The notes under the pieces: generated by a model | The model's input: the letters and a program-made list of their open reading frames with translations, nothing else | The model's database searches: none | Told to the model about the DNA's origin: nothing | Shown: in pieces, positions 1 to 64,000 of the stretch | How positions within the stretch are numbered: the stretch's first letter is position 1 | How the letters are laid out: each line of letters starts with the position of its first letter | Translations under genes and position numbers: made by a program | Source: Candidatus Kerfeldbacteria bacterium | GTDB lineage: Bacteria > Patescibacteriota > Patescibacteriia > UBA9570 | Assembly: GCA_016182495.1 (NCBI GenBank) | Contig: JACPGK010000022.1 | Location: forward strand, 11,092 to 75,091 | DNA length: 64,000 nt | Direction of reading: 5' to 3'

Positions 1-347
1 ACGTTACATATCCGGCCGCTGGCAATGGTTTACCAGTCCGTAACGATGAAGTGTTTCGAGAGTTGAGTGCTATTGTGCCAATGAGTCATTTAATTGAAGT
101 GTCGCCCAATCGGCAATATTATTTAGAGGCCCAGCAGTATCAATTAACCTGGCATAACACTACCACTATTACAGTGCCTAGTAGCACTAGGCATGTTATT
201 ATTATGCTTCAAACTATTCCGCCACAGCAATTACCCCAAGGTATCCTATTAGAACGCCGCTCGGCCAACTATGGTCAAACCTACTATGTCGGAGTAATGA
301 CTGGACCATTCTCTTTATTCAATTACACGGTGACGTATGAACCTTGA
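1..347 (+). CDS. 3' end of an upstream gene (open at window edge); hypothetical protein fragment
   Basis: The frame is open from base 3 to the stop at 345-347 (the track lists only its M-start part, 51..347). Its 3' end overlaps the lepA start by 11 nt. No recognisable domain. Confidence 0.3.
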   Translation, partial: VTYPAAGNGLPVRNDEVFRELSAIVPMSHLIEVSPNRQYYLEAQQYQLTWHNTTTITVPSSTRHVIIMLQTIPPQQLPQGILLERRSANYGQTYYVGVMTGPFSLFNYTVTYEP

Positions 348-2118
348 TCGGATTCGAAATTTTTGCATCATTGCCCATATTGACCATGGTAAAAGCACCT
401 TGGCTGATCGTTTGTTAGAAATTACCGGTACCGTATCAACTCGTGAACTAAAAGCCCAAATGTTAGATACCATGGATTTAGAACGGGAACGTGGCATTAC
501 CATTAAACTGCAGCCGGTTCGGATGAACTACCAAGGCTATATCTTGAACTTAATTGATACACCCGGACATGTTGATTTTACCTACGAAGTGTCACGCTCA
601 TTAGCCTGTTGTGAAGGAGCCTTATTAATAGTTGACGCCACTCAAGGTATTCAAGCGCAAACCTTGGCGAATTTATATTTAGCCGTTGAACAAAATTTAG
701 AGATTATACCGGTGATTAACAAAATCGATTTGCCAGCTGCGAATGTGTCGGCTGTGCGTGAAGAAATAAAAAAAATTCTCGGTAGTAAAGATGAAGAAAT
801 TATCGCGGTATCAGCTAAAACCGGTGAGAATATAACGGCGGTATTGCAGGCGGTGATTAATCGGGTGCCACCTCCAACGGTGTCAGCCGATACTACCCAA
901 GCGTTAATTTTTGATTCCACCTTTGATGATTATCGTGGGGTAGTGGCCTATGTGCGCCTAATGCAAGGTACCATCAAGCGCTTTGATCAACTCACCTTTA
1001 TGGCTACTCATAAACAATCCGAGGCTTTAGAAGTAGGGTTTTTTTCACCGAAATATCTTGCTCAACCGCAACTGCTCCCCGGCGAAATTGGTTATGTCAT
1101 TACCGGTTTTAAAGAAGTGGCCGATTGTAAAGTAGGCGATACCATTACCTTAACAAAAACTCCAGCCACCAAGCCTTTGCCAGGATACACTGAAGTAAAG
1201 CCGATGGTGTATGCCAGTTTATTTTGTAAAGAAGGGGATGATTACCCCCAGCTGCGCGAAGCTTTGGGTAAATTAAAATTAAGTGATGCTGCTTTAGCCT
1301 TTGAACCGGAAAATTCCAAAGCCCTAGGTTATGGTTTTCGCTGTGGTTTTTTAGGATTACTGCATTTAGAAATTGTCCAAGAACGCTTAAAGCGTGAACA
1401 CGAACTTGATGTCATCGTTACTGCTCCTTCGGTAGCTTATCGAGTCACCCAGCGCGCTGGCCAAGTGATCATGGTATCATCACCGTTAGATTGGCCCGAT
1501 CCTACCGTCATCGAATTAGTAGAAGAACCGGTCATGCAGGTTGATGTACTTACTCCGAGTCAATATATTGGTGGTACTATCAGTTTACTGCAAGATAAAC
1601 ATGGTCAACCGACCGCTTCTGAAATTGAATATCTCGATGCCAATCGGGTGATTATTCATTACCTGGTACCATTAGCTGGTATTATTGTTGACTTTTATGA
1701 TAAATTAAAAAATGTATCCTCGGGATATGCTTCAATGAATTATGAGTTTAAAGGCTATATTCCTTGCCAGGTTCGACGCATGGATATTCTGGTGGCTGGC
1801 GACCAGGTTGAAGCTTTAGCCACCATTGTGTATCAAGCCGAAGCCATTAGTGCTGGCCGTAAGATTGTGGAAGAGTTAAAAAAAATCTTACCCCGTCAAT
1901 TATTTGAAGTGCGGCTACAAGCGGCTTTAAACGGCAAAGTGGTTGCTTCAGAACATATTCCGGCGATGCGTAAAGATGTCACCGCCAAGTTGTATGGTGG
2001 CGATGTCACTCGCAAACGTAAATTATTAGAAAAACAAAAAAAAGGTAAAGCCCGCATGAAATCAATTGGTAAAGTGGATATTCCCAAAGATGCTTTTTTA
2101 GCAGTGTTAAAACGATAA
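337..2118 (+). CDS. lepA: Elongation factor 4 (LepA), translational GTPase
   Basis: N-terminus IRNFCIIAHIDHGKSTLADRLL carries the G1 motif, with DTPGHVDF and NKID following. At 593 aa the length and the C-terminal LepA-specific domain match EF4. Confidence 0.95.
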   Translation: MNLDRIRNFCIIAHIDHGKSTLADRLLEITGTVSTRELKAQMLDTMDLERERGITIKLQPVRMNYQGYILNLIDTPGHVDFTYEVSRSLACCEGALLIVDATQGIQAQTLANLYLAVEQNLEIIPVINKIDLPAANVSAVREEIKKILGSKDEEIIAVSAKTGENITAVLQAVINRVPPPTVSADTTQALIFDSTFDDYRGVVAYVRLMQGTIKRFDQLTFMATHKQSEALEVGFFSPKYLAQPQLLPGEIGYVITGFKEVADCKVGDTITLTKTPATKPLPGYTEVKPMVYASLFCKEGDDYPQLREALGKLKLSDAALAFEPENSKALGYGFRCGFLGLLHLEIVQERLKREHELDVIVTAPSVAYRVTQRAGQVIMVSSPLDWPDPTVIELVEEPVMQVDVLTPSQYIGGTISLLQDKHGQPTASEIEYLDANRVIIHYLVPLAGIIVDFYDKLKNVSSGYASMNYEFKGYIPCQVRRMDILVAGDQVEALATIVYQAEAISAGRKIVEELKKILPRQLFEVRLQAALNGKVVASEHIPAMRKDVTAKLYGGDVTRKRKLLEKQKKGKARMKSIGKVDIPKDAFLAVLKR

Positions 2119-2123
2119 ACCAA

Positions 2124-3248
2124 ATGAAACGTAACTGGCATGAACCAAATTATACTCTGATCGGTACTATTATTTTGTTGATAATCTTTGGTTTAATCAT
2201 GCTGTCATCGGCTAGCTCTGTAGAGGGCTTTGAAAAATTTTCTGATCCGAACTATTTCGTCAAACATCAGTTACTGTATGGTGTGTGTTTGGGATTGCCG
2301 ATGATGTGGTTATTAACGCGATTAGATTATCACATTTGGAAACAGCTAGCTTTCCCCATGATGGCGGTTAGCGTGGTATTGTTGCTATTAGTATTGGTGC
2401 CTGGTATCGGTGTAGAATTACTTGGTGCCAAACGTTGGATCGGATTCGGTGGGATTATTTTTCAACCATCTGAAATTGTTAAGCTCACTTTTTTAATTTA
2501 TTTGGCAGTATGGCTAGAAGCCAAAGAGAAAGCTATTCATGATTGGTCTACCGGGTTAGCCCCTTTCAGTATCATGATAGGATTTTTAGTGTTCATGATT
2601 GCGTTAGTACAAAAGGATCTCGGCACCATGATTGTGATTGGGATAATTGCCATGGCCGCTTATTTTGTGGCCGGTGCTCCCTGGAAACATTTATTGGTCT
2701 TAGGTGGCAGTGGCCTGGCCGTTATACTTTTTTTTGTAAAAGTGTTACCACTGATTATTCCCTCATTCAGTTATCGCGCTCATCGCTTGACGGTATTTTT
2801 GAATCCCGATTTAGACCCTCTTGGCATTGGCTATCATATCAACCAAGCTTTATTGGCGATTGGTTCGGGTGGTTTATTAGGGGTTGGTTTAGGTCGATCA
2901 CGTCAAAAATTTAACTATTTGCCTGAAGCCAGTAACGATTCAATTTTTGCCGTGGTAGCCGAAGAAATGGGTTTTATCATCTCCGTCGGTTTAGTGATAT
3001 TGTATATGGTATTCATGGTGCAAGGCTATCGCGTCGCCAAAACTGCTCCGGATACCTATGGCAAAATTTTAGCAGCTGGCATTACCACTTGGATAATTTT
3101 TCAGGCCATTGTTAACATTATGGCGATGTTGGCTTTGGTGCCACTCACTGGTATTCCACTGCCACTGGTGAGTTATGGTAGCACTTCGTTGGTAATGTTA
3201 TTAGCTGCTTTGGGGATTTTGATTAATATTTCAAGACAAACGAAATAG
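2124..3248 (+). CDS. ftsW: SEDS-family peptidoglycan glycosyltransferase FtsW (FtsW/RodA family)
   Basis: It is a polytopic membrane protein of 374 aa with FtsW/RodA conserved blocks (GAKRWIGFGG, FQPSE, LPEASNDSIFAVVAEE..G). It sits immediately upstream of murG, as in dcw clusters. Confidence 0.85.
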   Translation: MKRNWHEPNYTLIGTIILLIIFGLIMLSSASSVEGFEKFSDPNYFVKHQLLYGVCLGLPMMWLLTRLDYHIWKQLAFPMMAVSVVLLLLVLVPGIGVELLGAKRWIGFGGIIFQPSEIVKLTFLIYLAVWLEAKEKAIHDWSTGLAPFSIMIGFLVFMIALVQKDLGTMIVIGIIAMAAYFVAGAPWKHLLVLGGSGLAVILFFVKVLPLIIPSFSYRAHRLTVFLNPDLDPLGIGYHINQALLAIGSGGLLGVGLGRSRQKFNYLPEASNDSIFAVVAEEMGFIISVGLVILYMVFMVQGYRVAKTAPDTYGKILAAGITTWIIFQAIVNIMAMLALVPLTGIPLPLVSYGSTSLVMLLAALGILINISRQTK

Positions 3249-3252
3249 AATC

Positions 3253-4335
3253 ATGAATCATGAATTAAGAATTAAGGAGCATGAATCAAGGAATTACGAT
3301 AATTCATTATTCTTAATTCATGATTCTAAAATCGTACTCACTGGTGGCGGCACAGCTGGATCAGTCACGCCTTTGCTGGCTGTAGCGGAACACTTGCCAA
3401 AGCAACAATTATTTTTTTTTGGCAGCCGCCGGGGCATTGAACGTCAACTGATTCCACCAATCATTCGGTACCAACCAATCTTGGCTGGTAAGTTTCGGCG
3501 GTATTGGTCGTGGCGGCATCTGTCTGATCCAATCATTATTCTGGCAGCTTTTTGGCAGTCTTTGTATCTGTTATTGAAACTGCGTCCACAGGTAGTAGTG
3601 TCGGCTGGTAGTTTTGTATCCGTACCAGTAGTATGGGCCGCTTGGTGTTGTGGGATTCCTACCATAGTACATCAACCCGATGTAACGGTTGGTCTAGCTG
3701 TGCGTTTAATGGCTCCGTTTGCTAGTCGCCTCACTAAAGCCTTGGTCGACACTCATTTACGCGGGGCTGATTGGATTGGTAATCCGGTACGTAACTTAAC
3801 CCCAACTACACAACAATTAATCATTGATGCTAGTTATCCCACGGTATTCATTTTTGGCGGCAGTACCGGCGCTCAAGGATTAAATACTTTAGTCACCACA
3901 GCAATTTGTGCTGAAGCAAATGTGATTCATGTTACCGGAAAAAATAAGTTGCCCAAAACTATCTCACCGCATCCACGGTATCAGCAATTTGAACTTTTGG
4001 CTGAACCGATGAAAGAAGCTTTACATCAGGCCGATGTGATAGTATGTCGGGCGGGGATAGGTACCCTGGCCGAGTTAGGAGCTTTAGCCAAAGCAGCTAT
4101 CATCATACCATTACCTCATAGTCATCAAGAAAAGAATGCTGCTCTGTTGATCAAACACCAAGCGGCCATAGTGCTAGATCAAACCAAGTTAACCCCTGAA
4201 CAGTTGACGCGTTTGATTCAGGATGTGTTGCATGATGCCTCCCGTCGTAGTCAATTAGGCCAAGCCATTCAGCAATTATTTCCTCCGGCGGCGGCCAACA
4301 CCTTAGCTGACTACATCGTTCAGCTAACCCAATGA
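3253..4335 (+). CDS. murG: UDP-N-acetylglucosamine--N-acetylmuramyl-(pentapeptide) pyrophosphoryl-undecaprenol N-acetylglucosamine transferase MurG
   Basis: The N-terminal glycosyltransferase motif VLTGGGTAGSVTPLLAVAE, the second Rossmann motif IFGGSTGAQGLN and the length fit GT28 MurG. The start is uncertain because no in-frame ATG lies closer to the GGGT motif. Confidence 0.85.
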   Translation: MNHELRIKEHESRNYDNSLFLIHDSKIVLTGGGTAGSVTPLLAVAEHLPKQQLFFFGSRRGIERQLIPPIIRYQPILAGKFRRYWSWRHLSDPIIILAAFWQSLYLLLKLRPQVVVSAGSFVSVPVVWAAWCCGIPTIVHQPDVTVGLAVRLMAPFASRLTKALVDTHLRGADWIGNPVRNLTPTTQQLIIDASYPTVFIFGGSTGAQGLNTLVTTAICAEANVIHVTGKNKLPKTISPHPRYQQFELLAEPMKEALHQADVIVCRAGIGTLAELGALAKAAIIIPLPHSHQEKNAALLIKHQAAIVLDQTKLTPEQLTRLIQDVLHDASRRSQLGQAIQQLFPPAAANTLADYIVQLTQ

Positions 4336-5549
4336 AGTTTATCAACTTCAGCCAAGTTGAACGGTATCTACAGCGACAAGATCAGCACCGAGATGATTAT
4401 TACCAATTGCAACGGATGCAAACCGCCGTTAACCGATTACAGCATCCCGAACTGCGGTATCAAGTGATTCAGGTTGGCGGCACATCGGGTAAGGGTTCTA
4501 CCTGTGCTATGATCGCTGCTATTGTGCAACAAGCCAGCTGGCGCGTTGGGCTCTATTCATCACCAGCTCTGCCAACAACGTTGCACCGTATCATGGTGAA
4601 TCAGCGGCCAGTGGCTGCTGGCACGGTAGTACGCTTAATGAATACAATACAATCCCGTTTAACAACTTGTCACCTCACCAGCTTTGAATGGTGGACAATC
4701 CTAGCCTTTCAATATTTTGCTGAACAGCAGGTTGATTACGCCATAGTAGAAGTAGGCGTTGGCGGTCGCTACGATGCTACCACTGTAGTACAACCAACGG
4801 TCGCAATTGTAACCGACATTGGTTTAGATCATACCGAAATACTGGGTAAAACCAAAACTGCTATTGCTCAACACAAAGCCGCTATTATCAAACCAGGTGT
4901 AGTGGGTTTTACTGGTTCACGCTTGGTTAAGCGCGGTCGATACGTTAATTTGAATGGTGCGAGCATACATCACGCTAGTCTACGCGGCACGACCTTTTCC
5001 TATAAACAGTGGCATCATATTACTTTAGGTGTACCGGGTGTATTTCAAGTACGCAACGCTATTTTGGCCCTCACCGTGGCTAATCACTTATCCATTCCAG
5101 TAACAGTCGTGCGTCGAGCTTTAGCCCATCTAACATTACCGGCTCGTTTTCAAATACTGCAACGCCAACCATTAATCATTGCCGATGGCGCTCACAATCC
5201 TCAAAAAATGGCTGCCTTTATTGATTCGTTTCAACAGCTGGTGCCGCGTAAACTTGACCAGCGGGTGATTGTATTGTTATCCATCAAGTATACCAAAGAT
5301 CTTTACCATACCTTGCAGCCAATTATGGCAGTGGCCGACGAGGTCATCATCACAGCTTTCTCTGATAGTGCCCCACTGGGCGATATTAAAACAGTGCTGC
5401 AACAGTTTAAACCAACCTTACCAATACAGCTGATGCCAAATAGCCAGCAAGCCTATCAACAGTTGCAACATCGTTTGACAAGACGCGATGTTGGTGTTAT
5501 TACGGGTTCGTTGTATTTGTTAGCCGACCTCTATTCTGTGATATACTAG
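4332..5549 (+). CDS. folC: Mur-ligase family protein, FolC-like folylpolyglutamate synthase/dihydrofolate synthase
   Basis: It has the P-loop VGGTSGKGST, the DGAHNP motif and Mur-ligase central and C-terminal domains. It overlaps the murG stop by 4 nt. Confidence 0.7.
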   Translation: MKFINFSQVERYLQRQDQHRDDYYQLQRMQTAVNRLQHPELRYQVIQVGGTSGKGSTCAMIAAIVQQASWRVGLYSSPALPTTLHRIMVNQRPVAAGTVVRLMNTIQSRLTTCHLTSFEWWTILAFQYFAEQQVDYAIVEVGVGGRYDATTVVQPTVAIVTDIGLDHTEILGKTKTAIAQHKAAIIKPGVVGFTGSRLVKRGRYVNLNGASIHHASLRGTTFSYKQWHHITLGVPGVFQVRNAILALTVANHLSIPVTVVRRALAHLTLPARFQILQRQPLIIADGAHNPQKMAAFIDSFQQLVPRKLDQRVIVLLSIKYTKDLYHTLQPIMAVADEVIITAFSDSAPLGDIKTVLQQFKPTLPIQLMPNSQQAYQQLQHRLTRRDVGVITGSLYLLADLYSVIY

Positions 5550-5558
5550 CGCTAGGGT

Positions 5559-6926
5559 ATGGATATGAAACTCGTGCAATCAATTTATTGCATTGGCATT
5601 GCCGGAGCTGGTATGTCAGGTTTGGCGCGACTACTAAAATTACGTGGTAAACAAGTCAGTGGATCAGATTTAGTTGATAGCCCAATAACCCAAGCATTGC
5701 AGGCTGAAGGGATTATGGTGCATGTATTACAACAGGCCAATCACGTACCGCTGGATTGTGATTTGTATGTCTATTCCGATGCTGTACCAGAAACAAATCC
5801 AGAACGAGCTGTTTTAATTCAGCGTGGGTTAGGTGATAAAACAGTCAGCTATTTTACGGCGGTTGGCGCTTTGATGAAACAGTATACACACCGCATCGCT
5901 ATTTCTGGCACGCATGGCAAAACCACTACTACGGCTATGCTCACTATGGTGTTACAAGAAGCTGGCCTAGATCCCACCGCTATCATGGGCAGTATGCTCA
6001 AGGAACTACATAGTAATGTGCGCGTGGGCGCTAACCAAGATGTTTTTATTATCGAAGCCTGTGAATACAAAGCGCACATGCTGCAGCTGCATCCCACCAC
6101 GATCATTGTGAGCAATATTGAAGAAGACCATTTAGATTATTATCGGGATATTGATCATATCCAAATGACCTTCCAGCAATTTGTGAATATGTTGCCGGCT
6201 GATGGGTTATTTATCCGCAACGCCGACGATTCTGAAAGTCGGGAACTCGGTTTTGATGGTACCACTGTTTCGTATGGCTTAGTTGAACCAGCCGATGTGA
6301 TGGCTATCGATATTAAAAAAGATGGTCAAAAGCAATCATTCAAAGTAGGGGACACGCGGTATACGTTATCCGTGCCAGGCGATTTTAATATTTATAATGC
6401 TCTAGCGGTAATTGCCTATGCTCGGCATTTAGGTATTGCTGGTAAAATTATTCAAGCCGCTTTGAGAAAGTTTACTGGTACTTGGCGTCGCTTTGAAGTG
6501 GTCGGAGAATATCGCCAAGCTACCATTATTTCTGACTACGCCCATCATCCTACGGCTGTCACCGCCACTATTAAGGCGGCTAAAGAATGTTATCCGCAAC
6601 GCCGCATCGTAGTGGTATTTCAACCCCATCAGCATAATCGCACTCGGCGTTTATTCAAAAAATTTGTCACCGCCTTCGACGCGGCTGATTTAGTCATTAT
6701 TCAAGAAATTTATGATGTGGCTGGCCGCGAAGCCAAAGAGGATCAAACTGTGTCATCACATGATATCGTGAATACGATTGAACAAACCGGTAAATTAGTA
6801 TTGTATTCGCCGGATGGCACAAAAACAAAAAAACTTTTGGCCGAACATATTGAACCAAACGATGTTGTATTGATTATTGGAGCGGGAGATATTTATCGAG
6901 TAGCTGAAGAATTAAGCAATGTTTGA
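5559..6926 (+). CDS. murC: UDP-N-acetylmuramate--L-alanine ligase MurC
   Basis: MurC-specific N-terminus IYCIGIAGAGMSGLARLL..G..VSGSD, Mur ligase P-loop GTHGKTTTT, length 455 aa. Confidence 0.9.
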   Translation: MDMKLVQSIYCIGIAGAGMSGLARLLKLRGKQVSGSDLVDSPITQALQAEGIMVHVLQQANHVPLDCDLYVYSDAVPETNPERAVLIQRGLGDKTVSYFTAVGALMKQYTHRIAISGTHGKTTTTAMLTMVLQEAGLDPTAIMGSMLKELHSNVRVGANQDVFIIEACEYKAHMLQLHPTTIIVSNIEEDHLDYYRDIDHIQMTFQQFVNMLPADGLFIRNADDSESRELGFDGTTVSYGLVEPADVMAIDIKKDGQKQSFKVGDTRYTLSVPGDFNIYNALAVIAYARHLGIAGKIIQAALRKFTGTWRRFEVVGEYRQATIISDYAHHPTAVTATIKAAKECYPQRRIVVVFQPHQHNRTRRLFKKFVTAFDAADLVIIQEIYDVAGREAKEDQTVSSHDIVNTIEQTGKLVLYSPDGTKTKKLLAEHIEPNDVVLIIGAGDIYRVAEELSNV

Positions 6927-7788
6927 AGGTTTGCCGATCGAGCAGCAGGTGCCATTAGCTCCGTTCACCACATTCAAAATTGGTGGACCAGCTAAATATT
7001 TTTTACGAGCCAAAACGCTAGCCGAATTATTACAAGCCTTGACCATGGCTCAATCCAGCAACATGGCGGTGTATATTTTAGGAGGGGGTAGTAATGTGCT
7101 CGTTCATGACCGCGGGTTTGATGGGTTGGTCATCAAGATGGAATTGCATGATATCAGTATTACCACTACCAGGCTTACGGCTGGAGCCGGTGTATTATTA
7201 AACACTGCCATTCGTTTAGCTGTGAACGCTGGCTTGGCTGGTTTGGAATTTGCCACTGGCGTACCGGCTTCGGTTGGGGGAGCGGTGTGGGCTAATCTCG
7301 GTTGTCGTGGCTCTGATATTAGTCAGATAGTCGAATCGGTTGTAGCGTGCGATCGTCAGGGTAATCAAAAAATATTTACTCGGGCCGATTGCCAGTTTCA
7401 GTATCGCGACAGTATGTTTAAACATCAGCCGTGGATTATTCTCCAAGCCAGTTTTCAGCTTCACTTTGGCGACAACACTGCTCTGCGCCAACGGATGGTA
7501 GCATTAACGAAGCTCAAGAAGAATGAACAAAATGTCGGTGAAGATACCGCCGGTTGTGCCTTTCGTAATCCAATAAACAGTACTGCCTCGCAATTAATCG
7601 ATCAATTAGGTTTAAAGGGTTTTCAAATTGGTGGCGCTAAAGTATCCGAACGACACGCTAATTTCATTATCAATACTGGTCAGGCTACCGCTGATCAGGT
7701 TGTGCAATTGATTTCTTATATTAAACAACAAGTCCGCGATCAGCTGGGGGTGCAACTGCAGGAAGAGATTGAATACGTTGGATTTTAG
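6919..7788 (+). CDS. murB: UDP-N-acetylenolpyruvoylglucosamine reductase MurB
   Basis: It has an FAD-binding PCMH-type N-terminus (PLAPFTTFKIGGPAKYF, GGGSNVL) and a MurB C-terminal domain. It overlaps murC by 8 nt. Confidence 0.9.
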   Translation: MFEGLPIEQQVPLAPFTTFKIGGPAKYFLRAKTLAELLQALTMAQSSNMAVYILGGGSNVLVHDRGFDGLVIKMELHDISITTTRLTAGAGVLLNTAIRLAVNAGLAGLEFATGVPASVGGAVWANLGCRGSDISQIVESVVACDRQGNQKIFTRADCQFQYRDSMFKHQPWIILQASFQLHFGDNTALRQRMVALTKLKKNEQNVGEDTAGCAFRNPINSTASQLIDQLGLKGFQIGGAKVSERHANFIINTGQATADQVVQLISYIKQQVRDQLGVQLQEEIEYVGF

Positions 7789-7829
7789 TGCTATACTAGA
7801 TCCGCTTAATTATTAGGTGTTTCTTAACC

Positions 7830-8186
7830 ATGAACTTCAACCTTGCCGGGAAAAATTTAGATTTAACCCCTGCCTTGAAAGCCTATAGCGAAGAAAAAAT
7901 TGGCGGTTTAAGTAAATTCGATGATCAAATTATTGAATTACGGGTTACCATTGAATCATTACGCGAACAACATGCCGAATCATTTCGAGTGACTGCTCAA
8001 TTGCATGTATCGCATGATGTGTTATATACCGAAGAAGTAGCCGCCACCGCCTATGCCGCTATTGATATTGTAAAAGATGAACTCGAACGCCAGCTGCGTG
8101 ATCGTAAAGAACGTTATCAAGCCAAGCAACGTAAAGCCGCTTCCACCCAGCGTGCTCTCAAATCAACCCTGGCTACTGAAGAGTAA
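7830..8186 (+). CDS. hpf: Ribosome hibernation promoting factor / RaiA (short HPF)
   Basis: [28 protein letters not shown]...RVTIE matches the YfiA/HPF fold signature. The hpf-secA adjacency is common. Confidence 0.8.
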
Positions 8187-8191
8187 TTGTC

Positions 8192-10885
8192 ATGGCACTG
8201 CTCACAAAATTATTTGGCGATCCTAGCGCCAAAGCAATTAAACAGTTGCAGCCAGTAGTGCAACGCATTACGGCCCTAGAAGCACAGTTTCAGTCATTGA
8301 GCGATGATGAACTGAAAGCTAAAACTGTCGAATTCAAACAACGGCTAAGCCAACATGAAACCCTTGAGCAACTTCTGCCAGAAGCTTTTGCCACAGTTCG
8401 AGAAGCTTCGCGCCGAGTGTTAGGGCAACGTCATTACGATGTGCAATTGCTTGGCGGCATGGTGTTACATCATGGTAAAATTGCCGAAATGAAAACTGGT
8501 GAAGGCAAAACGCTTACTGCTACTCTGCCAGTGTATTTGAATGCCTTAACTGGTCGAGGCGTACATGTGGTGACAGTGAATGATTATTTAGCTCGCCGTG
8601 ACGTTGATTGGATGGGGCGGTTATATCATTGGTTAAATTTGAGTGTTGGGTGCATTCAAAACCAAGGGGTGAGTTATCTATTTGATCCCGATTATCAAAA
8701 GCGGGCTGATACCACTGACCAAAGTACCGTCACCGATACCGAATTGGCCTTTAAAGTAGACATGGATAATTTACGAGCCGTTGATCGTACAACAGCCTAT
8801 CAAGCCGATATCACCTATGGCACCAATAACGAATTTGGTTTTGATTATTTGCGTGATAATATGGTGCAAACCATTGATCAGCGCGTGCAACGAGGCTGGT
8901 TATCTTATGCCATTGTCGATGAAGTCGATAGTATCTTAATCGATGAAGCCCGCACCCCATTAATTATTTCCGGGCAAGCCGAGGCAGCTACCAAGCAGTA
9001 TTATCGGTTTAGTCAGTTGGTGGAGCAATTGGTGGAAAATGACGATTATAACATTGATGAAAAAATGCGCGTGGCTACCTTAACCGATGGTGGCATTGCC
9101 AAAATGGAACAGTGGTTGGATGTGGTCAACATTTACGAAGCTGGCGGCGTAACTTTAGTACATCATATTGAGCAAGCCTTAAAAGCCCAAACCTTGTTCA
9201 AGCGCGATCGTGATTATGTCGTCAAAGATGGCGAGGTGATTATTGTCGATGAATTCACCGGTCGTTTAATGCCCGGACGTCGTTACAGTGAAGGATTACA
9301 TCAGGCCATTGAAGCGAAAGAACGCTTAGAAATTAAGCGCGAATCACGCACTCTGGCTACCATTACCTTTCAAAACTTGTTCCGGTTGTATGAAAAATTA
9401 GCCGGTATGACCGGTACAGCCGAGACAGAAAAAGAAGAATTTTACAAAATTTATAAATTAGATGTCGTTGTCATTCCAACCAATCAACCAATGGTGCGAC
9501 GCGATGGTTCAGATGCTATTTATCGTACCGAACGAGGCAAGTTTAAAGCCGTCGTCAACAAGGTTAGTGAGTTGCATCAGCAAGGGGTGCCAGTATTGGT
9601 TGGAACAATTTCAATTGAAAAAAATGAAATTCTGTCACAGTTATTAAACCAAGCTGGCGTGCCACACCAAGTGTTGAATGCTAAACAGCACGAACGCGAA
9701 GCCGAGATTATCGCGCAAGCTGGTCAGTCTGGAGCGGTCACCATTGCCACCAATATGGCTGGGCGAGGGGTAGATATCATCTTAGGCGGCAATCCGCCCG
9801 ATACTGTCCAGGCCGAGATCGTTCGCAGTGTTGGTGGTTTATTTGTGCTTGGTACCGAGCGTCACGAAGCCAGGCGAATTGATAATCAGTTACGTGGTCG
9901 ATCTGGTCGGCAGGGTGATCCCGGCAAGACGCAATTTTTTGTATCAATGGAAGATGACTTAATGCGTATTTTTGCCACCGATCGGATTAAAAAAATTATG
10001 GGTACACTGAATTGGCCCGAAGATATGCCCATTGAGAATGCCATTGTCAGCCGATCAATTGAAACTGCTCAAAAGAAGGTTGAGGGACATAATTTTGATA
10101 TTCGTGAACATCTCGTTAAATACGATGATGTCATGAATAAACATCGAGAGGTGATTTATCGAAAACGCAATGAAATTTTAAAATCCCCACCTGAAGATAT
10201 TAGTACACTGATCATGGAATTGGTTGAAAACGAAATTGAACAAATTGTATCATTTCATACCAATTTAGAAAATGAACATCAATGGAACATTCAAGAAATT
10301 TACGAATCAATCCGATCAATCTTTCCGGTGGATGAGCAGGTATTGGCTGATATAAAAGCTAAACAGCAGCAAGCCGGTAACAAACTGCAAGATGCCCAAG
10401 CACGTACTAGCCTGGTAGAATATTTGGTACGATTAGCTACTAACCGCTATCAAGCGATGGTGGCCGAAGTTGATAACGCCGAAGTGGTCTATAAAATTGA
10501 ACAAGGCTTTTATCTGCGCGCCATTGATACGTTATGGATCGAACATCTCGATCAAATGAGTTATTTACGTGAAGGCATTAGCTTGCGTGGTTATGGCCAG
10601 CGCGATCCATTAGTAGAGTATAAAAAAGAAGCCTACAGCATGTTTAGCGAATTAATCGCCAACATCCAAAAGCAAGTAGTGTACAGTATTTTCAAAATGG
10701 CCGATGCGTATTCGTTAGCACCATCGGAAATGAAGCAAGTGAAACAAGAGCTACACGGTGCTAAAAAAACGATGGGAAATGATCAAGCCGACTCGCCGAA
10801 CGACTTAGCAAAAGTAGGACGCAACGATCCTTGCCCCTGTGGCTCGGGGAAGAAGTATAAAAAGTGCCATCTCATTGGGAACTAA
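8192..10885 (+). CDS. secA: Preprotein translocase ATPase SecA
   Basis: It has the DEAD motor motifs ([38 protein letters not shown]) and the C-terminal zinc-binding tail [13 protein letters not shown]. Length 897 aa. Confidence 0.97.
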
Positions 10886-10989
10886 TTCTGCCCAAAAGCC
10901 ATAGTAAATTTGATGATTGCTGAGTTAGCAACTACCTAAAATAGGGGATGGGTTTGCAAAATAGGTAAGAAGGCTAACTTGACATCTAG

Positions 10990-11018
10990 TTGACACTTGT
11001 CAAGTAAAACATTATTAT
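10990..11018 (+). promoter_or_regulatory. Near-consensus sigma70 promoter for fic-1
   Basis: TTGACA (10990-95), a 17-nt spacer, TATTAT (11013-18). The -10 ends about 10 nt before the ATG at 11029 with no SD, so the transcript would be leaderless or nearly so. Confidence 0.45.
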
Positions 11019-11028
11019 ATTGACATCT

Positions 11029-12171
11029 ATGGAGAACGTAAAATTAGGAAAATTCGTCAATCAACCTACCGGTTATAAGGCCTTTATTCCTGCAAAGTTT
11101 CCTCCAAGCCAGGCAATTCCTTTTACTGTATTAACGGCCCGGCTTGACGCTAAGGCGACATTAGCCGTTGGCAAGCTTGATGGCATTACCCAACTTTTAC
11201 CAGATCTGGACTTTTTCATCTTCATGTATGTGCGTAAGGAAGCAGCACTGTCGAGTGAGATTGAAGGAACCAAGGCAACGATGAGCGACTCCATCCGGGC
11301 CGAGATTGAAATGACAAAAGATATTCCAGAAGATGTGGATCGAATTTTGCATTATATTAAAGCAATGAACTATGGGTTGAAACGCCTGGAGACATTGCCG
11401 TTGTCACTACGATTGATTCGAGAAGTACATAAAACCTTATTGGCAGGAACTGGTGATGCCCCGGGCAAAACACCAGGTGAGTTTCGTCGTTCGCAAAATT
11501 GGATTGGAGGCGCTTCACCGCAAACTGCCCGTTTTGTGCCACCACCGGTTTCAGAGATGGATCAGGCGTTATATGATCTTGAGAAATTTATGCATGACAC
11601 CAGCGATTTGTCTCCGCTCATCAAGACCGCTCTGTTGCACGCTCAGTTTGAAACAATCCACCCATTTTTAGATGGTAACGGACGCACTGGTCGTCTGTTA
11701 GTTACTTTCTATCTCTGCCAGCAAGGTATTTTGGAGCGACCTACTCTTTATCTCTCGGAGTTTTTCAAACGACACCGACAGCTCTACTTTGATTTGCTAG
11801 AGGGCTATCATCATCGTAATGAGATTGTGCCTTGGGTGAACTTTTTTCTTGAGGGTATTGCAGATGTGGCAGCCAAGGCAGTTGAGACTTCGAAAAAGAT
11901 TAACGTGTTACGCGAGACGGATATGGCAAAAATTCATACCCTCGGTGGCCGACGGTCTAAAACTGGTATGGCAGTCTTGAGGAATCTTTACAAGCTTCCC
12001 ATCGTGAATGTGAGTAAGATAGGGGAATGGACAGGGCTTAGTCGTCAAGGCGCTAATACACTCACCGCCGAGTTGGTAAAGATTAGCATTCTTGAACAGC
12101 GTAATCGTAAAACAACATATGGTCGGGATTTTGAATACCGCAACTATCTTCGTTTATTCACTAAAGAGTGA
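11029..12171 (+). CDS. Fic/DOC family protein (AMPylation-type Fic domain), paralog 1
   Basis: Fic motif HPFLDGNGRTGRLL. The track ORF starts at TTG 11020, but the ATG at 11029 (MENVKL) fits the promoter better. Confidence 0.88.
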   Translation: MENVKLGKFVNQPTGYKAFIPAKFPPSQAIPFTVLTARLDAKATLAVGKLDGITQLLPDLDFFIFMYVRKEAALSSEIEGTKATMSDSIRAEIEMTKDIPEDVDRILHYIKAMNYGLKRLETLPLSLRLIREVHKTLLAGTGDAPGKTPGEFRRSQNWIGGASPQTARFVPPPVSEMDQALYDLEKFMHDTSDLSPLIKTALLHAQFETIHPFLDGNGRTGRLLVTFYLCQQGILERPTLYLSEFFKRHRQLYFDLLEGYHHRNEIVPWVNFFLEGIADVAAKAVETSKKINVLRETDMAKIHTLGGRRSKTGMAVLRNLYKLPIVNVSKIGEWTGLSRQGANTLTAELVKISILEQRNRKTTYGRDFEYRNYLRLFTKE

Positions 12172-12197
12172 TTATGAAACTAGAAATGAAATTAGAC

Positions 12198-12278
12198 ATT
12201 AAAATAACACTACAGTATTACTATAGCCTCCCACTTGGTAATGTCGGCCATATCAAAAAATGCCATGGTCAATAGGAC
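12198..12278. repeat. Degenerate, split copy of the island 3' motif (ATTAAAATAACACTACAG ... TGCCATGGTCAATAGGAC)
   Basis: Both halves of the motif found after the other island genes are present, separated by about 45 bp. Confidence 0.4.
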
Positions 12279-12283
12279 TAGTC

Positions 12284-12312
12284 TGATTCAAGGTTGACAT
12301 TTGTCTAAAAAT
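12284..12312 (+). promoter_or_regulatory. Near-consensus sigma70 promoter for fic-2
   Basis: TTGACA (12284-89), a 17-nt spacer, TAATAT (12307-12). It lies about 30 nt upstream of ATG 12344. Confidence 0.45.
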
Positions 12313-12343
12313 CGTCTAATATACGTCTATACAGTATAGATTT

Positions 12344-13369
12344 ATGTTTGAACCAAAATACACAATAACGAATAAATTACTCGCCAATGTTAAAAAAATT
12401 GGTCAGTTAGTAAGTAGTTTAAATGAGCGGCGCTTTCCGCAAGTGGTGTTATTTGAAATGGAGCGCATCGCTCGAGAAGTTTCAGCTCATGCTTCAACCA
12501 GCATTGAAGGGAATCCGCTCCCACTCACTGATGTGAAGCGCTTACTGAAACAAACGCCTGCACATATCCGTGATACCGAACGAGAAGTATTGAATTACAA
12601 TGAAGCTTTATTGGAGCTGAAAAAACAAGTTGATGCTGGGGTACAGACCTTACAAGAAAAACAAATACTTTCCATCCACGGCATGGTGACGAAGGAGTTG
12701 TTGCCGGTGAGTACGTCTGGGGCATTAAGGACTGAACCTGTGTTTGTGAATGATCCAAAAACACGGCAAACTATTTTCTGGCCGCCTGATCATACTGACG
12801 TACCAAAATTACTAAATGATTTATTGGAATTCGTAAACACACAACATGGTACTGTTGACCCCTTGCTATTAGCTGGAGTTTTTCATAAACAATTTGTTCT
12901 GATTCATCCGTTTATAGATGGCAATGGTCGCACTGTACGCTTAGCCACTAAACTACTTCTAGCTGGATTAGGATTAGATACATTTCATTTATTCAGCTTT
13001 GAACGATACTACAATGCCAATGTCACCAAGTACTTTACCATCGTTGGAGAACGTGGTAGTTATTATGATCTCAAGGTAGACTCTACTGTATGGTTGGAAT
13101 ACTTTACCGATGGTATTATCGATGAACTGATTCGAGTTAAAACTGAATTAGAAAAATCAATTGCAGCACCAGCTTCAGGATTAAAAGCACATCATCGCTT
13201 AATCTTGGATTACTTACGGGAACATGGTTCAATGAATGATGCTATCTACGCTACTCTAGTGAAAAGAGCTAAACCAACCCGGGCTTTAGATTGGCGCTAC
13301 TTGCTTATTAGTGGTTTAATTGAACGACAAAACCAGGGCAAGTCTACTTATTATCGTTTAAAGCAATAA
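12344..13369 (+). CDS. Fic/DOC family protein, paralog 2
   Basis: Fic motif HPFIDGNGRTVRLATKLL. Its architecture is similar to paralog 1 but the sequence has diverged. Confidence 0.88.
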   Translation: MFEPKYTITNKLLANVKKIGQLVSSLNERRFPQVVLFEMERIAREVSAHASTSIEGNPLPLTDVKRLLKQTPAHIRDTEREVLNYNEALLELKKQVDAGVQTLQEKQILSIHGMVTKELLPVSTSGALRTEPVFVNDPKTRQTIFWPPDHTDVPKLLNDLLEFVNTQHGTVDPLLLAGVFHKQFVLIHPFIDGNGRTVRLATKLLLAGLGLDTFHLFSFERYYNANVTKYFTIVGERGSYYDLKVDSTVWLEYFTDGIIDELIRVKTELEKSIAAPASGLKAHHRLILDYLREHGSMNDAIYATLVKRAKPTRALDWRYLLISGLIERQNQGKSTYYRLKQ

Positions 13370-13379
13370 TTTTAATCCC

Positions 13380-13416
13380 ATTAAGATAACACTTCAAACG
13401 TTGCCATGGTCAGTAA
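13380..13416. repeat. Island 3' motif copy (ATTAAGATAACACTTCAAACGTTGCCATGGTCAGTAA)
   Basis: It lies 11 nt after the fic-2 stop and is identical (37/37) to the copy at 14688. Confidence 0.6.
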
Positions 13417-13478
13417 ATTTATCGATTAAGTCAATTACACCTACAGGTCGCTGTTAGGAAAAAACCAAAAGTAGACTT

Positions 13479-13922
13479 TTAGAAATTTAGCTTTAAATCG
13501 CTGTGCTTTACTAATTGTGTGGCTACGAGTTTATCCTTAAACCAAATTCTGACCTCGGCCAGCCCAGGTTGCGTATTTGGCACAACTCTTAAATCAACGG
13601 CGTGTCGTTGTGGTACGCCGGACACGGTAATTTCCAGATTATGAAAGGATATTTTTCGGTAGTTGTCGACGACGCGTTGGTCGCGCAAGGCAAAGATATC
13701 CTTACTCGATTTAAATGGTGGCTTAATGGTAAATGGTCTAAACAATGTCTGTCCGGTATGGATAGCCTGGTCTAATCTGACCCTGGGAATTTGTTTGGTA
13801 GTGGAATGTACCCAAACATTGTTGTATTGGTAAACCAGTTCTTTTAAGACCTTTCTTACTTCTTCTGGTTCAGTAATCTGTTCTTTACAGTATAATGACG
13901 ATGCGATCTTGTAGCCACTGGT
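13479..13922 (-). pseudogene. 5'-truncated hypothetical gene (remnant)
   Basis: The minus-strand frame is open from the TAG at 13922-24 to the stop at 13479. It has no ATG; only a TTG at 13745 (88-aa track ORF). Its 5' end abuts the transposase remnant. Confidence 0.35.
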
Positions 13923-13924
13923 AG

Positions 13925-14119
13925 GATCCTAGTCAGTTCAACGACCAGTTGATGGATTATCTAGTGTGGTACAATACCGAACGACCGCACTGGAGTCTAC
14001 AACTCCAGTCGCCGATCCAGTTTCTACTTAAACAGCATCCGGAGTGCAGTATGTGGTGGCCTCATACAAAAGTTTGCTTTTTAGCTTCATTAATGCTAGG
14101 GTTTATTTATGAAGTTTAA
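13925..14119 (+). pseudogene. C-terminal remnant of a DDE transposase (rve/integrase-core, IS3/IS481-like)
   Basis: The translation ..QLMDYLVWYNTERPHWSLQLQSPIQFLLK.. matches the conserved transposase C-terminus YNxxRPHxSL...P.QF. It is preceded by an in-frame TAG inside the palindrome CTAGGATCCTAG, and nothing upstream resembles a transposase. Confidence 0.55.
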
Positions 14120-14438
14120 GAATACTCTACAAAAAGGATCGGTTAGGTATGTCGTCTTTAAAGAAGGTGAGGATTGGTATGCTGTTGGTTTAGAGTTTAA
14201 TATTATTGAAAGTGGCACCACTCCTCAGGAAGCCCTTTTATTACTTTTTGAAGCCTTGCAGGGTTATGTTGAGACGGCTCAAAAAATTAAGGCTCGTCCT
14301 GCTGTTCTGAACCAAAGAGTTGATTCTGAGTATGAAAGAATGTTCGCCCCCTCTAGAGTTGTAAAAGATCAAAAAAGAGAGATTTTTACCATCGGTGAAT
14401 TTTCTTTGTCTACTGTTAAAGCACTTGCATTCGTTTAG
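14109..14438 (+). CDS. hicB: HicB-family antitoxin (UPF0150/RNase H-like fold)
   Basis: It is a small 109-aa protein with the HicB-like signature (..WYAVGLEF..ESGTTPQEALLLLFEALQGYVE). It lies immediately upstream of a HicA-like ORF with a 3-nt gap. Confidence 0.7.
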   Translation: MKFKNTLQKGSVRYVVFKEGEDWYAVGLEFNIIESGTTPQEALLLLFEALQGYVETAQKIKARPAVLNQRVDSEYERMFAPSRVVKDQKREIFTIGEFSLSTVKALAFV

Positions 14439-14441
14439 GCT

Positions 14442-14672
14442 ATGTCACGAGGACTCTTCAATTGGACCGCGGAAGAGGTTGTTCGTTTTTTAAGGGATCA
14501 TAACTTCACTCCTCATCATTCGCGAGGAAGTCATATGTATTATGTTGGCCATGCTGCGGGTTCTTTTCGTATGGTATGTGTGCCATTTCATGGTAGTAGG
14601 GCTATCAAACCGAGAACGCTTAAAGGTATTATTAGTCAATCTGGGATTTCAAAAGATGTATGGCTAGACTAG
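14442..14672 (+). CDS. hicA: HicA-family mRNA interferase toxin (YcfA-like)
   Basis: 76 aa. The motifs LRDHNF..HHSRGSHMYY and HGSRAIKPRTLKGIISQSGISKD resemble the HicA dsRBD-like fold. Confidence 0.7.
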   Translation: MSRGLFNWTAEEVVRFLRDHNFTPHHSRGSHMYYVGHAAGSFRMVCVPFHGSRAIKPRTLKGIISQSGISKDVWLD

Positions 14673-14687
14673 TATTAAATAGTTCCT

Positions 14688-14724
14688 ATTAAGATAACAC
14701 TTCAAACGTTGCCATGGTCAGTAA
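14688..14724. repeat. Island 3' motif copy (identical to 13380 copy)
   Basis: ATTAAGATAACACTTCAAACGTTGCCATGGTCAGTAA lies 16 nt after the hicA stop. Confidence 0.6.
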
Positions 14725-14749
14725 TTCATCAGTGAGGTTTGCGCGATTC

Positions 14750-14778
14750 TTGCGCGATTGGGTATTTTGATCTATACT
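14750..14778 (+). promoter_or_regulatory. Putative sigma70 promoter for fic-3
   Basis: TTGCGC, a 17-nt spacer, TATACT, which ends 11 nt before ATG 14790. A direct repeat TGCGCGATT occurs twice around the -35. Confidence 0.35.
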
Positions 14779-14789
14779 GATGGTACATT

Positions 14790-15848
14790 ATGTTTCATCC
14801 TGAATATCAATTAACTAATAAAGTTGTAGACTTGCTCACTACTATTGCTGAAGGTCGAGCAGTGATTCAACGTGCTAGACTTCTTCCCAAACAGGAGTTT
14901 AAGCTGCGTCGTCAGGCATTGGTTCGTATGACACATAGTTCAACAGCGATCGAAGGGAATAGATTAAATGTGCGTGAAGTCGAGGCATTGGTAAACAATC
15001 AGAAGGTCGATGCACCAGCGCGTGATGTGTATGAAGTAGAGAACTATCTCAAGGCTTTAAAATACATCGAGCAAGTTATCAAAGAAAAAAAGATAGTGAC
15101 CAAAAATGTTATTCTAAAAATCCATCGCCTGGTCACAACCAAAACATTATCCACTGAATCATCAGGCCGGTATAGAAAAAACATGGTCTATGTCGTCAGA
15201 CGGCATGCCGGCGGTAAGCAAGAGGTCATGTATACAGCTCCAGCAGCCACTCAGGTACCAGGTTTAATGGATGATCTGATTCATTGGGTTCAACGTAGCG
15301 CCAGCCAGGAAATTAATCCGGTAATTGTGGCAGGGATTGTCCATCAAGAAATAGCCGCCATCCATCCCTTTGCTGATGGTAATGGTCGCACTGTTCGAGC
15401 CTTGGCAACCCTAGTGCTCTATCAACGCGGTTACGATTTTCGACGTTTGTTTGCATTGGAAGATTATTATAACAATGACCGGCCGGCTTATTATGCGGCT
15501 ATTAATATTGGAAAAGATTATGTCACTCGGCGTAAAGATTTTACTCCATGGCTTGAATATTTTGTAAATGGGTTTAAAGAAGAAATTGATCAAGTGAGAC
15601 ATCAGGTCGTCAGTTTGTCCTTCAAAAAAATTGATACTGATATTAACTCACAAGTTTTTCTTGATAAAGATCAAGTGGCTATTCTAGATTTTCTTGAATC
15701 GCTTGGTAGAATCACAGTAGGCGATGTAGTGGATATTGTACATTGTCCAAAACGTACCGCTCAATTACAGTTAAAAAAACTGAAGCAGCTCAAACTGATT
15801 GTTGCCAAAGGCAAAGCTCGAGCAACATACTACATCCGTAAGCAGTAG
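14790..15848 (+). CDS. Fic/DOC family protein, paralog 3
   Basis: Fic motif HPFADGNGRTVRALATLVL, plus a C-terminal winged-helix-like region. Confidence 0.88.
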   Translation: MFHPEYQLTNKVVDLLTTIAEGRAVIQRARLLPKQEFKLRRQALVRMTHSSTAIEGNRLNVREVEALVNNQKVDAPARDVYEVENYLKALKYIEQVIKEKKIVTKNVILKIHRLVTTKTLSTESSGRYRKNMVYVVRRHAGGKQEVMYTAPAATQVPGLMDDLIHWVQRSASQEINPVIVAGIVHQEIAAIHPFADGNGRTVRALATLVLYQRGYDFRRLFALEDYYNNDRPAYYAAINIGKDYVTRRKDFTPWLEYFVNGFKEEIDQVRHQVVSLSFKKIDTDINSQVFLDKDQVAILDFLESLGRITVGDVVDIVHCPKRTAQLQLKKLKQLKLIVAKGKARATYYIRKQ

Positions 15849-15851
15849 TCC

Positions 15852-15890
15852 ATTAAAATAATACTTCAAGAAGTGTCACGGGCAATAGAC
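15852..15890. repeat. Island 3' motif copy, subtype B (ATTAAAATAATACTTCAAGAAGTGTCACGGGCAATAGAC)
   Basis: It lies 4 nt after the fic-3 stop and contains the CACTTCAAGAAGTG inverted repeat. Confidence 0.55.
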
Positions 15891-15945
15891 AGATTTCAAG
15901 ACAGGTTTTGACCGCATAATGATACTCAAGTAGAATAACATTGTC

Positions 15946-18192
15946 ATGGCAAGTCAAAAAGGAAAAACCAAAGTAATAATCATCTCGTGTAGCGTGGCGT
16001 TGGGTTTTGCAGCTCTAGTTCTCATCGGCGCGTTTATTTTTGGCATAATTATAGGTTTTAAACAGAATTTAACATCAACCGAAAAGGCAGCCGTCGTTGC
16101 GAATTTACCAAGTATAGATCCCACTACGGAATTAACCACCAACAGCGCTGGCCTCACTGTGGTAAAAAACGTTTTGGAAATTATTTGGCAGAATACAGCT
16201 ACTCCCGAACAGCAAGTTATCGCGCTGGCTTCGGTTCCTGGAGCGACGGTGCGTGGACAAGTGACAGAATTTTATTTTACTGAAATCAGCGTACCAGATG
16301 GTAGTATCGCACTGGCCTTAGCCAACCTGGCTATACAGCCCGGCGTAGCGGCAGTTACGGAAGCGTATGTTGTCGAAGACAATTATGAACCACTCGATCC
16401 TGATTATCAAGATACGGCCAAAAACTGGTGGTTGAAACAAATTGAAGCTGAACCTGCCTGGGAAATTAATCAAGGCGATCCGACTATGCTGGTAGCCGTA
16501 ATTGATGCGGGATTTGAAGTAGATCATCCCGATTTAGCGAGTGTATTTAAAACCGATCTTGGCTTTAATTACAGCTTGCGTGACTGGAATGAAAAACCCG
16601 ACCATGGTACCCATGTGACTGGTATTATTGCCATGCAGCCTAATCAAGTTGGCCTGGTTGGCATTGCTCCAAATATAAAAATTGTGCCGTACAAAATTAT
16701 CACATTTGCCCAAATGGCCGATACCATTCGGATGGCCGCTAATACTGCTAACGTGCAGGTAATCTCCATGAGCCAGGGCTTTAATTGGTGGAATACCAAT
16801 CAACAACGGGCGGCTCAGGGTCTACCGGCTGTGACGACGGCTAACATGCAAACTGCGACACAAGCCGTTGATTTAATCATGCAGCCGGCGGCGGTTTACG
16901 CAAAACAAAAAGGCGTCATCTTGGTACATTCAGCCGGCAATGATGCTCAAAGTGCGGCTTATAATACTTTAAATACCACAGATGTAGTAACAGTGGCTAA
17001 TACCGATACAGTTGATGGTTTAGCGGCTTCATCTAATTTTGGGTCACCGGTGACAATTGGTGCTCCAGGCGAAGGTATTTGGAGTACAGTGGGCGGAAAT
17101 AATTGGACCTATCTATCCGGCACATCAATGGCAACACCATTAGTGGCTGGAACTATTGCCCTAATCCGTTCGGCAAATGCCCAATTATCCTTTGCTGATA
17201 TTGTGAACATTATTCAGAAAACTGGCGAACCTAGTATTTCAATAAGCTTGGATAAGCGTATCAATGCCTGGCAAGCTTTATTGGAAGTCACTCAACAGTA
17301 TGGTGTAAAGGGAATGGTGGTTAATAAAAATGGCGATCCAATTAGCGGTGCCACGGTGCAGCCAAAAGGTTTGCCGGAGTGGGGCTCGGTGAGTGACAAG
17401 TTTGGTCAATTTACCTTAGCGGCTATTCCACGAACCGGTCCTTGGGAAATTACCGGTAAGTATGGAGAAGACATTGGCACATTGATACTAACACCCCTAC
17501 CAGCTGATCAATGGGTAGCGCGCGATGTTGTTCTGACCTTAAAGAATCCTGCCGAACCGCAACTCGACGCCGTCAACTTAGGCTTTCATGGGCAAGCCAT
17601 TAGTCAATGTAGTTATCAAGATAGTGGTTTTCAACCGGGCGATGATTTTTTTGCACTGGGTTGTGATGCAACCGGCTTGTGTACGCAAACAACCAGTTTA
17701 GATATTCGTTTTGATGGTCCAATTACTTTTGCGATGCCGAGCAGTTTGGATGGCGCGTTTACCGGCGAGTTAAGTGAGTATTGGAAACAAAATTATCGTG
17801 ATGGCGAGCTTGATAATATTACCTTTAGTGGCAGCGCCACCCAGTTGGCCAAGAATGAACACATTATTCTCGATGTGATCGGCGTGCAACATACGTATAC
17901 GAAAGATATAGATATTCATGCGGTTGTTACCGGTACCATTGTTAATATCAGTAATCAGAATGATTTGCATTATAGCTATACCATTAGAGTTGATTCGTTT
18001 ATCATTGATCCATTCAAGATTAAAGTGCAAAATCCGCATTATCAAACGCAAACGGCGACATGTACATATACGTTCGATCCCAGCACCGATCCACTGTATA
18101 TCAGTCCAACTGATGGTTATTTTCATATCAGCGCTGATTATACTTTAGGTACGATCACCAATTACGATGCGTTAGAAGGTTTAGCCAATTAA
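15946..18192 (+). CDS. Membrane-anchored subtilisin-like serine protease (peptidase S8) with C-terminal beta-rich extension
   Basis: N-terminal TM helix. The catalytic triad is in canonical D-H-S order: VIDAGFEVDHPDL, HGTHVTGIIA, GTSMATPLVAG. 748 aa. Confidence 0.88.
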   Translation: MASQKGKTKVIIISCSVALGFAALVLIGAFIFGIIIGFKQNLTSTEKAAVVANLPSIDPTTELTTNSAGLTVVKNVLEIIWQNTATPEQQVIALASVPGATVRGQVTEFYFTEISVPDGSIALALANLAIQPGVAAVTEAYVVEDNYEPLDPDYQDTAKNWWLKQIEAEPAWEINQGDPTMLVAVIDAGFEVDHPDLASVFKTDLGFNYSLRDWNEKPDHGTHVTGIIAMQPNQVGLVGIAPNIKIVPYKIITFAQMADTIRMAANTANVQVISMSQGFNWWNTNQQRAAQGLPAVTTANMQTATQAVDLIMQPAAVYAKQKGVILVHSAGNDAQSAAYNTLNTTDVVTVANTDTVDGLAASSNFGSPVTIGAPGEGIWSTVGGNNWTYLSGTSMATPLVAGTIALIRSANAQLSFADIVNIIQKTGEPSISISLDKRINAWQALLEVTQQYGVKGMVVNKNGDPISGATVQPKGLPEWGSVSDKFGQFTLAAIPRTGPWEITGKYGEDIGTLILTPLPADQWVARDVVLTLKNPAEPQLDAVNLGFHGQAISQCSYQDSGFQPGDDFFALGCDATGLCTQTTSLDIRFDGPITFAMPSSLDGAFTGELSEYWKQNYRDGELDNITFSGSATQLAKNEHIILDVIGVQHTYTKDIDIHAVVTGTIVNISNQNDLHYSYTIRVDSFIIDPFKIKVQNPHYQTQTATCTYTFDPSTDPLYISPTDGYFHISADYTLGTITNYDALEGLAN

Positions 18193-18227
18193 GATAACAC
18201 TTCAAGAAGTGCCACGGGCAATAGATT
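18188..18227. repeat. Island 3' motif copy, subtype B (ATTAAGATAACACTTCAAGAAGTGCCACGGGCAATAGAT)
   Basis: It overlaps the subtilase stop codon, because the TAA lies inside ATTAAG. Confidence 0.55.
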
Positions 18228-18258
18228 ACAAATATATTTGCTATTTTAAGTATATATA

Positions 18259-19404
18259 TTGTATACTATATACGTGAATTATATAAGAACAATTTTTGAT
18301 CAACTGTACGAAAATATAGGCAAAAAACCTATCGTAGTGTTATATGGAGCGCGACAAGTTGGCAAAACTACTTTAATAAAGTCTATTCTGGCGAAATTTT
18401 CTCACACCTTATATTTACAGGGAGATGATCCCAAAGAAGCTCTTTTACTTGAACACCGGTCAGCCAAAGAATTGGCGGAGCTTGTCTCCGGATATGAATT
18501 AGTAGTAATTGACGAAGCTCAGCGAGTGAAAGATATTGGTATTTCACTCAAGCTCATGGCAGATAACGTAGAACAGATACAAGTTATTGCTACTGGATCA
18601 TCTTCTTTTGAATTAGCTAATAAATTAAATGAGCCATTAACAGGGAGAAATCGTAAATTTTATTTGTACCCACTATCCATTAAAGAAGTAGTGGCTGCGC
18701 ATGGCCAGATAGCTATCAGTAAAGAACTGGATTCTCTAGTCACATTTGGCTTGTATCCAGCTATAGTAAATGCTCCATCCAGAGCAGATAAAGCGACTTT
18801 GATTAAAGAATTAGCCGGAGATTATTTATTTAAGGATCTATTTTTATTTGGAGATATACGCAACTCATTTGCCTTTGAAAAATTAGTAAAACTACTCGCC
18901 TTGCGCATAGGGAGTCAAATATCATATTCAGAACTGGCCAAAGAAGTTGGTATCAGTAGAGATACTATTTACAATTATATAAATCTACTTGAACAAGCGT
19001 TTATTATTTTTCGTTTAACGCCACTGTATACTAATAAAACCAAAGAGATTAATAAAAGTCACAAAATATATTTTTATGATGTCGGTATACGAAATGCCCT
19101 GATCGGTAACACTGACCCAATCGATCTGCGACCAGATAAAGGGGCAATATTTGAGAATTTTTTTATTGCCGAAAAAATAAAAGAGCGGGCTTATAATATG
19201 CGTTCAAGCGATATTCATTTTTGGAGAAATAGACAAGGATCCGAAATAGATTTTGTTGAATCAAGTAATGCGCACAAGGAAATTTTTGCTTATGAATGTA
19301 AATGGAAAGAAACTATCACTGTACCCAAAGCCTTCAAAGCAGCTTATCCGCAGAGTCAGTTTGAATGTATCACCACTGAAAATATCGTTAAGCATTTTGT
19401 ATGA
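18259..19404 (+). CDS. AAA-family ATPase with DUF4143-type C-terminal domain
   Basis: P-loop GARQVGKTTL and Walker B VVIDEAQ. The real start may be GTG 18274 (MNYIRT...), which leaves the typical ~24 aa before the P-loop. Confidence 0.75.
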   Translation: MYTIYVNYIRTIFDQLYENIGKKPIVVLYGARQVGKTTLIKSILAKFSHTLYLQGDDPKEALLLEHRSAKELAELVSGYELVVIDEAQRVKDIGISLKLMADNVEQIQVIATGSSSFELANKLNEPLTGRNRKFYLYPLSIKEVVAAHGQIAISKELDSLVTFGLYPAIVNAPSRADKATLIKELAGDYLFKDLFLFGDIRNSFAFEKLVKLLALRIGSQISYSELAKEVGISRDTIYNYINLLEQAFIIFRLTPLYTNKTKEINKSHKIYFYDVGIRNALIGNTDPIDLRPDKGAIFENFFIAEKIKERAYNMRSSDIHFWRNRQGSEIDFVESSNAHKEIFAYECKWKETITVPKAFKAAYPQSQFECITTENIVKHFV

Positions 19405-21383
19405 GAAAAGTGCATCATGACAAGCACGCTGGTCACAATACTGCATCATTCCTGACTAAATTTTGGGTGGCATCAGTCATTACCATCCCGATCTTTTTTT
19501 ATTCCGAAATGGCCATAATGATTTTTAACATCCAGGCGCCGCAGTTTTTTGGATCCCAATACGTTTTCTTACTACTGGGGAGTTTGATCTTTTTTTATTG
19601 TGGTTGGATATTTCTTGTCAGCGCCTATCGTGAATTACGCGCCAAATTGCCCGGGATGATGACACTGATTGCCATTGCTATTTCAGCAGCTTATTTGTAC
19701 AGTCTTTTTTCGATCATATCTGGCCGCAACCATGATTTGTTATTCGAACTGTCGTCCTTAATTGCTATTATGTTGTTGGGTCATTGGATAGAGATGCGTT
19801 CGGTACAGGGTGCTCAAGGTGCCTTAAAAGAGTTAGCTAAGTTGCTACCTGATCACGCCGAAGTGATTCGTGGAGATAGAACGGAAATCATACCATTACG
19901 TGAACTCAAAGAGGGAGATATCGTATTAATCAAACCCGGAGCACAGGTCCCGGCTGATGGGAAAATCATCACAGGGCGTTCGGAACTGAACGAATCAGTG
20001 ATTACCGGCGAATCTAGACCAATTGAAAAATCTGTGGGCGCGCTCGTTATTGCTGGCTCCATTAACGGTGACGGTAGTTTGAAGGTAATGATAGAAAAAA
20101 TCGGAGAGCATACCTTTTTGGCTGGTGTGATGCGTCTAGTCGCTAACGCGCAAGCTTCAAAATCGCGGTTGCAAATATTATCGGATCGAGCCGCTTTTTA
20201 TTTGACGATTATTGCTCTCGTTACTGGTAGTATTACTTTCATTACTTGGTTGCTAGTGGGTGCTGGCATTGTTATCGCCACAGAACGATTGGTGGCAGTC
20301 TTGGTCATTGCTTGTCCACATGCTCTGGGTTTAGCCGTGCCATTAGTGGCTGCAATTTCAACCACTATGGCAGCTCGCAATGGTTTGTTGGTGAAAGAGC
20401 GTCGCGCCCTCGAAGCCGCCCGTACAATTGATACGATTTTGTTTGATAAAACCGGCACACTTACGCAAGGAGCCTTTGGGATTGCAGCCATTATACCTGA
20501 AAGTAATATTGAAGAAATTCAAGTATTGCGAACAGCGGCCTCGGTGAACAATCAATCAGAACATCCTTTAGCTAAAGCGATGGTTAAAGAAGCTAACAAA
20601 AGAAATATCACATTATTAACTGTGCAAGAGTTTAGTCGCGTCGCTGGCAAAGGTGCCAAAAGTATCATTGAAAATAATGAGGTGTATGTTGGTAACGATG
20701 AGTTTTTAAAAGAAAACAATATTACCGTTTCTGCTGACTATCAATCAAAAATAGATGCATCATCCAAAGAGGGTAAAACGGTCATTCATGTCATTGCCAA
20801 TAAAAAATTGCTCGGTAGTATTGCGCTGGCAGACATTATTCGCGAAGAATCCAGAACAGCCGTGCAAACCTTAAAACAGTTGGGTATCAAAACCGCTATG
20901 ATCACTGGCGATTCAGAAGACGTGGCAGCTTGGGTAGCCAAAGAACTTGGCCTAGATGAATATTTTTCGAAAGTGATGCCCGATCAAAAAGCCGAGAAAG
21001 TAAAATTATTACAGAGTCAAGGTCGTACAGTGGCAATGGTGGGAGACGGCGTGAACGATGCCCCAGCTCTAACGCAAGCTGATTTGGGCATTGCCATTGG
21101 TGCTGGTACTAATGTAGCCATCGAATCGGCTGGGATTATTTTGGTCAGAAATGATCCCCGTGATATTCCTAAGGTAATCAAGCTATCTCAATTAACGTAT
21201 CGTAAAATGATTCAGAATTTATTTTGGGCGACTAGCTACAATGTGGTGGCTATCCCGTTAGCTGCTGGTGTATTAGCGGCGCAGGGTATAATATTACAAC
21301 CAGCCATCGCCGCTGTGTTTATGAGTGTATCTACCGTTATTGTAGCGTTCAATGCTGTTGTACTGAAGCGAAAGCAACTATAA
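19401..21383 (+). CDS. Heavy-metal P1B-type ATPase, CopB-like (CPH motif, His-rich N-terminus)
   Basis: It has the motifs TGES, CPHALGLAVPL (CPH), DKTGTLT and GDGVNDAPAL, with an N-terminus MRKVHHDKHAGHNT. It has no HMA domain. Confidence 0.88.
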   Translation: MRKVHHDKHAGHNTASFLTKFWVASVITIPIFFYSEMAIMIFNIQAPQFFGSQYVFLLLGSLIFFYCGWIFLVSAYRELRAKLPGMMTLIAIAISAAYLYSLFSIISGRNHDLLFELSSLIAIMLLGHWIEMRSVQGAQGALKELAKLLPDHAEVIRGDRTEIIPLRELKEGDIVLIKPGAQVPADGKIITGRSELNESVITGESRPIEKSVGALVIAGSINGDGSLKVMIEKIGEHTFLAGVMRLVANAQASKSRLQILSDRAAFYLTIIALVTGSITFITWLLVGAGIVIATERLVAVLVIACPHALGLAVPLVAAISTTMAARNGLLVKERRALEAARTIDTILFDKTGTLTQGAFGIAAIIPESNIEEIQVLRTAASVNNQSEHPLAKAMVKEANKRNITLLTVQEFSRVAGKGAKSIIENNEVYVGNDEFLKENNITVSADYQSKIDASSKEGKTVIHVIANKKLLGSIALADIIREESRTAVQTLKQLGIKTAMITGDSEDVAAWVAKELGLDEYFSKVMPDQKAEKVKLLQSQGRTVAMVGDGVNDAPALTQADLGIAIGAGTNVAIESAGIILVRNDPRDIPKVIKLSQLTYRKMIQNLFWATSYNVVAIPLAAGVLAAQGIILQPAIAAVFMSVSTVIVAFNAVVLKRKQL

Positions 21384-21395
21384 GGTCGTAAAAAA

Positions 21396-22502
21396 ATGAA
21401 AATTTCTCTTGCCCAAAAGAATTTATTTCACGAACCGGCTCGATTACTCATTAGCGTGAGTGGTGTTACCTTTGCAGTATTTCTCATTATGATTTTACTG
21501 GGGCTATATCGTGGTTGGTCAGAAACATTATCGGAATACATCCATAACGTAGATGCCCAGGTGTGGGTAATGCAGCAAGGTTCAATTGATATGTCCCATT
21601 CGATTTCATTATTACCAAACCAAACGGCTGATCAATTAAAACAAATCAAAGGGGTTGAAGCTGTTCATTATCTCATTGGCAATCGTATTGTTATTACACT
21701 ACACGACGATGAGGTTTCTACTCGGGTGATTGGTTTTGATACCACTGATCAAATTGGTAAGCCTGTCAGTATTGTGGCAGGCGAAGCCATTCCAGCCGAA
21801 GGCGAAATTGTAATTGATCAATTGGTGCATGATAATCATGACGTCAATATTGGTGATACGATTGATCTGAATAGCACACCATTTACAGTAATTGGAATTA
21901 GTGCTGGAGGGCCGTTATTTCAACAATCCTATATTCGGATTGAAGACGCCCGGGCGTTGTTTCACATGGAAGACGTTTCTAATTTTTTTGTGGTATCTAT
22001 TGCAGAAGAACAAACCACCACTACCGTGATGAACAGAATCGAAGATACTATTCCCGGTGTCGATGCTCAAACTGAAGCTGAATTTGCGGAAAATAATGAA
22101 CGAGAAATTATGGATAAATTTTTGCCGATTATACTAGTGTTGGTGTGTATTGGGTTTATTGTTGGCGTAGTGATTATTAGTTTGACGATTTATACAGCCA
22201 CCATTGAAAAAATACGTGAATACGGAGTGTTAAAAGCCATTGGAGCACCTAATTTCTATTTGTATCGCGTGGTGTTAACGCAATCAAGCATCGCCGGTGG
22301 TATTGGATTTATCCTGGGTACCGGGCTGACGTATTTTGGGAGCGATGTCATTAAAAAATTTGAACCATTATTTGTCACCTTAGTGAAATGGCAAGATGTA
22401 GTAGTAGTTGCCGGTATGACATTGGCGATGATTATATTGGCAGCCTATATTCCATTACGTCGGATGATAAAAATTGACCCGGCCATTGTGTTTAAGGCCT
22501 AA
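21396..22502 (+). CDS. ABC transporter permease, FtsX/MacB-like
   Basis: An N-terminal TM helix, a large extracytoplasmic domain and a C-terminal 3-TM FtsX-like bundle. It is followed by the cognate ATPase. Confidence 0.7.
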   Translation: MKISLAQKNLFHEPARLLISVSGVTFAVFLIMILLGLYRGWSETLSEYIHNVDAQVWVMQQGSIDMSHSISLLPNQTADQLKQIKGVEAVHYLIGNRIVITLHDDEVSTRVIGFDTTDQIGKPVSIVAGEAIPAEGEIVIDQLVHDNHDVNIGDTIDLNSTPFTVIGISAGGPLFQQSYIRIEDARALFHMEDVSNFFVVSIAEEQTTTTVMNRIEDTIPGVDAQTEAEFAENNEREIMDKFLPIILVLVCIGFIVGVVIISLTIYTATIEKIREYGVLKAIGAPNFYLYRVVLTQSSIAGGIGFILGTGLTYFGSDVIKKFEPLFVTLVKWQDVVVVAGMTLAMIILAAYIPLRRMIKIDPAIVFKA

Positions 22503-22506
22503 TGGT

Positions 22507-23376
22507 ATGAATATCCTAACCGTTATTAATTTAAAAAAAGTGTTTGGTAAAGGGGATACTAAGGTGACTGCGATCAATGATGTTTCTTTCAGTGTCGGCC
22601 AAGGCGAAATTGTATTAATTATGGGACCATCAGGTTCAGGTAAGACCACGTTATTAAGCATGATGGGAGGCTTACTAACCCCAACAGCGGGGGATATCAC
22701 TATTAATGAGGTAAACATTACACAAGCCAAACGGCGAGCCGTGCCACGCATTCGTTTATATGAAATTGGATTTGTCTTTCAATCCTTTAACATTTTGCAA
22801 AACCTTACGGCGCTTGAAAATGTACAAATCGTTGGAGAGTTAGCCGGTATGCCATCGTATCAAGCTAAAGAACGTGCCATGGAGTTGTTAACTAAACTCC
22901 ATATGGAGCCACGCTGGCATTATCTGCCAGTCAAGTTATCGGGTGGTCAACAACAGCGAGTAGCCATTGCTCGTGCCATAATGAATAATCCAAAACTGGT
23001 GTTAGCTGACGAACCGACTGGAAATTTAGATTCTAAGTCAGGACACGAAGTAATGATGCTGTTTCATAATATCGCTAAAGCCGATCACAAAACGGTGGTG
23101 ATTGTATCCCATGATGAGCGCATTAAAGATATTGCTGATCGGGTGCTATGGATCGAGGATGGTAAAGTTAGTACGGCTCCGCCTGAACCAGAAGTAACTG
23201 TTAAAGATCTTGTGTGTGGTATGAAAGTCGATGCCAAATATTCTCCGTTCTCTACTACTATCGAAGGTAAAAATTATACATTTTGTTCTGAAGATTGTAA
23301 AATTAAGTTTGTTGAGCATCCGTATCAGTATGTGCCGACCTTGCATTCAAGTGGTCTAGACAAAATTACTGGTTAG
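22507..23376 (+). CDS. ABC transporter ATP-binding protein (MacB/LolD-type) with C-terminal YHS/TRASH-like metal-binding domain
   Basis: Walker A GPSGSGKTTLL, signature LSGGQQQRVAIARA, Walker B LVLADEPTGNLD. The C-terminal tail VCGMKVDAKYSPFSTTIEGKNYTFCSEDCKIKF is YHS/TRASH-like. Start chosen at MNILTV (22507), 4 nt after the permease stop. Confidence 0.8.
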   Translation: MNILTVINLKKVFGKGDTKVTAINDVSFSVGQGEIVLIMGPSGSGKTTLLSMMGGLLTPTAGDITINEVNITQAKRRAVPRIRLYEIGFVFQSFNILQNLTALENVQIVGELAGMPSYQAKERAMELLTKLHMEPRWHYLPVKLSGGQQQRVAIARAIMNNPKLVLADEPTGNLDSKSGHEVMMLFHNIAKADHKTVVIVSHDERIKDIADRVLWIEDGKVSTAPPEPEVTVKDLVCGMKVDAKYSPFSTTIEGKNYTFCSEDCKIKFVEHPYQYVPTLHSSGLDKITG

Positions 23377-23407
23377 GTGTACTCTTACTACAGAACATAG
23401 TAGATCT

Positions 23408-23803
23408 ATGACCTACCAACTATTTTCCAAACGCGCCATCCAGATAATCGTAATACTCATGCTCGTATTATTTGCTTGGGTTGCTTATCATCAATTGATG
23501 AGCACCATGTCGATGGATTCGGGCGATTGTATAACATTCTGTTTTATTGCTACAAAAATCGATATCAATCATTTAACCCAGTCGCTGTATTATTCTTTTG
23601 TAGACACAATAAAAACCTTACTAGCAATGAGTGCCTTGGCATATATTGCTTTATATTATGCACGATATCATTGGTCCATCATTCATCCACTGGTGCAACG
23701 GTTAAAGCGGTATTACCATCAACAGCGTTGGAAATTCAAACTATTTCCGCTTTGGTCAAGCCTCTATCAACAAGGTATCATTGCACCGCAAATCTATTCT
23801 TAG
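23408..23803 (+). CDS. Hypothetical small membrane protein
   Basis: 131 aa with two or three hydrophobic segments. It fills the gap between the ABC genes and the HMA protein. No recognisable motif. Confidence 0.35.
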   Translation: MTYQLFSKRAIQIIVILMLVLFAWVAYHQLMSTMSMDSGDCITFCFIATKIDINHLTQSLYYSFVDTIKTLLAMSALAYIALYYARYHWSIIHPLVQRLKRYYHQQRWKFKLFPLWSSLYQQGIIAPQIYS

Positions 23804-23860
23804 GAAGGCAGTCGTTTTTTGTATCGGCTCTATTTAGTTTCCTAAGAGAAAAATGTATTT

Positions 23861-25225
23861 ATGACAGAACAATCTTTAACCCACGATCGTATTCGTATTC
23901 GAGGAATGACCTGTACCAGTTGTGAGGTCATCATTGAACGTAAATTAAAACAATTACCTGGAGTCAAGCGAGTAACGGTGAACCATGCAACTGGCTGGTG
24001 CAAGATCGAACACGATTCAACCGTACCACTATATTTGAGCGATATCAGAACCGCTCTTCAGGAGCATGGCTATCAGTTATGGTCTGAATCGGCCACAAAT
24101 AACCAACAAAAACAACAGCATCATTGGCGAGAATTCGGTGTAGTTCTCTTGATACTCTTCGTGGTCTATAAAGTACTCCAAGTTTTTGGTGTCTTTTCTC
24201 TGTCGGCGAATGTTGATGCCTCAATTAATTTAGGAGCTATCTTTGTGATCGGATTGGTGGCGGCTGTTTCAACCTGCACCGCTTTGGTGAGTGGTTTAAT
24301 ATTAAGTGTTGCTGCCAAATATAATGAAACTCATCAAGCCACTACCAAGTGGCAGCGGCTTAAACCACATCTGTTGTTTAATCTGGGTCGTTTAGTCTCG
24401 TATTTTGTTTTAGGTGGTATCATTGGGCTGATTGGTCAAGCTATTACTCCATCAACTCGCTTCACTGGCATCCTGACCATTCTTATCTCTATGGTCATGA
24501 TTCTGTTGGGTATCGATATCTTGAAATTGTTTCAAGGCAAGCGGTTTATTCCTAAAATGCCCAAGTGGTTCAGTCAAAAAATGTATCAACTAGCCGAAAG
24601 TGATCGGCCATGGGTGCCATTGATGCTAGGTGGCTTGACCTTTTTTTTGCCATGTGGGTTTACACAATCGATGCAATTGTATGCTTTAACAACCGGCAGT
24701 TTTTGGCAAGGTGGTTTGACCATGGTTGTTTTTGCTCTGGGTACACTGCCGGCTTTATTAGGCGTTGGCATGTTGGCAAGTTTCGCCAAAGGAAACTTTG
24801 CCCGTTACTTTATGAAGTTTTCCGGGGCCATGGTACTAGTGCTAGGATTGTATAACTTCAATAACGGCTTAGCCTTAGCAGATATTCAACCGGCCAATTG
24901 GTTCAGTTCTGGTGCCAGTGTGTCTGACGGTGCCGCTAGTGTTACCATCACGGGCGACAAACAAGTGGTTAGTATGGCAGTTGAAGGCATATCATATTCA
25001 CCGGCTACCATTACCATCAAACAAGGTGTGCCAGTAGAATGGCATATTGATGGATCCAATGCCCAAGGCTGTGCTCAAATCATTACTATTCCTAGTTTAG
25101 GCATTACCAAACAATTATCGGCCACGACTGATAATGTTATTACGTTTACACCAACGCAAACCGGTCGGATCAATTTTTCTTGCACCATGGGCATGGCCCG
25201 AGGAAGTTTTATCGTCGCCTCTTAA
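23861..25225 (+). CDS. HMA-domain - polytopic permease (TauE/SafE- or DsbD/CcdA-like) - C-terminal cupredoxin-like domain fusion protein
   Basis: The N-terminal HMA motif GMTCTSCEVIIERKL is followed by about 6 TM helices (FFLPCGFTQSMQ) and a C-terminal beta-domain (YSPATITIKQGVPVEWHIDG...CTMGMARGSFIV). Confidence 0.6.
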   Translation: MTEQSLTHDRIRIRGMTCTSCEVIIERKLKQLPGVKRVTVNHATGWCKIEHDSTVPLYLSDIRTALQEHGYQLWSESATNNQQKQQHHWREFGVVLLILFVVYKVLQVFGVFSLSANVDASINLGAIFVIGLVAAVSTCTALVSGLILSVAAKYNETHQATTKWQRLKPHLLFNLGRLVSYFVLGGIIGLIGQAITPSTRFTGILTILISMVMILLGIDILKLFQGKRFIPKMPKWFSQKMYQLAESDRPWVPLMLGGLTFFLPCGFTQSMQLYALTTGSFWQGGLTMVVFALGTLPALLGVGMLASFAKGNFARYFMKFSGAMVLVLGLYNFNNGLALADIQPANWFSSGASVSDGAASVTITGDKQVVSMAVEGISYSPATITIKQGVPVEWHIDGSNAQGCAQIITIPSLGITKQLSATTDNVITFTPTQTGRINFSCTMGMARGSFIVAS

Positions 25226-25244
25226 TTGATTAATCAATACTGAT

Positions 25245-25484
25245 ATGAAACAGTTATATACGTTCATGATTAACGGTATGACCTGCCATGCCTGTGAAAA
25301 ATTAATTACCATGGATTTAGCCGAGGCTGGCTATGCCACAAAATCTATTAATCATCAGTCGGGTGAGCTAACGATTGAAATTGAACCGGTCGACGTTGAT
25401 CGCGTCAAACAAGCCATTCAACAGAGTAAAACCTATATCGTCACTGATGCGTACACTGTTACCGACGTTAAGCTTGCTCACTAA
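25245..25484 (+). CDS. copZ: Copper chaperone CopZ (HMA domain)
   Basis: 79 aa with [11 protein letters not shown]. Confidence 0.8.
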
Positions 25485-25494
25485 ATATACTTCT

Positions 25495-28197
25495 ATGTTC
25501 ACAACAATTACTCTTCAGGTTAAGGGAATGACTTGTCAGTCTTGCGAAAAAATCATCACGGCAGAATGTGAGGAGTTGCCTGGTATTCAAGATATAGCCG
25601 TTGATCACACTACTGGTGTATTCACTGCTTTGATTGATGATACCCAGACAAATGTGCCAGCTGTACAAGCGGCTATTGCCAAAGCCGGGTACGAATCTAT
25701 CGTTGTATCACAAACAGCTCTTGTAGATGCCAATGTCACTAACGACGTTGCATATCAAACAAACAAGCCATTTCAAGCCGGAGTCGAAACCACTATAGTT
25801 GCTCCTGTTAGCACAACTAAGCGAGTTAACTTGTCACTGTTTGGGATGCACTGTGCTTCGTGTGCCAATATTATTGAGCGCTCGGTCAAGAAGGTACCCG
25901 GTGTCCAGCAGGCTAGTGTGAACTTTGCCGCCGAGAAAGCCTTAGTTACCTATGATGAAGCTGCTACTAATGTTCAACAACTCATAGCAGCAGTTGAACA
26001 GGCTGGGTATACAGCCCAGGAAGTGAACCCCAAAGACACTGAATTTGAAACGCGCAAACGTCAACAAGAAATTCAAAGGTATTGGAAAAAGTTTTTAATC
26101 AGCATGATATTGAGTTTGCCGATGGTGTATTTTATGCTGTTTGATTTTTTTGACTGGATGCCAGGTGCCACGCAGCTATTGCCCTATGTTGGAGTAGCGT
26201 CACTGTTACTTACTACACCGGTGCAGCTTATTATTGGCGCGGGATTCTATAAGGGGGCGTGGGCGGCGTTACGCATGAAAACGTTTAACATGGATAGTTT
26301 GATTGCCATTGGCACCTCGACGGCGTATCTATATAGTATAGTGAATTTTATTCTCTATGCCGTCAATAATCAGTCATTATTTGGGCTGAATGGCGTCAAA
26401 ATTCCAGAGTTGTATTTTGAAACCGCTGCCTTTTTAATCACCTTTGTGATTTTAGGCAAGTGGCTGGAAACGCGCACCAAAGGCAGAACATCGGATGCCA
26501 TTCGTAAATTAATGGGTCTGCAAGCCACCACCGCCCGAGTGGTGCGTGATGGCATTACCCAGGATATTCCCATTGCCGATGTGGTGCTGGGCGACCATGT
26601 CATTATTCGACCAGGTGAAAAAGTACCAGTGGATGGCAAAATAGTCACTGGGTCATCAGCGGTGGATGAGTCGATGATTACTGGCGAGAGTTTGCCAATT
26701 GAGAAACAAATGGGTGATGCCGTGATTGGCGGCACGATTAATAAAACCGGTAGCTTTGAATGTGAGGTGACTAAAGTTGGCAGCGCTACGGCCTTAGCCC
26801 AAATTATTCGTTTAATTGAAGAAGCCCAAGGTTCAAAAGCACCCATTCAAAATTTCGCCGATCGCATTTCAGCGCGATTTGTTCCCATTGTCATTGGTAT
26901 TGCTATCGTGACATTTTTGGTGTGGTATTTGTTATTGGGTGCTAGCTTAACTTTTGCATTAATGGCGTTTACGGCCGTAATTGTGATTGCTTGTCCTTGT
27001 GCATTGGGGTTAGCTACACCCACGGCTTTAATGGTTGGTACTGGTCAAGGCGCCGAACACGGTATTCTCATTAAAGGTGGGGAACCGTTGGAAGCGGCTT
27101 GTAGCATTACCACAGTCGTTTTTGACAAAACTGGCACCCTTACAAAAGGTAAACCGCAGGTCACAGAAGTGATCAGTACAGGGCTGATGGATGACAGTGA
27201 AATTTTAGCGATTACGGCCAGTGTAGAAAAATTATCGGAACATCCCTTAGCCGAAGCTATTTACAGTTACGCCCAAGAAGAAGCGGTTGTTCTAAAAAAT
27301 GTAGAACAGTTTCAGGCTATACCCGGACACGGTGTAGCAGGTACTATTGATGGAACAGGGTATTTTTTTGGCAATCGTAAATTAATCACTGAACGCCTAG
27401 GCTTATCCATTGATAAAGTGCAACGTAAATTAGTACGTTTAGAAGAACAAGGTAAAACTGCCATGATGTTAGCGACAGCGCATGAATTACTTGGTATTGT
27501 TGCCGTGGCCGATACGGTTAAAGAAACATCTCGTGACGCCATTACTCAATTGCAAAAAATGGGTATTGAAACGTACATGATTACGGGAGATAATCAACGT
27601 ACCGCTCAAGCCATTGCTCAACAGGTGGGTATTACTAACATTCTCGCGGAGGTGTTACCGGAACACAAGGCTAATGAAGTAAAAAAGTTGCAACAAGCGG
27701 GTAAGCGCGTAGCGATGGTGGGTGATGGTATTAATGATGCTCCAGCGCTAGCCCAAGCTAATTTAGGTATTGCCATGGGCTCTGGCACCGACGTAGCGAT
27801 GGAAACAGGCGGAATTATTTTGATGAAGAGCGATTTGAATGATGTGGTGACGGCTTTTCAACTAGCCAAAGAAACCATGGGTAAAATTAAACAGAATCTA
27901 TTCTTTGCCCTGTTCTATAATGTGATTGGCATTCCAATTGCGGCCAGAGTTTTTGCTGGGGTTGGTTTAGTACTAAAACCAGAATTAGCCGGTTTGGCCA
28001 TGGCTTTTAGTTCAATTTCGGTGGTCGGCAATGCCTTGTTACTACGCTGGTTCAAACCAAAGCAGAAAAATTATATATCCATGATTGCACCGCTGATCTT
28101 AGCGTTGGTGTTTACTGGAGTCTTTATAGAATTTGCCCGATTAAGCAGTGGTATGGAAGATGAATCGGTCAATCAGAGTCTATCAGTTGCACAATAG
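25495..28197 (+). CDS. copA: Copper-translocating P1B-1 ATPase CopA with two N-terminal HMA domains
   Basis: HMA motifs [10 protein letters not shown] and [10 protein letters not shown], then [31 protein letters not shown]. Start chosen at MFTTIT (25495), after the copZ stop. Confidence 0.93.
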
Positions 28198-28215
28198 CAA
28201 GGCGAGTGGTAACAT

Positions 28216-29016
28216 ATGATTATGGTAGTTTTTTTACTGGCTTTAACCTTAGCAACTGTTCAGGCCGATGCCACCATCGTGGCTAGTCCTGCTTCAACCA
28301 GCCTAACCAAAGTCACTGGTGTAGCGGTAACTGACATCACTACCACCACTGCCGAAATCACCTGGAAAAAACAAGCAACGGCTTTGCAGTATCAAGTGCG
28401 AGTACGAGCTGGTGACGATACTGTTGTGAAAAAGAAAAAAACAGAGCGACGACGATTGACTGTGAGCGAGCTTGAACCAAACACAACCTATACTGTGCAA
28501 GTGCGAGCTATGCGCAAAGCCAAGACCGGGGCATGGTCAAAGGCCATTGCATTTACCACAGTAGCTGAAGAGACAACCTTGTACGATGAGTATAAAGCGG
28601 TGGCTGGTACATCCACTGGTCAGTGGCAGAATTTAACCTATGGTACCAGTGGTGATGCTACCACAGTGGTGGAGATCGATCCGGATGGCCGCGCCGCCTT
28701 TACCCTCGATTTAGGCGGCCTCGTTTTTGAGTTGATTGATCCCGATCCAAAAACTTACGAATCTACCTACGATGAAACGGGTGTAGTATTTACGGCCGAA
28801 GATGATGATCTATTCGGTGATGTGACTATTACGATCGTTGCGAACGGCAACGATACCGCTCAAATTACCTTTACCGGGCTTGATGTTCCCGTGGCTGGCA
28901 TTAGTTCCATTGCCGCCGAGGGTACCTTGTATGACGATGCCGTTGATTTGGATTATACCATTACCTTTACAGATAGTTTAACAGCGGCCGGAGTGATGAA
29001 CCTGACAAAACTGTGA
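28216..29016 (+). CDS. Secreted protein with fibronectin type III-like domain
   Basis: It has a signal peptide and an FN3-like stretch (AEITWKKQATALQYQVRVRAG...LEPNTTYTVQVRAM). Confidence 0.5.
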   Translation: MIMVVFLLALTLATVQADATIVASPASTSLTKVTGVAVTDITTTTAEITWKKQATALQYQVRVRAGDDTVVKKKKTERRRLTVSELEPNTTYTVQVRAMRKAKTGAWSKAIAFTTVAEETTLYDEYKAVAGTSTGQWQNLTYGTSGDATTVVEIDPDGRAAFTLDLGGLVFELIDPDPKTYESTYDETGVVFTAEDDDLFGDVTITIVANGNDTAQITFTGLDVPVAGISSIAAEGTLYDDAVDLDYTITFTDSLTAAGVMNLTKL

Positions 29017-29666
29017 TGCAAACAAAATTTTTATTAGCTGGTCCACTCGCTGCCAGCTTAACTATGTTATTATTGTTTACCGGTGCCAGTTGTATACCAG
29101 TCGAGCCGACTGTTACTACTAATTCAACCACAAATGTAATCACCACACCAAAGGTCACTCAACCAACTTGGAGTACGTTTACCAGCCCACTAATGCACTA
29201 CACTATTGAGTATCCAGCTACTTGGAACACTTGGTCTGGTTCAGATTCGTTTACAGATATGCAGGAGGCTGAATCTGATGCTGATTACTTTAGTATTTTA
29301 CCACCTGAAGATTCATTCACCATTGCGCCGGATCAAATTTTTATTGTTATCGATTTAGATACCAAACAGCCTCTGGTGCCAGGTGAAACTGCTATTGAAT
29401 CTTTCAACGATGTCATAGCCGCAAATTCAAAGGGAGAAAATGTTTCCAATGTTCAAGCCCTGGTAGTTGATGGAAACCTTCCTGCTGTTCAACAAGTCGA
29501 ACAAGATCCAGATGATACTATTGGCGAGTACGGTTATAAGGTCGTTACCTATGTCGATGCTGGTACCAGTGTCTATACAATTCATGTGACCGCCGCTTCG
29601 GCTGCAGATTATGCACGGTATACGGACATTATTCAAAGGATGATTGCATCGTTTGATCGGCAATAA
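29013..29666 (+). CDS. Secreted/lipoprotein-like hypothetical protein
   Basis: N-terminal hydrophobic signal with a Cys at position 27 (LFTGASC). Thr/Ser-rich linker. Overlaps the upstream gene by 4 nt. Confidence 0.45.
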   Translation: MMQTKFLLAGPLAASLTMLLLFTGASCIPVEPTVTTNSTTNVITTPKVTQPTWSTFTSPLMHYTIEYPATWNTWSGSDSFTDMQEAESDADYFSILPPEDSFTIAPDQIFIVIDLDTKQPLVPGETAIESFNDVIAANSKGENVSNVQALVVDGNLPAVQQVEQDPDDTIGEYGYKVVTYVDAGTSVYTIHVTAASAADYARYTDIIQRMIASFDRQ

Positions 29667-29722
29667 CCTAGCGTGTGCAACGGCAATTTCAGTGGTAAAT
29701 TAAATTATGCTATACTATACGT

Positions 29723-29845
29723 ATGAAAAAATTACTACATGATCAATCAGGTATGAGTCTAGCTACCATGATTGCTTTAGGTTTTGGGGTAGCGGTGCTG
29801 ATTGTATTTGTTATCGGGTTGATTACCTATTTAGTAAAAAGTTAG
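29723..29845 (+). CDS. Small (40 aa) single-pass membrane peptide
   Basis: ORF MKKLLHDQSGMSLATMIALGFGVAVLIVFVIGLITYLVKS is not in the track because it is under 60 aa. A TATACTATAC -10-like sequence lies upstream. Confidence 0.3.
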   Translation: MKKLLHDQSGMSLATMIALGFGVAVLIVFVIGLITYLVKS

Positions 29846-29932
29846 TTGTTCGACGGCGCTAAGAATTTGACATAACCGAATTTTTTTGGTAGTATTATAT
29901 GTAAATAAAATAAAAAAGGAAAAATTAAAATC

Positions 29933-31348
29933 ATGCAGCGGATTACTCGGAAAAATTTTTTTGCAGCTTTAACGGCTGTTTTTTTATTCAGCGCTATTCC
30001 GGTTGTTACCCAAGCTGCTAGCTATATTCGATCACCACAAGTACGTTTGTGGTCAGAAACTAGCAGTGGGTATCAATCACCCAAGCAGTTTTTTGCTTAT
30101 GATGCCAGTTTTACTGGTGGTGGCACAGTCGCAGTGGGCGATGTCGGTAAAGATAGAATTAATGAAATTATTACCGCCGCTGGGCCGGGAGGTAGTCCGC
30201 AAATTCGGATTTTTCGAGTAGATGGCTCATTCATCGGACAATTTTATGCCTACGATCAAGGGTTGCGATCCGGCGTTAATGTGGCCAGTGGCAATATTGA
30301 TAAAGACGCCTCTGGTGAAATTGTCACCGCACCAAAACAAGGTGGTGGTCCGCAGGTGCGGGTATTCACTGGCCGAGGCCAAGTGGACCAAACCGTTGGG
30401 TTTTTTGCCTACGATGAACAGTTTCATGGCGGAGTGAATGTAGCCGTTGGTGACCTCACGGGTGACGGTATTGATGAAATCATTACCGGTAATGGCATAG
30501 ATGGATCACCACACGTGCGCGTATTTTCTGGTGCTGGCCAATGGTTAGGATTAGACTTTTTTCCATTTGCCGAAACTATGCGCGGCGGTGTGAGTGTGGC
30601 TAGTGGTAATATCGATGGCGGCAATGATGAAGAAATTATTACAGCGGTGCAATCAGGCGGTCAGGCTTGGGTAAAAATTTATAAATATAATTCCGCGCGT
30701 ACAATTATAGCTGAATGGAAAGCCTGGCCAGATGATTTTACCGGCGGTATCAACGTGGCGGCTGGTGACGTTGATAATGACGACCGCGATGAAGTGATTG
30801 TGGCTATCAATGGGCGAGGTGGACCGCAAGTAAAAATATTTGAAGCCGATGGCACCGCCATTAATCCAGGCTGGTTTGTGTACGAAGAAGATTTTTATAG
30901 CGGAGTAAGTGTAGCCGTCGGGCAAATTGATCAATCCGCCCAGGCCGAAATTGTCACCTTGCCGAGCAAACTTCCACCCGATGGCCGCACCGATGTTGAT
31001 CGGTATGTGCGGGTTGATTTAAGCGAGCAACGTTTGTACGCTTACGATCATGGTTATCAAGTAAACACATTTTTAATATCGTCTGGTTTACCCCGTACTC
31101 CCACACCGCCAGGGGAATATCATATTCAACGTAAAATTTATAGCCACCTGTATTCTGGCCCGGGTTATTATTTACCAAATACACTCTACAATTTACAATT
31201 TCGCCCGCACTACTATTTACATGGCGCGTATTGGCATAACAATTTTGGTCATCCCATGAGCCACGGTTGTGTGAACATTCACTACGATAACGCTAAGTGG
31301 CTGTACGATTGGATGCAGCCAGGAGATTTAGCAATGATTGAATTATAG
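29933..31348 (+). CDS. Secreted FG-GAP/VCBS-repeat protein with C-terminal L,D-transpeptidase (YkuD) domain
   Basis: It has a signal peptide and six or more FG-GAP-like repeats (..GDVGKDRINEIITAAGPGGSPQIRIF..). The C-terminal YkuD motif is SHGCVNIHYDNAKWLYDW. Confidence 0.75.
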   Translation: MQRITRKNFFAALTAVFLFSAIPVVTQAASYIRSPQVRLWSETSSGYQSPKQFFAYDASFTGGGTVAVGDVGKDRINEIITAAGPGGSPQIRIFRVDGSFIGQFYAYDQGLRSGVNVASGNIDKDASGEIVTAPKQGGGPQVRVFTGRGQVDQTVGFFAYDEQFHGGVNVAVGDLTGDGIDEIITGNGIDGSPHVRVFSGAGQWLGLDFFPFAETMRGGVSVASGNIDGGNDEEIITAVQSGGQAWVKIYKYNSARTIIAEWKAWPDDFTGGINVAAGDVDNDDRDEVIVAINGRGGPQVKIFEADGTAINPGWFVYEEDFYSGVSVAVGQIDQSAQAEIVTLPSKLPPDGRTDVDRYVRVDLSEQRLYAYDHGYQVNTFLISSGLPRTPTPPGEYHIQRKIYSHLYSGPGYYLPNTLYNLQFRPHYYLHGAYWHNNFGHPMSHGCVNIHYDNAKWLYDWMQPGDLAMIEL

Positions 31349-31400
31349 ATTGTCAAAATAGATCGAGTCAGGTATTCTCCTAATACTCTGGAGGAGAGTG

Positions 31401-31493
31401 ATGTATCAAATAGGCACCTGTTTTAATTGTGGACGAGTTGATCGACGCCTGCGTTGTCGCAGAAGCGATGATTTGGTACGGTGTGATACTTGA
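31401..31493 (+). CDS. Candidate small Cys-rich peptide (30 aa) with strong Shine-Dalgarno
   Basis: GGAGGAG lies 5 nt upstream of the ATG. The peptide is MYQIGTCFNCGRVDRRLRCRRSDDLVRCDT (CxxC...C...C). Confidence 0.3.
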   Translation: MYQIGTCFNCGRVDRRLRCRRSDDLVRCDT

Positions 31494-31861
31494 AGGAATA
31501 GCTCATATGGCTGTTCCTTTACCATTTTTCGGGATTATTCCTAATGTACCGGCGGACGAAAAATAATTCCCGTTCAGAATGAATTATTCGTTCATAATAT
31601 CGGGATTGCCATTGAAAATGAAGTAACGGCGGATTTATATGTTTGCATAATTGATGGCAATGAATGACGCGGTAATGGACCGAATGTATTTTTTTTAACG
31701 GGCGTTCGATAATCCTAATCTGATAATCGAATTGATGAAATACGATAACGATTTTGATATTTTTTCTGCCACATAAAAAGCGCTTCCTGGTCTGGCAGCG
31801 TAAAATTTTTGTTGCAATTTCATTTGACCTAAAATCAAAATTGTTTTATTGTACATAAAAT

Positions 31862-33256
31862 ATGAAAAAAGCAATCATTGTTTCGGTGATAACAACTGCC
31901 TGCCTGCCCATAGCTGCCTTGGCAGTTGATAGCATGAATCCAGAAGTACGAGTATTCAATGCTAATTTTGAACAAACTGCCAGCTTTACTGCTCTCGATG
32001 GTAAATTTCAAGGTGGCACAGATGTGGCGGTAGCCGATATCACCGGCGACGGCCAAGCTGAAATTATTGTAGCAGCCAGCCGGGGCGGTGGACCATTAGT
32101 ACAGGTATACCAGGCTGATGGCCAGTTGTTAAATCAATTTTTTGCCTATGATCAAAATTTACGTGCTGGTGTAAAGGTAGCCGCTGGTGATTTAAACAAG
32201 GATGGCAAAGCTGAAATTATTACGGGAGTAGAAGCTGGCGGCGGTCCCCAAATACGAATTTTTAATGGCGCTGGCCAACCCCAATTTACTGGTGGTTTTT
32301 TTGCTTTTGATAGCAGTTTTCGAGGCGGGGTAGATGTGACGGTTGGTGATTTTAATGGCGATGGTACAGTAGAGATCGCCGCTGCGGCTGGCCCAGGCGG
32401 CTCACCCCATGTGCGCCTATTCAACAAAAAAGGTAATTTTATTGGTACAGAGTTTCGGCCTTTTGCCGCTGATAATCATGGTGGCGTTAGCTTAGCCACA
32501 GCCAATGTGGATGGCGGTGCCGATGATGAACTGGTCATGTCTATTCACTCGGCTGGAGAAGGCTGGGTGAAAGTATATAAAAATAATGGTCAAATTATCG
32601 GTGAGTGGAAAAATTTTCCCGGCTTGTATAGTGGAGTGGTGGTAGCAGCTGGCGATGTTGATGCTGATGGGTTTGATGAAATTGCCGTAAGCCCACGACA
32701 AAGTGCCGGGCCACAAGTGTTGTTTTTTGAAGGGCATGGTCAATTGATGAATACCGGTTTTTTTGCTTACCCCAGTGATTTTCGTGGCGGTGTTCGGATA
32801 GCTGGTGGAGATACGAATGGCGATGGAGTTGATGAATGGGTCACTGTGCCAGGTAAAAATCGTGCCCAAGGTAGAGCCGACCTAGTGCGTTATATCGAAA
32901 CTGATATTTCTGAACAAACTACTCGCGTGTACGAATACGGTGAATTGGTGCGCAAATTTAAAGTATCAACCGGCATCGTTCGCTATCCCACACCCATCGG
33001 TCAATGGCAGGTGCTACAAAAAATCTATAATAAAGATTACGAATGGACGTACGGTCCTGATCATCCGGATAATTATAATATCAAAAATGTAAAATGGAAT
33101 TTACGCTATAATGGCCCACTGTATTTACACTATGCCTATTGGCATAATAATTTTGGCTACCGCATGAGTCATGGTTGTACCAATATTGATCGTGTCAATG
33201 CCGAGTGGCTTTATAATTGGGCCCAAGTAGGCGATGTTGTCATTAATAAAGATTAG
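31862..33256 (+). CDS. Secreted FG-GAP/VCBS-repeat protein with C-terminal L,D-transpeptidase domain (paralog of 29933..31348)
   Basis: It has the same architecture. YkuD motif SHGCTNIDRVNAEWLYNW. Confidence 0.75.
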   Translation: MKKAIIVSVITTACLPIAALAVDSMNPEVRVFNANFEQTASFTALDGKFQGGTDVAVADITGDGQAEIIVAASRGGGPLVQVYQADGQLLNQFFAYDQNLRAGVKVAAGDLNKDGKAEIITGVEAGGGPQIRIFNGAGQPQFTGGFFAFDSSFRGGVDVTVGDFNGDGTVEIAAAAGPGGSPHVRLFNKKGNFIGTEFRPFAADNHGGVSLATANVDGGADDELVMSIHSAGEGWVKVYKNNGQIIGEWKNFPGLYSGVVVAAGDVDADGFDEIAVSPRQSAGPQVLFFEGHGQLMNTGFFAYPSDFRGGVRIAGGDTNGDGVDEWVTVPGKNRAQGRADLVRYIETDISEQTTRVYEYGELVRKFKVSTGIVRYPTPIGQWQVLQKIYNKDYEWTYGPDHPDNYNIKNVKWNLRYNGPLYLHYAYWHNNFGYRMSHGCTNIDRVNAEWLYNWAQVGDVVINKD

Positions 33257-33812
33257 TTTTGGATTATGGTGGTGGCTGCCGATGATGGCTATGGCTGCCA
33301 GTATTCCACAAGCTTCGGATGTGATATTAGTATATGATAATGCTAATACTGAACAACAAGGTAAGTACAATTTTCTTTTTACCGTACAGAATGATCCTAT
33401 CATCTACCCTTGTGAAGGTAATCGTTGTAGTATGGTTAACTTTCGTGCACTAGGTGAAGCTACCATCACAGTATATAAATTACCAGAAGGATTTCCGCGC
33501 GTTGCTGGCCTGCAGGATCAAGCCAAATTACAAGAGTATATTAACCAAGCAGATCAGCACTATAGGCTTACTGGTATCGCCACAAATTGGGATACTACCA
33601 GCGATGGTCGGCCGTACCAGTTAGTGTATCTATCGCCTGATGGTAGTTACCGGATAGAGGCAGAAACCTATTCTAAGCCCAGTACTAACAGTAATGTTAC
33701 CACTGCCACGGATCGTACTACTTTACCCAAGTGGTTATGGGGGCTTATTGGTATCGGCACAGTAGTGATAGTGATAGCAGGGGCATTATGGTGGCGCATT
33801 CGACGACTTTGA
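33234..33812 (+). CDS. Hypothetical secreted protein with C-terminal TM anchor
   Basis: N-terminal signal-like segment and a C-terminal hydrophobic helix followed by RRL. Overlaps the upstream gene by 23 nt, so the start is uncertain. Confidence 0.4.
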   Translation: MLSLIKISFGLWWWLPMMAMAASIPQASDVILVYDNANTEQQGKYNFLFTVQNDPIIYPCEGNRCSMVNFRALGEATITVYKLPEGFPRVAGLQDQAKLQEYINQADQHYRLTGIATNWDTTSDGRPYQLVYLSPDGSYRIEAETYSKPSTNSNVTTATDRTTLPKWLWGLIGIGTVVIVIAGALWWRIRRL

Positions 33813-33828
33813 TATATACTACGCTGCG

Positions 33829-35532
33829 ATGACCGTTCGACGCCAATTACAACTGATGGTGTTAATGATTGTCTTGCTCACTGTTGGAGCGGCTGTGGTT
33901 GATTATCCTCAAGGACCAAATATTACTTGGCGGGGTGAATTAGTGCGGGAGTTAAAAATTCATCTGGGACTCGATTTACAAGGTGGTACCTCATTGGTCT
34001 ATCAAGCCGATGTTTCACAAGTACCAGCTGATGAAGTGACCGAAGCCATGGCTGGAGTGCGCGATGTGATTGAGCGACGCATCAACGCTTTTGGTGTATC
34101 AGAAGCCGTGGTGCAAACTAATCGGGTAGGGGAGAATTGGCGAGTGATTGTTGAATTACCAGGTGTTACCGACGTTAATGCAGCGGTGAAGCAAATTGGT
34201 GAGACGCCGTTATTGGAGTTTAAGGTAGAAAAAGTTGATGCTGAATTAACCGATGAACAACGTCAATTCATCCAATCATTAAATGAACAGAGTAAACAGG
34301 AAGCCCAAACTCTGCTTGATCGTATTTTGGCTGGAGAAGATTTTGCCGAAATTGCCAAAGCCGAAAGTCAAGATGATGCCAGTGGTGGCAAAGGCGGCGA
34401 TCTGGGTTATTTTGGTCGAGGTGATATGGTAGAATCATTTGAACAAGCTGCCTTTGCTGGTACAGTGGGCGAGGTGATTCCAAATATAGTGGAATCTGAT
34501 TATGGCTATCATATTATCAAGGTGGTTGATCATACTACGGGAAATCCAAATACCCTGAACGCCGCAGATACTAATACGGCTGAAAACGATGCAGTGGCCG
34601 ATGAAGAAGTGGTGCGAGCAGCTCATATTTTAATCAAGAAAATACCAGAATCAATCGATGTGTTTGGTCCGCAATACGATAACACCGAACTGACTGGCCG
34701 TAATTTAAAACGATCCGAGGTACAGTTTGATCCCACCACCAATCAACCCGTAGTCGCTTTACAATTTGATGACGACGGGTCAAAATTATTTGAAGACATC
34801 ACCAAAAATAATGTTGGTAAAACTGTAGCGATTTATTTAGATGGTTCGCCCATTAGTACCCCGTTAGTGAACGAAGCTATTAGCGGTGGTCAAGCCGTTA
34901 TTCAAGGAGAGTTTACGCTTGATGAAGCTAAACAATTAGCTCGGCGCTTAAATGCCGGAGCCTTACCGGTTAAAATTGAATTAGTGAATCAACGCAATGT
35001 TGGGCCCACGTTAGGCGAAGATGCCATTCAACGTAGCGTCACCGCTGGTATTTTAGGTGTTATCTTACTGGCTATTTTTATGATAGCCTATTACCGTTGG
35101 CCAGGGTTGGTAGCTGTACTGGCTTTGGGTATTTACACTCTAGTGTTATTGGCAGTATTTAAATTATGGCCAGTTACCCTCACTTTGGCTGGGGTAGCTG
35201 GGTTTATTTTTTCACTAGGCGTAGCTGTTGATGCCAATGTGCTTATTTTTGAACGCTTAAAGGAAGAACTACGTCAAGGCAAAGCTTTACAAACCGCTAT
35301 TGATGATGGTTTTAAACGAGCCTGGTTATCAATTCGTGATTCCAATGTGTCATCATTAATTACCTGTTTCATTTTAAGCTGGTTTGGCACTTCTATTATT
35401 AAAGGTTTTGCCGTAACATTAGCACTTGGAATTATTATTAGTATGTTTTCCGCTATTACAGTAACACGCACCTTACTCAAAGTATTACCAGTAAAACATT
35501 CATTATGGTACGGAGTGAAACAACCGAAATAA
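33829..35532 (+). CDS. secD: Protein translocase subunit SecD carrying a parvulin (PpiC)-type PPIase domain in its periplasmic P1 head
   Basis: SecD blocks LGLDLQGGTS, VELPGVTDVNAAVKQIGETPLLEF, AIYLDGSPISTPLV..ALPVKIEL, and the C-terminal TM bundle VDANVLIFERLKEE. The inserted segment GGKGGDLGYFGRGDMVESFEQAAFAGTVGEVIPNIVESDYGYHIIKV plus AAHILIKK is parvulin-like. Confidence 0.85.
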   Translation: MTVRRQLQLMVLMIVLLTVGAAVVDYPQGPNITWRGELVRELKIHLGLDLQGGTSLVYQADVSQVPADEVTEAMAGVRDVIERRINAFGVSEAVVQTNRVGENWRVIVELPGVTDVNAAVKQIGETPLLEFKVEKVDAELTDEQRQFIQSLNEQSKQEAQTLLDRILAGEDFAEIAKAESQDDASGGKGGDLGYFGRGDMVESFEQAAFAGTVGEVIPNIVESDYGYHIIKVVDHTTGNPNTLNAADTNTAENDAVADEEVVRAAHILIKKIPESIDVFGPQYDNTELTGRNLKRSEVQFDPTTNQPVVALQFDDDGSKLFEDITKNNVGKTVAIYLDGSPISTPLVNEAISGGQAVIQGEFTLDEAKQLARRLNAGALPVKIELVNQRNVGPTLGEDAIQRSVTAGILGVILLAIFMIAYYRWPGLVAVLALGIYTLVLLAVFKLWPVTLTLAGVAGFIFSLGVAVDANVLIFERLKEELRQGKALQTAIDDGFKRAWLSIRDSNVSSLITCFILSWFGTSIIKGFAVTLALGIIISMFSAITVTRTLLKVLPVKHSLWYGVKQPK

Positions 35533-36434
35533 AATTATATAATATTTTAGGCACGCGGTACTGGTGGTATGCTATCTCCACTAGTCTGATTATTGTCAGT
35601 TTGGTGATGTATGGCCTGTATGGTTTTCGTTTAGGGATCGATTTTACCGGTGGTTCATTAATACAAGTGCACTATCAAACTAGCGTCCCTAACCCCAGTA
35701 CTATTAATGAACAACTTCAGCCAGTTAATTTAGGCGATACCATCATTCAACCAGCTGGTGATAACACCATGATCATTCGCAGTCGATTTTTAAACGATGA
35801 TGAACGACAAGCAGTACTGGCTGCTCTCGGACCCGATGTAGTGGAAGATAGTTTTGAATCGGTTGGCCCGACTGTGGGAGAAGAGCTTCAACAAAAAGCC
35901 ATTCAGGCTATCGTACTCGTTATCCTAGCCATTGTTATTTATATTACCTGGGCTTTTCGTAGTGTGGCCAAAGGTCCGGTACCATCATGGGCCTATGGTT
36001 TATCAACGATCATAGCTTTAGCACACGATGTTATTATCACAGTAGGTGTATTTGTAGTGTTGGGGCATTGGTATGGTGTTGAACTGAATGCCATGTTTAT
36101 TACTGCTTTGCTCACCATTCTTGGTTTTTCAGTGCATGATACCATCGTGGTATTCGATCGCATTCGTGAAGGTTTACGGCGTAGTGCTCAACGCACCTTT
36201 AGCGGTGTGATTAATGAAAGTATTAATTTCACTTTAATGCGTTCTCTTAATACTTCAACCACCGCCTTGATTGTATTAGCCGTACTGTTTTTATTTGGAG
36301 GGGAATCAACCCGATGGTTTGTGTTTGCTTTACTTATAGGCATTATTGTTGGAACGTACTCTTCTATTTTTATTGCCAGTCCTACACTATTACTGTGGCA
36401 GAAATTTTTACGCGGTAAAAAAGGGTCAATTTAA
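35505..36434 (+). CDS. secF: Protein translocase subunit SecF
   Basis: GIDFTGGS is followed by six TM helices. Overlaps the secD 3' end, so the start is uncertain. Confidence 0.85.
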   Translation: MVRSETTEIKLYNILGTRYWWYAISTSLIIVSLVMYGLYGFRLGIDFTGGSLIQVHYQTSVPNPSTINEQLQPVNLGDTIIQPAGDNTMIIRSRFLNDDERQAVLAALGPDVVEDSFESVGPTVGEELQQKAIQAIVLVILAIVIYITWAFRSVAKGPVPSWAYGLSTIIALAHDVIITVGVFVVLGHWYGVELNAMFITALLTILGFSVHDTIVVFDRIREGLRRSAQRTFSGVINESINFTLMRSLNTSTTALIVLAVLFLFGGESTRWFVFALLIGIIVGTYSSIFIASPTLLLWQKFLRGKKGSI

Positions 36435-36483
36435 GTTTAACCATAATATTGACAGTTTGTAAAAAAAATGCTATACTTCTGGC

Positions 36484-37560
36484 ATGCAAACTGGTTCTAT
36501 ATTAGATCGCATTATTGCTAGCAAAGAAGATCAAGCCAAACAAAATTTTGATCCAGCCGAGGTTATTGCCATTATTTTAAAAAAGCTCACCACTAAAGAG
36601 GCTGATGTTTTACAGCGCCGATTTGGTTTAAACGGGGTAGCTCAAGAAACCCTCGAAGCCATTGGTAATTCGTACCACGTCACTCGCGAACGAGTTCGTC
36701 AGATTGAAAATTTAGCGATCAAAAAGCTACAACACGATCCTAATTTTAGCAACCTGATGAAACCAATTGAACACGTTGTTATGACTGTTTTAGGTGAACA
36801 TGGTGGTATGATGAGCGAAGCCCAGCTGCTGGAAGAATTATTTTTAGGGGTGCGTTCGGCTAGCAATGATCAAGCTATTCTGTTTATTTTGTCAGAATTA
36901 GTTGATTATCGTTTCGATCAAATTGGTCCTGATGAAGAATTTCTCAAGGCTTGGAAAAATAAAACTACTGATATTGCTGCTATTGAAACAATCATTACCC
37001 AGTTAATTAATATCATCGCTGCTGCTAATCAGCCATTAAGCTTTGTGGATATTTATAATAAGATCAACGATCACACCATATCACGCTCGGCGGTAGAATC
37101 ATACTTACGTATTAGTAATCAGCTGGCTCGTAACCCTTTTGATGAATTTGGTTTGCAACAATGGGGTAGCGTGATACCGCGACGGATGAATGATAAAATT
37201 TATTTAGTATTAAAAAAGTTTGGTAAGCCGATGCATTTTGTAGACATCGCCCAAAAAATAACCGAAGTGTTTAAAAAAGAAGCCTATCCGCCAACCGTGC
37301 ATAATGAGTTGATTTTAAATAAACAGTATGTGTTAGTTGGTCGCGGCATTTATGCTTTACATGAATGGGGGTATCAACGTGGCGTAGTGGCCGATGTGGT
37401 GGCAGAAATTTTAAAAGCTAGCCCGCAACCATTAACGCGCGATGATATTGTGGCAGCGGTCTTAGAACAGCGGCTAGTGAAGCGTAATACCATTCATTTG
37501 GCGCTCACCAATAAACAACGGTTCGTGCGTTTAACGGACGGCCGTTATACTTTAGCGTAA
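36484..37560 (+). CDS. Sigma-70 region-4 (HTH) domain protein with unknown ~270-aa C-terminal region
   Basis: Residues ~30-90, KEADVLQRRFGLNGVAQETLEAIGNSYHVTRERVRQIENLAIKKLQH, match sigma70 region 4.2. It has no region 2 or 3. Confidence 0.55.
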   Translation: MQTGSILDRIIASKEDQAKQNFDPAEVIAIILKKLTTKEADVLQRRFGLNGVAQETLEAIGNSYHVTRERVRQIENLAIKKLQHDPNFSNLMKPIEHVVMTVLGEHGGMMSEAQLLEELFLGVRSASNDQAILFILSELVDYRFDQIGPDEEFLKAWKNKTTDIAAIETIITQLINIIAAANQPLSFVDIYNKINDHTISRSAVESYLRISNQLARNPFDEFGLQQWGSVIPRRMNDKIYLVLKKFGKPMHFVDIAQKITEVFKKEAYPPTVHNELILNKQYVLVGRGIYALHEWGYQRGVVADVVAEILKASPQPLTRDDIVAAVLEQRLVKRNTIHLALTNKQRFVRLTDGRYTLA

Positions 37561-37568
37561 TTTTATTT

Positions 37569-39137
37569 ATGCCCCCGTTTCTGCAAGCTCTCCTGATCGA
37601 GTACGGCTCTAATCCATTCAAGGCATTTTGGTTTTTGTTTAGCCATGGTGGGTCCTTGGTGATTATTCCGTTTATGGTGCATTACGCTTGGCGTGGTTGG
37701 ATTTTGTATATTGAAGAATTAGTCAAACATCACCGTAAATACAAAATGTATCGCATTGAAGTACCGCAAAACAACGAACAAAGTATGAAAGCGGTGGAAC
37801 AAATTTTTGTACATATTTATGGCACCAAAGATCATCCTCATAATCGAGTGCATAAGTATTGGCATGGGTTTTGGCAAGAAGAATTTAGTTTTGAACTAGT
37901 TAGTGATGGTGGTTATATCAGTTTTCATGTCCGTACCCCAGCCTACTATGGCGAATTGGTTCAAGCAGCTTTTTATGCACAATATCCTGATGCCGTATTA
38001 ACCGAGATAGAGGATTATACTAAAGAAATTACTCCAGAAATGATTATGTCTGAAAAAATCCGTTGCTGGGGATCAGAAATGGAACTAGAACAAACTGATG
38101 TGAGACCAATTAAATGTTGGCCAGCGTGGGAACATAACTTAGTCGGTCGAGCAGTTGATCCGTTAGCTTCAATTTTAGAATTTATGAGTCGCCTTCAGCC
38201 CGGTGAACGATTGTGGTATCAATTAATTTGTCAACCAGATGACCTGCCAGAATTAAAAGAACGGGCCAAAGAATTGATCGATTCAGTAGTAGAACCTGGC
38301 GGAGTGCATCATGGAGCGTCAATTCTTGACCGTATTATTGATTTCCCAATAAAGTTACTAGAATATCTTGGTATGGCTGTATTTGGTGGAGAGGCTACTC
38401 CGGTCATTCACGAAACAGGTTTAACTGAACGACAACGTCTCACCACTCCAGAACGAGAATTAGTTGAAGAAGTTGATCGTAAAGCCTCTCGCTGGCCATT
38501 TCGCTGCAAGTTACGGTTTATGTATTTTGCTTCTCCAAAACTATACGATGAAAAAAAGGGCCGTCGCGGCATGGTAGGTGGATTAAAGTTGTATCGTTTT
38601 ATTAATGCTTTTGAAGAAGGTCATCGTACGCGTACCGAAGTAGCTACCTTATGGCTTCGTTGGATTGCTCCTCATATCAGAATATTGTGGCGAGCCCGTC
38701 GCATGCTGTGGGCCTATAAATCACGTGATACCGAACGAGGAGAGCATCATGGTTTTATTTTGAGTACCGAAGAAATTGCCAGTGTATTTCATTTTCCGCA
38801 AATTGAAGTGCGGGCGCCATTTGTGGCAAAAACTGCTAGTCGGGGAGTTGAACCACCCACTCAATTACGCTATGGTGCGGTAGAAGAAGCTTTGGTTGGC
38901 GCCAGTGTTAGTATAGAACGAGATGATGTTGCAGCCAACGAGTTACCGCGGGCTAATATTGTGCCTGAAGAGGCGAATAGTCATCCAGGAGCCATTCCTC
39001 CAGGAACGCGCTTCTCTACACCAATCGTTCGGGTTGAACCAACTTCGACTGCGGTTACACCAGTAAACACTGCCCCAGCTAGTGCCAAGGCTGAACCATC
39101 AGGCCCAACCCCACCACCTAATTTACCAATTGTGTAA
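37569..39137 (+). CDS. Hypothetical membrane-associated protein, co-operonic with TraD-like ATPase
   Basis: 522 aa with two N-terminal hydrophobic helices. The gaps are 8 nt to the upstream gene and 1 nt to the downstream ATPase. Confidence 0.45.
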   Translation: MPPFLQALLIEYGSNPFKAFWFLFSHGGSLVIIPFMVHYAWRGWILYIEELVKHHRKYKMYRIEVPQNNEQSMKAVEQIFVHIYGTKDHPHNRVHKYWHGFWQEEFSFELVSDGGYISFHVRTPAYYGELVQAAFYAQYPDAVLTEIEDYTKEITPEMIMSEKIRCWGSEMELEQTDVRPIKCWPAWEHNLVGRAVDPLASILEFMSRLQPGERLWYQLICQPDDLPELKERAKELIDSVVEPGGVHHGASILDRIIDFPIKLLEYLGMAVFGGEATPVIHETGLTERQRLTTPERELVEEVDRKASRWPFRCKLRFMYFASPKLYDEKKGRRGMVGGLKLYRFINAFEEGHRTRTEVATLWLRWIAPHIRILWRARRMLWAYKSRDTERGEHHGFILSTEEIASVFHFPQIEVRAPFVAKTASRGVEPPTQLRYGAVEEALVGASVSIERDDVAANELPRANIVPEEANSHPGAIPPGTRFSTPIVRVEPTSTAVTPVNTAPASAKAEPSGPTPPPNLPIV

Positions 39138-39138
39138 T

Positions 39139-41055
39139 ATGGCCAATGAACACATAACTGTATTTGCTGCTACCAACTTCCGTAATCAACGGCGCAATTT
39201 TGGTATTAAAGTTGATGATCGTCGCCGGCACATGTATTTGGTTGGTAAAACTGGCATGGGCAAATCAACCGTGATTGAGAATACTATTATTAATGATATT
39301 CGCGCTGGTCATGGCGTGGCCTTAGTTGACCCGCACGGTGATTTGGCGGAAAAAGTATTACGATATATTCCTACCAGTCGAGTAAATGACGTGATTTATT
39401 TTAATCCGGCTGACATTAATTATCCCGTAGCTTTTAACATTTTAGAAAGTGTTGGTCCGGAATACAAACATCTGGTGGCCTATGGTTTAGTAGGAGTATT
39501 CAAAAAAATCTGGGCTGATTCCTGGGGGCCACGCATGGAATATATTTTAACCAATACCATTTTAGCTTTGCTGGATTATCCCGGTAGTTCATTATTAGGC
39601 GTCATGCGCATGTTGGTAGATAAAGCCTATCGTAAAAAAGTAGTTTCTAAAGTGACCGATCCAGTGGTCAAAACATTTTGGACGGATGAATTCGCCAATT
39701 ATTCAGAAAAGTTTCGTTCCGAAGCCATTGCTCCAATTCAAAACAAAGTTGGACAATTTTTAGCTTCATCGATTATTCGTAATATCGTTGGTCAATCCAA
39801 AAGCACTATTGAAATGCGCGAAATCATGGATAATCAAAAAATTCTCATCATGAATTTATCAAAAGGCCGGGTAGGCGAAGAGAGTTCTGCCTTGCTTGGA
39901 GCCATGATGATTACGAAATTACAAATTGCCGCCATGAGCCGAGTAGATATTCCGGAAGAAGACCGCAAAGATTTTTATCTCTATGTTGATGAATTTCAAA
40001 ATTTTGCCACGGATAGTTTTGCTGGAATACTATCGGAAGCTCGTAAATACCGCCTCTGTTTAATTATGGCGCATCAATATTTAGAACAATTGGGAGATGT
40101 GGTGAAAGCAGCCGTGTTTGGTAACGTTGGTACTATAGTAGTGTTTCGAGTAGGTGCCACTGATGCCACAGAGATGGAGCCAGAATTCGCTCCCCAGTTT
40201 ACCGCGCAAGATTTAGTGAATTTAAAAAAATATACTTTTTGTTTACGTTTAATGATTGATGGAGTAGCCACCGAACCGTTTTCAGGCATTGGTTTACCAC
40301 CAGTCACCGGCGAAACCGATGTGTTTGATAAAATTATTCGAGTGTCGAGAGAACGCTATGCTCGCCCTCGCGCCATGGTTGAGGAGCGGATATTGCGCTG
40401 GAGTGGAGTGGAAATCACCGGTGCCATTAAACCGGCTGGTGAAGAAGCTAATACTGAAGCGAGCGATGAGGATACCACTGACGATACCACAATGGATATT
40501 CCTGCTGCTGTGGAAACTAATCAACCAGCGACTGGCTCGGTGGTAAGTTTAATACCAGAAGAACCCGACCTGCCAATAACTGTATCAACCAGTCCAGAGG
40601 TAAAGCCAATTCGTCCGAAGATTAATTTTGTTCGTTTGGAACTACCAGATGATGACATCAAGCCAGCTGTTCCGAATCCAGTAACCGTTGAAGCAGTTCA
40701 GCCCAGTACACCAGTCCCACCGTCTAAACCAATAGTTATTCCAGCTCATACTGTGTCCTTGTCAGATTTGCGCCAAGGCAATGTTGAGCGCGTTAGTTTT
40801 TCTGGCAGTCAAAACCGATCACCTCAACAACCACAGCTTCAACCACAGCCATCGACCATGGCAGAAGACCCTGTACGTAAAAAACGCCACCGCCGTCGCA
40901 ATAAAAAACCAAGCCAAGATCAATGGCAAAATACAACACCTGTACAGCCACCAATCCAACCAGTTCGTCCGCCTGCACCCAAGCCAGTGCCACCACCAGC
41001 CAACAATCAAACGATTGATCCAACCAAGGTATCATTGAATGATTTGTTTAATTAA
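39139..41055 (+). CDS. FtsK/HerA/TraD-superfamily P-loop NTPase (VirD4/TraD coupling-protein-like, TraG-D_C type) with Pro-rich C-terminal tail
   Basis: Walker A LVGKTGMGKST, VDPHGDL, Walker B-like LYVDEFQNF. The C-terminal 200 aa are low-complexity P/Q-rich. Start chosen at MANEH (39139). Confidence 0.7.
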   Translation: MANEHITVFAATNFRNQRRNFGIKVDDRRRHMYLVGKTGMGKSTVIENTIINDIRAGHGVALVDPHGDLAEKVLRYIPTSRVNDVIYFNPADINYPVAFNILESVGPEYKHLVAYGLVGVFKKIWADSWGPRMEYILTNTILALLDYPGSSLLGVMRMLVDKAYRKKVVSKVTDPVVKTFWTDEFANYSEKFRSEAIAPIQNKVGQFLASSIIRNIVGQSKSTIEMREIMDNQKILIMNLSKGRVGEESSALLGAMMITKLQIAAMSRVDIPEEDRKDFYLYVDEFQNFATDSFAGILSEARKYRLCLIMAHQYLEQLGDVVKAAVFGNVGTIVVFRVGATDATEMEPEFAPQFTAQDLVNLKKYTFCLRLMIDGVATEPFSGIGLPPVTGETDVFDKIIRVSRERYARPRAMVEERILRWSGVEITGAIKPAGEEANTEASDEDTTDDTTMDIPAAVETNQPATGSVVSLIPEEPDLPITVSTSPEVKPIRPKINFVRLELPDDDIKPAVPNPVTVEAVQPSTPVPPSKPIVIPAHTVSLSDLRQGNVERVSFSGSQNRSPQQPQLQPQPSTMAEDPVRKKRHRRRNKKPSQDQWQNTTPVQPPIQPVRPPAPKPVPPPANNQTIDPTKVSLNDLFN

Positions 41056-41058
41056 GTC

Positions 41059-42651
41059 ATGCAACGCGCTTGCGTTCAGTGTCATCAATCCTTCGCAGTG
41101 TTTGAGCGCGATCAAATATATTATCAACAGCTCGGCGTACCTACTCCAACCAAGTGTCCACAATGTCGCTTTCAATTACGCCTGTCGTTTCGGAATGAGC
41201 GTTTTTTGTATCAACGCAACTGCCAGCTTTGCCATCAACCAACGTTATCTCAATATGCAACAGATAAACCATATACAATATATTGTCGCCAGTGTTGGTG
41301 GTCTGATCAATGGGATCCGCTAGATTTTGGCCAAGTGATTGATTGGAACCGATCGTTTTTTGAACAATTCGCAGAGGTAAAACTACAGGTGCCGCGCTTG
41401 GGGTTACTCAATGATGCGGACAGTGAAAATAGTGATTTTTGCAACCGCGTAAACAAACTGAAAAATTGCTATATGATTTTTGACGCCGTTGCTAATGAGA
41501 GCTGCATTTACGGTTCCGGCATGTATGGCAATAAAGATAGTGTTGATTGTGATTATTGTGATCGCGTTGAGCTGTGTTATGACTGTAGCTATTGCACAGA
41601 CAGTTATGGTTTACGTTATAGCCGCGACAGCGTGAATTGTCGTGATAGTGCGCTATTAGTTGATTGTGTGGGCGTTTCCAATAGTTTGATGTGTGTCGGT
41701 TTACGCAATGTCCAATATTGTTATAAAAACAAACAACTAACCCAAGCCGAATTCCAAACCGTTTGGAATAATTCTAATTTTGATAAAATTGAATTTGAGC
41801 AATTTGCCCTAACAATTCCGCGGCGGTATTACCAAGGCGTTCACAATGACGATAGTAGTGGCGATCATTTAGTGAACACCCATGCCGTCCTAAATTCATT
41901 TCAAGTACGTGATAGTGAAAATTGTGGGTACTGCTATGGAGTACATCATGCTAAGGATTCCTATGACTATACGATTTGGGGTGAACAGGCTGAATTAATG
42001 TATGAAGATCATGCTTGCGGCGGGCAATGTTCAAAAATTTGGTTTGGAAACGTGGTGTGGTACGGCCATGATACTTTGTATTGCGACCATTGTTTAAACG
42101 GGGCAATTAATTGTTTTGGTTGTGTTGGTCTTAAGAATCAGCAAAATTGTATTTTAAACAAACAATACTCACCAGACGAGTATCAGCAATTAAGCCAACG
42201 TTTGATTGAGCAGATGCGTTTAACCGGAGAATATGGTCATTTTTTTCCAGCCAGCTTGAGCGATTTTTGTTATAATGAAACTATGGCCCAGGAATTTTTT
42301 CCCTTAACCAAACAACAAGCCTTGGCCAGTGGTTGGCAATGGCAAGATCATTTACCTGGTAGTTACGGCCAGGCTGATTTGGCGAAGCAGATTTATACTT
42401 GTGCAGCATGCACTAAAAATTTTCGTTTAATTGCTCCTGAATTAAAATTTTATCAGCAGCAAGGCATTCCCTTGCCAATCCGTTGCCCAGATTGTCGCCA
42501 TGCCGAGCGCATGAAATATCGTTCACCGTATCAATTATATAATCGTCAGTGTATGAAACCAGGTTGCCCGAATCATTTCCAAACAGCCTATGGTCCAGAT
42601 CGGCCGGAAATTATATATTGCGAGGACTGTTATCAGAAAGAGATGTATTAA
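41059..42651 (+). CDS. Cys-rich zinc-ribbon repeat protein, array member P1 (unknown family)
   Basis: 530 aa. N-terminal module CVQCHQSF..PTKCPQCRFQLRL, central CxxC-rich repeats (FGCVGLKNQQNCILNKQYS), the GEYGHFFPASLSDFCYNETMAQEFFPLT motif, and a C-terminal module CAACTKNFRLIAPELKFY..PIRCPDCRH. It starts 3 nt after the ATPase stop. Confidence 0.75.
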   Translation: MQRACVQCHQSFAVFERDQIYYQQLGVPTPTKCPQCRFQLRLSFRNERFLYQRNCQLCHQPTLSQYATDKPYTIYCRQCWWSDQWDPLDFGQVIDWNRSFFEQFAEVKLQVPRLGLLNDADSENSDFCNRVNKLKNCYMIFDAVANESCIYGSGMYGNKDSVDCDYCDRVELCYDCSYCTDSYGLRYSRDSVNCRDSALLVDCVGVSNSLMCVGLRNVQYCYKNKQLTQAEFQTVWNNSNFDKIEFEQFALTIPRRYYQGVHNDDSSGDHLVNTHAVLNSFQVRDSENCGYCYGVHHAKDSYDYTIWGEQAELMYEDHACGGQCSKIWFGNVVWYGHDTLYCDHCLNGAINCFGCVGLKNQQNCILNKQYSPDEYQQLSQRLIEQMRLTGEYGHFFPASLSDFCYNETMAQEFFPLTKQQALASGWQWQDHLPGSYGQADLAKQIYTCAACTKNFRLIAPELKFYQQQGIPLPIRCPDCRHAERMKYRSPYQLYNRQCMKPGCPNHFQTAYGPDRPEIIYCEDCYQKEMY

Positions 42652-42652
42652 T

Positions 42653-44092
42653 ATGATCAAGCAATGTGCCCAGTGCAGTAAAACCTTCCAGATTGATAGC
42701 AGTGATCAGGATTTTTATAAACGAATGCAGGTGCCAGTCCCAAAGCTGTGTCCGAATTGTCGTCAACAACGGCGCCTAGCTTGGCGCAATGAACGTAGTT
42801 TGTATCCAGGAACTTGCCAGCATTGTCGTAAGCCTCTGATTTCACTGTATTCACCGAACAAACCGTATACAATTTATTGTCAGGATTGTTGGTTATCTGA
42901 TCAGTGGGATCCTTTTGATTACGCTCGAGATTATAACCCCAAACAATCTTTTTTTGAGCAAGTCAGGGAATTGCAATTGGTTGTTCCGCGCATGGCTATC
43001 ACTATCCGAAATTGTGAAAACAGGATTGCATGGATTTTATCATGCCGTATCAATGTCAATTATGCTACGAAGTGATTGAATGCAGCGATTGTTACCACTG
43101 TTTATTTTCCCAGCGCTGTGCCAATTGCCGAGATTGCTATTTTTCCTATAATTGTCGTAGTTGCCATGATTGTTTTGGTTGCATCAATTTGCGTAATAAG
43201 CAATATTGTTGGTTTAATCAACAACTCACCGAGGCTGAATATAAAGGCCGATTACAAAACATAGCATGGACTCACCAAACCATTGCCGACTATCGTTTAC
43301 AATTCGCTCAATTAAAATTGACTCAACCACATCTGGCCAGTGAACAAATTCATTGCGAAGCTAGTACTGGCGATTTAATGAAAGGATGTAATCATACCGA
43401 GTATGGTTTTGATGTTTACGATCAAGAACACACATCATATGTCTTTGATGTTCGCGAGACCAAAGATAGCCATGATTTATTCATCGGCGGATTTGGTAAT
43501 GAATTAACCTATGAATGTCATAGTGCCTTGCAAACGCAACACGGTGTCAGTTTGAATGTTTGCTGGGATGGTAATTATAATCTGTATTATTGCGATCACT
43601 GTTTTACCTCACATGATTTATTTGGTTGTATTGGATTACGTCAGCAGCAGTTTTGTATTTTAAATACACAGTATAGTGCAGTTGACTATAAAAAAATTAC
43701 ACGACAAATCATCGCCGATATGACACAAACGGGGGAGTGGGGAGAATTTTTTCCAATCTCTTTATCACCATTTGCCTACAATGAAACAGTAGCGCAAGAA
43801 TATTTTTCATTAACTGAAGCAGCCATTAAGGCCAATGGGTGGCAATGGCAGTCAATGTCGAAAAAATTATCGAATTGTGCCAACTGAACTGGCATATTAT
43901 CGGCAATTTGGTGTACCAATTCCACAACTGTGTCCACAGTGCCGACACTTGGCGAGAATGAAAATGCGTAATCCGCGACAGTTGTGGCAACGTCATTGTG
44001 CCAAATGTGCTGCCATGGTTACAACAACCTATGCACCTGATCGGCCGGAAATTATATATTGTCAAGATTGTTATCAGCAGGCGGTGTATTAG
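42653..44092 (+). pseudogene. Frameshifted member P2 of the Cys-rich family (three frame segments)
   Basis: The N-terminal module (42653..43075), central part (43030..43887) and C-terminal module (43835..44092) are homologous to intact paralogs but lie in three different frames. Confidence 0.7.
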
Positions 44093-44127
44093 ATCTCATC
44101 CCCCGCCCCTCATTTTATTCGGGACAC

Positions 44128-44151
44128 CCCCTTCTCTTGCAAGAGAAGGGG
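44128..44151. repeat. Perfect 24-bp GC-rich palindrome CCCCTTCTCTTGCAAGAGAAGGGG
   Basis: Seen directly. It belongs to a three-member family in the array and has no downstream T-run. Confidence 0.6.
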
Positions 44152-44258
44152 CTATGGTAACAATAATTACTGTCTAAGACGCGTCTATTGCCAAAGGAAG
44201 GTTTCCATGCTACGCTTGTTTAGCGTCCTAGTTTGGGCGCATTTTATTTATTATAAAA

Positions 44259-44669
44259 ATGTTAGCGAAAAATAAGATACCCCCAGAGATTAATTTTCAA
44301 AAGAAATTACATTATATTTCTCGTAAATTACGCGCTCACTCAACCGCAGCAGAGAAATATTTGTGGCAATTTTTACGAAGGAAACAAATATTAGGTTTAA
44401 GGTTTTTACGGCAACATCCAATTGATCGCTTTATAGTCGATTTTGTTTGTTATCGTTTTAAGATTATTATAGAAGTAGATGGTCCAATACATTTAATTCA
44501 TCAAGGCAGAGACAAACAACGAGACGAAAGGTTACAGCAATATGGTTATGTAATATTGCGTTTTAGTAATGATCAAGTTTTACATGAAATTAATAGCGTA
44601 TTAGCTATAATTAAACAACAAACCCTCTCTTCCCTTGTAAGGGAAGAGAGCAGGAGAGATGGGATCTAA
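44259..44669 (+). CDS. DUF559 / Vsr-like endonuclease-domain protein
   Basis: The motifs IVDFVCYRFKIIIEVDGPIH...RDERLQQYGYVILRF match the restriction-endonuclease-like DUF559 fold. GC-rich palindromes lie on both sides. Confidence 0.65.
   Translation: MLAKNKIPPEINFQKKLHYISRKLRAHSTAAEKYLWQFLRRKQILGLRFLRQHPIDRFIVDFVCYRFKIIIEVDGPIHLIHQGRDKQRDERLQQYGYVILRFSNDQVLHEINSVLAIIKQQTLSSLVREESRRDGI
44625..44650. repeat. GC-rich palindrome CTCTCTTCCCTTGTAAGGGAAGAGAG
   Basis: Seen directly. It overlaps the 3' end of the DUF559 ORF. Confidence 0.55.
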
Positions 44670-44798
44670 AGTAGTATCTAAATTAAGTTTACATCTCATC
44701 TATTTTTTTTGGCTAACATTAGATTCAATATTAAGCTCAAACAATAAAAATCTAAAACACTTTGACTACGTTTGGCGGTGAAGTATACTAATGTTTAT

Positions 44799-46508
44799 AT
44801 GACAAAACAATGTAAACAGTGCAGCAAGACATTTCAAATTAGTAGTGATGATCAAACGTTTTATCAAAAAATATCAGTGCCTGAACCAACTTTATGTCCT
44901 GATTGTCGATCACAACGGCGGTTAGTGTGGCGCAATGAACGTAGTTTATACTCCCGACAATGTGATTTGTGTCATAAACCTATCATCTCACTCTACCGTG
45001 CTAACAGCCCTTACACAGTGTACTGTTATGCTTGTTGGTATTCTGATCAATGGAATGGATCCGACTACGCTCGCGAGATCGATTGGCAGAGATCGTTTTT
45101 TGATCAGTTTAAAGAATTACAGTTACGGGTACCGCGCCTATCTGCTTTTATGGTAAACAACGAAAATTGCGAATATACCAACGGCACACTGGGTTGTAAA
45201 GATTGTTACATGATTTTTGCTAGCGATCATAATGAAAACTGTATGTATTCATACGGTATTTTTAGCAGTGTGACTACACTAGATGTATTAAGCGGAAAAA
45301 ATTGTGAATTATGTTATGACTGTATTGGTTGCACTAATTGTTTTAATGTACGGTATTCTGAAGATGCCAGTAACTGTAATACTGCTTATTTTTTGTTGGA
45401 TTGTAAAGGTTGTGGTGATTGTTTTATGTCGTATGGTTTACACAACCGTAATTATGTTTGGAAAAATGAACAATTAACAGAGGCTGAATATAAAGAACGC
45501 TTAGCCAAAACTCAACTAGGTAGCACGCAAACCATTAAACGTTTAAAAGCAGATTTTAAAGAATTAAAAAAGAAACATACTTTTAAATATTATCACGGTC
45601 AAAATAATGATAATTTTTCCGGAGATTACTTAGAGCGCTGCCATAATACCTGGCAATCATTTGAATGTTACGAGATTGATAACTGTAAATTTATTACGCA
45701 TGGCAATCAAATTAAAGATTGCTACGATGGTTATATGAACGTCGATCAGTGTGAGCTTGGTTATGAATTAGTCGGTTCGGTTGGGGCCTACAACACTAAA
45801 TTTGCTGCTGCCTGCTATACCGGCTCATATTCCTATTACATTGATTCCTGTAAACAAGTGAAAAATGTGTTTGGGTGCATTGGTTTGCAAAATCAGCAAT
45901 ATTGTATCTTGAATAAACAATATTCTGAACAAGAGTATTGTATTACGCGCGATAAATTAATTAAGCAGATGTCCGCAATCGGTGAGTATGGTGAATTTTT
46001 TCCGGTCAGCTGCTCGCCTTTTACCTATAATGAAACTGCCGCTATGGATTCATTTCCGTTAAGTCAAACCGATGTAGTCAATCGAGGTTGGAATTGGCAC
46101 ACACCACCTGATAAACAACAGCGTTTCAGCAGCTATCGTTTGCCAGATACGATTGATAAAGTGGAAGATGATGTATTGGAAAATTTTCTCACCTGCGAAC
46201 AGTGTCAAACTTTTTATAAAATTATTCCAGCAGAATTACGCTTGTATCGCGAGCACATCATCCCCGTCCCACGGCAGTGTTTTAATTGTCGCCACGCTGG
46301 CCGATTGCAACAACATACTCAACGGTCTTTATGGCAACGCCAATGTATGTGTACCCGCCCGCCAGGGCAAGCCGCAGGCGTTGCGGGCGCGGCCCAACCC
46401 GAACATGGCCATGGTGGTTTGTGTCAGAACAATTTTGAAACGGCCTATAGCACTGATAGTATTACTATCGTATACTGTGAGGATTGTTATAATAAGACTA
46501 TAGTATAA
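44799..46508 (+). CDS. Cys-rich zinc-ribbon repeat protein, array member P3
   Basis: N-terminus MTKQCKQCSKTFQISSDDQTFYQKISVPEPTLCPDCRSQRRLVWRNERSLY. It carries a GC-rich insertion (RPPGQAAGVAGAAQPEHGHGG) in the C-terminal module. The track ORF uses TTG 44772. Confidence 0.75.
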   Translation: MTKQCKQCSKTFQISSDDQTFYQKISVPEPTLCPDCRSQRRLVWRNERSLYSRQCDLCHKPIISLYRANSPYTVYCYACWYSDQWNGSDYAREIDWQRSFFDQFKELQLRVPRLSAFMVNNENCEYTNGTLGCKDCYMIFASDHNENCMYSYGIFSSVTTLDVLSGKNCELCYDCIGCTNCFNVRYSEDASNCNTAYFLLDCKGCGDCFMSYGLHNRNYVWKNEQLTEAEYKERLAKTQLGSTQTIKRLKADFKELKKKHTFKYYHGQNNDNFSGDYLERCHNTWQSFECYEIDNCKFITHGNQIKDCYDGYMNVDQCELGYELVGSVGAYNTKFAAACYTGSYSYYIDSCKQVKNVFGCIGLQNQQYCILNKQYSEQEYCITRDKLIKQMSAIGEYGEFFPVSCSPFTYNETAAMDSFPLSQTDVVNRGWNWHTPPDKQQRFSSYRLPDTIDKVEDDVLENFLTCEQCQTFYKIIPAELRLYREHIIPVPRQCFNCRHAGRLQQHTQRSLWQRQCMCTRPPGQAAGVAGAAQPEHGHGGLCQNNFETAYSTDSITIVYCEDCYNKTIV

Positions 46509-46531
46509 TTTGCAATGATCAATTTAACTCT

Positions 46532-48112
46532 ATGTCTATTTGTCAAACCTGCCAAACCAATTTTACCATCACCAGTAATGATCAGCTATTTTATGACAAA
46601 GTAAAAGCACCGTTACCAGTACAATGTCCGCAATGCCGCTTGCAGAAACGCTTAGCGTATCGTAATGAACGCAGCTTGTTTAGCAGCATTTGCGGTTTGT
46701 GTCATAAAAATATTTTGTCATTATATAATCCAGCTGATCAGTTCACCGTGTATTGCAACGATTGTTGGTGGTCAGATAAATGGGAACCAACCAATTATGG
46801 CCGCGCCATTGATTGGTCGCGTTCCCTGATTGAGCAGTGGAATGAAGTACGCCGAGCGGTACCGCGTTTAGCTTTGGTGAGCTTGAATAGTGAAAACTCT
46901 GATTACACGAACATGTCATCGGATAATAAAAATTGTTATTTATTATTCGCGGCCGAAAATAATGAAAATTGTTCCTATGGTAAATTAGTGCAAAAATGCA
47001 AGGATTGTTTCGATTGTAGTTTTATTTACGATTCTGAATTGTGTTACGGCTGTGTGAATATTCGTAATTGTTATCACAGTATTTATTTGCAAGATTGTCA
47101 GGATTCGCGGGATTGCGGTTTTTCGATTGGTTTGCGCGGTTGCAGTAATGTTTGGTTCAGTGCAAATTTGCACAATAAAGAATATTATATTGCTAATCAG
47201 TCGGTGCCACCAGCTGAATTCCAGCAACGGGTGCAAGTTTTAACAGCTGATGCCGTCGCGTTAAAAAAAAGTTATCAAACTTGGCGAGAATTAAATAAAG
47301 ACAGGATTGTAAAATATGCTCACAACATTAAAAGTGACGGCTGTACCGGCGATAGTTTAACCGACTGTAAACGTATCTATGACAGTTTTGATGTTACCGG
47401 CGGTCAGGACTGTGCGTATATGACCGATGCCTTAGAGTCGCGAGATTGTTATGATGCATCGTTTATTTATTATAAGCCAGAATTAGTGTACGATAGTTTG
47501 AGTATGTTGCAGTGTTATAATGTGCAATATTCCGTGTTTACGTTTTATACATCAGACAGCCAGTATTGCGATCAAGTGCACAATTCAAAAAATATCATGT
47601 TGTCATCCTGTTTACGTAATAAACAATTTGTAATTCTAAATAAACAATACAGCCAAGCAGAATATGAAGTCCTGCTGCCAAAAGTGATTGCCGCCATGAC
47701 TACAGTAAGTGATTATGGTCAACTACCACCAGCTGAACATAGTTTATTTGCCTACAATGATACTGTAGCCCAAGAATATTTTCCGTTAACCAAACAACAA
47801 GCACTGGCGGCTGGGTATCGTTGGAATAATGCCGCGGATGAACGAATACACAAACCATTTAAGCTTACTCAATCAGAATCAGTTTTTTATCAAACCATGA
47901 ATTTACCAGAACCAACTGAACATCCTGAATTACGTCATCGGGCGCGCATGGCTTTACGCAATCCTCGTCAGTTGTGGCAACGACCATGCCAGTGTACCCA
48001 AACAAATCATAATCATGCTACTACTTGCCCAGAAGTGTTTTTAACTAGTTATAGTACTGATCGTCCTGAACAGGTGTATTGTGAGCGGTGTTATCAACAA
48101 ACCGTCATTTAA
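46532..48112 (+). CDS. Cys-rich zinc-ribbon repeat protein, array member P4 (C-terminal ribbon cysteines lost)
   Basis: The N-terminal module is intact. In the C-terminal module the CxxC..CPxC positions are replaced (HKPFKLTQSESVFY..PEPTEHPELRHRAR). Confidence 0.72.
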   Translation: MSICQTCQTNFTITSNDQLFYDKVKAPLPVQCPQCRLQKRLAYRNERSLFSSICGLCHKNILSLYNPADQFTVYCNDCWWSDKWEPTNYGRAIDWSRSLIEQWNEVRRAVPRLALVSLNSENSDYTNMSSDNKNCYLLFAAENNENCSYGKLVQKCKDCFDCSFIYDSELCYGCVNIRNCYHSIYLQDCQDSRDCGFSIGLRGCSNVWFSANLHNKEYYIANQSVPPAEFQQRVQVLTADAVALKKSYQTWRELNKDRIVKYAHNIKSDGCTGDSLTDCKRIYDSFDVTGGQDCAYMTDALESRDCYDASFIYYKPELVYDSLSMLQCYNVQYSVFTFYTSDSQYCDQVHNSKNIMLSSCLRNKQFVILNKQYSQAEYEVLLPKVIAAMTTVSDYGQLPPAEHSLFAYNDTVAQEYFPLTKQQALAAGYRWNNAADERIHKPFKLTQSESVFYQTMNLPEPTEHPELRHRARMALRNPRQLWQRPCQCTQTNHNHATTCPEVFLTSYSTDRPEQVYCERCYQQTVI

Positions 48113-48239
48113 TTTTCAAAGCCCACCTTAGAGGCTGATCATTACTTTGTAGTATAAATCAGGTTGACATCTTTGCATTTTTTTATTACCTTACCTTAGC
48201 CTAAATAATAACTTTTCAACAGTAAAAATATAAGGTCGT

Positions 48240-49052
48240 TTGACCACGGTACGCAATACACTTATGCTTACTACGAAATTAAAGAAAGATCTTTTACAAC
48301 TTGGTTTAAGTGACAACGAGATTAAATTCTATGTGGCTGGTTTAGAACTGGGCTTAGCCACTGTCCCACAAATTGCCCAGCGTGCTGGTTTATCACGCAT
48401 GAGCGGTTACAATATTTATAAAAGTTTGAATCAGCAAGGCTTAGCCGAAATGGACGTGCGCAATTACGGCCAAAAATGCAAAGTCGCCAAACCGGCAAAA
48501 TTATTGACGCTGTATGAGCAAAAAACCCGCCAACTTGATAAACTGGCTACTGACTTGCCGAATTTAATTGGAGAGCTCAATGTGCTGTATGCTAGTGTGC
48601 CGGAAGATTTAGAGATTCATTATTATCGCAGCAAAGATGCCATTATGAAAGTGTGGGATGAAGCACTCACCAACACTAAGAAAGGCGATGATATTTTGAC
48701 GATTGCAGCAGTTGATTTTGCGCCCACGCTCGGTGCACATTTTGTTGAGTATATAGAAGAATTAGCGTTACGCTGTCAAGAAAAAGGCATTCATCATAAG
48801 TTGATTCTTGAACAAACCGGTTCTTATTCCTATGATCGTAAACTATTGCAAAAAATATTTCCAAAATCAATCATGATGAAGTTAGGGGCGACGGTTGAAC
48901 AGATGGTCTATGCTGATTACGCCGCTTTCATTTTTCCCGGCAAAGAATTATTCGCTATCACTATTCATAGCAAAGAATTAGCCAATCACTTTTCAAGAAT
49001 ATTTTATACCCTGTGGAATACGGTACATGCAACGACAATGCGTACAATGTAG
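48240..49052 (+). CDS. TrmB-family HTH transcriptional regulator
   Basis: The N-terminal winged helix LGLSDNEIKFYVAGLELGLATVPQIAQRAGLSRMSGYNIYKSLNQQGLAE and a C-terminal TrmB-like domain. TTG start. Overlaps the P5 start by 26 nt. Confidence 0.6.
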   Translation: MTTVRNTLMLTTKLKKDLLQLGLSDNEIKFYVAGLELGLATVPQIAQRAGLSRMSGYNIYKSLNQQGLAEMDVRNYGQKCKVAKPAKLLTLYEQKTRQLDKLATDLPNLIGELNVLYASVPEDLEIHYYRSKDAIMKVWDEALTNTKKGDDILTIAAVDFAPTLGAHFVEYIEELALRCQEKGIHHKLILEQTGSYSYDRKLLQKIFPKSIMMKLGATVEQMVYADYAAFIFPGKELFAITIHSKELANHFSRIFYTLWNTVHATTMRTM

Positions 49053-50688
49053 CAAAACGTTTCGGATCGAAGATCAAGATCTTGAGTTTTATGAAAAAAT
49101 ATCTGTACCACCACCCACGTTATGTCCGGATTGTCGCCAGCAACGCCGCTTAGCTTGGCGCAATGAGCGCAACTTATATGAGCGAACATGTAGTCTATGT
49201 CACCAAACTATTATTTCAATGTATCGGCCAGACACACCGTACACTATCTATTGCCAACCGTGCTGGTGGAGTGATCGTTGGGAATCCACCGATTACGCTC
49301 AAGCATATAATCCTCAAGGTAGTTTTTTTGAACAATTTTCTGAATTACAACGTCAGGTACCACGAGTTGCCTTGGCAAATAATAATTCCGAAAATTCACC
49401 CTATTGTAATTTTGGAGATGGTAACAAAAATTGCTATTTAGTCACCAGTTGTAATTACAATGAAGATTGTTTTTATGGTTTTTGGATGGTCAACAATAGT
49501 GATTGTGGAGATTTAGCCTATGCCATGGATAATCGGATGTGTTATGAACTAGTGGATTGCAATAACTGCAATCAAGTACGTTACAGTCAGGATTGTCGCG
49601 ATTGTAATGAAGCTTGGTTATTGTATGACTGTGCTGGCTGTTCGAATTGTTTTGGTTGTACCAATTTACGGATGAAACAATATTATATTTTTAATAAACC
49701 GTATGCGCCGGATGCATATACTAAGCTCGTACAACAGTACACTCAAGATCGAGCTCATTTCAATGAAGCGCTTAAGCAATTTTCTGATTTAAAGAAAAAA
49801 TCAATTCAAAAATATACCAAAGGTACTAATAATAGTAACGTTACCGGCGGTGGTATTAGAAATTCGCATAATGCTAAATACTGTTTTGAAGTGGTTGAAG
49901 TAGTTGATAGCGCCTATGTCTTCGATGGTTTGCGCGCTAAAGATTGCTATGATTTAGCTTTTTTTGATGAAACAGAATTATGCTATGAATGCCACAGCGT
50001 GATTGGTTATAACATGCAGTTTAGTACCATGTGTCGGACATCACCTGATACGCAATATTCTGATAGCTGTCATAATTGCAAAAATGTATTCGGTTGCGTT
50101 GGCTTGCGTAATAAACAATTTCATATTTTGAATAAAGCGTATTCTAAATCAGCCTATCAAAAATTACGTGCCAGTATTATTAATGATATGACAATAGCTG
50201 GTGAGTATGGTGAATTTTTCCCAGTCAACTACTCTTTCTTTAGTTATAATGAAACACTAGCACAAGATTTTTATCCATTAACAAAAAAGCATGCCGCGGT
50301 ATTCGGATGGAACTGGTTTGATGCACTTACCAAAGTCATCACCGAACCTATTAGTGTAGTTCCAGATGATATTAGGCTCGTGTCTGATGATGTTGTTCAA
50401 GCAGTGTTTACTTGTAAGCAATGTCAACGACGTTTTAAAATTATTCCACAGGAGTTATCACTCTATCGCCGCTTAGGTGTACAATTACCGCAATATTGTT
50501 TTGTTTGTCGGCAACAACAGCGTGAGCAACTGCGTAATCCGTGGAAATTATTCAGGCGTCAATGTATGTGCACGCAGACCAGCCATGGTCATCAAGGGCG
50601 CTGTGTAACCGAATTTGAAACCAACTATGCACCATCGAGTACAGCCATTATTTATTGTGAGCATTGTTACCAAAAAGAGATATTTTAA
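49027..50688 (+). CDS. Cys-rich zinc-ribbon repeat protein, array member P5
   Basis: 553 aa with about 45 Cys. It has both terminal modules and both central CxxC blocks. Confidence 0.78.
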   Translation: MQRQCVQCSKTFRIEDQDLEFYEKISVPPPTLCPDCRQQRRLAWRNERNLYERTCSLCHQTIISMYRPDTPYTIYCQPCWWSDRWESTDYAQAYNPQGSFFEQFSELQRQVPRVALANNNSENSPYCNFGDGNKNCYLVTSCNYNEDCFYGFWMVNNSDCGDLAYAMDNRMCYELVDCNNCNQVRYSQDCRDCNEAWLLYDCAGCSNCFGCTNLRMKQYYIFNKPYAPDAYTKLVQQYTQDRAHFNEALKQFSDLKKKSIQKYTKGTNNSNVTGGGIRNSHNAKYCFEVVEVVDSAYVFDGLRAKDCYDLAFFDETELCYECHSVIGYNMQFSTMCRTSPDTQYSDSCHNCKNVFGCVGLRNKQFHILNKAYSKSAYQKLRASIINDMTIAGEYGEFFPVNYSFFSYNETLAQDFYPLTKKHAAVFGWNWFDALTKVITEPISVVPDDIRLVSDDVVQAVFTCKQCQRRFKIIPQELSLYRRLGVQLPQYCFVCRQQQREQLRNPWKLFRRQCMCTQTSHGHQGRCVTEFETNYAPSSTAIIYCEHCYQKEIF

Positions 50689-50697
50689 TTTAGATTC

Positions 50698-50719
50698 CTC
50701 CCCAACCCCTCCCTTGCAA
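50698..50719. repeat. Perfect 22-bp GC-rich palindrome CCCCTCCCTTGCAAGGGAGGGG
   Basis: Seen directly, 10 nt after the P5 stop. Confidence 0.6.
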
Positions 50720-50748
50720 GGGAGGGGCGAAGGGGAGAGATCAAAAGT

Positions 50749-52425
50749 ATGACCAAGCAATGCGTCCTCTGTAGTAAAACCTTCGTCATCGAACCAGATG
50801 ATCAGGTGTTTTACGATAAAATTCAAGTACCAGCGCCAAAACTGTGCCCAGATTGTCGATTACAGCGTAGATTAGCGTGGCGGAACGAGCGCAGTTTATA
50901 TCTCCGGCAGTGCGATTTGTGTCATAAAAACATCTTGGCATTATATCCAACCAATTCTCCTTACACCGTATATTGTCACGATTGTTATTGGGGAGATCAT
51001 TGGTCGAGCTTCGATTATGGTCGAGCGATTGATTGGTCACGGCCGTTTTTTGATCAATTTGTTGAGCTCTATAGCAGTGCACCGCATGCGGCTGCTTACA
51101 ATGATAATCCAGAAAATAGTGATTACGTTAATTATTGTTATCAAGCGAAAAATGATTATTTAGTGTTTGGTTCAAATTTTACGGAGAATTGTTACTATTG
51201 TTATCATTTAGATAGTTGTAATCAGTGTGTTGATTGTTTAAACTCGGACCACTTGGAATTATGTAGCAGTTGTGTGGATTGTTCACACTGTTATAACACG
51301 CATTATGCACAGGAATGTCATAATATGCGTGATAGTTATTTCTGTTTTGATTGCCGTACTAGTGCTGATTGTTTTGGCTCAACTGGCTTGCGGAATAAAC
51401 AATATGTCTTGTTTAATAAACAACTGGATGCGACTACCTATCATAAACAATTAGAATACTATTTAGCAAAAAATTCGTCAGAACAATTAGCTGATCTGGC
51501 GAGGCAGTTACGCTATAAAGTACCACAGCGCCCGGCCATGATTACCAAATGTGAACAGTCATCCGGTGATCATTTACAAAATTGTTCTAACGCTCAATAT
51601 TGTTTTGATTCTGCTGAACTCACCAATTGTAAATATATTATTCATTGTACCCCCAAAGCGTTTGATTCAATGGATGTGTATGGTGGCGGCGTGAATATTG
51701 AACGTTGTTATGAATTTTTGACTGGCTATGGTCAGAATTTACGTTTTAGTATGCTGTGCTGGAAATCTGTATCAAACTTGGATTATTGTATGTTGACGAA
51801 TTTTGCTCATGATTGTTTTGGCTGTTTCTCTTTGAGAAACGGACAATATTTTATTTTAAATACAGCCTATAACCAGTCAGATTATCAAAAATTACGTCAG
51901 CGTTTAATTAAACATATGCAGAATACAGGTGAATATGGTGAATTTTTTCCAATTGATCGATCAATCTTTGCTTATAATGAAACTGCGGCACAATTAGATT
52001 TTCCATTATCGTCCAAAGATGTGATCGCACAGCAGTGGTCATGGACTGAAGCTGTTGCTATGATCACAGGTCAACAAACAGCCGACATTACGTCATATCC
52101 ACAACTCGCTAGGCAAACCTCAGCTGGTTTGGCTGGAGAAATTTTTCAATGTCAGCAATGTCAACGTAATTACAAAATAATTTCTCAAGAGTTGGATTTC
52201 TATAAAAAGCAAAATGTATTTTTACCGCGGCAATGCTCTAATTGTCGATTTCATAATTTATATAAACTGAGATCGGGTTATCACATTTGGCAGCGTCAGT
52301 GCATGTGCACACAGACCGGCCATGGCCATCATGGTTTGTGCATGACTAAATTTGAAACTACCTACTCCCCGAATCGTAAAGAAATAGTGTATTGTGAAAG
52401 TTGTTACCAAAAAGAGATTTATTAA
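50749..52425 (+). CDS. Cys-rich zinc-ribbon repeat protein, array member P6
   Basis: 558 aa. Its C-terminus YCESCYQKEIY and the downstream junction TAATATG are nearly identical to the P1/P2 junction. Confidence 0.78.
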   Translation: MTKQCVLCSKTFVIEPDDQVFYDKIQVPAPKLCPDCRLQRRLAWRNERSLYLRQCDLCHKNILALYPTNSPYTVYCHDCYWGDHWSSFDYGRAIDWSRPFFDQFVELYSSAPHAAAYNDNPENSDYVNYCYQAKNDYLVFGSNFTENCYYCYHLDSCNQCVDCLNSDHLELCSSCVDCSHCYNTHYAQECHNMRDSYFCFDCRTSADCFGSTGLRNKQYVLFNKQLDATTYHKQLEYYLAKNSSEQLADLARQLRYKVPQRPAMITKCEQSSGDHLQNCSNAQYCFDSAELTNCKYIIHCTPKAFDSMDVYGGGVNIERCYEFLTGYGQNLRFSMLCWKSVSNLDYCMLTNFAHDCFGCFSLRNGQYFILNTAYNQSDYQKLRQRLIKHMQNTGEYGEFFPIDRSIFAYNETAAQLDFPLSSKDVIAQQWSWTEAVAMITGQQTADITSYPQLARQTSAGLAGEIFQCQQCQRNYKIISQELDFYKKQNVFLPRQCSNCRFHNLYKLRSGYHIWQRQCMCTQTGHGHHGLCMTKFETTYSPNRKEIVYCESCYQKEIY

Positions 52426-52426
52426 T

Positions 52427-54106
52427 ATGACCAAGCAATGTACCCAGTGCAGTAAAACCTTCCACATTGATAGCAGTGATCAAGCCTTTTATGATCGCAT
52501 CAATGTTCCAGCACCAACCTTTTGTCCAAGTTGTCGATTACAGCGACGGTTATCATTTCGAGTTGAACGTAATATTTATCAGCGCACGTGTGACTTAACC
52601 GGCAAACCAATATTATCGGTTTACAATACTACTCGGCCATATCCGGTGTACGATATCGCTGCTTGGTGGACCGATCGCTGGTCACCTTTAACATACGGGC
52701 GAGATTTTGATTTTAAGCGGCTTTTCTTTGATCAATTTTCCGAATTACAAGTGGTGGTGCCCCGTCTGGCTTTGATTCAACAGCAGCCGATGGAAAATAG
52801 TGCCTACTGTAATGCCGCCAGTCGTAATAAAAATTGCTATTTGGTATTTTCCACCAATCAATGCGAAGATTGCTACTATGGCTCGTGGGTTAACAGTTCC
52901 AAAAATTGTGTCGATAATTATAGTATACTGCGCTGTGAATTATGTTATCAGTGCATTGATTGCAAAGATTGTTACCACTGTTGGTATGCTCAAGATAGTC
53001 GCAATTGTACAGACAGTTATTTCATTAAAAGTTGCATCGGCTGCCGCAATATCGCATTTTGTACAAATTTAGTCAACGCTGAATATTGTTTGTTCAACCA
53101 AGCGGTGACTAAACAGGTATTTGAAGAATTTGTGCAGCAATTGCGTGCCGCTACCTCTGAACAGTGGAATATATATCAACAACAGTATATGGACTTGCGT
53201 AAGAAAATGTTCATGCGTTACTACCAAGGAGTGAATAATGAAGCCAGCACCGGTCACCACATTAATAATTGTAAAAATTGTCGCGATTGTTTTTTAGTTG
53301 ATGCTTCTGAAAATATTCGCTATGGTGTCCATTTAGAATTTGTCAAAGATGCCATGGACTATAGTTACTGGGGCCAACAAGCTGAACAATTGTATGAAGT
53401 ACAAGCTTCTGGCTATAACATTACCAATCTAAAATTTTGCAATTTATGTTGGTCGGGCTGTGAAAATTTGGAATACTGCGATCATTCATTTTCATCCAAA
53501 AACTGTTTTGGCTGTGTGGGCTTAAAGAAAAATGAATATTGCATTTTAAACAAACAATATACAGCCACAGAATACGAACGATTGGTAGATAAAATAAAGC
53601 AGTACATGCGTACCACTAAGGAATATGGTGAATTTTTTCCGATGCAGTTAAGCCCGTTTGATTATAATGAAACCTTAGCCCAAGAGTTTTTTCCACTCAC
53701 AGAAACAGATGTACAGCAACGTGGCTGGCGCTGGAAAAATAAAGATCAAACTGATTATCAAGCGCAAACATATCAGCTACCAGATCGAATTGAACAGGTC
53801 AATGATGATATTTTGCAAGCAACGCTAGCTTGCCGACAATGTACTAAGAATTATCGCATTGTGGCGCAGGAACTGGTTTTTTATCGGCAGGAAAAATTGC
53901 TCATTCCAAGGTTGTGTCCGAATTGCCGACACTTGGATCGGCTAGCTCAACGACCAAAGTACGATACTTGGACACGGCAATGTATGTGTACGCAACCAGA
54001 GCATAATCATAATAATCGTTGTGTTAAAGAATTTGTGACACCATATTCACCGAATCAACCAGAGTTAATTTATTGCGAGGATTGCTATAAAAAGCAGGTA
54101 TATTAA
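52427..54106 (+). CDS. Cys-rich zinc-ribbon repeat protein, array member P7 (second N-terminal zinc knuckle degenerate)
   Basis: Its first ~50 codons are about 90% nt-identical to the P2 pseudogene start. It has CDLTGKPIL in place of CxLCHK and VYDIAAWW in place of YCxxCWW. Starts 1 nt after the P6 stop. Confidence 0.75.
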   Translation: MTKQCTQCSKTFHIDSSDQAFYDRINVPAPTFCPSCRLQRRLSFRVERNIYQRTCDLTGKPILSVYNTTRPYPVYDIAAWWTDRWSPLTYGRDFDFKRLFFDQFSELQVVVPRLALIQQQPMENSAYCNAASRNKNCYLVFSTNQCEDCYYGSWVNSSKNCVDNYSILRCELCYQCIDCKDCYHCWYAQDSRNCTDSYFIKSCIGCRNIAFCTNLVNAEYCLFNQAVTKQVFEEFVQQLRAATSEQWNIYQQQYMDLRKKMFMRYYQGVNNEASTGHHINNCKNCRDCFLVDASENIRYGVHLEFVKDAMDYSYWGQQAEQLYEVQASGYNITNLKFCNLCWSGCENLEYCDHSFSSKNCFGCVGLKKNEYCILNKQYTATEYERLVDKIKQYMRTTKEYGEFFPMQLSPFDYNETLAQEFFPLTETDVQQRGWRWKNKDQTDYQAQTYQLPDRIEQVNDDILQATLACRQCTKNYRIVAQELVFYRQEKLLIPRLCPNCRHLDRLAQRPKYDTWTRQCMCTQPEHNHNNRCVKEFVTPYSPNQPELIYCEDCYKKQVY

Positions 54107-54128
54107 TTTATAGTGAGTTTGTCGAACT

Positions 54129-55714
54129 ATGATTAAACAGTGTGTGCAAAGATTATCGTACCCCAACCAACTTTATGTCCGGATTGTCGGCAACAGCGCC
54201 GCTTAGCTTGGCGCAATGAGCGCAATTTATATCGCGATCAATGCGATTTATGTCACCAGGATATTATCTCGCTCTACCAGGCTGATTCACCCTATATAGT
54301 ATATTGTCAGGATTGTTGGTGGAGTGATCGTTGGGATCCCATCAGTTATGGTCGGGATTATAATCCCCAGCAGTCATTTTTTGAGCAAATGCACACGTTG
54401 CAATTACAAGTGCCTCGGTTAGCGCTGTTCAATTTGCATAGTACCAATAGCGAGTACACTAATCATGCTAGTCACAATAAAAATTGTTACATGGGAGTTG
54501 CGCTGGGCCAATGTGAGGATTGTTTATATGGTTTTTGGGTACTGCAATCGAAAAATTGTGTTGATAATTTATATTGTGAACAATGCGAATTGTGTTATGA
54601 ATGTTCTTATTGTCAAAACTGTTATCAAACCTATTGGTCACAGTATGGTCAAAATTTGCGCGATTGTTTGTTCTGCTTTGAATGCCGTGACAGCAGTAAT
54701 TGTATCGGCTGTGCCCAGTTACAACACAAACAATATTATATTTTGAACAAACCAGTCACGCCAGAAAAATTTGAGCAGGTTAAACAATTATTATTGTGTG
54801 ACCTAAGTGAGCGTCAAAAAATGATTACAGCCTGGGAAGAATTAAAACTGAAGGCACCACGTCGATTTAATCTTCAACAACAATGCGAGTCTAGTACGGG
54901 AGATGATTTATATAATTGTCATAACGCTGTACATTGTTTCAATTGTCACAATTTGGAAAATTGTAAATATATGTATGACCTGGGCAACAATAAAGATGGC
55001 ATGGATTGCTATGAGCATGGTTGGATGGTGCCGAGTGAGCTATGCTATGAAACACATGCCGGTATGGCTGGTTTCAATTTTAAATTTTGTAATATTTGCG
55101 TTGAGAGTCGTGATTTAACCTATTGCGATTTGTGTCAGCAGAATTGCGCCAATTTATTTGGTTGTGTGGCCTTACGTAAAGCCAGTTATTGTATTTTGAA
55201 TCGCCAATACAATGCTACTGATTATCAGGTATTGGTTAAAAAAATGATTAGCGACATGATTAAAACAGGGGAATATGGTGAATTTTTTCCGATGCAGTTA
55301 TCGCCCTTTGCATATAATGAATCCACTGCTCAAGAATATTTTCCGTTGCAGCGCGATCAAGTATTGGCTTCTGGTTGCCAGTGGTATGAAGATAATAGTC
55401 AATTATCCGCCGTCAATGCCCAGCCAGATGTACAGCTGTGCCAACAATGCCACAGATCATTTCGTTTAGTGGCTGCAGAACTGAAATTTTATCAAGAAAC
55501 AGGGATTCCACAACCAGCCTATTGTGCTGATTGCCGTCATCAGCGCCGTATGCAATTACGCAATCCACGCCAATTGTGGCAGCGGCAATGTATGTGCACC
55601 CAGACAGATCATAAACACTCTGGCCGTTGTACGACAGAATTTGAAACGACTTATTCGCCCGACCGAAAAGAATTAGTATATTGCCAAAAATGTTATAATA
55701 AAGCAGTGTATTAA
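54129..55714 (+). pseudogene. Array member P8 with N-terminal deletion/frameshift (possibly still expressed from GTG 54140)
   Basis: ATG 54129 encodes MIKQCVQ, then about 50 nt of the first zinc knuckle are missing and the frame shifts. The track ORF resumes at GTG 54140 (MCAKIIVPQPTLCPDCRQQRRLAWRNERNLY...). Confidence 0.6.
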
Positions 55715-55870
55715 TTCTGTTCACCAACGTTCTAAGAAATCTAAAAAATAATTCTAATATAAATACTTCCAAGTAGTGGATAAATTATTGCGGTTGAAAA
55801 AAATTGAACGAATCGGGTTAGGAAGAACTACCATACAATAACGGACTGATCTTCAGCGCCTAAGTGAAAT

Positions 55871-56617
55871 CTATGATAGTGGACTTTTTATGTTTTTAAG
55901 CTTTGGATTTGTAACATGGGTATACTGTTGGGTGGTTCTAATATTCTGATGGCCAAGCAACTCTTGAACATAACGAATATCAACACCGTTTTCTAATAAG
56001 TGAGTAGCAAAGCTATGTCTTAAGCTATGAAAGGTGGCATTTTTTTGGATCCCAGATTTTTTTAAAGAATTTTCAAAAATTTTTTGAGCACTTCTCGTTG
56101 TTAAGTTTCCGCCCCGCTCACTTGCAAAGATAAAATCATCATGATTTTTTCCGCTGCACAAATTTTTAAGATCAGCTACCAATTTTTCTGGCAATATACT
56201 CATTCTATCTTTTTGCCCCTTAGCTTGTTTGATATGAATGGTTAGTTCAGCAAGATCAATATCTTTTACCTTTAGTGCAACCACTTCACTCACTCTAAGT
56301 CCTGCGCCATAAGAAAGTGACAATAAAATTTTGTGTTTTGTATTTTTGGTTGTCTCTAAAATTTTTTCAATTTCTATTCTTGATAATACTATAGGCAAAC
56401 TTTTTGGTTTTTTAGCAGATTGGATATCAATTTTTTGGTTATTTTTCACTACATCTCGATAATAAAACTTAATTGCATTTAGAAATAAATTTCTGCTTTG
56501 CGCAGAGGTATTCTTTTGTTTGCACTCTAATAAAAAGTCTTTGATATTATCTGGCTGTACTATTTCAAAGTTTTGTTTTTTAAAGCAAAAGTATTTTTGT
56601 AAGCCATAAAGGTACAT
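55871..56617 (-). CDS. Tyrosine site-specific recombinase (XerC/D-like phage-integrase family), possibly N-terminally truncated
   Basis: The catalytic residues are in canonical order: R (AGLRVSE), HxxR (HSLRHSFATHLL), Y (RTTQQYTHV). At 248 aa only about 60 aa of the core-binding domain are present. Confidence 0.8.
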   Translation of the reverse strand: MYLYGLQKYFCFKKQNFEIVQPDNIKDFLLECKQKNTSAQSRNLFLNAIKFYYRDVVKNNQKIDIQSAKKPKSLPIVLSRIEIEKILETTKNTKHKILLSLSYGAGLRVSEVVALKVKDIDLAELTIHIKQAKGQKDRMSILPEKLVADLKNLCSGKNHDDFIFASERGGNLTTRSAQKIFENSLKKSGIQKNATFHSLRHSFATHLLENGVDIRYVQELLGHQNIRTTQQYTHVTNPKLKNIKSPLS

Positions 56618-56647
56618 TTTTACAGTTTTTGGACTATAATTTCTGAT

Positions 56648-56700
56648 GTTCAGTTCTCGTTCAGTTCTCGTTCAGTTCTCGTTCAGTTCTCGTTCAGTTC
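56648..56700. repeat. Tandem 11-bp direct repeat (GTTCAGTTCTC) x4.8
   Basis: Seen directly, 31 nt upstream of the recombinase start codon, between the recombinase and the cassette region. Confidence 0.9.
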
Positions 56701-56714
56701 GATTTAGTTGTTTT

Positions 56715-56743
56715 TGCATAATTGTTTGAAATGTTGTATAATA
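56715..56743 (+). promoter_or_regulatory. Consensus-like sigma70 promoter directed into the cassette region
   Basis: TTGCAT (56715-20), a 17-nt spacer, TATAAT (56738-43). Confidence 0.45.
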
Positions 56744-56825
56744 AAAAAGTTTTATTACGAAACAAATAATACCATCTATTCATATAATATACAATAAAAT
56801 AATTATTTTTAAATTTTTATTCGTA

Positions 56826-56980
56826 TAATAACTAGTTGTGCAAAATCGCTCCGCTCTTTGCACAACGCCTCGCGGTTCCCGCTGTTGCACTCGTCGCTCC
56901 GCGACATCGCACAACAGCGGCTAGACTCCATGTCGATCTGAACACTGCGTGTTCATCTTGCCACGGCGCCTAGCCGCGAG
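56826..56980. repeat. GC-rich structured repeat element copy A (attC-like / MITE-like)
   Basis: About 155 bp with outer inverted repeats AACGCCTCGCGG / CCGCGAGGCGTT. Nested stems are TTGTGCAAA..TTTGCACAA, CCGCTGTTG..CAACAGCGG and TGAACACtgcGTGTTCA. It ends in GTTAGGC. Confidence 0.6.
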
Positions 56981-57125
56981 GCGTTAGGCGACATATTTTT
57001 GAAAATTTGTTTTTAAAAGAGGGTGATTATAAAGTGTTTTCTTCACTTCGTTACGAAAACTATTTAAATATTAGCGGAAATTTTTATATAATGATTACAA
57101 CTTTTAATTTATAAAGAGAAAAAAT

Positions 57126-57578
57126 ATGAAAGAGAAATTTTATGAAAAATATGCTTGGGTAATTTTTCTTGTTATCGGTCTTATGGTTTTAGTAGGGGGA
57201 ATGCCCCATATGTTAGGGGTTAATACAGACCCAGCTTTAGTTGAAACCATTAGCGGACAAACAATAGATGAACTTAAATCATCAAGTCCGATGTTCTTTG
57301 ACTTATATAATTTTTATTTTAGTGGGGGAGGTTTGTCTGATGTGGGGGTTGCTTTTTTCCTGTTAGTCATTTCCATATTTGCCTATAGAACAGGTCAAAA
57401 ATGGGCTTGGTATGCTTTTTGGTTTGTCCCGGTTTACTTTTTATTTTGGATAGCCCTCAGTTCAGCCCTGCCATCCGCATCACAATCGTTGCTACTTTCG
57501 CCATTAATAGTGATTATAGTTTTAAGTCTCGCGGGATTACTCTTGCCTTTTAGAAAGTTTTTTCCAAAAAAACAATAG
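57126..57578 (+). CDS. Hypothetical 4-TM membrane protein (cassette ORF)
   Basis: 150 aa, hydrophobic, AT-rich codon usage distinct from the upstream chromosome. Confidence 0.5.
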   Translation: MKEKFYEKYAWVIFLVIGLMVLVGGMPHMLGVNTDPALVETISGQTIDELKSSSPMFFDLYNFYFSGGGLSDVGVAFFLLVISIFAYRTGQKWAWYAFWFVPVYFLFWIALSSALPSASQSLLLSPLIVIIVLSLAGLLLPFRKFFPKKQ

Positions 57579-57899
57579 ATTCGATCCAATCGCAGGAGAG
57601 ATTATCTAATATTAACCTCAAATTATGCGTTACTAAAAAAAATCAAATTACCAAAAAATTTTATAACAAATAATTTATAATTAAAAGAGATACTACCATG
57701 AAAAACATAAATAAAAAACCCACAAAAAACGAAAATAATATGGATAAATTTTTCAAAAATACGCAAGGCACGTTGCACTCTCACTCCGCTATCGCTCCGT
57801 TCGGCTCGCCTAACACAGTATATGCGATTCGCTCGTTGCACTTCGCTCTCCCATATTTTTCTCCGTTTCACTCCGCAAAACATCGCATATACTGAAACG

Positions 57900-58050
57900 T
57901 TGTGTAAAATCGCTCCGCTCTTTGCACAACGCCTCGCGGTTCCCGCTGTTGCACTCGTCGCTGCGCGACATCGCACAACAGCGGCTAGACTCCATGTCGA
58001 TCTGAACACTGCGTGTTCATCTCGCCACGGCGCCTAGCCGCGAGGCGTTA
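57900..58050. repeat. GC-rich structured repeat element copy B
   Basis: Over 95% identical to copy A, with degenerate fragments in the preceding ~140 bp. It ends in GCGTTAT immediately before ATG 58052. Confidence 0.6.
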
Positions 58051-58051
58051 T

Positions 58052-58573
58052 ATGCCATTAGCAAAAAAAATGAAGCATCCGGTACCAAATCAACATCTAA
58101 TCCATATCGGTGACGTCGTCGTCTCTTTTGCACTATTAGAACTAGCGATCCAAAGTCTAATAGGATCATTAATATTCGAACATCAAAGGGTAGGCCAAAT
58201 TATCACAGCGGAACTTTCATTTAAAAATCTACGCGCACTTGCAATTAGTCTTTACCTTGATAGGCATGGTGAAGATAGCGACTATTCAAAATTGAAACCA
58301 TTGATGAACGAGGCTGGCAAAATTGAGGAGACACGAAACAATATAATTCACTCCATTTGGGCCGCAGGCAAGGATAAAGACCATATCACCAGAATCAAAA
58401 CAACCGCAAAAGAGAAAAAAGGGTTAGCATTTTGCTTTGAAGAATTATCAGTAAGCGACTTAGAAAGTTTCGCTGGGAAAATACAGCAATGTGCTGGAAG
58501 TGTTCAAAGTTTCAATTTTGAATTAATTAAGACCAAGAAGGCTATTAATAATCCTATTCTGAAGTTGTGGTAG
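58052..58573 (+). CDS. Hypothetical protein with Rx4H (HEPN-like) motif (cassette ORF)
   Basis: Start chosen at MPLAKKMKHPV, directly after repeat B; the track start at 58013 lies inside the repeat. It contains the motif ETRNNIIHSIW. Confidence 0.45.
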   Translation: MPLAKKMKHPVPNQHLIHIGDVVVSFALLELAIQSLIGSLIFEHQRVGQIITAELSFKNLRALAISLYLDRHGEDSDYSKLKPLMNEAGKIEETRNNIIHSIWAAGKDKDHITRIKTTAKEKKGLAFCFEELSVSDLESFAGKIQQCAGSVQSFNFELIKTKKAINNPILKLW

Positions 58574-58697
58574 TTTTTTTGCTAACAGCATATAACAGCG
58601 TGTATACAGCTTGTTCACTTCCTGCGTGCGTTCACTCGCCCAAATTTGACTTATTTTTTATTTAGTGATAAATTAGAAGCATAAAATTACTAAACAT

Positions 58698-58919
58698 ATG
58701 CGCAAAATAGACCTCAAATCAGTGGTATGGAAAGAGGGTGATTATTACGTCTCCCAATCTTTAGATGTTGATGTTTCCAGTTTTGGCAAAACAAAAAAAG
58801 AGGCCCTGACAATGCTGCAAGATGCTTTGGCGTTATACTTTGAAGATGTTCCACTACCAATAAAGACAGAGCGTGTGAAAGAACCGTCTATTGCTTCGGT
58901 TACTCTGCAGCATGCCTAA
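58698..58919 (+). CDS. hicB: HicB-family antitoxin (second copy)
   Basis: 73 aa (..WKEGDYYVSQSLDVDVSSFGKTKKEALTMLQDALALYFE). Overlaps the HicA start by 8 nt (ATGCCTAA). Confidence 0.65.
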   Translation: MRKIDLKSVVWKEGDYYVSQSLDVDVSSFGKTKKEALTMLQDALALYFEDVPLPIKTERVKEPSIASVTLQHA

Positions 58920-59127
58920 ACCATATCCACTTCGACTTGTCATTAAAGTCCTTGAAAACAAGGGCTTCTTTTTTGTTTCTCAAACTGGCTCACACGCCAA
59001 ATATCGCAAAGCAGGGATTCAAACACTGACCGCCATTGTGCCAATTCATGGTAAAGAAATCCGTTATGGTACTTTTCGGTCTATTTTGCGACAAACAAAA
59101 TTAAAAGAGGAGGATTTTCAAGATTAA
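58912..59127 (+). CDS. hicA: HicA-family toxin (second copy)
   Basis: MPKPYPLRLVIKVLENKGFFFVSQTGSHAKYRK...IPIHGKEIRYGTFRSILRQTKL matches the HicA/YcfA signature. Confidence 0.7.
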   Translation: MPKPYPLRLVIKVLENKGFFFVSQTGSHAKYRKAGIQTLTAIVPIHGKEIRYGTFRSILRQTKLKEEDFQD

Positions 59128-59151
59128 AAAAATAAGTCAAACTTTGCATAC

Positions 59152-59215
59152 ACCATGTCGATCTGAACACTGCGTGTTCATCTTGCCACGGCGCCTAGCC
59201 GCGAGGCGTTAGGCG
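59152..59215. repeat. GC-rich structured repeat element, 3' half only (copy C)
   Basis: It matches the last ~65 bp of copies A and B, including TGAACACTGCGTGTTCA and the terminal CCGCGAGGCGTTAGGCG. Confidence 0.55.
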
Positions 59216-59281
59216 AAATAATTCTTGAAAATTCCCTATTGAAATGAAATTTTTATTTCCCTTTCCAAAAATTAAGTCCTT

Positions 59282-60196
59282 ATGATGAAAATAGAAAAAG
59301 AAATTGCCGAACGTATCTACAATTACGAAAATCCAAAAAAAATTGCTCTTTCCAGAAAATATCCATTTCTAAAAAAGCCAATTATTTTTTTGCGTCATTT
59401 ATTTCGAGATATACAAAATTTTTTTGATTTTAGGATTAAATATGAAAGAAAAAATGATTTTTTCGACTGTATTATAGCAAGGCATCAATCAGTATTAAGA
59501 CGCAAGCTCGGAGATAGTAATCCAAAGCTACAAGAACAAAAGATTGTTAATCTTAAACAAGCTATTCAACGATTAAATGGCATAGTTATACAACCAAATC
59601 ATGTCTTTTCGCTTTGGAATATTATCGGTAAGCCAAAATATGAAAACGGATATGTTGATGGAATGCTACTGTCAAACGGCAAAGTTGTAGAGGGAATCGG
59701 TGGCGGACTTTGCCAATTATCCAATTTTCTTTACTGGATTTTTCTACATGCCCCAATTGAGACGACTGAGAGGTATCATCACTCTATGGATGTTTTTCCG
59801 GATTCTGGCAGAACTTTGCCGTTTGGCGGAGGAGCAACAATTTTATACAATTTCATTGATCTAAAAGTAAAAAACATATCAATATATCCGTTTCAGTTAA
59901 AAATATGGCTTACCGATAATCATTTGAAGGGTCAAATACTATCTCCTCGCCCCATAGCACAAAAATTTCATATTTTTGAAAAAAATCATTTTTTCGTTAA
60001 AAGAGGTAAAAAATATTTTCGATATAATGAAATTTACAAAGAAACTAAAATTGGTGGGAAAGTAGAAAAAATCGAAAAAATTACCACAAATTTTGCACCA
60101 GCGCTTTACAAGGTGACAGATGAATATCTGCAAAAAAATAATTTTAGGATTTTGGATTTTACGAACAGGGAAATAAAAATTTTAAATAAGGAATGA
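59282..60196 (+). CDS. VanW-like domain protein (cassette ORF)
   Basis: The motif GIGGGLCQLSNFLYW resembles the VanW family GGGVCQ core. 304 aa. Confidence 0.5.
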   Translation: MMKIEKEIAERIYNYENPKKIALSRKYPFLKKPIIFLRHLFRDIQNFFDFRIKYERKNDFFDCIIARHQSVLRRKLGDSNPKLQEQKIVNLKQAIQRLNGIVIQPNHVFSLWNIIGKPKYENGYVDGMLLSNGKVVEGIGGGLCQLSNFLYWIFLHAPIETTERYHHSMDVFPDSGRTLPFGGGATILYNFIDLKVKNISIYPFQLKIWLTDNHLKGQILSPRPIAQKFHIFEKNHFFVKRGKKYFRYNEIYKETKIGGKVEKIEKITTNFAPALYKVTDEYLQKNNFRILDFTNREIKILNKE

Positions 60197-60211
60197 ATTT
60201 TCAAGAATTAC

Positions 60212-60241
60212 AACGCCTCGCGGTTCCCGCGAGGCGTTAGC
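60212..60241. repeat. Solo hairpin formed by the element's terminal inverted repeats (AACGCCTCGCGG ttc CCGCGAGGCGTT)
   Basis: A perfect 12-bp stem with a 3-nt loop, followed by AGCTGAAAT as at copy E. Confidence 0.6.
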
Positions 60242-60259
60242 TGAAATTCATTTCAAAAT

Positions 60260-60730
60260 ATGAACATAAATAAACATCTCAAAAATCTATCTCCTTATGG
60301 CATGGGCAAGAAAGATTTTGAAATAGAAAAAAATGAACTTGAAAAAAAATTTGGCCAACAGCCAACTGATCAAGATGTGTTGTATTCACTTTTTAATAAA
60401 CTAGTTGTTCAAACAAGTGATTTTCAAGATTTAAAATCTATTTATTATTCAATGGCACTTTTTTTAAATGAAGAAGGACATGACAGTCTAAATGCTAATA
60501 GATCAAGCGCAAAAATGGGACTAGCAGCGTTAAAAAATTTTGGAGTAAAAAAAGTAGAAATTCTTGTTAATTCAGGTTGTGAAGAATGTCAGAAATTAGC
60601 AGGCCAAATTTTTGACATAGATAAAGCAATGACTGATTTGCCCATACCAAACCAGGCGTGCAAATACGATTTGAATAATAATGATAAGCCACTTTGCCGA
60701 TGTGAATATTTACCTGTTATTGATGATTGA
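60260..60730 (+). CDS. Hypothetical protein with C-terminal Cys cluster (cassette ORF)
   Basis: 156 aa with SGCEECQ...ACKYD...LCRCE. No family recognised. Confidence 0.4.
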   Translation: MNINKHLKNLSPYGMGKKDFEIEKNELEKKFGQQPTDQDVLYSLFNKLVVQTSDFQDLKSIYYSMALFLNEEGHDSLNANRSSAKMGLAALKNFGVKKVEILVNSGCEECQKLAGQIFDIDKAMTDLPIPNQACKYDLNNNDKPLCRCEYLPVIDD

Positions 60731-60782
60731 AATGAACTTCACCTAACACGGGCTAGTCGCTTCGCTCACTAATTTTTTTTCA

Positions 60783-61118
60783 ATGCAACAAAAAATTGAA
60801 TTGCAAGAATTTTCCATCAAACTAACAAATTTATATCCCCGGCTCAGAATTTGGACAGACGGTCGAGTATATGAAATTAAAGAGTTAGTTGGACAAAAAA
60901 ATAGTCTCAAATTTTACATTTATCCTGAAGACCATAATCCACCCCATTTTCATGTTATTAGCCAAAATGGTGACGTAGACGTCAGTTTTAAGATTGAAGA
61001 TGGAAAATTCTTACGAGGAAAGGCTAAACGAAAATTTGACCTAAAGAAAATTCAATATTTTTATGATCAATACAGGCCAGAGTTACAAAGTAAATGGAAT
61101 GCATTTCAAAAAAATTAG
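60783..61118 (+). CDS. DUF4160-family protein
   Basis: It has the motif HNPPHFHV, characteristic of DUF4160. 111 aa. Confidence 0.6.
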   Translation: MQQKIELQEFSIKLTNLYPRLRIWTDGRVYEIKELVGQKNSLKFYIYPEDHNPPHFHVISQNGDVDVSFKIEDGKFLRGKAKRKFDLKKIQYFYDQYRPELQSKWNAFQKN

Positions 61119-61119
61119 T

Positions 61120-61215
61120 TCGTTCACTCAAATTGCTTCCTGTCGGCTGTGATGATAAGATCATATTACAGCCACAGTCAGCAACTTCGGCTAGCCTGAA
61201 ACGTTAGCTGAAATA
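61120..61215. repeat. Divergent attC-like element (copy E)
   Basis: Imperfect inverted repeat CGGCTGTGAT..ATTACAGCCACAG, then TTCGGCTAGCCTG, ending GAAACGTTAGCTGAAAT. It shares the 3' end with copy D. Confidence 0.4.
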
Positions 61216-61359
61216 TTCCTTTTCTTTTTTGGGCTTCGCCCGAGTGTTTACAAAAATTATCAAATTTCTTTCCCTCTCATCATTAAGTAGGGGAAATTTC
61301 AGTATTAATTTAATTGAATTGACATTACGTTTCATATCTGATACACTATTGTCATAATT

Positions 61360-61977
61360 ATGAAAAGCAGGAAAAACCTTTTAGAACAACTTAAAAACTT
61401 ACCTTATTTCAGTAAAAGTACTGTGTATCAGCTTGGGACACAGTTAGGGCTCAAGAATACCTCGGTTGATACTTATATCAGTCGCTTCTTGAAATCCAAA
61501 GAAATTTTCCAGTTAAAAAGGGCTTTATACGTATCCTCAGATTTCTATAACAGAAATAAGGATGATATTTCCTGTTCGTTTTATCTTGCCAATGTTATTC
61601 GTACTCCATCATATGTAAGTTCATGGGCGGCACTTCAGTACTATAATCTCACAACGGAAGCTATTCATTCTGTAACCTCGGTAACGCCCAAGGTTACAAG
61701 ACAGTACCAGACAAAGGCTGGAAACTTTGCCTATCAGTCCATCAAGAAGGAGTTATTTTCAGGATTCTCATTGGTTAAGGGTAGATTTGATTTCTTCATC
61801 GCTTCACCCTCAAAGGCACTATTTGATCTCCTGTATTTCAAGACTCGACAACTTCGTAGCATGAGTCAGGAAAACATTAATATGCTGATAGAGGAACTAA
61901 GAGTAGATATTAATGAGATGGAAACCCAGGAGCGAGAAAAGTTTTATACCATGATTAATAAACACGTTCATGAGTGA
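61360..61977 (+). CDS. AbiEi-like type IV toxin-antitoxin antitoxin (wHTH)
   Basis: 205 aa upstream of an AbiEii-like nucleotidyltransferase, overlapping it by 8 nt. N-terminal winged-helix-like region. Confidence 0.5.
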   Translation: MKSRKNLLEQLKNLPYFSKSTVYQLGTQLGLKNTSVDTYISRFLKSKEIFQLKRALYVSSDFYNRNKDDISCSFYLANVIRTPSYVSSWAALQYYNLTTEAIHSVTSVTPKVTRQYQTKAGNFAYQSIKKELFSGFSLVKGRFDFFIASPSKALFDLLYFKTRQLRSMSQENINMLIEELRVDINEMETQEREKFYTMINKHVHE

Positions 61978-63253
61978 ACAAATATTAATTATTCTTAAAA
62001 GAGAGCTTGATGAGCTCTCTCTGTATGGCGATCTTGATGCCGAAACCCGTAGAAACAAGCTTAAAGAGGCTTTGCAGTATTACATTCTCAATTTCATTTA
62101 TCACCATCCTGAATATAGCAAATGGGTGATGTATGGAGGTTCGGCACTTCGAATCATTCACGGTCTTGATCGAATGTCAGTGGATCTGGATTTTGAAGTA
62201 TCACACACTGTAACAGGAATCTTTTTAGAGGAGCTAAAAAAGGAACTTGAGGATCACTATAAAAATACGTATGGGGTGGGTTCTAATTTCCTGACAATAA
62301 AAATAACGACAGGCAGAGGACTCCTTCTAAAATTCCATGTTGGCGAAGCATTAGGTTTTGGCCACACTTCCAATCAAGTTCATGTAAAAATAGACCTCAA
62401 CCATTTCGTCGCTCCTAAAACTGTTACTGAGCGTCGGCCGATGAACCGTGATCAGCTTTCTTTTGTTATTTCGACCTACAATATGTCTGCTTTGATGGCA
62501 AGTAAGATAGCCGCCATTTTTTTGCGTGGGACTCGCGGTGTGGGTGAAGCTGTGTACAAGGAAAAGGGACGGGATATTTACGACCTTCTTTGGTATATGA
62601 ATAAAAAAGTGGTTCCTGATATTGATTATCTTGTTGCCAAAGGTATTGATGTAAACGATCCACGGGCGATTTTTGACAAGCTCACACTGCAGATGAATAA
62701 AGTGAGCGATGAAAATCTCAAGCAGGACCTTATGCCGCTTTTTACAAATCGCATATACGTTGAGAACTGGCTTCAGAATTGGCGAGAAAGCTATCTGCGA
62801 CTGCTTGATGATTACAAAATACGCACTGTTACAGAAATAGAGCATATCAGAGTGCACCACGACTTAATGCCAGATAATTTCTATTTCATTTATACCTATA
62901 AAACAGAAGATAGCGGGTTTGTTCGCGTTATGTATTCGATGAGCGATTACTGGATTGATTTTAACGAAGGTAATTTGCCAACCAAAGAAAGCGAGAAAAT
63001 AAAAGATAAGGTTGAATTTACAAGCAATGGAGCGACAAGTCATCCGCCGTCTGAAGATAAATTGAGACAGTATGCCACGCTTTTTTATCAGAAGACGGAA
63101 GATTATTTCAAGAAAACTAACCGAATCATGTTCGGTGATACGATCACAACAAAGCTTATACGCATGACGTCAGATAAACTAAATCCAAAAGAGCAGATCG
63201 TGCTTAATAAGTCGGCATTACTCTCTTGTGAGCTTGATGATTTATTGAAATGA
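61970..63253 (+). CDS. AbiEii/AbiGii-family nucleotidyltransferase toxin (DUF1814)
   Basis: The motif VMYGGSALRIIHGLDRMSVDLDFEV matches the GG[ST]AL...R.S.DlDF signature. Confidence 0.65.
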   Translation: MSEQILIILKRELDELSLYGDLDAETRRNKLKEALQYYILNFIYHHPEYSKWVMYGGSALRIIHGLDRMSVDLDFEVSHTVTGIFLEELKKELEDHYKNTYGVGSNFLTIKITTGRGLLLKFHVGEALGFGHTSNQVHVKIDLNHFVAPKTVTERRPMNRDQLSFVISTYNMSALMASKIAAIFLRGTRGVGEAVYKEKGRDIYDLLWYMNKKVVPDIDYLVAKGIDVNDPRAIFDKLTLQMNKVSDENLKQDLMPLFTNRIYVENWLQNWRESYLRLLDDYKIRTVTEIEHIRVHHDLMPDNFYFIYTYKTEDSGFVRVMYSMSDYWIDFNEGNLPTKESEKIKDKVEFTSNGATSHPPSEDKLRQYATLFYQKTEDYFKKTNRIMFGDTITTKLIRMTSDKLNPKEQIVLNKSALLSCELDDLLK

Positions 63254-63795
63254 AGGCGAAAAGAAATTTGATAATTTTTGCTCGCCTCTCTTGCTATTTA
63301 GATGACCACTCAGACGAAATACCTGAAGAAAGAGTGATGGGTGCCGGAAGTTTCAAAGTGAGGGCAATTGGTTTCAGGGCGCTCTGAGTAACACTGAATT
63401 TGCTCTCCGTACGTATTGCAACAATCCAGAGCTATTATATGATTGAGGGGCGCGCGGTGTTTTCGCAGCGTAGCTGAGAAAACAATTTTTAAAATACACC
63501 CTATCAAAAAAGAACACGCCGTTTGTGGTTGGCGACGTAATAGCTTACAAACGAAACGGTAAATTGTTTAACAGGGCATTCGGCAGAATTGAAAAAGTCA
63601 ACACACTTGACGAAGGTTGATCGTACGAAGTATTTACCGTGTCGGGTGGTCAGGTGTTTACGGAAAAAGTCATGCACGATTGGATCTTTGCCAGAAATTA
63701 AACATTTTAGTAAACGCCCATAAAAATTCAACATTTTAGTTAAAACCCACTTTTTGATGTTACTATATCAGTATAGTGACATAGTAAGTGCAATC

Positions 63796-63824
63796 TTGAC
63801 TAGACTACCTTAATTGGCTATAAT
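63796..63824 (+). promoter_or_regulatory. Consensus-like sigma70 promoter upstream of the partial gene at window end
   Basis: TTGACT, a 17-nt spacer, TATAAT, then a GGATAT..ATATCC hairpin and ATG 63856. Confidence 0.4.
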
Positions 63825-63855
63825 TGGATATAGTTAAAATATCCAATTTGAATAT

Positions 63856-64000
63856 ATGCCTAAGATTAGCCAAAAAAATACAGAAAAACATGAGATTTTT
63901 GACAATTTTGTCAAACGAATTGAACAAATCCCTTTTAACATTGTTTCCAAAATCGCTAAAATTGACGAATTAAAAGGGCAGTGGATAACTGGGGCACGCC
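63856..64000 (+). CDS. 5' end of a gene continuing beyond the window (hypothetical; possibly Fic-like N-terminus)
   Basis: The frame is open for 48 codons from the ATG to the window edge (MPKISQKNTEKHEIFDNFVKRIEQIPFNIVSKIAKIDELKGQWITGAR). Confidence 0.3.
   Translation, partial: MPKISQKNTEKHEIFDNFVKRIEQIPFNIVSKIAKIDELKGQWITGAR

Follow-up and report, generated by a model that had tools for sequence, protein, structure and literature searches.

The island downstream of secA

The question raised by this locus is why genes of unrelated function, arranged in tandem, should be followed by the same short sequence. The DNA analysed is a stretch of 64,000 nt from a Candidatus Kerfeldbacteria genome, termed the window below, and the genes in question form an island bordered by secA. 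An earlier note on this sequence had described a motif of ~37 bp in five copies. These are indeed present, four complete and one split, and all lie at 12.2–18.2 kb on the + strand. An IUPAC pattern of the motif matches at 13380–13416, 14688–14724 and 18188–18224 with no mismatches and at 15852–15888 with three, and gave no matches in 100 shuffles. The copies at 13380 and 14688 are identical at 37 of 37 positions, as had been stated, and the split copy after fic-1 is genuine, with a left arm (12194–12213) separated from the right half (12255–12275) by an insert of 41 nt. A profile HMM run over the whole window found no copy beyond these five; a weak likeness at 10886–10925, just after the secA stop codon, was unsupported by the HMM and was rejected.

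While the motif itself stands, its extent is greater than the 37 bp described. The conserved unit is ~41 bp, including 3–4 bases (yCCc) before ATTAAG. The copies start 0–26 nt from the stop codon of the preceding gene, and the stop codon of the subtilase gene lies inside its own copy. The statement that every island gene is followed by a copy is loose, since hicB and hicA share one, and the linkage of the motif with the promoter and gene that follow it is as tight as that with the gene before it. Starting at the 3′ end of secA the island is arranged as follows.

10861–10885, + strand: chimeric 3′ end of secA, AAA AAG TGC CAT followed by CTC ATT GGG AAC TAA (KKCH followed by LIGN-stop)
10886–12193, + strand: fic-1 cassette; promoter-like site 10990–11018, Fic_N/Fic gene 11020–12171
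12194–12275, + strand: split junction after fic-1; secA-end copy AAA AAA TGC CAT GGT CAA TAG (KKCHGQ-stop)
12276–13375, + strand: fic-2 cassette; promoter 12294–12322 with three CGTCTAA/T repeats, Fic gene 12344–13369
13376–13416, + strand: junction 2; arm TCCCATTAAGATAACACTTC and AAA CGT TGC CAT GGT CAG TAA (KRCHGQ-stop)
13417–14683, + strand: hicBA cassette; IS3/IS481 transposase remnant 13949–14119, hicB-like gene 14109–14438, hicA 14442–14672
14684–14724, + strand: junction 3; 40/41 identity with junction 2
14725–15847, + strand: fic-3 cassette; gene 14790–15848, promoter region with TTGCGCGATT repeats
15848–15888, + strand: junction 4; arm and AAG AAG TGT CAC GGG CAA TAG (KKCHGQ-stop)
15889–18183, + strand: subtilase (Peptidase_S8) cassette; promoter-like site 15908–15936, gene 15946–18192 with its TAA in the arm of junction 5
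18184–18224, + strand: junction 5, the last copy; arm and AAG AAG TGC CAC GGG CAA TAG (KKCHGQ-stop)
18259–19404, + strand: AAA_14/DUF4143 ATPase gene, the first gene past the last junction

The units between junctions are thus 1.1–2.3 kb long and mostly contain a single gene. The promoter-like sites that precede fic-1, fic-2, the subtilase and the ATPase score 9–11 of 12, a consensus match only. No copies occur from the ATPase gene to the YkuD genes at 29.9 kb, nor is the motif a dispersed repeat of the REP or MITE kind, being absent from the remaining 56 kb of the window and from L017 and L018. A strict pattern gave a single match in a collection of species-representative genomes; over one genome per species and 241 million metagenome records its matches fell only in this clade.

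The motif is a fixed arm fused to a duplicated secA end

The motif is a composite, in which a non-coding arm is fused to a duplicated 3′ end of the neighbouring secA. The left arm occupies positions −3 to 16 and is a 20-bp element (yCCCATTAARATAACACTTC) conserved at the nucleotide level. The motif then continues from position 17 to position 37 as a copy, 21 bp long, of the seven final codons of secA, with the consensus AAR AAR/CGT TGY CAY GGN CAR TAR (K-K/R-C-H-G-Q-stop). Variation was analysed by codon position in 15 distinct copies from eight genomes or contigs. Within positions 17–37 it is of the coding type, falling almost only on third codon positions; the minor-allele counts at the three codon positions are 10, 11 and 48, and for the C-H-G codons they are 0, 0 and 22. 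Variation per site is four times lower in the arm than in the secA-end half. Every copy encodes K-K/R-C-H-G-x-stop and matches real secA ends at 15–20 of 21 nt, and each of the peptide variants found (KKCHGQ, KRCHGQ, KKCHGA and KKCHGK) is the C-terminus of a real SecA among the closest homologues.

The presence of a duplicated secA end explains the location of the motif and its restriction to one locus. It also explains the two subtypes that had been distinguished: these are not structural classes, and are instead synonymous or conservative codon variants of a single coding remnant (AAG AAG or AAA CGT, encoding KK or KR, with variable CAY, GGK, CAR and TAR).

In other genomes positions 17–37 track the genome's own secA end. 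The secA of the sister genome L007 ends AAG AAG TGT CAT GGT CAG TAA (KKCHGQ-stop), and shares 19 of 21 nt with the corresponding half of a copy located 850 nt downstream. In L012 the copy ends with GGG AAG TAG, as does its own secA (CHGK-stop), and the 69 nt after the copy are ~94% identical to the 3′ flank of secA. The motif copy and the secA of L015 have a GGA glycine codon in common. In the window the fic paralogues are 27–31% identical as proteins, far below the 76–100% DNA identity of the motif copies, so the motif is maintained and not merely inherited. The same figures rule out that the repeats arose solely by tandem duplication of a fic unit.

The secA end of the window

The SecA of the window leaves the usual ending (KKCHGQ-stop) directly after CAT, and the remainder of the gene is an inverted copy of the left arm of the motif. 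The chimeric end agrees with the reverse complement of the arm at 15 of 20 positions in the window and at 18 of 20 in L011. Together, the arm and the chimeric end of L011 would make a palindrome centred on AA that matches at 18 of 21 positions, the form expected of a recombinase dimer site. The subtype A copies are palindromic at 7 of 21 positions, no more than random sequence, which argues against the reading of the motif as a site of cassette recombination. Inverted terminal repeats are seen for the fic-1 element; in the other cassettes the left end has no more than an inner GAAGTGYCAY in common with the inverted arm. Across the loci the secA sequences diverge either after TGY CAT or after the stop codon. 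The reading frame is kept and the SecA proteins end intact with the SEC-C motif, which is still detected in the SecA of the window.

The secA locus in related genomes

Six further genomes of Kerfeldbacteria or other Patescibacteria have a variable island directly after secA, and in five of these there are copies of the motif where the gene content changes. These are L007, L008, L011, L012 and L015, in which, within the fetched loci with secA visible, the copies lie directly downstream of secA in the same orientation. A seventh genome (L049) has a nearly empty site after secA. In L051 a secA-end repeat of 39 nt is found with no arm; the length of the repeat is therefore not constant, being 21 nt with the arm, 39 nt without it (L051) and 90 nt in L012. 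The motif is restricted to the secA locus, and bounds a variable content of cassettes. The earlier note had asked whether the motif might be absent from any other island or ubiquitous after housekeeping genes. It is present in the secA islands of five further genomes, and follows no other gene in the window or in a related contig of 598 kb, where a second Fic-rich locus also has none.

Blocks of homology between genomes begin and end in motif copies, with different genes between them. The fic-1 cassette is collinear with L011 4463–6716, and is followed there (6721–6803) by a split junction of the same architecture with a homologous insert. The fic-2 unit is homologous to L007 and L011 from 12253 to 13370/13417. 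The homology of the fic-3 cassette with L008 7139–8291 and L011 12755–13955 starts in the upstream motif. The arm is contiguous with the 3′ end of fic-2 in four genomes, while the secA-end copy is contiguous with the fic-2 promoter in three and with the fic-3 promoter in three.

A model for cassette insertion

We consider it probable that small mobile gene cassettes are inserted into the 3′ end of secA, and that the motif is their recombination junction. The earlier note had correctly assigned it to cassette boundaries of a type distinct from attC, given that the homology blocks end in the motif, the content between copies varies and the features of attC are lacking (see below); what it missed was the identity of the motif, a fixed arm plus a duplicated secA end. 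Each left arm would be the right end of the upstream cassette and each 21-bp secA-end copy the left end of the downstream one, so that a cassette would consist of a secA-end mimic, its own promoter, one or more genes, and an arm. On circularisation such a cassette should carry one site made of arm and secA end, i.e. the motif itself. Insertion would then occur by recombination between the site of the putative circle and the real secA end or an existing junction, with exchange around the boundary of arm and secA end (motif positions about 14–28). SecA would keep a functional zinc-finger C-terminus and the previous end would be displaced downstream. Repeated insertions could build the array secA–fic-1–fic-2–(IS remnant, hicBA)–fic-3–subtilase.

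Catalysis is probably by a recombinase encoded elsewhere in the genome. The lox- or dif-like geometry suggests a simple-site tyrosine recombinase, of the Xer or integron-integrase kind; a serine recombinase acting at the central AA may be the enzyme instead. There is no recombinase gene in or beside any island examined: no Resolvase, Recombinase or integrase domain was found in the island genes with Pfam and NCBIfam, no integrase, even fragmentary, in eight islands, and no tyrosine recombinase within 10 kb in the related loci. The only tyrosine recombinase in the window is an integron-type integrase (55871–56617), an integron/Xer-like enzyme of 248 aa situated 37.6 kb from the island; the sequence joining secA to the island contains no integron integrase with attI and Pc. 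The unannotated island proteins had no match in NCBIfam. The idea that a small protein conserved among the islands might be an unrecognised recombinase or excisionase was rejected, as seven small island proteins do not align. An origin from a phage or plasmid attP was likewise discarded, scans of viral contigs giving chance partial matches only; the chimeric secA end had no match in viral contigs.

Some features are not accounted for by cassette insertion. These are the insert in the fic-1 junction (36–41 nt, 41 nt in the window) and the CHLIGN ending of SecA in the window, with its inverted arm copy, which a simple insertion model does not predict. Neither circular cassettes nor variants in which a cassette is present or absent within a species were observed. 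The organism occurs in groundwater metagenomes, among them SRR12113385 and SRR12113390. Its Logan contigs end inside the motif, which is explained by assembly breaks, the repeat being longer than the k-mer, and was not taken as a sign of mobility.

Discussion

The evidence bears on several other explanations of the motif. The earlier note had offered a shared transcription terminator or 3′-UTR processing signal, for which the position between stop codon and next promoter is suitable, and some copies could form a 6-bp hairpin (CACTTCAAGAAGTG). However, as the note itself recognised, the hairpin is missing from subtype A; folding z-scores for nine of ten copies are −0.2 to +1.1, no better than shuffles; a U-tract is lacking, and none of the copies was called as a terminator-like site. 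Taken with coding-type variation and the absence of the motif after other genes, this makes a terminator extremely unlikely. Searches of the motif against Rfam (gathering thresholds) and for tRNA and tmRNA were also negative. It is hardly credible either that a second integron array, one lacking an integrase (CALIN), is present here with the copies as its unusual attC sites. The array is unidirectional, with single-gene cassettes of typical cargo, and a canonical integron is present ~38 kb away in the same genome. Yet the site is 41 bp, compared with about 55–141 bp for attC, and has no R″ or R′ boxes (RYYYAAC, GTTRRRY), conserved GTT core, extended inverted repeat or stable single-strand fold, only 7–10 of 21 positions being complementary between the arms. 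The cassettes have promoter-like sites, unlike integron cassettes, which are mostly promoterless and expressed from Pc, and the window's own attC sites (AACGCCTCGCGG...CCGCGAGGCGTTAGGC) are unrelated to the motif. A partial likeness of AACACT...TGCCACGG to the centre of a long attC was judged to be chance. The motif might instead be an operator or insulator for the downstream promoters, bound for example by the winged-helix domains of the Fic proteins. A promoter-like site does lie within 18–35 nt after the motif, and the arrangements motif–promoter–fic-2 and motif–promoter–fic-3 are each kept in three genomes. But the motif also precedes genes other than fic (subtilase, ATPase, HicB and nucleotidyltransferase), its distance from the −35 box varies, one half of it shows coding-type variation that follows the secA allele of the host, and more distant fic-2 homologues have the operator-like CGTCTAA repeats but no motif; a regulatory role is very improbable.

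Two further explanations accept the duplication of the secA end. Homologous recombination might suffice, through natural transformation and RecA with homology supplied by secA, neighbouring genes or the 21–90-bp repeats, the repeats being by-products of Campbell-type single crossovers that involve no dedicated recombinase. The variable repeat length (21, 39 and 90 nt) fits such events also, no recombinase was found, and highly conserved genes flank the locus. This would leave unexplained the same 20-bp non-coding arm on unrelated cassettes, conserved more tightly than the coding half, the boundary at one fixed position (between 16 and 17), and the 18/21 inverted-repeat relation of the arm and the chimeric secA end; moreover, homology of 21–41 bp is at or below what RecA uses efficiently. 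We think this explanation quite unlikely. Alternatively, conventional islands with their own integrases might have integrated repeatedly at an attB in the secA 3′ end, which each of them replaced with an end of its own, and then decayed to att repeats and genes that are useful or addictive (Fic, HicAB). Direct repeats made from the 3′ end of the target gene are the classic signature of such islands; the cargo is mostly toxin-like, remnants of IS elements and reverse transcriptase are present, and L051 has a different, arm-less repeat of 39 nt. Against this, none of the eight islands retains an integrase fragment, the units are tidy (the arm 0–26 nt past the stop codon and the promoter directly after the secA-end copy), and several genomes share the same minimal units of fic-2 and fic-3. 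Decay of conventional islands is unlikely.

If cassette insertion at secA is correct, a broader but more tentative possibility is that Kerfeldbacteria and their relatives have an integron-like platform for cassette capture that is differently built. The permanent dock would be the last seven codons of the essential secA, the 41-bp site on each cassette would supply, in its right half, a functional substitute for that end, and the recombinase, encoded elsewhere, may be of a kind unlinked so far to cassette mobility. The hosts are a group of uncultured groundwater bacteria within the Candidate Phyla Radiation, where mobile elements are poorly charted and accessory DNA is assumed to find little space in the small genomes. 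Our literature search returned nothing relevant on secA as an integration site or on integrons in Patescibacteria. In the hotspot after secA, defence- or toxin-type genes (Fic, HicAB, protease and reverse transcriptase) accumulate in minimal cassettes that can be recognised by their junction. The 41-bp signature could serve as a marker for such cassettes in metagenomes, and the arm–secA-end site together with the secA end provides a concrete pair of substrates for identifying the recombinase. The proposed recombination site would be under protein-coding selection because it is periodically the end of an essential gene. There is also a warning here: conserved sequence that follows stop codons can be the displaced end of a gene and not an RNA signal.

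Comparison with known systems

The known systems closest to the arrangement at secA are of four kinds. The SCC/SCCmec composite islands of staphylococci are inserted at the 3′ end of rlmH (orfX). As here, the terminal codons of a conserved housekeeping gene are the point of insertion and its reading frame is retained, the direct repeat at every element boundary is the 3′ end of the gene, and tandem arrays are formed. The ends of SCC elements are imperfect inverted repeats, and members lacking a recombinase are thought to be moved in trans. But SCC elements are 3–60 kb in size and at least some carry ccr large serine recombinases, whereas the units here are 1.1–2.3 kb, mostly single genes with no recombinase found, and the target gene, host phylum and site sequence are all different. 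Islands at the 3′ ends of tRNA, tmRNA and protein genes similarly carry a replacement 3′ end and leave the displaced end as a direct repeat at the far boundary. They are much larger and have a cognate integrase beside att, in contrast to the minimal cassettes with a conserved extra arm found here.

Integron arrays also comprise small, mostly single-gene cassettes in one direction, each ending in a recombination site that can supply a stop codon, with cargo rich in toxin–antitoxin and defence-type genes; the role of attI would be taken here by the first site, the secA end. The site at secA is different, being a 41-bp site of the double-strand type with no R″/R′ boxes or folded hairpin, and the cassettes have their own promoters, no adjacent integrase, and as platform the coding end of an essential gene. 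Small recombinase-less modules are found too in the Xer-dependent IMEX arrays at dif and in the pdif modules of Acinetobacter plasmids, which are moved by host tyrosine recombinases at short simple sites. With these the secA islands share tandem accumulation at one chromosomal site and an integrated element that regenerates a usable site. By eye, and against the 28-bp dif consensus as generally given (TTATGTTAAAT-like XerD arm and 6-bp centre), the motif has no convincing XerC or XerD arms and no 11-6-11 layout. The target is secA and not the dif site of the replication terminus, and all of the sites lie in direct orientation, where those of pdif modules alternate.

Organization of the island downstream of secA

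The island is an array of cassettes that begins directly after secA, laid out as follows:

8192–10885, secA, directly upstream of the island
11020–12171, Fic-family gene (fic-1)
12344–13369, Fic-family gene (fic-2)
13479–13745, minus strand, 88-aa ORF with no family hit
13949–14119, C-terminal remnant of an IS3/IS481-type transposase
14109–14672, hicB-like/hicA pair
14790–15848, Fic-family gene (fic-3)
15946–18192, S8 subtilase
18259–19404, AAA_14/DUF4143 ATPase

The Fic, hicB-like/hicA, subtilase and ATPase genes are as given in an earlier note on the sequence. The DNA from the second junction to hicB (13417–14108) is degraded.

The earlier note had described a ~37-bp motif following each gene. 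Its four copies (at 13380, 14688, 15852 and 18188) are all present on the plus strand, and none arose in 100 shuffled sequences; the fifth, split copy is also real, with its halves at 12198–12211 and 12261–12275. Alignment places the start of conservation 3–4 bases earlier (yCCc), giving a unit of ~41 bp. A profile HMM built from the motif copies found no additional copy in the 64-kb window. The copies are 76–100% identical to one another, whereas the three Fic paralogues of the window share just 27–31% protein identity, so the likeness of the motifs is not passively inherited from an old tandem duplication. Two short-read Logan contigs from the same organism, L005 and L006, are identical to 8836–13409 and 12220–13409 of the window respectively. 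Both break off at 13409, within the motif, which is what a repeat exceeding the assembler's k-mer would produce; the start of L006 at 12220, within the split junction, may be due to a strain variant or a drop in coverage.

The motif comprises a non-coding arm and a displaced secA end

In the Kerfeldbacteria sister genome L007 the 3′ end of secA reads ...GGT AAG AAG TAT AAG AAG TGT CAT GGT CAG TAA, and a motif 850 nt downstream of it reads CACTTC AAG AAG TGC CAT GGT CAG TAG. Positions 17–37 of the motif thus duplicate the seven final codons of secA. The variation by codon position is unambiguous. Over 15 distinct copies (which are phylogenetically non-independent) the minor-allele counts in positions 17–37 are 10, 11 and 48 at the first, second and third codon positions, and 0, 0 and 22 in the Cys-His-Gly codons. 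Synonymous choices are found among the copies, with arginine encoded by CGT or AGA and the stop by TAA, TAG or TGA. Every copy peptide (KKCHGQ, KRCHGQ, KKCHGA and KKCHGK) is a real C-terminus among the 120 closest SecA proteins, and across these loci the only partial HMM matches outside the motif copies were true secA ends. Two loci support the view that the copies follow the secA of their host: in L012 SecA ends CHGK* (GGG AAG TAA) and the motif ends GGG AAG TAG, while in L015 an otherwise unused GGA glycine codon is common to secA and the motif copy.

The boundary with the secA end falls at position 16|17. The arm (positions −3 to 16) contains an in-frame TAA and is therefore non-coding, and it bears no resemblance to the part of secA that precedes the copied codons. 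Its conservation is at the nucleotide level (0.8 minor alleles per site, compared with 3.3 in the right half). The identity of the motif as an arm plus a displaced secA end is new information.

The earlier note had offered as an alternative that the motif is a terminator or 3′-UTR signal. It had noted a hairpin in subtype B only, and this 6-bp stem is indeed lost in subtype A. When ten copies from the window and its relatives were folded, nine were no better than shuffled sequence (z-scores −0.2 to +1.1); Rfam and tRNA searches gave no match, and a terminator scan made no call at any motif copy. On these grounds we judge the terminator reading to be wrong. Promoter-like sites (9–11 of 12 matches) lie just 3′ of the copies preceding fic-2, the subtilase and the ATPase, and fic-1 is also preceded by such a site (9–11 of 12).

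Gene content at the secA end in related genomes

When one genome per species was scanned with the strict pattern, the sole further match was a Candidatus Kerfeldbacteria MAG (L007); a looser pattern applied to the metagenome collection gave three contigs. The closest Fic-2 homologues whose contexts were fetched lie nearly all at murC-murB-hpf-secA-variable genes-...-secDF. Among the fetched loci with secA in view, motif copies follow the gene on its downstream side and in its orientation in the window, L007, L008/L009, L011, L012–L014 and L015/L016. L004 appears syntenic, its contig being cut before secA.

Gene content between motif copies in related loci
L007: 132-aa gene / fic-2 / 392-aa gene and onward
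L008: Na/Ca exchanger / fn3 protein / fic-3
L011: fic-1 / 510-aa gene / fic-3 pseudogene / fic-2 / DUF218 + 214-aa gene / fic-3
L015: ASCH-Maf-fic-2, single unit

The window shares nucleotide homology with these loci only in blocks that start and stop in motif copies (10001–12172, 12253–13370/13417 and 14684–15891), and the genes between copies vary among genomes. The suggestion in the earlier note that the motif marks cassette boundaries is therefore right in outline. The 3′ end of fic-2 keeps the arm in four genomes while the genes after the arm differ, and the promoters of fic-2 and fic-3 keep the secA-end copy while the genes before it differ. The unit is thus secA-end copy, promoter, gene(s) and arm.

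In one genome (L049/L050) the site is nearly empty: secA is followed by ~390 nt and then the YkuD genes, which start at 29.9 kb in the window. SecA ends CHMNID* there (L049 12700–13160, and L050). Relative to this genome, 10886–29900 of the window is extra DNA, within which 19.4–28.2 kb holds two P-type ATPases, an ABC transporter and DsbD/HMA metal genes.

The 598-kb contig that carries L007 has a second Fic-rich locus, in which no motif copy occurs, and the more remote fic-2 homologues of Uhrbacteria and Paceibacterota lie away from secA without the motif. One of these, in L045 (Uhrbacteria), has another direct repeat at its flanks, GGCTTCAACCTCTCGGGGTGYGGTCTTCATGTTGG, of up to 190 bp in three copies (8937–9123, 9902–9962 and 11031–11218), suggesting that the sites used by fic cassettes differ in other lineages. 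The fic-2 promoter region contains three direct CGTCTAA/T repeats ~10 bp apart (window 12294–12340; L007 9946–9990; L012 9950–9990; L015 9955–9995; just upstream of 10001 in L045 and L047). As they are kept even in distant fic-2 homologues lacking the 41-bp motif, they are a likely operator for autoregulation by the Fic winged-helix domain. In two metagenome contigs a truncated reverse transcriptase, best matching the group II intron family TIGR04416, lies directly upstream of the motif (L003, 133–741, E 1e-19; L004, 11615–12349, fused to a Z1-domain fragment, E 1e-13).

A proposed mechanism of insertion

A cassette unit closed to a circle would carry exactly one arm plus secA-end site. If this site recombined with the true secA end or with any junction already in place, the unit would be inserted, SecA would gain a fresh, equivalent C-terminus and the old end would be left behind after the arm. 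Such a mechanism would explain why the same structure stands at every boundary. The right half would periodically become the end of an essential gene, and so come under selection at the protein level.

The arm and right half have an inverted GAAGTG in common around a central AA, a geometry that would fit a simple recombinase site. In the window and L011, the two genomes in which fic-1 adjoins secA, the SecA C-terminus reads ...KKCH|LIGN*, and its coding sequence is the arm in inverted copy (18 of 20 matches in L011, 15 of 20 in the window). Of the two differences in L011, one changes TAT to CAT, restoring the zinc-ligand histidine. Arm, AA and chimeric secA end would form a palindrome with 18 of 21 matches; random 42-mers never exceeded 15 of 21. 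Divergence of the atypical secA ends (window, L011 and L049) always begins right after TGY CAT, which brackets the region of exchange to roughly positions 14–28 of the motif.

Some junctions depart from this model. That after fic-1 is split by 36–41 nt, homologous between the window (12194–12275) and L011 (6721–6803); in L011 the hexamer CACTTC lies on both sides of the insert. L012 has a two-gene insert between 90-bp repeats comprising the secA end and 69 nt of flank. In the related genome L051 a single 0.5-kb gene lies between 39-nt direct repeats of the secA end (12719–12757 and 13285–13323) with no left arm, and so represents another type of insertion at this target. Its start codon appears to be the ATG within AAATGTCATGG of secA. 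Together these cases show the secA end to be a general hotspot for insertion in the clade. Campbell-type homologous recombination or re-inserted multi-cassette circles may also have contributed.

Apart from the IS3/IS481 remnant (13949–14119), the islands examined contain no integrase, resolvase or transposase. The sole recombinase in the window lies beside the attC array of a canonical integron (55871–61250), in which cassettes follow the recombinase and their attC sites read AACGCCTCGCGG...CCGCGAGGCGTTAGGC:

55871–56617, minus strand, short (248 aa) integron/Xer-type tyrosine recombinase (TIGR02249, 204 bits, below the cut-off of 265)
about 56649–56703, 11-bp tandem repeat GTTCAGTTCTC x5, beside the integrase start
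about 56835–56990, 57899–58050 and 59150–59215, three long attC sites, 83–95% identical
61970–63253, AbiEii-type nucleotidyltransferase toxin gene, just beyond the integron and preceded by a 205-aa gene (region 61360–63253)

The AbiEii-type gene is thus one more defence or toxin gene in the window. An array of about eight paralogous genes of 520–580 aa at 41059–55714, with treble-clef zinc-finger motifs (PF13451) and stretches that are 60–85% identical, is the source of most repeat families recorded in the window.

Comparison with known systems

In the literature searched, coverage of which was incomplete, no description was found of secA as an integration site or of this motif. The island resembles integrons in cassette size, one-directional array and cargo, but the motif and island lack the defining features of attC and the integron platform that were tested. 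Xer-dependent elements and pdif modules are recombinase-free modules moved by host enzymes; the motif differs from these in having no recognizable Xer-type arms. The secA cassettes match the logic of the composite SCC and SCCmec islands inserted at the 3′ end of rlmH and, more loosely, that of islands in tRNA 3′ ends. In these systems each boundary carries a duplicate of the target gene end, the reading frame is kept, tandem arrays form and some members lack a recombinase.

Follow-up and report, generated by a model that had tools for sequence, protein, structure and literature searches.

It is an open question how SecDF hands its substrates over to extracytoplasmic foldases. In E. coli and Mycoplasma, the two are linked by complexes that are transient or made up of several proteins, and such complexes are difficult to study. 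The parvulin-containing chaperones PpiD–YfgM and SurA of E. coli contact SecYEG/SecDF of the holotranslocon at its exit to the periplasm (PMC9643414, PMC9987972). Mycoplasma pneumoniae likewise has parvulin foldases in physical association with its Sec/SecDF (bioRxiv 10.1101/2025.04.25.650208, 10.1101/2024.09.05.611430). There, the PrsA-like lipoproteins Mdp444, Mdp436, and Mdp489 form a dome on SecYEG–SecDF, their parvulins sitting over the Sec exit and touching SecDF, and just some of the parvulin copies are catalytically competent (10.1101/2025.04.25.650208; 10.1101/2024.09.05.611430). The SecD described here bears on the question of substrate handover, as it carries a parvulin within its own chain. 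Our literature search, in which subscription journals were covered in part so that absence is no proof, found neither a SecD–PPIase fusion in CPR/Patescibacteria nor a permuted parvulin.

The secD gene lies at 33829..35532 on the + strand of the 64-kb stretch of DNA that was analyzed (the window) and is one unbroken reading frame of 567 aa. In the NCBIfam search, the protein matched TIGR01129 (secD) over residues 46–550 with 394.5 bits (cutoff, 244.4), and NCBI lists an identical protein under the name [quoted passage not shown]; all Pfam matches on the ORF were above the curated cutoffs. As the N-terminal TM helix, an AF2 helix on the hydrophobic LQLMVLMIVLLTVGAAVV (residues 3–25; 33835..33903, +), precedes P1, the latter is placed outside the membrane. 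The N-terminal part of the P1 base (SecD_1st, PF21760, E 1.3e-15; residues 77–133; 34057..34227, +) ends in the strand LLEFKVEK, and the alignment with T. thermophilus SecDF matches the P1 base up to residue ~118. The canonical P1 head (residues 285–381; 34681..34971, +) aligns with T. thermophilus SecDF residues 160–261 and matched PF22599 (SecDF_P1_head) with 104.1 bits (E 5.2e-30; profile positions 18–114 of 114). The SecD TM bundle (SecD_SecF_C, PF02355; residues 382–552; 34972..35484, +) contains the proton-pathway residue Asp468, which aligns with T. thermophilus D340 and is invariant across our homologue alignment A1. A separate secF ORF (35505..36434, +; TIGR00966, 283 bits) overlaps secD by 28 nt, and the D of GFSVHD and the R of TLMRS in its product fall on D637 and R671 of the T. 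thermophilus protein in the alignment. The Thermus residues D340 of SecD and D637 and R671 of SecF reportedly have roles in the proton pathway (Tsukazaki et al. 2011), and judged by these aligned positions the SecDF motor appears intact. The secA gene is also found within the window, in which scanning for tRNAs and Rfam families gave no matches. The ORF is the genuine, housekeeping SecD of a Kerfeldbacteria-like member of the Patescibacteria.

Between the base and the head, this SecD holds an insert of ~150 aa with a complete parvulin domain. The insert site is the hypervariable base-to-head crossover loop, which measures 3–60 aa in SecDs lacking the insert and ~40 aa in Thermus SecDF. Rotamase_3 (PF13616) matched residues 151–235 (E 6.1e-24; 85.2 bits vs. 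a cutoff of 22.5) and Rotamase (PF00639) residues 152–233 (E 5.3e-21; 75.8 bits vs. 21.7). The first-pass annotation had proposed a covalent SecD–parvulin fusion in the extracytoplasmic P1 region and had named these two families; both the fusion, with Pfam matches to the two domains, and its location were confirmed, and the quoted motifs are all present in the ORF (IGETPLLEFKVEK at residues 123–135, GGDLGYFGRGDMVESFEQAAF at 189–209, GYHIIKV at 226–232, AAHILIK at 264–270, and VAIYLDGSPISTPLVNEAISGG at 332–353). It had also placed the parvulin between two P1 base elements, and the insert does follow the base strand LLEFKVEK, but it is succeeded by the start of the head rather than by a second base element, and the segment taken for the latter (VAIYLDG...) lies inside the P1 head according to the Pfam model. 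A parvulin replacing the P1 head, a possibility that it had raised for checking, is ruled out by the 104-bit match to PF22599: the head is fully retained.

The parvulin core, in native order from α1 to β4, covers residues 142–238 (34252..34542, +; Rotamase_3/Rotamase) and includes D182/D183, GGDLG (189–193), M200, F204, S223, and H228. It is followed by a variable, low-complexity loop (residues 239–258; 34543..34602, +), by the strand EEVVRAAHILIK with the catalytic His266 (residues 259–270; 34603..34638, +), and by the return linker to the head, KIPESIDVFGPQYD (residues 271–284; 34639..34680, +). By eye, the return linker resembles the Thermus pre-head segment KPEDLGPP.

The SecD–parvulin fusion is real and conserved. 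The same architecture recurs in more than 100 homologues with 54–69% identity and in more than 100 independent assemblies (NCBI, JGI, ENA, and Logan). A survey of orthologs, an idea of the first-pass annotation, found the insert in 12 of the 80 species-representative genomes (GTDB), all from one Patescibacteria sub-tree that comprises Kerfeld-, Komeili-, Moran-, Parcu-, and Peregrinibacteria; the SecDs carry one or two copies of it, two being found in Parcubacteria. Among the same 80 representatives, the insert was absent from the remaining Patescibacteria and from the other phyla sampled, and many Patescibacteria do without it. When the representative library was searched with the insert alone, the top 150 were filled by multi-parvulin proteins with summed scores, and the SecDs among them were P0225 and the fragment P0265 only. 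We consider it next to inconceivable that the fusion is an artefact, whether from a chimeric assembly or from a frameshift joining two genes, or that the motifs resemble those of parvulins by chance. Nothing was found in favor of such a view: the reading frame is uninterrupted, the Pfam E-values range from 1e-21 to 1e-24, the parvulin domain is confident in AF2, and a chimeric assembly is rejected by the recurrence across independent assemblies and the 12 GTDB representatives. As to the idea of the first-pass annotation that the genome may lack PpiD/SurA, no second parvulin was found within the window or within the ±10-kb flanks of 80 loci, which says little on whole genomes, and neither cyclophilin nor FKBP turned up when Pfam was run on 45 ORFs of the window, the larger part of its 57 ORFs with 110 aa or more.

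The parvulin in SecD is circularly permuted. The first-pass annotation had recognized the AAHILIK strand but missed the permutation: the strand is the canonical first strand of the fold, RAAHILIK with the catalytic His266, relocated to follow GYHIIKV. The canonical order β1-α1...β4 is therefore not found, and the placement of β1 after β4 makes the domain a topological variant of its family. Native-order matches begin at profile position 15 of 97 (Rotamase) or 32 of 116 (Rotamase_3), and β1 is thus missing from them. When the insert was doubled, a Rotamase_3 match at construct residues 129–249 spanned the copy junction and covered profile positions 17–115; when it was re-permuted, the Rotamase_3 score was 96.3 bits vs. 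89.5 in the native order, with profile positions 14–115 covered. The re-permuted sequence aligned over its full length with parvulins of known structure (2m1i/2rqs, 2m08, PrsA 6xd8/1zk6, SurA, and PpiC), VRAAHILIKK falling on their β1. The structure predictions also support the permutation. The AF2 (AlphaFold) model of the insert alone had a pLDDT of 91.5 and a pTM of 0.85, and the strand 259–270 was confident (pLDDT 91–97) without the SecD context; the core 142–238 had a pLDDT of 89–98 and the loop 239–258 a lower one of 70–76. The AF2 model of the full-length SecD had a pTM of only 0.48. In Foldseek comparisons, the core superposed on PrsA, Pin1, and Ess1 at 0.8–1.3 Å over 76–84 columns (0.9 Å over 77 columns for PrsA 6vj4 and 0.9 Å over 84 columns for Pin1 4tns); compared with a full parvulin, roughly one strand was missing. 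The insert-only model and these superpositions gave the four-stranded sheet and packed helices of the parvulin fold. As a candidate for β1, the SecD strand LLEFKVEK was rejected, since the insert-only model begins after it, folds confidently, and uses 259–270. With this topology, the parvulin fold gains a new connectivity, and the insert is a clean case of a domain rewired to fit its host loop; it is possibly the first naturally circularly permuted parvulin to be described.

Both tethers to SecD exit from the β1/α1 corner of the parvulin. Across 58 homologues, the tethers measure 14–17 and 15–19 aa and the β4–β1 loop 6–60 aa, the distance from β1 to the LTG motif of the head being 15–19 aa in all 58. 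Leaving from one corner and tightly constrained in length, the tethers keep the parvulin in a definite place next to the mobile head. The constraint on the tethers, together with the conserved Pro/Gly-Pro in the return linker adjoining the hinge, could also suggest that the target of the domain is SecDF itself or partner machinery and not the secretory substrates, the domain for example gating the base–head hinge via proline isomerization in the IPESIDVFGPQ linker or docking SecD to another envelope component. Against this, a PPIase is needed for hinge motion in no known SecDF, the insert-less SecDs of sister Patescibacteria have a short unstructured crossover loop at this place, and no partner was found, leaving the idea purely inferred; we regard it as very improbable.

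Turning to the active site, we take the catalytic tetrad of Pin1, H59/C113(D)/T152/H157, to correspond to H42/D74/T118/H123 of Par14. In the SecD insert, the tetrad is present as H266, D182/D183, S223, and H228. Among the 58 homologues, T/S223 is conserved in all, H266 in 52, H228 in 49, and D182 in 47, and the further active-site residues L192, M200, and F204 in 55, 42, and 48, respectively. Both H228 and H266 are invariant in the 46 nondegenerate homologues, where they are two of only nine invariant positions of the insert, and each of the six sequences that have lost H266 has lost H228, too. A sub-clade near this SecD (P0020, P0026, P0033, P0036, P0037, and P0043) has lost both histidines and GGDLG but kept the domain, and partial losses with the domain kept are seen in P0025, P0027, and P0028. 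As the degenerate sub-clade keeps the domain, catalysis is not what retains it in every lineage.

This pattern bears on a reading in which the insert mainly extends the P1 head without catalysis, as a chaperone or for substrate binding, enlarging the surface that holds emerging chains in the manner of the inactive parvulins of PpiD, SurA P1, and Mdp436/489, with any prolyl isomerase activity weak or irrelevant. Inactive parvulins are common among translocon-associated chaperones (PMC9643414; 10.1101/2025.04.25.650208), and the near relatives without the histidines and GGDLG retain a domain of equal length. On the other hand, the full tetrad and the pocket are conserved in most homologues, with H228 and H266 among the nine positions invariant in 46 sequences, and fold stability hardly explains the conservation of the histidines, because the degenerate sub-clade indicates that the fold tolerates their loss. 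We therefore consider a mainly noncatalytic role unlikely. From the conservation of the catalytic tetrad and of the hydrophobic substrate pocket, we infer that the insert has PPIase activity of the non-phospho-specific kind and works as a chaperone. Against this stand the degenerate sub-clade, the lack of the N/C chaperone module with which PrsA, SurA, and PpiD bind their substrates, the low pTM of the full-length model, and the many Patescibacteria that do without the insert.

Taken together, the protein is probably a housekeeping SecD with an active, permuted parvulin PPIase/chaperone, in effect a foldase of the PrsA type joined to the translocation motor, and it may provide export and folding help on one protein. 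The parvulin lies on the outer membrane face in the loop between the P1 base and the P1 head, and the chain runs from α1 through GGDLG and GYHIIKV (β4), via the free variable loop, to RAAHILIK (His266) and into the intact P1 head. At the SecYEG exit, the parvulin would act on unfolded polypeptides as the proton-driven SecDF head captures them; translocation would be coupled to folding, and the domain may be linked mechanically to the movement of the head.

The search of the representative library with the insert also revealed tandem-parvulin proteins (e.g., P0193, P0221, and P0242; SurA/PpiD-like, 640–670 aa), in which the first core, a short linker, and the β1 of the second domain are collinear with the SecD insert, the tandem-parvulin GYHIVKVLDVRTSRGTIQVEHIFVK, for example, comparing with GYHIIKVVD...VVRAAHILIKK of SecD. 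In the tandem proteins, β1 belongs to the following canonical domain, whereas in SecD the trailing β1 completes the preceding core. The insert could perhaps stem from an out-of-register capture of such a core(n)-β1(n+1) unit, and we tentatively envisage a translocation–folding machine in one polypeptide, where an active, naturally permuted parvulin at the P1-head hinge has its cleft turned toward the head by its rewired termini, each power stroke passes the chain to the isomerase, and the fusion may replace a stand-alone PrsA in these reduced genomes; taken as a whole, this picture is possible but doubtful.

A natural covalent SecD–parvulin fusion fixes the position and stoichiometry of the foldase; it offers a minimal system that is defined genetically, and it makes the coupling of prolyl isomerization to the SecDF cycle testable. 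As databases label these proteins as "SecD" alone, the foldase content of many Patescibacteria genomes is under-counted, which matters for arguments over the envelope functions lost by reduced genomes.

In comparison with known systems, the protein shares the TM bundle, P1 base, P1 head, and proton-pathway residues with canonical SecD/SecDF (T. thermophilus 3AQP/5YHF, D. radiodurans 5XAN/5XAP, and E. coli 5MG3), but where the Thermus crossover loop is helical and ~40 aa long, the Kerfeldbacteria SecD has its ~150-aa parvulin insert. The closest parvulin both by sequence and by fold is PrsA, the lipoprotein foldase of Bacillus and Listeria (0.9–1.3 Å over the core, 45–47% identity). The two are alike in being of the non-phospho-specific type, with an S-x-D...GGDLG...GYHII active site, and in being extracytoplasmic and membrane-tethered, presumably in a monoderm cell. 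Unlike PrsA, the insert has permuted strands and is tethered by SecD and not by a lipid: it is internal to SecD and has no lipobox, TM anchor, or signal peptide of its own. It also lacks the N/C chaperone domain, no SurA_N-type Pfam match flanking the parvulin in SecD, and the NCBIfam models of PrsA, PpiD, and SurA type stayed far under their cutoffs (e.g., 69.8 vs. 343 for PrsA, and 41.7 vs. 493). The E. coli PpiD and SurA differ in being separate polypeptides with chaperone domains, in the inactive parvulin of PpiD, and in their diderm envelope. The closest analogue is the M. pneumoniae dome, whose host is likewise genome-reduced and wall-poor or monoderm; the dome is a noncovalent chamber of large multi-domain lipoproteins, whereas in Kerfeldbacteria a single small domain (two in Parcubacteria) is fused into SecD itself.

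The secD reading frame (33829-35532, + strand) encodes 567 uninterrupted amino acids, and its product matches NCBIfam TIGR01129 with 394.5 bits (cutoff 244.4); secF (35505-36434, + strand; 309 aa; TIGR00966, 283 bits) starts 28 nt before secD ends. The proton-pathway residue D468 of SecD pairs with D340 of T. thermophilus and does not vary among the homologues aligned; in SecF, the Asp of GFSVHD and the Arg of TLMRS pair with D637 and R671 of the T. thermophilus protein. Judged by sequence, the pair looks like the organism's working SecDF and not a degenerate paralogue. Within SecD, Pfam places SecD_1st at residues 77-133, Rotamase_3 at 151-235 (E 6.1e-24), Rotamase at 152-233 (E 5.3e-21), SecDF_P1_head at 285-381 (E 5.2e-30; profile positions 18-114 of 114) and SecD_SecF_C at 382-552. 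The two parvulin matches are far beyond chance and bear out the SecD-parvulin fusion proposed in the first-pass annotation, whose motifs were all found in SecD where it had placed them. The exact protein is held at NCBI as 'protein translocase subunit SecD [Candidatus Kerfeldbacteria bacterium]', and the best 120 homologues are 54-69% identical, of the same length and nearly all with precomputed Rotamase matches; that the fusion is an artefact we give essentially no credence. Both families are well known and the fused proteins are already public, annotated only as SecD; our search of the full-text literature turned up no account of SecD fused to a PPIase or of a parvulin in circularly permuted form.

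The same annotation had put the parvulin in the P1 head. The head is present in full and has not been replaced by the parvulin, and the supposed second base element (VAIYLDG...) belongs to the head. On the sequence of T. thermophilus SecDF (3AQP), the insert maps between approximately residues 118 (LEFRIVK) and 160 (LTGADL), a segment of about 40 residues in Thermus. SecDs that lack the insert have a hypervariable loop of 3-60 residues here (other Patescibacteria, Chloroflexota, Melainabacteria and Negativicutes), and unrelated inserts of 114-403 aa occupy the same site in other lineages (L021, L055, L060, L073, L075 and L078 among the surveyed loci). These alignments thus identify the site as the loop that crosses from base to head, a recognized hot spot for insertions.

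A canonical parvulin begins with beta1 (x-x-H-I-L-V, where the first of its catalytic His residues lies) and has beta4 (G-Y-H-I-I) as its last strand. In the window SecD, RAAHILIK is found 30 residues past GYHIIKV, and the Pfam matches in native order lack beta1, as they start at profile position 15 of 97 (Rotamase) and 32 of 116 (Rotamase_3). When the insert was doubled, the Rotamase_3 match spanned the junction of the copies (construct positions 129-249; profile 17-115). A re-permuted sequence (residues 256-272 followed by 152-240) scored 96.3 bits, compared with 89.5 for the native order, and covered profile positions 14-115; it aligned end to end with CsPinA (2m1i/2rqs), NmPin (2m08), PrsA (6xd8/1zk6/4wo7), SurA (1m5y) and PpiC (1jns), with VRAAHILIKK overlying beta1 of solved parvulins (IKCSHILVKK, IKASHILVK). 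The full-length model (pTM 0.48) contains long strands at 226-238 (GYHIIKVVDHTTG) and 259-270 (EEVVRAAHILIK) with a lower-confidence loop between them. An AlphaFold2 model of the insert only (residues 134-283, alignment of 45 homologues) is a single compact domain (pLDDT 91.5, pTM 0.85) in which 259-270 is a confident strand (pLDDT 91-97) with no SecD element to pair with. In Foldseek the insert core superposes on PrsA, Pin1 and Ess1 with 0.8-1.3 A across 76-84 columns; roughly one strand of a complete parvulin is missing from the match, the result to be expected of an aligner that depends on sequence order. Profile matches and predicted structures together indicate that the parvulin is circularly permuted, RAAHILIK being its relocated beta1. 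The SecD strand LLEFKVEK was also considered as beta1 and is excluded by the insert-only model, where 259-270 stays a strand.

The parvulin catalytic network, H59/C113/T152/H157 in Pin1 and H42/D74/T118/H123 in Par14, corresponds to H266, D182/D183, S223 and H228 of the insert. The insert shares the S-x-D...GGDLG arrangement of B. subtilis PrsA. Among 58 homologues, D182 is kept in 47, H228 in 49 and H266 in 52, position 223 is T or S in all 58, and the pocket residues L192, M200 and F204 are kept in 55, 42 and 48. Only nine insert positions, H228 and H266 included, are invariant in the 46 nondegenerate sequences. Six close relatives (P0020, P0026, P0033, P0036, P0037 and P0043) lack the motifs in a domain of the same length, and three (P0025, P0027 and P0028) show partial loss with the domain kept. 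In the motif-losing subclade, whose members are 59-66% identical to the window SecD, both catalytic His residues and GGDLG are gone, and the foldase domain there appears to be turning into a pseudo-enzyme. All six sequences without H266 have lost H228 too, although as relatives they represent few independent events. From this joint loss in proteins that keep the domain, we conclude that the relocated strand and the core share one active site, and that the domain probably has a noncatalytic role as well. The stronger proposal that the parvulin is mainly a noncatalytic chaperone could draw on the same relatives; the catalytic positions are kept in most homologues, and we consider it unlikely.

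Across 80 GTDB species-representative loci, a single insert was found in four (Kerfeld-, Komeili- and Moranbacteria and one further MAG), and six Parcubacteria-type genomes had a gap of ~245 aa with the order core-beta1-core-beta1; some of the six are labeled 'Gammaproteobacteria' or 'Binatia' but group with Patescibacteria. The double layout recurs in two SecDF fusions from Peregrinibacteria, in which the first copy is degenerate. SecD of the remaining ~65 loci contained no parvulin; these are Nomura-, Ryan-, Wolfe-, Taylor- and Daviesbacteria, Saccharibacteria, Chloroflexota, Cyanobacteria/Melainabacteria and Negativicutes. In a neighbor-joining tree of the insert-free SecD core, crude and without support values, all parvulin-bearing SecDs fall in one Patescibacteria subtree with Moranbacteria L004 adjacent and a few insert-less SecDs interspersed (L009, L022, L027 and L036), a pattern that fits one or few early acquisitions followed by losses and changes in copy number. 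The crossover loops of L022 and L027 are 47-57 aa long, low in complexity and acidic or Ser-rich, and may be scars of insert loss. Ten contigs (L006, L008, L009, L011, L012, L025, L027, L037, L039 and L051) bear the titles 'Gammaproteobacteria', 'Binatia', 'Vitreimonas' or 'Muribaculaceae'; in the core tree, the SecD genes they carry group with Patescibacteria or Melainabacteria, and the labels are therefore probably wrong.

Permutation by duplication is a classic route to such a topology. In three tandem-parvulin proteins from the representative search (P0193, P0221 and P0242), the stretch core(1)-short linker-beta1(2) is collinear with the SecD insert, and in double-insert SecDs an (S/A)H(I/L)L strand follows within about 10 residues of each core, making out-of-register capture from a tandem array a plausible origin, offered as a hypothesis only. 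Double-parvulin SecDs (L005, L006, L007, L008, L011 and L012) also have a conserved C-x6-C pair at residues ~260-300, in the linker that joins the first trailing beta1 to the second core (for example LICWQGLTTCAQ, LVCWQGAKNCEQ and LICYLGAVNCDA), which may form an extracytoplasmic disulfide loop.

No second parvulin was present in the 64-kb window, Pfam detected no cyclophilin or FKBP in the 45 ORFs scanned, which make up most of the window's 57 ORFs of 110 aa or more, and none of the 80 loci had a stand-alone parvulin in the 10 kb on either side of secD. The position just upstream of secD, often occupied by yajC in other bacteria, holds a 192-aa ORF (33234-33812, +) that ends 16 nt before secD, has no Pfam match and encodes hydrophobic segments at both termini. 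Also immediately upstream, each of two paralogues (29933-31348 and 31862-33256, +) carries FG-GAP repeats and, at its C-terminus, a YkuD L,D-transpeptidase domain; for enzymes that cross-link the cell wall, this architecture is unusual. Directly downstream of secF, the product of 36484-37560 (+) has an N-terminal sigma-70 region 4 and a HARE-HTH domain and, lacking regions 2 and 3, is not a standard sigma factor. Just downstream of secA (8192-10885) are three clustered Fic/DOC-domain proteins (11020-12171, with an additional Fic_N domain, 12344-13369 and 14790-15848, +). A metal-handling cluster (19401-28197, +) contains two P-type ATPases, the second of them 940 aa long and with two HMA domains, together with a MacB/FtsX permease, an ABC ATPase that has a YHS domain at its C-terminus, and a DsbD_2 membrane protein (23861-25225) to which HMA and cupredoxin domains are fused. 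A long series of large ORFs (39082-55714, +, and 55871-56617, -) contains a TrwB/VirD4-like coupling ATPase (39082-41055) and five proteins bearing treble-clef zinc fingers (zf_Tbcl), besides several ORFs of 520-570 aa without Pfam match. A tyrosine integrase on the other strand closes the series, GC drops from ~0.43 to ~0.35-0.39, and the region could be a mobile element that has integrated. Where the window ends in low-GC sequence, a 205-aa ORF without Pfam match precedes an AbiEii-type nucleotidyltransferase toxin (61970-63253), and the two are probably a type IV toxin-antitoxin pair (61360-63253, +). Nearly all substantial ORFs in 1-55000 are on the + strand and the cumulative GC skew climbs steadily there; the window contains no tRNA genes or Rfam matches.

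SecDF is thought to swing its P1 head via the proton gradient and so pull the emerging chain. The tethers from the base strand to N152 (14-17 aa) and from beta1 to the LTG motif of the head (15-19 aa) are tightly constrained and both exit at the beta1/alpha1 corner of the parvulin, from which we infer that the domain would be held in a defined position at the hinge; the beta4-beta1 loop varies from 6 to 60 aa among homologues and is of low complexity in the window SecD. A PrsA-type isomerase or holdase would be fixed beside the substrate-capturing head. Such a placement might also suit a parvulin acting on SecD itself or on partner machinery, which we regard as improbable; the most economical reading, and the one we favor with some reserve, is the covalently attached isomerase or holdase beside the head. 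The fusion is relevant to Sec translocation, extracytoplasmic folding and CPR biology. In E. coli, the parvulin-containing chaperones PpiD-YfgM and SurA touch the translocon (PMC9643414, PMC9987972). In Mycoplasma pneumoniae, whose genome is reduced, a dome of PrsA-like parvulin lipoproteins covers SecYEG-SecDF, and substrate density contacts the catalytically competent PPIC domain (10.1101/2025.04.25.650208; 10.1101/2024.09.05.611430). On the most economical reading, the window SecD-parvulin would be a covalent version of the same arrangement.

Follow-up and report, generated by a model that had tools for sequence, protein, structure and literature searches.

A VirD4-like ATPase operon of Patescibacteria and its genomic association with a family of Cys-rich zinc-ribbon proteins

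The window analysed here is a 64,000-nt stretch of a Candidatus Kerfeldbacteria genome, and the organism carrying the operon under study is an ultra-small (Patescibacteria) bacterium. Four genes lie on the + strand between 36484 and 42651, separated by intergenic gaps of 8, 1 and 3 nt, i.e., a 358-aa sigma-r4/HARE-HTH protein (36484..37560, ATG 36484), a 522-aa DUF8128-family protein (37569..39137, ATG 37569), a 638-aa T4CP-like (TrwB/VirD4-like) P-loop ATPase (39139..41055, joined by the 1-nt gap 'TAAtATG') and the first Cys-rich paralog, P1 (41059..42651). A sigma-70-type promoter-like site on the same strand (36449..36477; TTGACA-17-TATACT, 11/12, with a TG extension) is the top site of its kind within 33.5–46 kb, and its −10 hexamer stops 6 nt short of ATG 36484, suggesting that the mRNA is probably leaderless. 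Among related loci, 46 of 58 also have a promoter-like site (≥10/12) no more than 100 nt upstream of the orthologous first gene. Neither terminator-like nor promoter-like (≥10/12) sites were found between the four genes, the junction at 41055–41059, where an earlier note on this DNA proposed to look for a break, included; going downstream on the + strand, no terminator-like hairpin appears until 44223..44240 (GCGTCC..GGGCGC, then a T-rich tail). The four genes therefore look like one operon, as that note had proposed, with the gene coordinates and spacing it gave, and the operon has its own strong promoter. Short intergenic gaps by themselves are ordinary in operons, and in our reading it is the comparative evidence, drawn from about 170 related loci, that goes beyond chance.

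The product of gene 36484 was previously described as a 'sigma-70 region-4-only' protein. This description does not hold, because the protein carries, besides Sigma70_r4 (residues 32–84, E 4e-13), a HARE-HTH/RNAP-delta-like domain (residues ~235–295, HARE-HTH E 3.6e-9). Its scores against sigma equivalogs are all far under cut-off, and the match to TIGR04567 (E 2.5e-8, 34 bits) stays under the 42-bit cut-off of that model. Across Patescibacteria, a conserved block of the form (SecDF)–sigma-r4/HARE-HTH–DUF8128–ATPase was observed, with the sigma-r4 gene upstream of the ATPase in 54/58 loci, the DUF8128 gene directly upstream of it in 65/69 loci and SecF upstream in 39/52 loci, spanning Kerfeld-, Falkow-, Uhr-, Moran-, Nomura-, Jackson- and Veblenbacteria. 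The sigma-r4/HARE-HTH gene is found only in this SecDF-linked core module, and is absent from all other Cys-linked loci. The first three genes are thus no mobile cargo, and are best explained as an ancient chromosomal module of Patescibacteria.

The DUF8128 protein (homologues carry PF26449) was originally noted as a membrane protein. An N-terminal hydrophobic helix is indeed present (~residues 18–42, by hydrophobicity), but most of the protein consists of a predicted cytoplasmic alpha/beta domain (residues 58–410) and a disordered, Pro-rich tail ending in PPPNLPIV. A Foldseek comparison of its AF2 model (pLDDT 82, pTM 0.73) with the PDB returned TrwK/VirB4 chains as all of the top 12 matches and as the sole significant fold matches (E 4e-5, prob 1.0), with a low TM-score of ~0.29 and by chain, the VirB4 domain not being specified. 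No sequence-level match between DUF8128 and VirB4 was found, even with a profile. Based on the model, the cytoplasmic domain is predicted to adopt a VirB4-like fold. In other lineages, DUF8128 and the ATPase are fused as a single ~747-aa protein in which no hydrophobic helix is observed; these fusions and the 65/69 adjacency bear out the earlier suggestion that the two genes form a conserved module. Because of the fusions, the TrwK/VirB4 fold matches and the matches of the ATPase core to TrwB and DotL, the two proteins can be read as the likely halves of one motor.

The ATPase start was assigned to ATG 39139 because homologues align from residue 1–6 of its product, and the upstream GTG 39082 was rejected on the same ground. 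The core (residues 1–~440) contains the Walker A motif GKTGMGKST and the Walker B motif DEFQNF, and is followed by a disordered, Pro/Gln-rich tail of ~200 aa with VSLSDL and C-terminal VSLNDLFN motifs; all sequence motifs reported earlier, DPHGD and the Pro/Gln-rich tail among them, are present in the translation. Domain matches are to TrwB_AAD_bind (E 1.3e-10), TraG-D_C and DUF87, and the core matches TrwB (2e-6) and DotL (0.015) in the PDB. At least 8000 homologues exist, with 66–85% core identity across Patescibacteria, in which the SecDF-linked gene is near-universal. The earlier assignment as a TraD/VirD4-like coupling ATPase thus stands as to sequence likeness to TrwB/VirD4. However, the protein is not a canonical coupling protein, since it has no TM segment, its scores are far under the cut-offs of all NCBIfam T4CP equivalogs, and a check for T4SS components revealed no VirB4, VirB6, relaxase or pilus genes within the 64-kb window.

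P1 (530 aa, 38 Cys), whose ATG lies 3 nt after the ATPase stop, has a pair of zinc ribbons, zf_Tbcl and CxxC-x17-CxxC, at its N-terminal end and a second pair at its C-terminal end (zf_Tbcl is matched at both ends), with a duplicated beta-helix and a helical GEYGxFFP/YNET region in between (AF2 model, pLDDT 87, pTM 0.89). Positional orthologues (61–73%) directly follow the ATPase in the related loci L002 and L007, and in L086 a 65% orthologue is the first gene of the available sequence. Seven further paralogs follow on the + strand. Paralog 2 (42653..44092) is separated from the stop codon of P1 by a single nucleotide ('TAAtATG') and is split into three broken frames (42590–43075, 43030–43887 and 43835–44092), all of which match the family HMM, suggesting a pseudogene or an assembly error. 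Paralog 3 (44799..46508, ATG 44799) is preceded by a second promoter-like site (44762..44789, +; TTGACT-16-TATACT, 10/12) ending 9 nt before its ATG. Paralog 4 (46532..48112) is separated from paralogs 5 (49027..50688) and 6 (50749..52425) by a TrmB-family HTH regulator (48264..49052, +; PF01978, 32.9 bits vs. a cut-off of 25.6 bits), copies of which within the arrays of L005, L006 and L007 are 72–77% identical. Paralog 7 (52427..54106) again starts 1 nt after the preceding stop ('TAAtATG'), and paralog 8 (54140..55714) lacks the first CxxC knuckle owing to a deletion or frameshift after ATG 54130.

The family as a whole consists of tandem, diverged paralogs of ~550 aa with four zinc ribbons around the duplicated beta-helix, two of them CxxC-x17-CxxC ribbons, and its 16 ligand cysteines are 73–100% conserved. 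No Pfam family covers the ~350-aa, likewise Cys-rich beta-helix core between the ribbons, for which a structural search gave no significant neighbours and only weak left-handed beta-helix matches. Four presumably Zn-bound ribbons and the lack of a signal peptide would suit cytoplasmic proteins.

A search with the Cys-rich family only, covering 82 non-redundant loci (904 kb), found 25 genes for a paralogous ATPase in or beside the arrays vs. ~1.8 expected (~14-fold, Poisson p 3e-20), and all 25 are on the strand of the Cys genes. Counting ATPases no more than 3 kb away from the array, 21/82 loci have one, as do 5 of the 12 loci with at least 3 kb on both array sides; roughly half of the fully bracketed arrays lack an ATPase at this distance (L083, L085, L098 and L166). 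Four ATPase clades or architectures occur in Cys-linked loci, often along with a TrmB-like regulator: the SecDF-linked ATPase, in the subclade of the window and separately in L057; the fused ~747-aa form, 45–143 nt downstream of the array; DUF8128 and a zinc-ribbon-tailed ATPase ahead of the array, e.g., in L167 with nine paralogs; and a short ATPase of ~490 aa, located within the array or behind it. Viewed from the core ATPase, a Cys array is found downstream in 9/80 loci, in the subclade of the window only, and in 8/63 SecDF-linked loci with enough flank. The module proposed in the earlier note is thus found elsewhere in four arrangements and far above chance, but most orthologous operons adjoin no Cys gene, so that the link is facultative and it is the ATPase family, rather than this one orthologue, that is associated with the arrays. 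ATPase tails of other lineages carry a CxxC-x17-CxxC zinc ribbon (zf_Tbcl_2) that lines up with the second of the two ribbons at either end of the Cys-rich proteins. This shared ribbon, together with the recurrent adjacency, makes a functional partnership between the two families well supported. For two large protein families that are so far uncharacterised, the pairing offers an initial lead on function.

The earlier note offered as an alternative that an integrative element carries the whole 36.5–55.7 kb segment as cargo, with the recombinase at 55871–56617 mobilising it. The presence of this tyrosine recombinase at the right end of the array and the slightly lower GC of the array relative to its upstream region would fit. 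However, the left 4.6 kb and secDF form a core synteny block of deep conservation, related genomes have arrays at the same position, and neither tRNA genes nor att-like direct repeats flank the segment. None of the related loci examined contains a counterpart of the recombinase. Its gene is oriented divergently and is followed by a row of attC-like repeats and small cassettes of its own (56.8–60.2 kb), and it belongs to this integron-like row on the far side from the array. The cargo reading is thus essentially refuted for 36.5–41 kb, and very improbable overall. An already disfavoured explanation, to which we give only a small chance, is that no functional link exists: in one clade the array simply came to lie 3′ of a conserved operon with high expression and was passed on from there, and the other adjacencies result from arrays and ATPase paralogs both piling up in variable regions. 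The small share of SecDF-linked loci with an array, the several arrays with no ATPase nearby and the variable ATPase-to-first-Cys-gene spacing (−18 to 2039 nt, with intervening ORFs in L002, L005 and L011) are in line with it, whereas the enrichment and complete strand concordance, the recurrence across four separate ATPase clades in different gene orders and the common zinc-ribbon domain are not. Nor does any further family recur beside the arrays, other than a TrmB-like regulator in ~18 loci.

Two other readings retain a functional link. The motor may move or remodel nucleic acid in the manner of FtsK, HerA and DNA-pumping T4CPs, with the Cys-rich proteins as cytoplasmic zinc-finger cofactors, not substrates, that bind DNA or RNA or target the motor to it. 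Membership of the ATPase in the FtsK/HerA/T4CP superfamily, a DNA-binding-type sigma-r4/HARE-HTH neighbour in the core module, the basic RRLAWRNER stretch ahead of the zinc ribbons, the soluble appearance of the fused ATPases and the lack of a recurrent membrane channel would all agree. However, the Cys-rich proteins are mildly acidic overall (pI 5.6–7.3) and consist for the most part of a beta-helix that matches no type known to bind nucleic acids. None of the other Cys-linked ATPases has the sigma-r4 gene beside it, and up to 11 diverged paralogs would be unusual for a DNA-handling cofactor; we regard this reading as rather unlikely. Less likely still is a conflict or defence system, in which diversified beta-helix paralogs sense or act on phages or competitors, the ATPase powers or licenses them and TrmB regulates. 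Arrays are patchy, variable in copy number and located in flexible regions with TA and Abi genes in or beside them (PemK, PIN, HicA and Fic in L083; PhdYeFM and AbiEii in L085; in the window, DUF559 at 44259 and, to the right, the integron-like row and AbiE), and the ATPase gives weak PADLOC matches to mad8 and HerA. PADLOC matches are lacking for the Cys-rich, DUF8128 and TrmB proteins, however, and no toxin or nuclease domain is recognisable; some paralogs are conserved one-to-one between genomes, and, unlike what is typical of accessory defence genes, the family of the partner ATPase counts a near-universal core gene linked to SecDF among its members.

Alongside the observed operon layout, homologies, fusion, fold match, common zinc ribbon and statistical genomic association, our best explanation, which we give about an even chance as a whole, combines a conserved module, a motor and a dedicated partner family. 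The Cys-rich paralogs would be clients of the DUF8128–ATPase-type motor, docking through their terminal zinc-ribbon modules on the variable C-terminal tail of the ATPase or on DUF8128. As substrates, they may be passed on to the membrane or through it; alternatively, they may serve as interchangeable adaptors with a different cargo for each beta-helix surface. What we infer here comprises the physical interaction, the direction of action, be it export or cytoplasmic, and the identity of any cargo, as well as the possible role of substrate or cargo, delivered for example to a host, that the earlier note suggested for the Cys-rich proteins. An export role is weakened by the lack of a hydrophobic helix in the fused ATPases, and by the lack of a channel or other membrane component recurring beside the Cys arrays.

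With VirD4, TrwB, TraD and DotL, the ATPase shares a FtsK/HerA-superfamily P-loop core with Walker A and B motifs and a long, variable, disordered C-terminal tail, which in TraD and DotL is the region that binds partners or adaptors. It differs from T4CPs in that its polypeptide has no N-terminal TM domain, its gene is chromosomal, near-universal in Patescibacteria and secDF-linked, its family is partnered by DUF8128, and its tail carries a zinc ribbon in other lineages. This family is almost certainly that of the orphan VirD4-like T4CP homologues of Patescibacteria, for which a published study counted 5,713 members across 2,918 genomes, with only 148 near virB4; by that account they are dispensable for the epibiotic growth of S. 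epibionticum and 'possibly exapted' (Microb Genom 2025, PMC12102498). That study gives no genomic context or partners for these homologues and mentions neither SecD nor zinc; in the literature searched, no description was found of the DUF8128 partnership, the secDF/sigma-r4 synteny or the Cys-array link.

In the fused form, DUF8128 precedes an ATPase core of ~440 aa, and the protein resembles VirB4/TrwK in size and domain order. However, the TM-score is low and no sequence match exists, the ATPase half is nearer to VirD4 than to VirB4 in sequence, the protein is split into two genes in the window, DUF8128 has an anchoring helix of its own instead of relying on VirB3, and no VirB3, VirB6 or VirB8 genes are nearby. 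ATPase-plus-client systems are known in the T7SS, i.e., EccC/EssC with tandem substrate genes, and in Dot/Icm, i.e., DotL with the adaptors IcmS/IcmW/LvgA, and in both the clients are recognised through C-terminal regions of the ATPase. By analogy, the window may present a similar arrangement, in which an FtsK-like or T4CP ATPase gene adjoins several paralogous client genes of small to medium size, whereas the Cys-rich family is not homologous to WXG100, LXG or IcmSW proteins and no channel components were identified. The zf_Tbcl and zf_Tbcl_2 'probable treble clef' fingers are Pfam families defined by sequence only, without assigned function, and each end of every Cys-rich protein resembles them in its zf_Tbcl plus CxxC-x17-CxxC pair.

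The sigma-r4/HARE-HTH gene (36484–37560), the DUF8128 gene (37569–39137), the ATPase gene (39139–41055) and paralog 1, i.e., the first of the eight Cys-rich paralogs (41059–42651), lie exactly where the earlier note had placed them, with stop codons at 37560, 39137 and 41055 followed by ATG codons at 37569, 39139 and 41059, leaving gaps of 8, 1 and 3 nt as it had claimed. The ATPase motifs and the Pro/Gln-rich tail that it quoted are both found in the translation. For the ATPase, GTG 39082 was dropped as the start codon and ATG 39139 is preferred, because homologues align from residue 1–6. The best sigma-70-like site of 33.5–46 kb, TTGACA-17-TATACT with a TG extension (36449–36477), ends 6 nt 5′ of ATG 36484, and a second promoter-like site (from 44762) ends 9 nt 5′ of the paralog 3 ATG at 44799. 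The scan of 33.5–46 kb found zero promoter-like (≥10/12) and zero terminator-like sites between the four genes, the first plus-strand terminator-like hairpin being located at 44223–44240, beyond the frameshifted paralog 2 (42653–44092). From the positions of these sites, the region is likely divided into two predicted transcription units, the first comprising the sigma-r4, DUF8128, ATPase, paralog 1 and pseudo-paralog 2 genes and the second the remaining array. The short distance between the promoter-like sites and the start codons suggests that mRNAs starting at 36484 and 44799 may be leaderless or nearly so. Elsewhere in Patescibacteria lineages, the conserved promoter mostly lies 22–60 nt from the sigma-r4 start codon.

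Some smaller features accompany this layout. A stop/start junction with a 1-nt gap, TAAtATG, occurs three times, from DUF8128 to the ATPase (39135–39141), from paralog 1 to 2 (42649–42655) and from paralog 6 to 7 (52423–52429); junctions of this type are typical of termination–reinitiation coupling. GC-rich palindromes of the type CCCTTGCAAGGG are present in or near the intergenic regions of the array (44138–44161, 44625–44650, 50700–50735), with two matches to the 16-mer vs. 0.12 expected, and could act as terminators or else be small repeat elements.

Scanning a genome collection with the ATPase core yielded 80 loci from many Patescibacteria lineages, with counts limited to the loci that have enough flank. 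A DUF8128 gene lies directly 5′ of the ATPase in 65/69 such loci, a sigma-r4/HARE-HTH gene 5′ of it in 54/58 and SecF (with SecD) upstream in 39/52, and in 46/58 the sigma-r4 gene has a near-consensus promoter in front of it; the ATPase core itself is 66–85% identical across Patescibacteria lineages. To judge from this conserved gene order, the first three genes are an ancient core, not cargo. Of the sigma-70 regions, the product of the first gene carries region 4 only (residues 32–84), and its C-terminal half is HARE-HTH or RNA polymerase delta-like. Its membership in the sigma-70 family of sigma factors was considered and rejected, with region 4 as the sole match and scores against the RpoD, RpoS, RpoH and ECF models all far under the cut-offs (e.g., 67 vs. 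555 bits).

The rest of the 64-kb region contains lepA, ftsW, mur genes, secA, Fic genes, metal ATPases and secDF. Three tandem Fic-domain genes (11020–15848) precede a heavy-metal cluster (19401–28197) encoding two P-type ATPases, HMA domains, a DsbD_2-cupredoxin protein and a MacB/FtsX ABC pair with a YHS domain. Upstream of secDF, two paralogous proteins of 464–471 aa (29933–33256) with signal-peptide-like N-termini and repeats are kept in place in close relatives; their C-termini, which bear an SHGC motif, are presumably L,D-transpeptidase-like.

The second gene gave no family in a local Pfam-A scan, which likewise missed DUF8128 in the fused protein of locus L081, which carries PF26449 in precomputed data. 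An entry identical to the gene 2 product, P0241, has no precomputed Pfam match, and PF26449 is present in most of its 120 listed homologues (27–63% identical). Because the direct scan gave no match and most homologues carry PF26449, gene 2 is provisionally assigned to DUF8128 by homology. In Peregrinibacteria and at other loci, both parts are found in one polypeptide of ~747 aa, whose first ~300 aa, at the N-terminus, show homology to the DUF8128 domain (BLASTP 1e-13, plus matches of an HMM built from gene 2 homologues to the N-terminal half of fused ATPases) and whose last ~445 aa share 50% identity with the window ATPase. Read from these fusions, DUF8128 and the ATPase are one predicted machine, i.e., a two-part motor, in which a hydrophobic N-terminal helix is present in the split DUF8128 proteins and absent from the fused ones.

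Seen from the side of the SecDF-linked ATPase, i.e., the type within the (SecDF)–sigma-r4/HARE-HTH–DUF8128–ATPase block, the link to the Cys-rich genes looks weak, and negative by the refutation criterion of the earlier note, because an array lies downstream in just 9 of the 80 loci (8/63 with >3 kb of flank), these nine being the window's closest relatives and a separate locus, L057. However, the reciprocal test reverses this picture. A metagenome scan with the Cys-rich family, supplemented by contig look-ups, identified 82 non-redundant loci, most of them no more than 35–41% identical to paralog 1, which contain 25 ATPase genes in 904 kb vs. ~1.8 expected (Poisson p 3e-20, for loci that are not phylogenetically independent). 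The expected density, ~2 genes per ~1-Mb genome, derives from the counts of one paper and an assumed genome size; assuming 5 genes per Mb, the same enrichment has p 2e-11. The ATPase shares the strand of the Cys genes in 25/25 cases. In 21/82 loci it is no more than 3 kb from the array, and the proportion is 5/12 where both flanks extend for at least 3 kb. Thus, the module of ATPase, membrane protein and Cys-rich gene whose conservation the earlier note proposed to check mostly lacks its Cys-rich gene in the SecDF-linked orthologues, but its ATPase family is indeed enriched at Cys arrays.

The array-linked ATPases are 43–61% identical to the window ATPase and form separate clades, which are arranged in several ways: the fused ~747-aa form follows the last Cys gene by 45–143 nt, a DUF8128 gene with a zinc-ribbon-tailed ATPase stands in front of the array, and a short ~490-aa ATPase is found within or behind arrays. 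At one locus, L167, a DUF8128 gene is followed by a 770-aa ATPase, nine Cys genes, CutA1 and then another ATPase. At L070, a second ATPase of the short clade (1–1206) lies ~8.7 kb upstream of an ATPase of the SecDF-linked type on the same contig, and therefore both classes can coexist in one genome. Apart from the ATPase, only a TrmB-family regulator recurs beside the arrays (~18 loci); clustering of 865 flanking ORFs returned no further conserved neighbour, e.g., a channel, and only lineage-specific housekeeping synteny, one example being a family common to nine loci that we take to be phosphoglycerate kinase. The genomic partnership of the ATPase, the Cys family and TrmB is statistically robust and architecturally varied.

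Many of the ATPase homologues carry zf_Tbcl_2 (CxxC-x17-CxxC) in an otherwise disordered tail, and the Cys-family HMM aligns ~40 of these tails in a consistent way, at its positions ~48–79 or ~530–553, i.e., the second ribbon of the N- or C-terminal pair. Paralog 1 contains exactly such a ribbon, C55-x2-C58-x17-C76-x2-C79. These alignments reveal a predicted zinc-ribbon module common to ATPase tails and Cys-rich proteins. Loss of the tail ribbon was tried as an explanation for the arrays in the SecDF-linked clade and discarded, the correlation being imperfect, with both features in L057 and neither in many loci.

Paralog 1 and the other seven paralogs are ~550 aa each, contain 31–47 Cys and are 34–44% identical to one another. 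In an AF2 model (pLDDT 87, pTM 0.89), a zf_Tbcl ribbon and a CxxC-x17-CxxC ribbon are located at either end of the protein, which also has two beta-helix halves, each of which ends in FGCxGLRNxQY, and a helical GEYGEFFP/YNET region. The 16 ribbon cysteines, at 73–100%, are better conserved than those of the beta-helix. Searches of the model against the PDB and viral models returned no significant neighbour, just weak left-handed beta-helix and isolated zinc-ribbon matches, so no function can be transferred from them. The family is unnamed and uniform in length (~545–600 aa). Among 90% clusters it has 4,725 matches (E<1e-5), and 2,446 clusters at 50% identity reach E≤1e-30.

Positional orthologues of paralog 1 (61–73%) lie directly 3′ of the ATPase in two related loci, L002 and L007, and a further orthologue (65%) is the first gene of the L086 stretch, which contains nothing upstream of it; paralogs 3 and 4 also have orthologues in related loci and the remaining paralogs have none there. 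Paralog 2 is broken into three reading frames. The last paralog is possibly decaying in the same way: its N-terminal zinc ribbon has lost the first CxxC knuckle (54130–54232), and the normal-looking start ATG 54130 (MIKQCVQ) is out of frame. The TrmB-family regulator is embedded in the window array (48264–49052) and is 72–77% identical to those inside the arrays of L005–L007, and a DUF559 endonuclease-like gene (44259–44669) is inserted in the array. Cys arrays appear to be insertion-tolerant, flexible regions. Like the DUF559 gene of the window, other genes of a selfish or defence type occur at them: PhdYeFM and AbiEii are seen in or beside the array of L085 (9351–9834 and 11926–12486), and PemK, PIN, HicA, Fic and an integrase in or beside that of L083 (1–5619).

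Beyond the array, a divergent tyrosine recombinase on the minus strand starts an integron-like unit (55871–60240), with GC-rich repeats of ~155 nt on its upstream side. These carry terminal inverted repeats of 12 bp (AACGCCTCGCGG...CCGCGAGGCGTT) as well as a GTTAGGC end, and are present as two full copies (56835–56990, 57899–58050) and two partial ones (59153–59210, 60210–60238), with small ORFs between them (57126–57578, 58013–58573, 59282–60196, 60260–60730); one repeat has a strong single-stranded DNA fold (z −6.9). The recombinase seems to be without the IntI-specific insertion, because the recombinase model matches are split. Together, the recombinase and the attC-like repeats form an integron-like cassette row that heads away from the Cys-rich genes. 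At 30 nt upstream from where the recombinase gene starts, an 11-nt sequence, GTTCAGTTCTC, is perfectly repeated in tandem (x4.8, 56648–56700) and might perhaps represent candidate binding sites, and an AbiEi antitoxin-like (E 1e-38) and AbiEii toxin-like (E 1.5e-29) gene pair is found downstream of the cassette row (61360–63253).

The operon and the two-part motor are well established as sequence predictions, and what the Cys-rich proteins do with the motor can be read in several ways. The reading we favour, although we hold it to be only about as likely as not, is that they are clients of the DUF8128–ATPase motor, in which case their terminal ribbon modules would dock onto the ATPase tail or DUF8128, and the docked proteins would serve as substrates or interchangeable adaptors. 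Candidate docking peptides are the motif [IV]SLx[DE]L, which occurs in 34/71 ATPase tails vs. 0.4 in shuffles (loci L001–L165) and twice in the window ATPase tail (40470–41055; VSLSDL and a C-terminal VSLNDLFN), and the conserved PPxNLP end of DUF8128 tails. Export would be just one version of this client model, and a weakened one, because the fused ATPases look soluble and no channel gene recurs. The same two observations would suit a nucleic-acid motor with the Cys-rich proteins as zinc-finger cofactors, which we regard as unlikely.

A conflict or defence system is less probable still: PADLOC recognises no defence system for the module, with zero matches for the Cys-rich, DUF8128 and TrmB proteins and only a weak generic match for the ATPase (mad8 5e-13, HerA). 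Chance or lineage synteny is very improbable in view of the 25 ATPase genes where ~1.8 are expected, all on the Cys strand. Finally, the alternative raised in the earlier note, that the 36.5–55.7 kb segment is the cargo of an integrative element, is scarcely tenable. The window contains no tRNA genes (its Rfam scan is also empty), no att-like direct repeats flank the array segment, where all repeats reflect paralog coding similarity, the left part is conserved core synteny, and the recombinase, which has no counterpart in the related loci examined, is tied to the attC-like repeats on its right.

Patescibacteria account for a large share of bacterial diversity, yet for the majority of the genes conserved among them no function is known. 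The searchable literature contains no mention of DUF8128 or PF13451, and nothing relevant was found there on cysteine-rich CPR paralogs or CxxC-x17-CxxC. A 2025 survey counted 5,713 VirD4-like homologues in 2,918 genomes, mostly distant from virB4 (148 near it) and "possibly exapted", with about two orphan ATPases away from T4SS in nearly every Patescibacteria genome, the reason being left open and their genomic context not described (Microb Genom, PMC12102498). The window ATPase almost certainly belongs to the family counted in that survey (PMC12102498). A coupling protein is absent from the text of a Saccharibacteria genetics preprint (PMC10187176). Thus, the ATPase family was already known as an orphan homologue of the type IV coupling protein (T4CP), and what is new is the partners of this T4CP/VirB4-type ATPase. 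These are now three: DUF8128, the possibly VirB4-like motor half, which some lineages carry as a fusion with the ATPase; the sigma-r4/HARE-HTH protein, which sits in the secDF-linked core operon; and the very large, unnamed Cys-rich family (at least 2,400 clusters at 50% identity, ~550 aa) with its TrmB-like regulator. It is conceivable, though doubtful, that Patescibacteria possess a minimal and so far undescribed protein-handling machine independent of the canonical T4SS, in which the split or fused DUF8128–ATPase motor would export or install these thousands-strong clients at the envelope, e.g., in episymbiotic contact. If the Cys-rich proteins are indeed exported or installed there, episymbiotic bacteria would have a secretion route of a new kind.

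In comparison with the canonical coupling proteins (VirD4/TrwB/TraD), the window ATPase, whose sequence has 100% identity to an NCBI protein of Candidatus Kerfeldbacteria (Patescibacteria/CPR), the source of the MAG contig that contains the window, has a recognisably TrwB/VirD4-like P-loop NTPase core of the FtsK/HerA superfamily, with Walker A and Walker B present. It matches TrwB_AAD_bind (41.2 bits vs. a cut-off of 20.5) and TraG-D_C (25.6 vs. 22) in Pfam, and TrwB (2e-6) and DotL (0.015) among PDB sequences. However, it falls under the curated cut-off of every T4CP equivalog model (SXT_TraD, 40.5 vs. 366; CD1115, 34.1 vs. 250; TOL TraD, 29.6 vs. 648; F-type TraD, 22.1 vs. 521), and it is without an N-terminal TM domain of its own, the membrane helix coming instead from the separate DUF8128 gene. 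A hydrophobicity scan found no TM segment in the ATPase polypeptide, in which Walker A begins at residue 37 and the only peak in hydrophobicity (KD19 1.57) falls inside the protein, at residue 337 when counted along the scanned 657-aa ORF with the GTG start, or ~318 from ATG 39139. No T4SS (VirB4, VirB6, etc.), relaxase or pilus genes are present in the 64-kb window, and none recur in the 167 related loci. The ATPase, which the earlier note called TraD/VirD4-like, is thus similar to coupling proteins in its core but is not a canonical one.

A possible second likeness is to VirB4. The confident AF2 model of gene 2 (pLDDT 82) begins with a long N-terminal helix, which is followed by an alpha/beta domain and then by a tail without order, and its only significant PDB fold matches are to TrwK/VirB4 of the R388 T4SS (top 12, E down to 4e-5), with a low TM of ~0.29 and DUF8128 placed N-terminal to the ATPase domain; at the sequence level, the DUF8128 profile matched nothing among PDB sequences. 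The fused DUF8128–ATPase proteins agree with this fold match in having a similar domain order and size, and we infer that DUF8128 may correspond to the N-terminal domain of VirB4.
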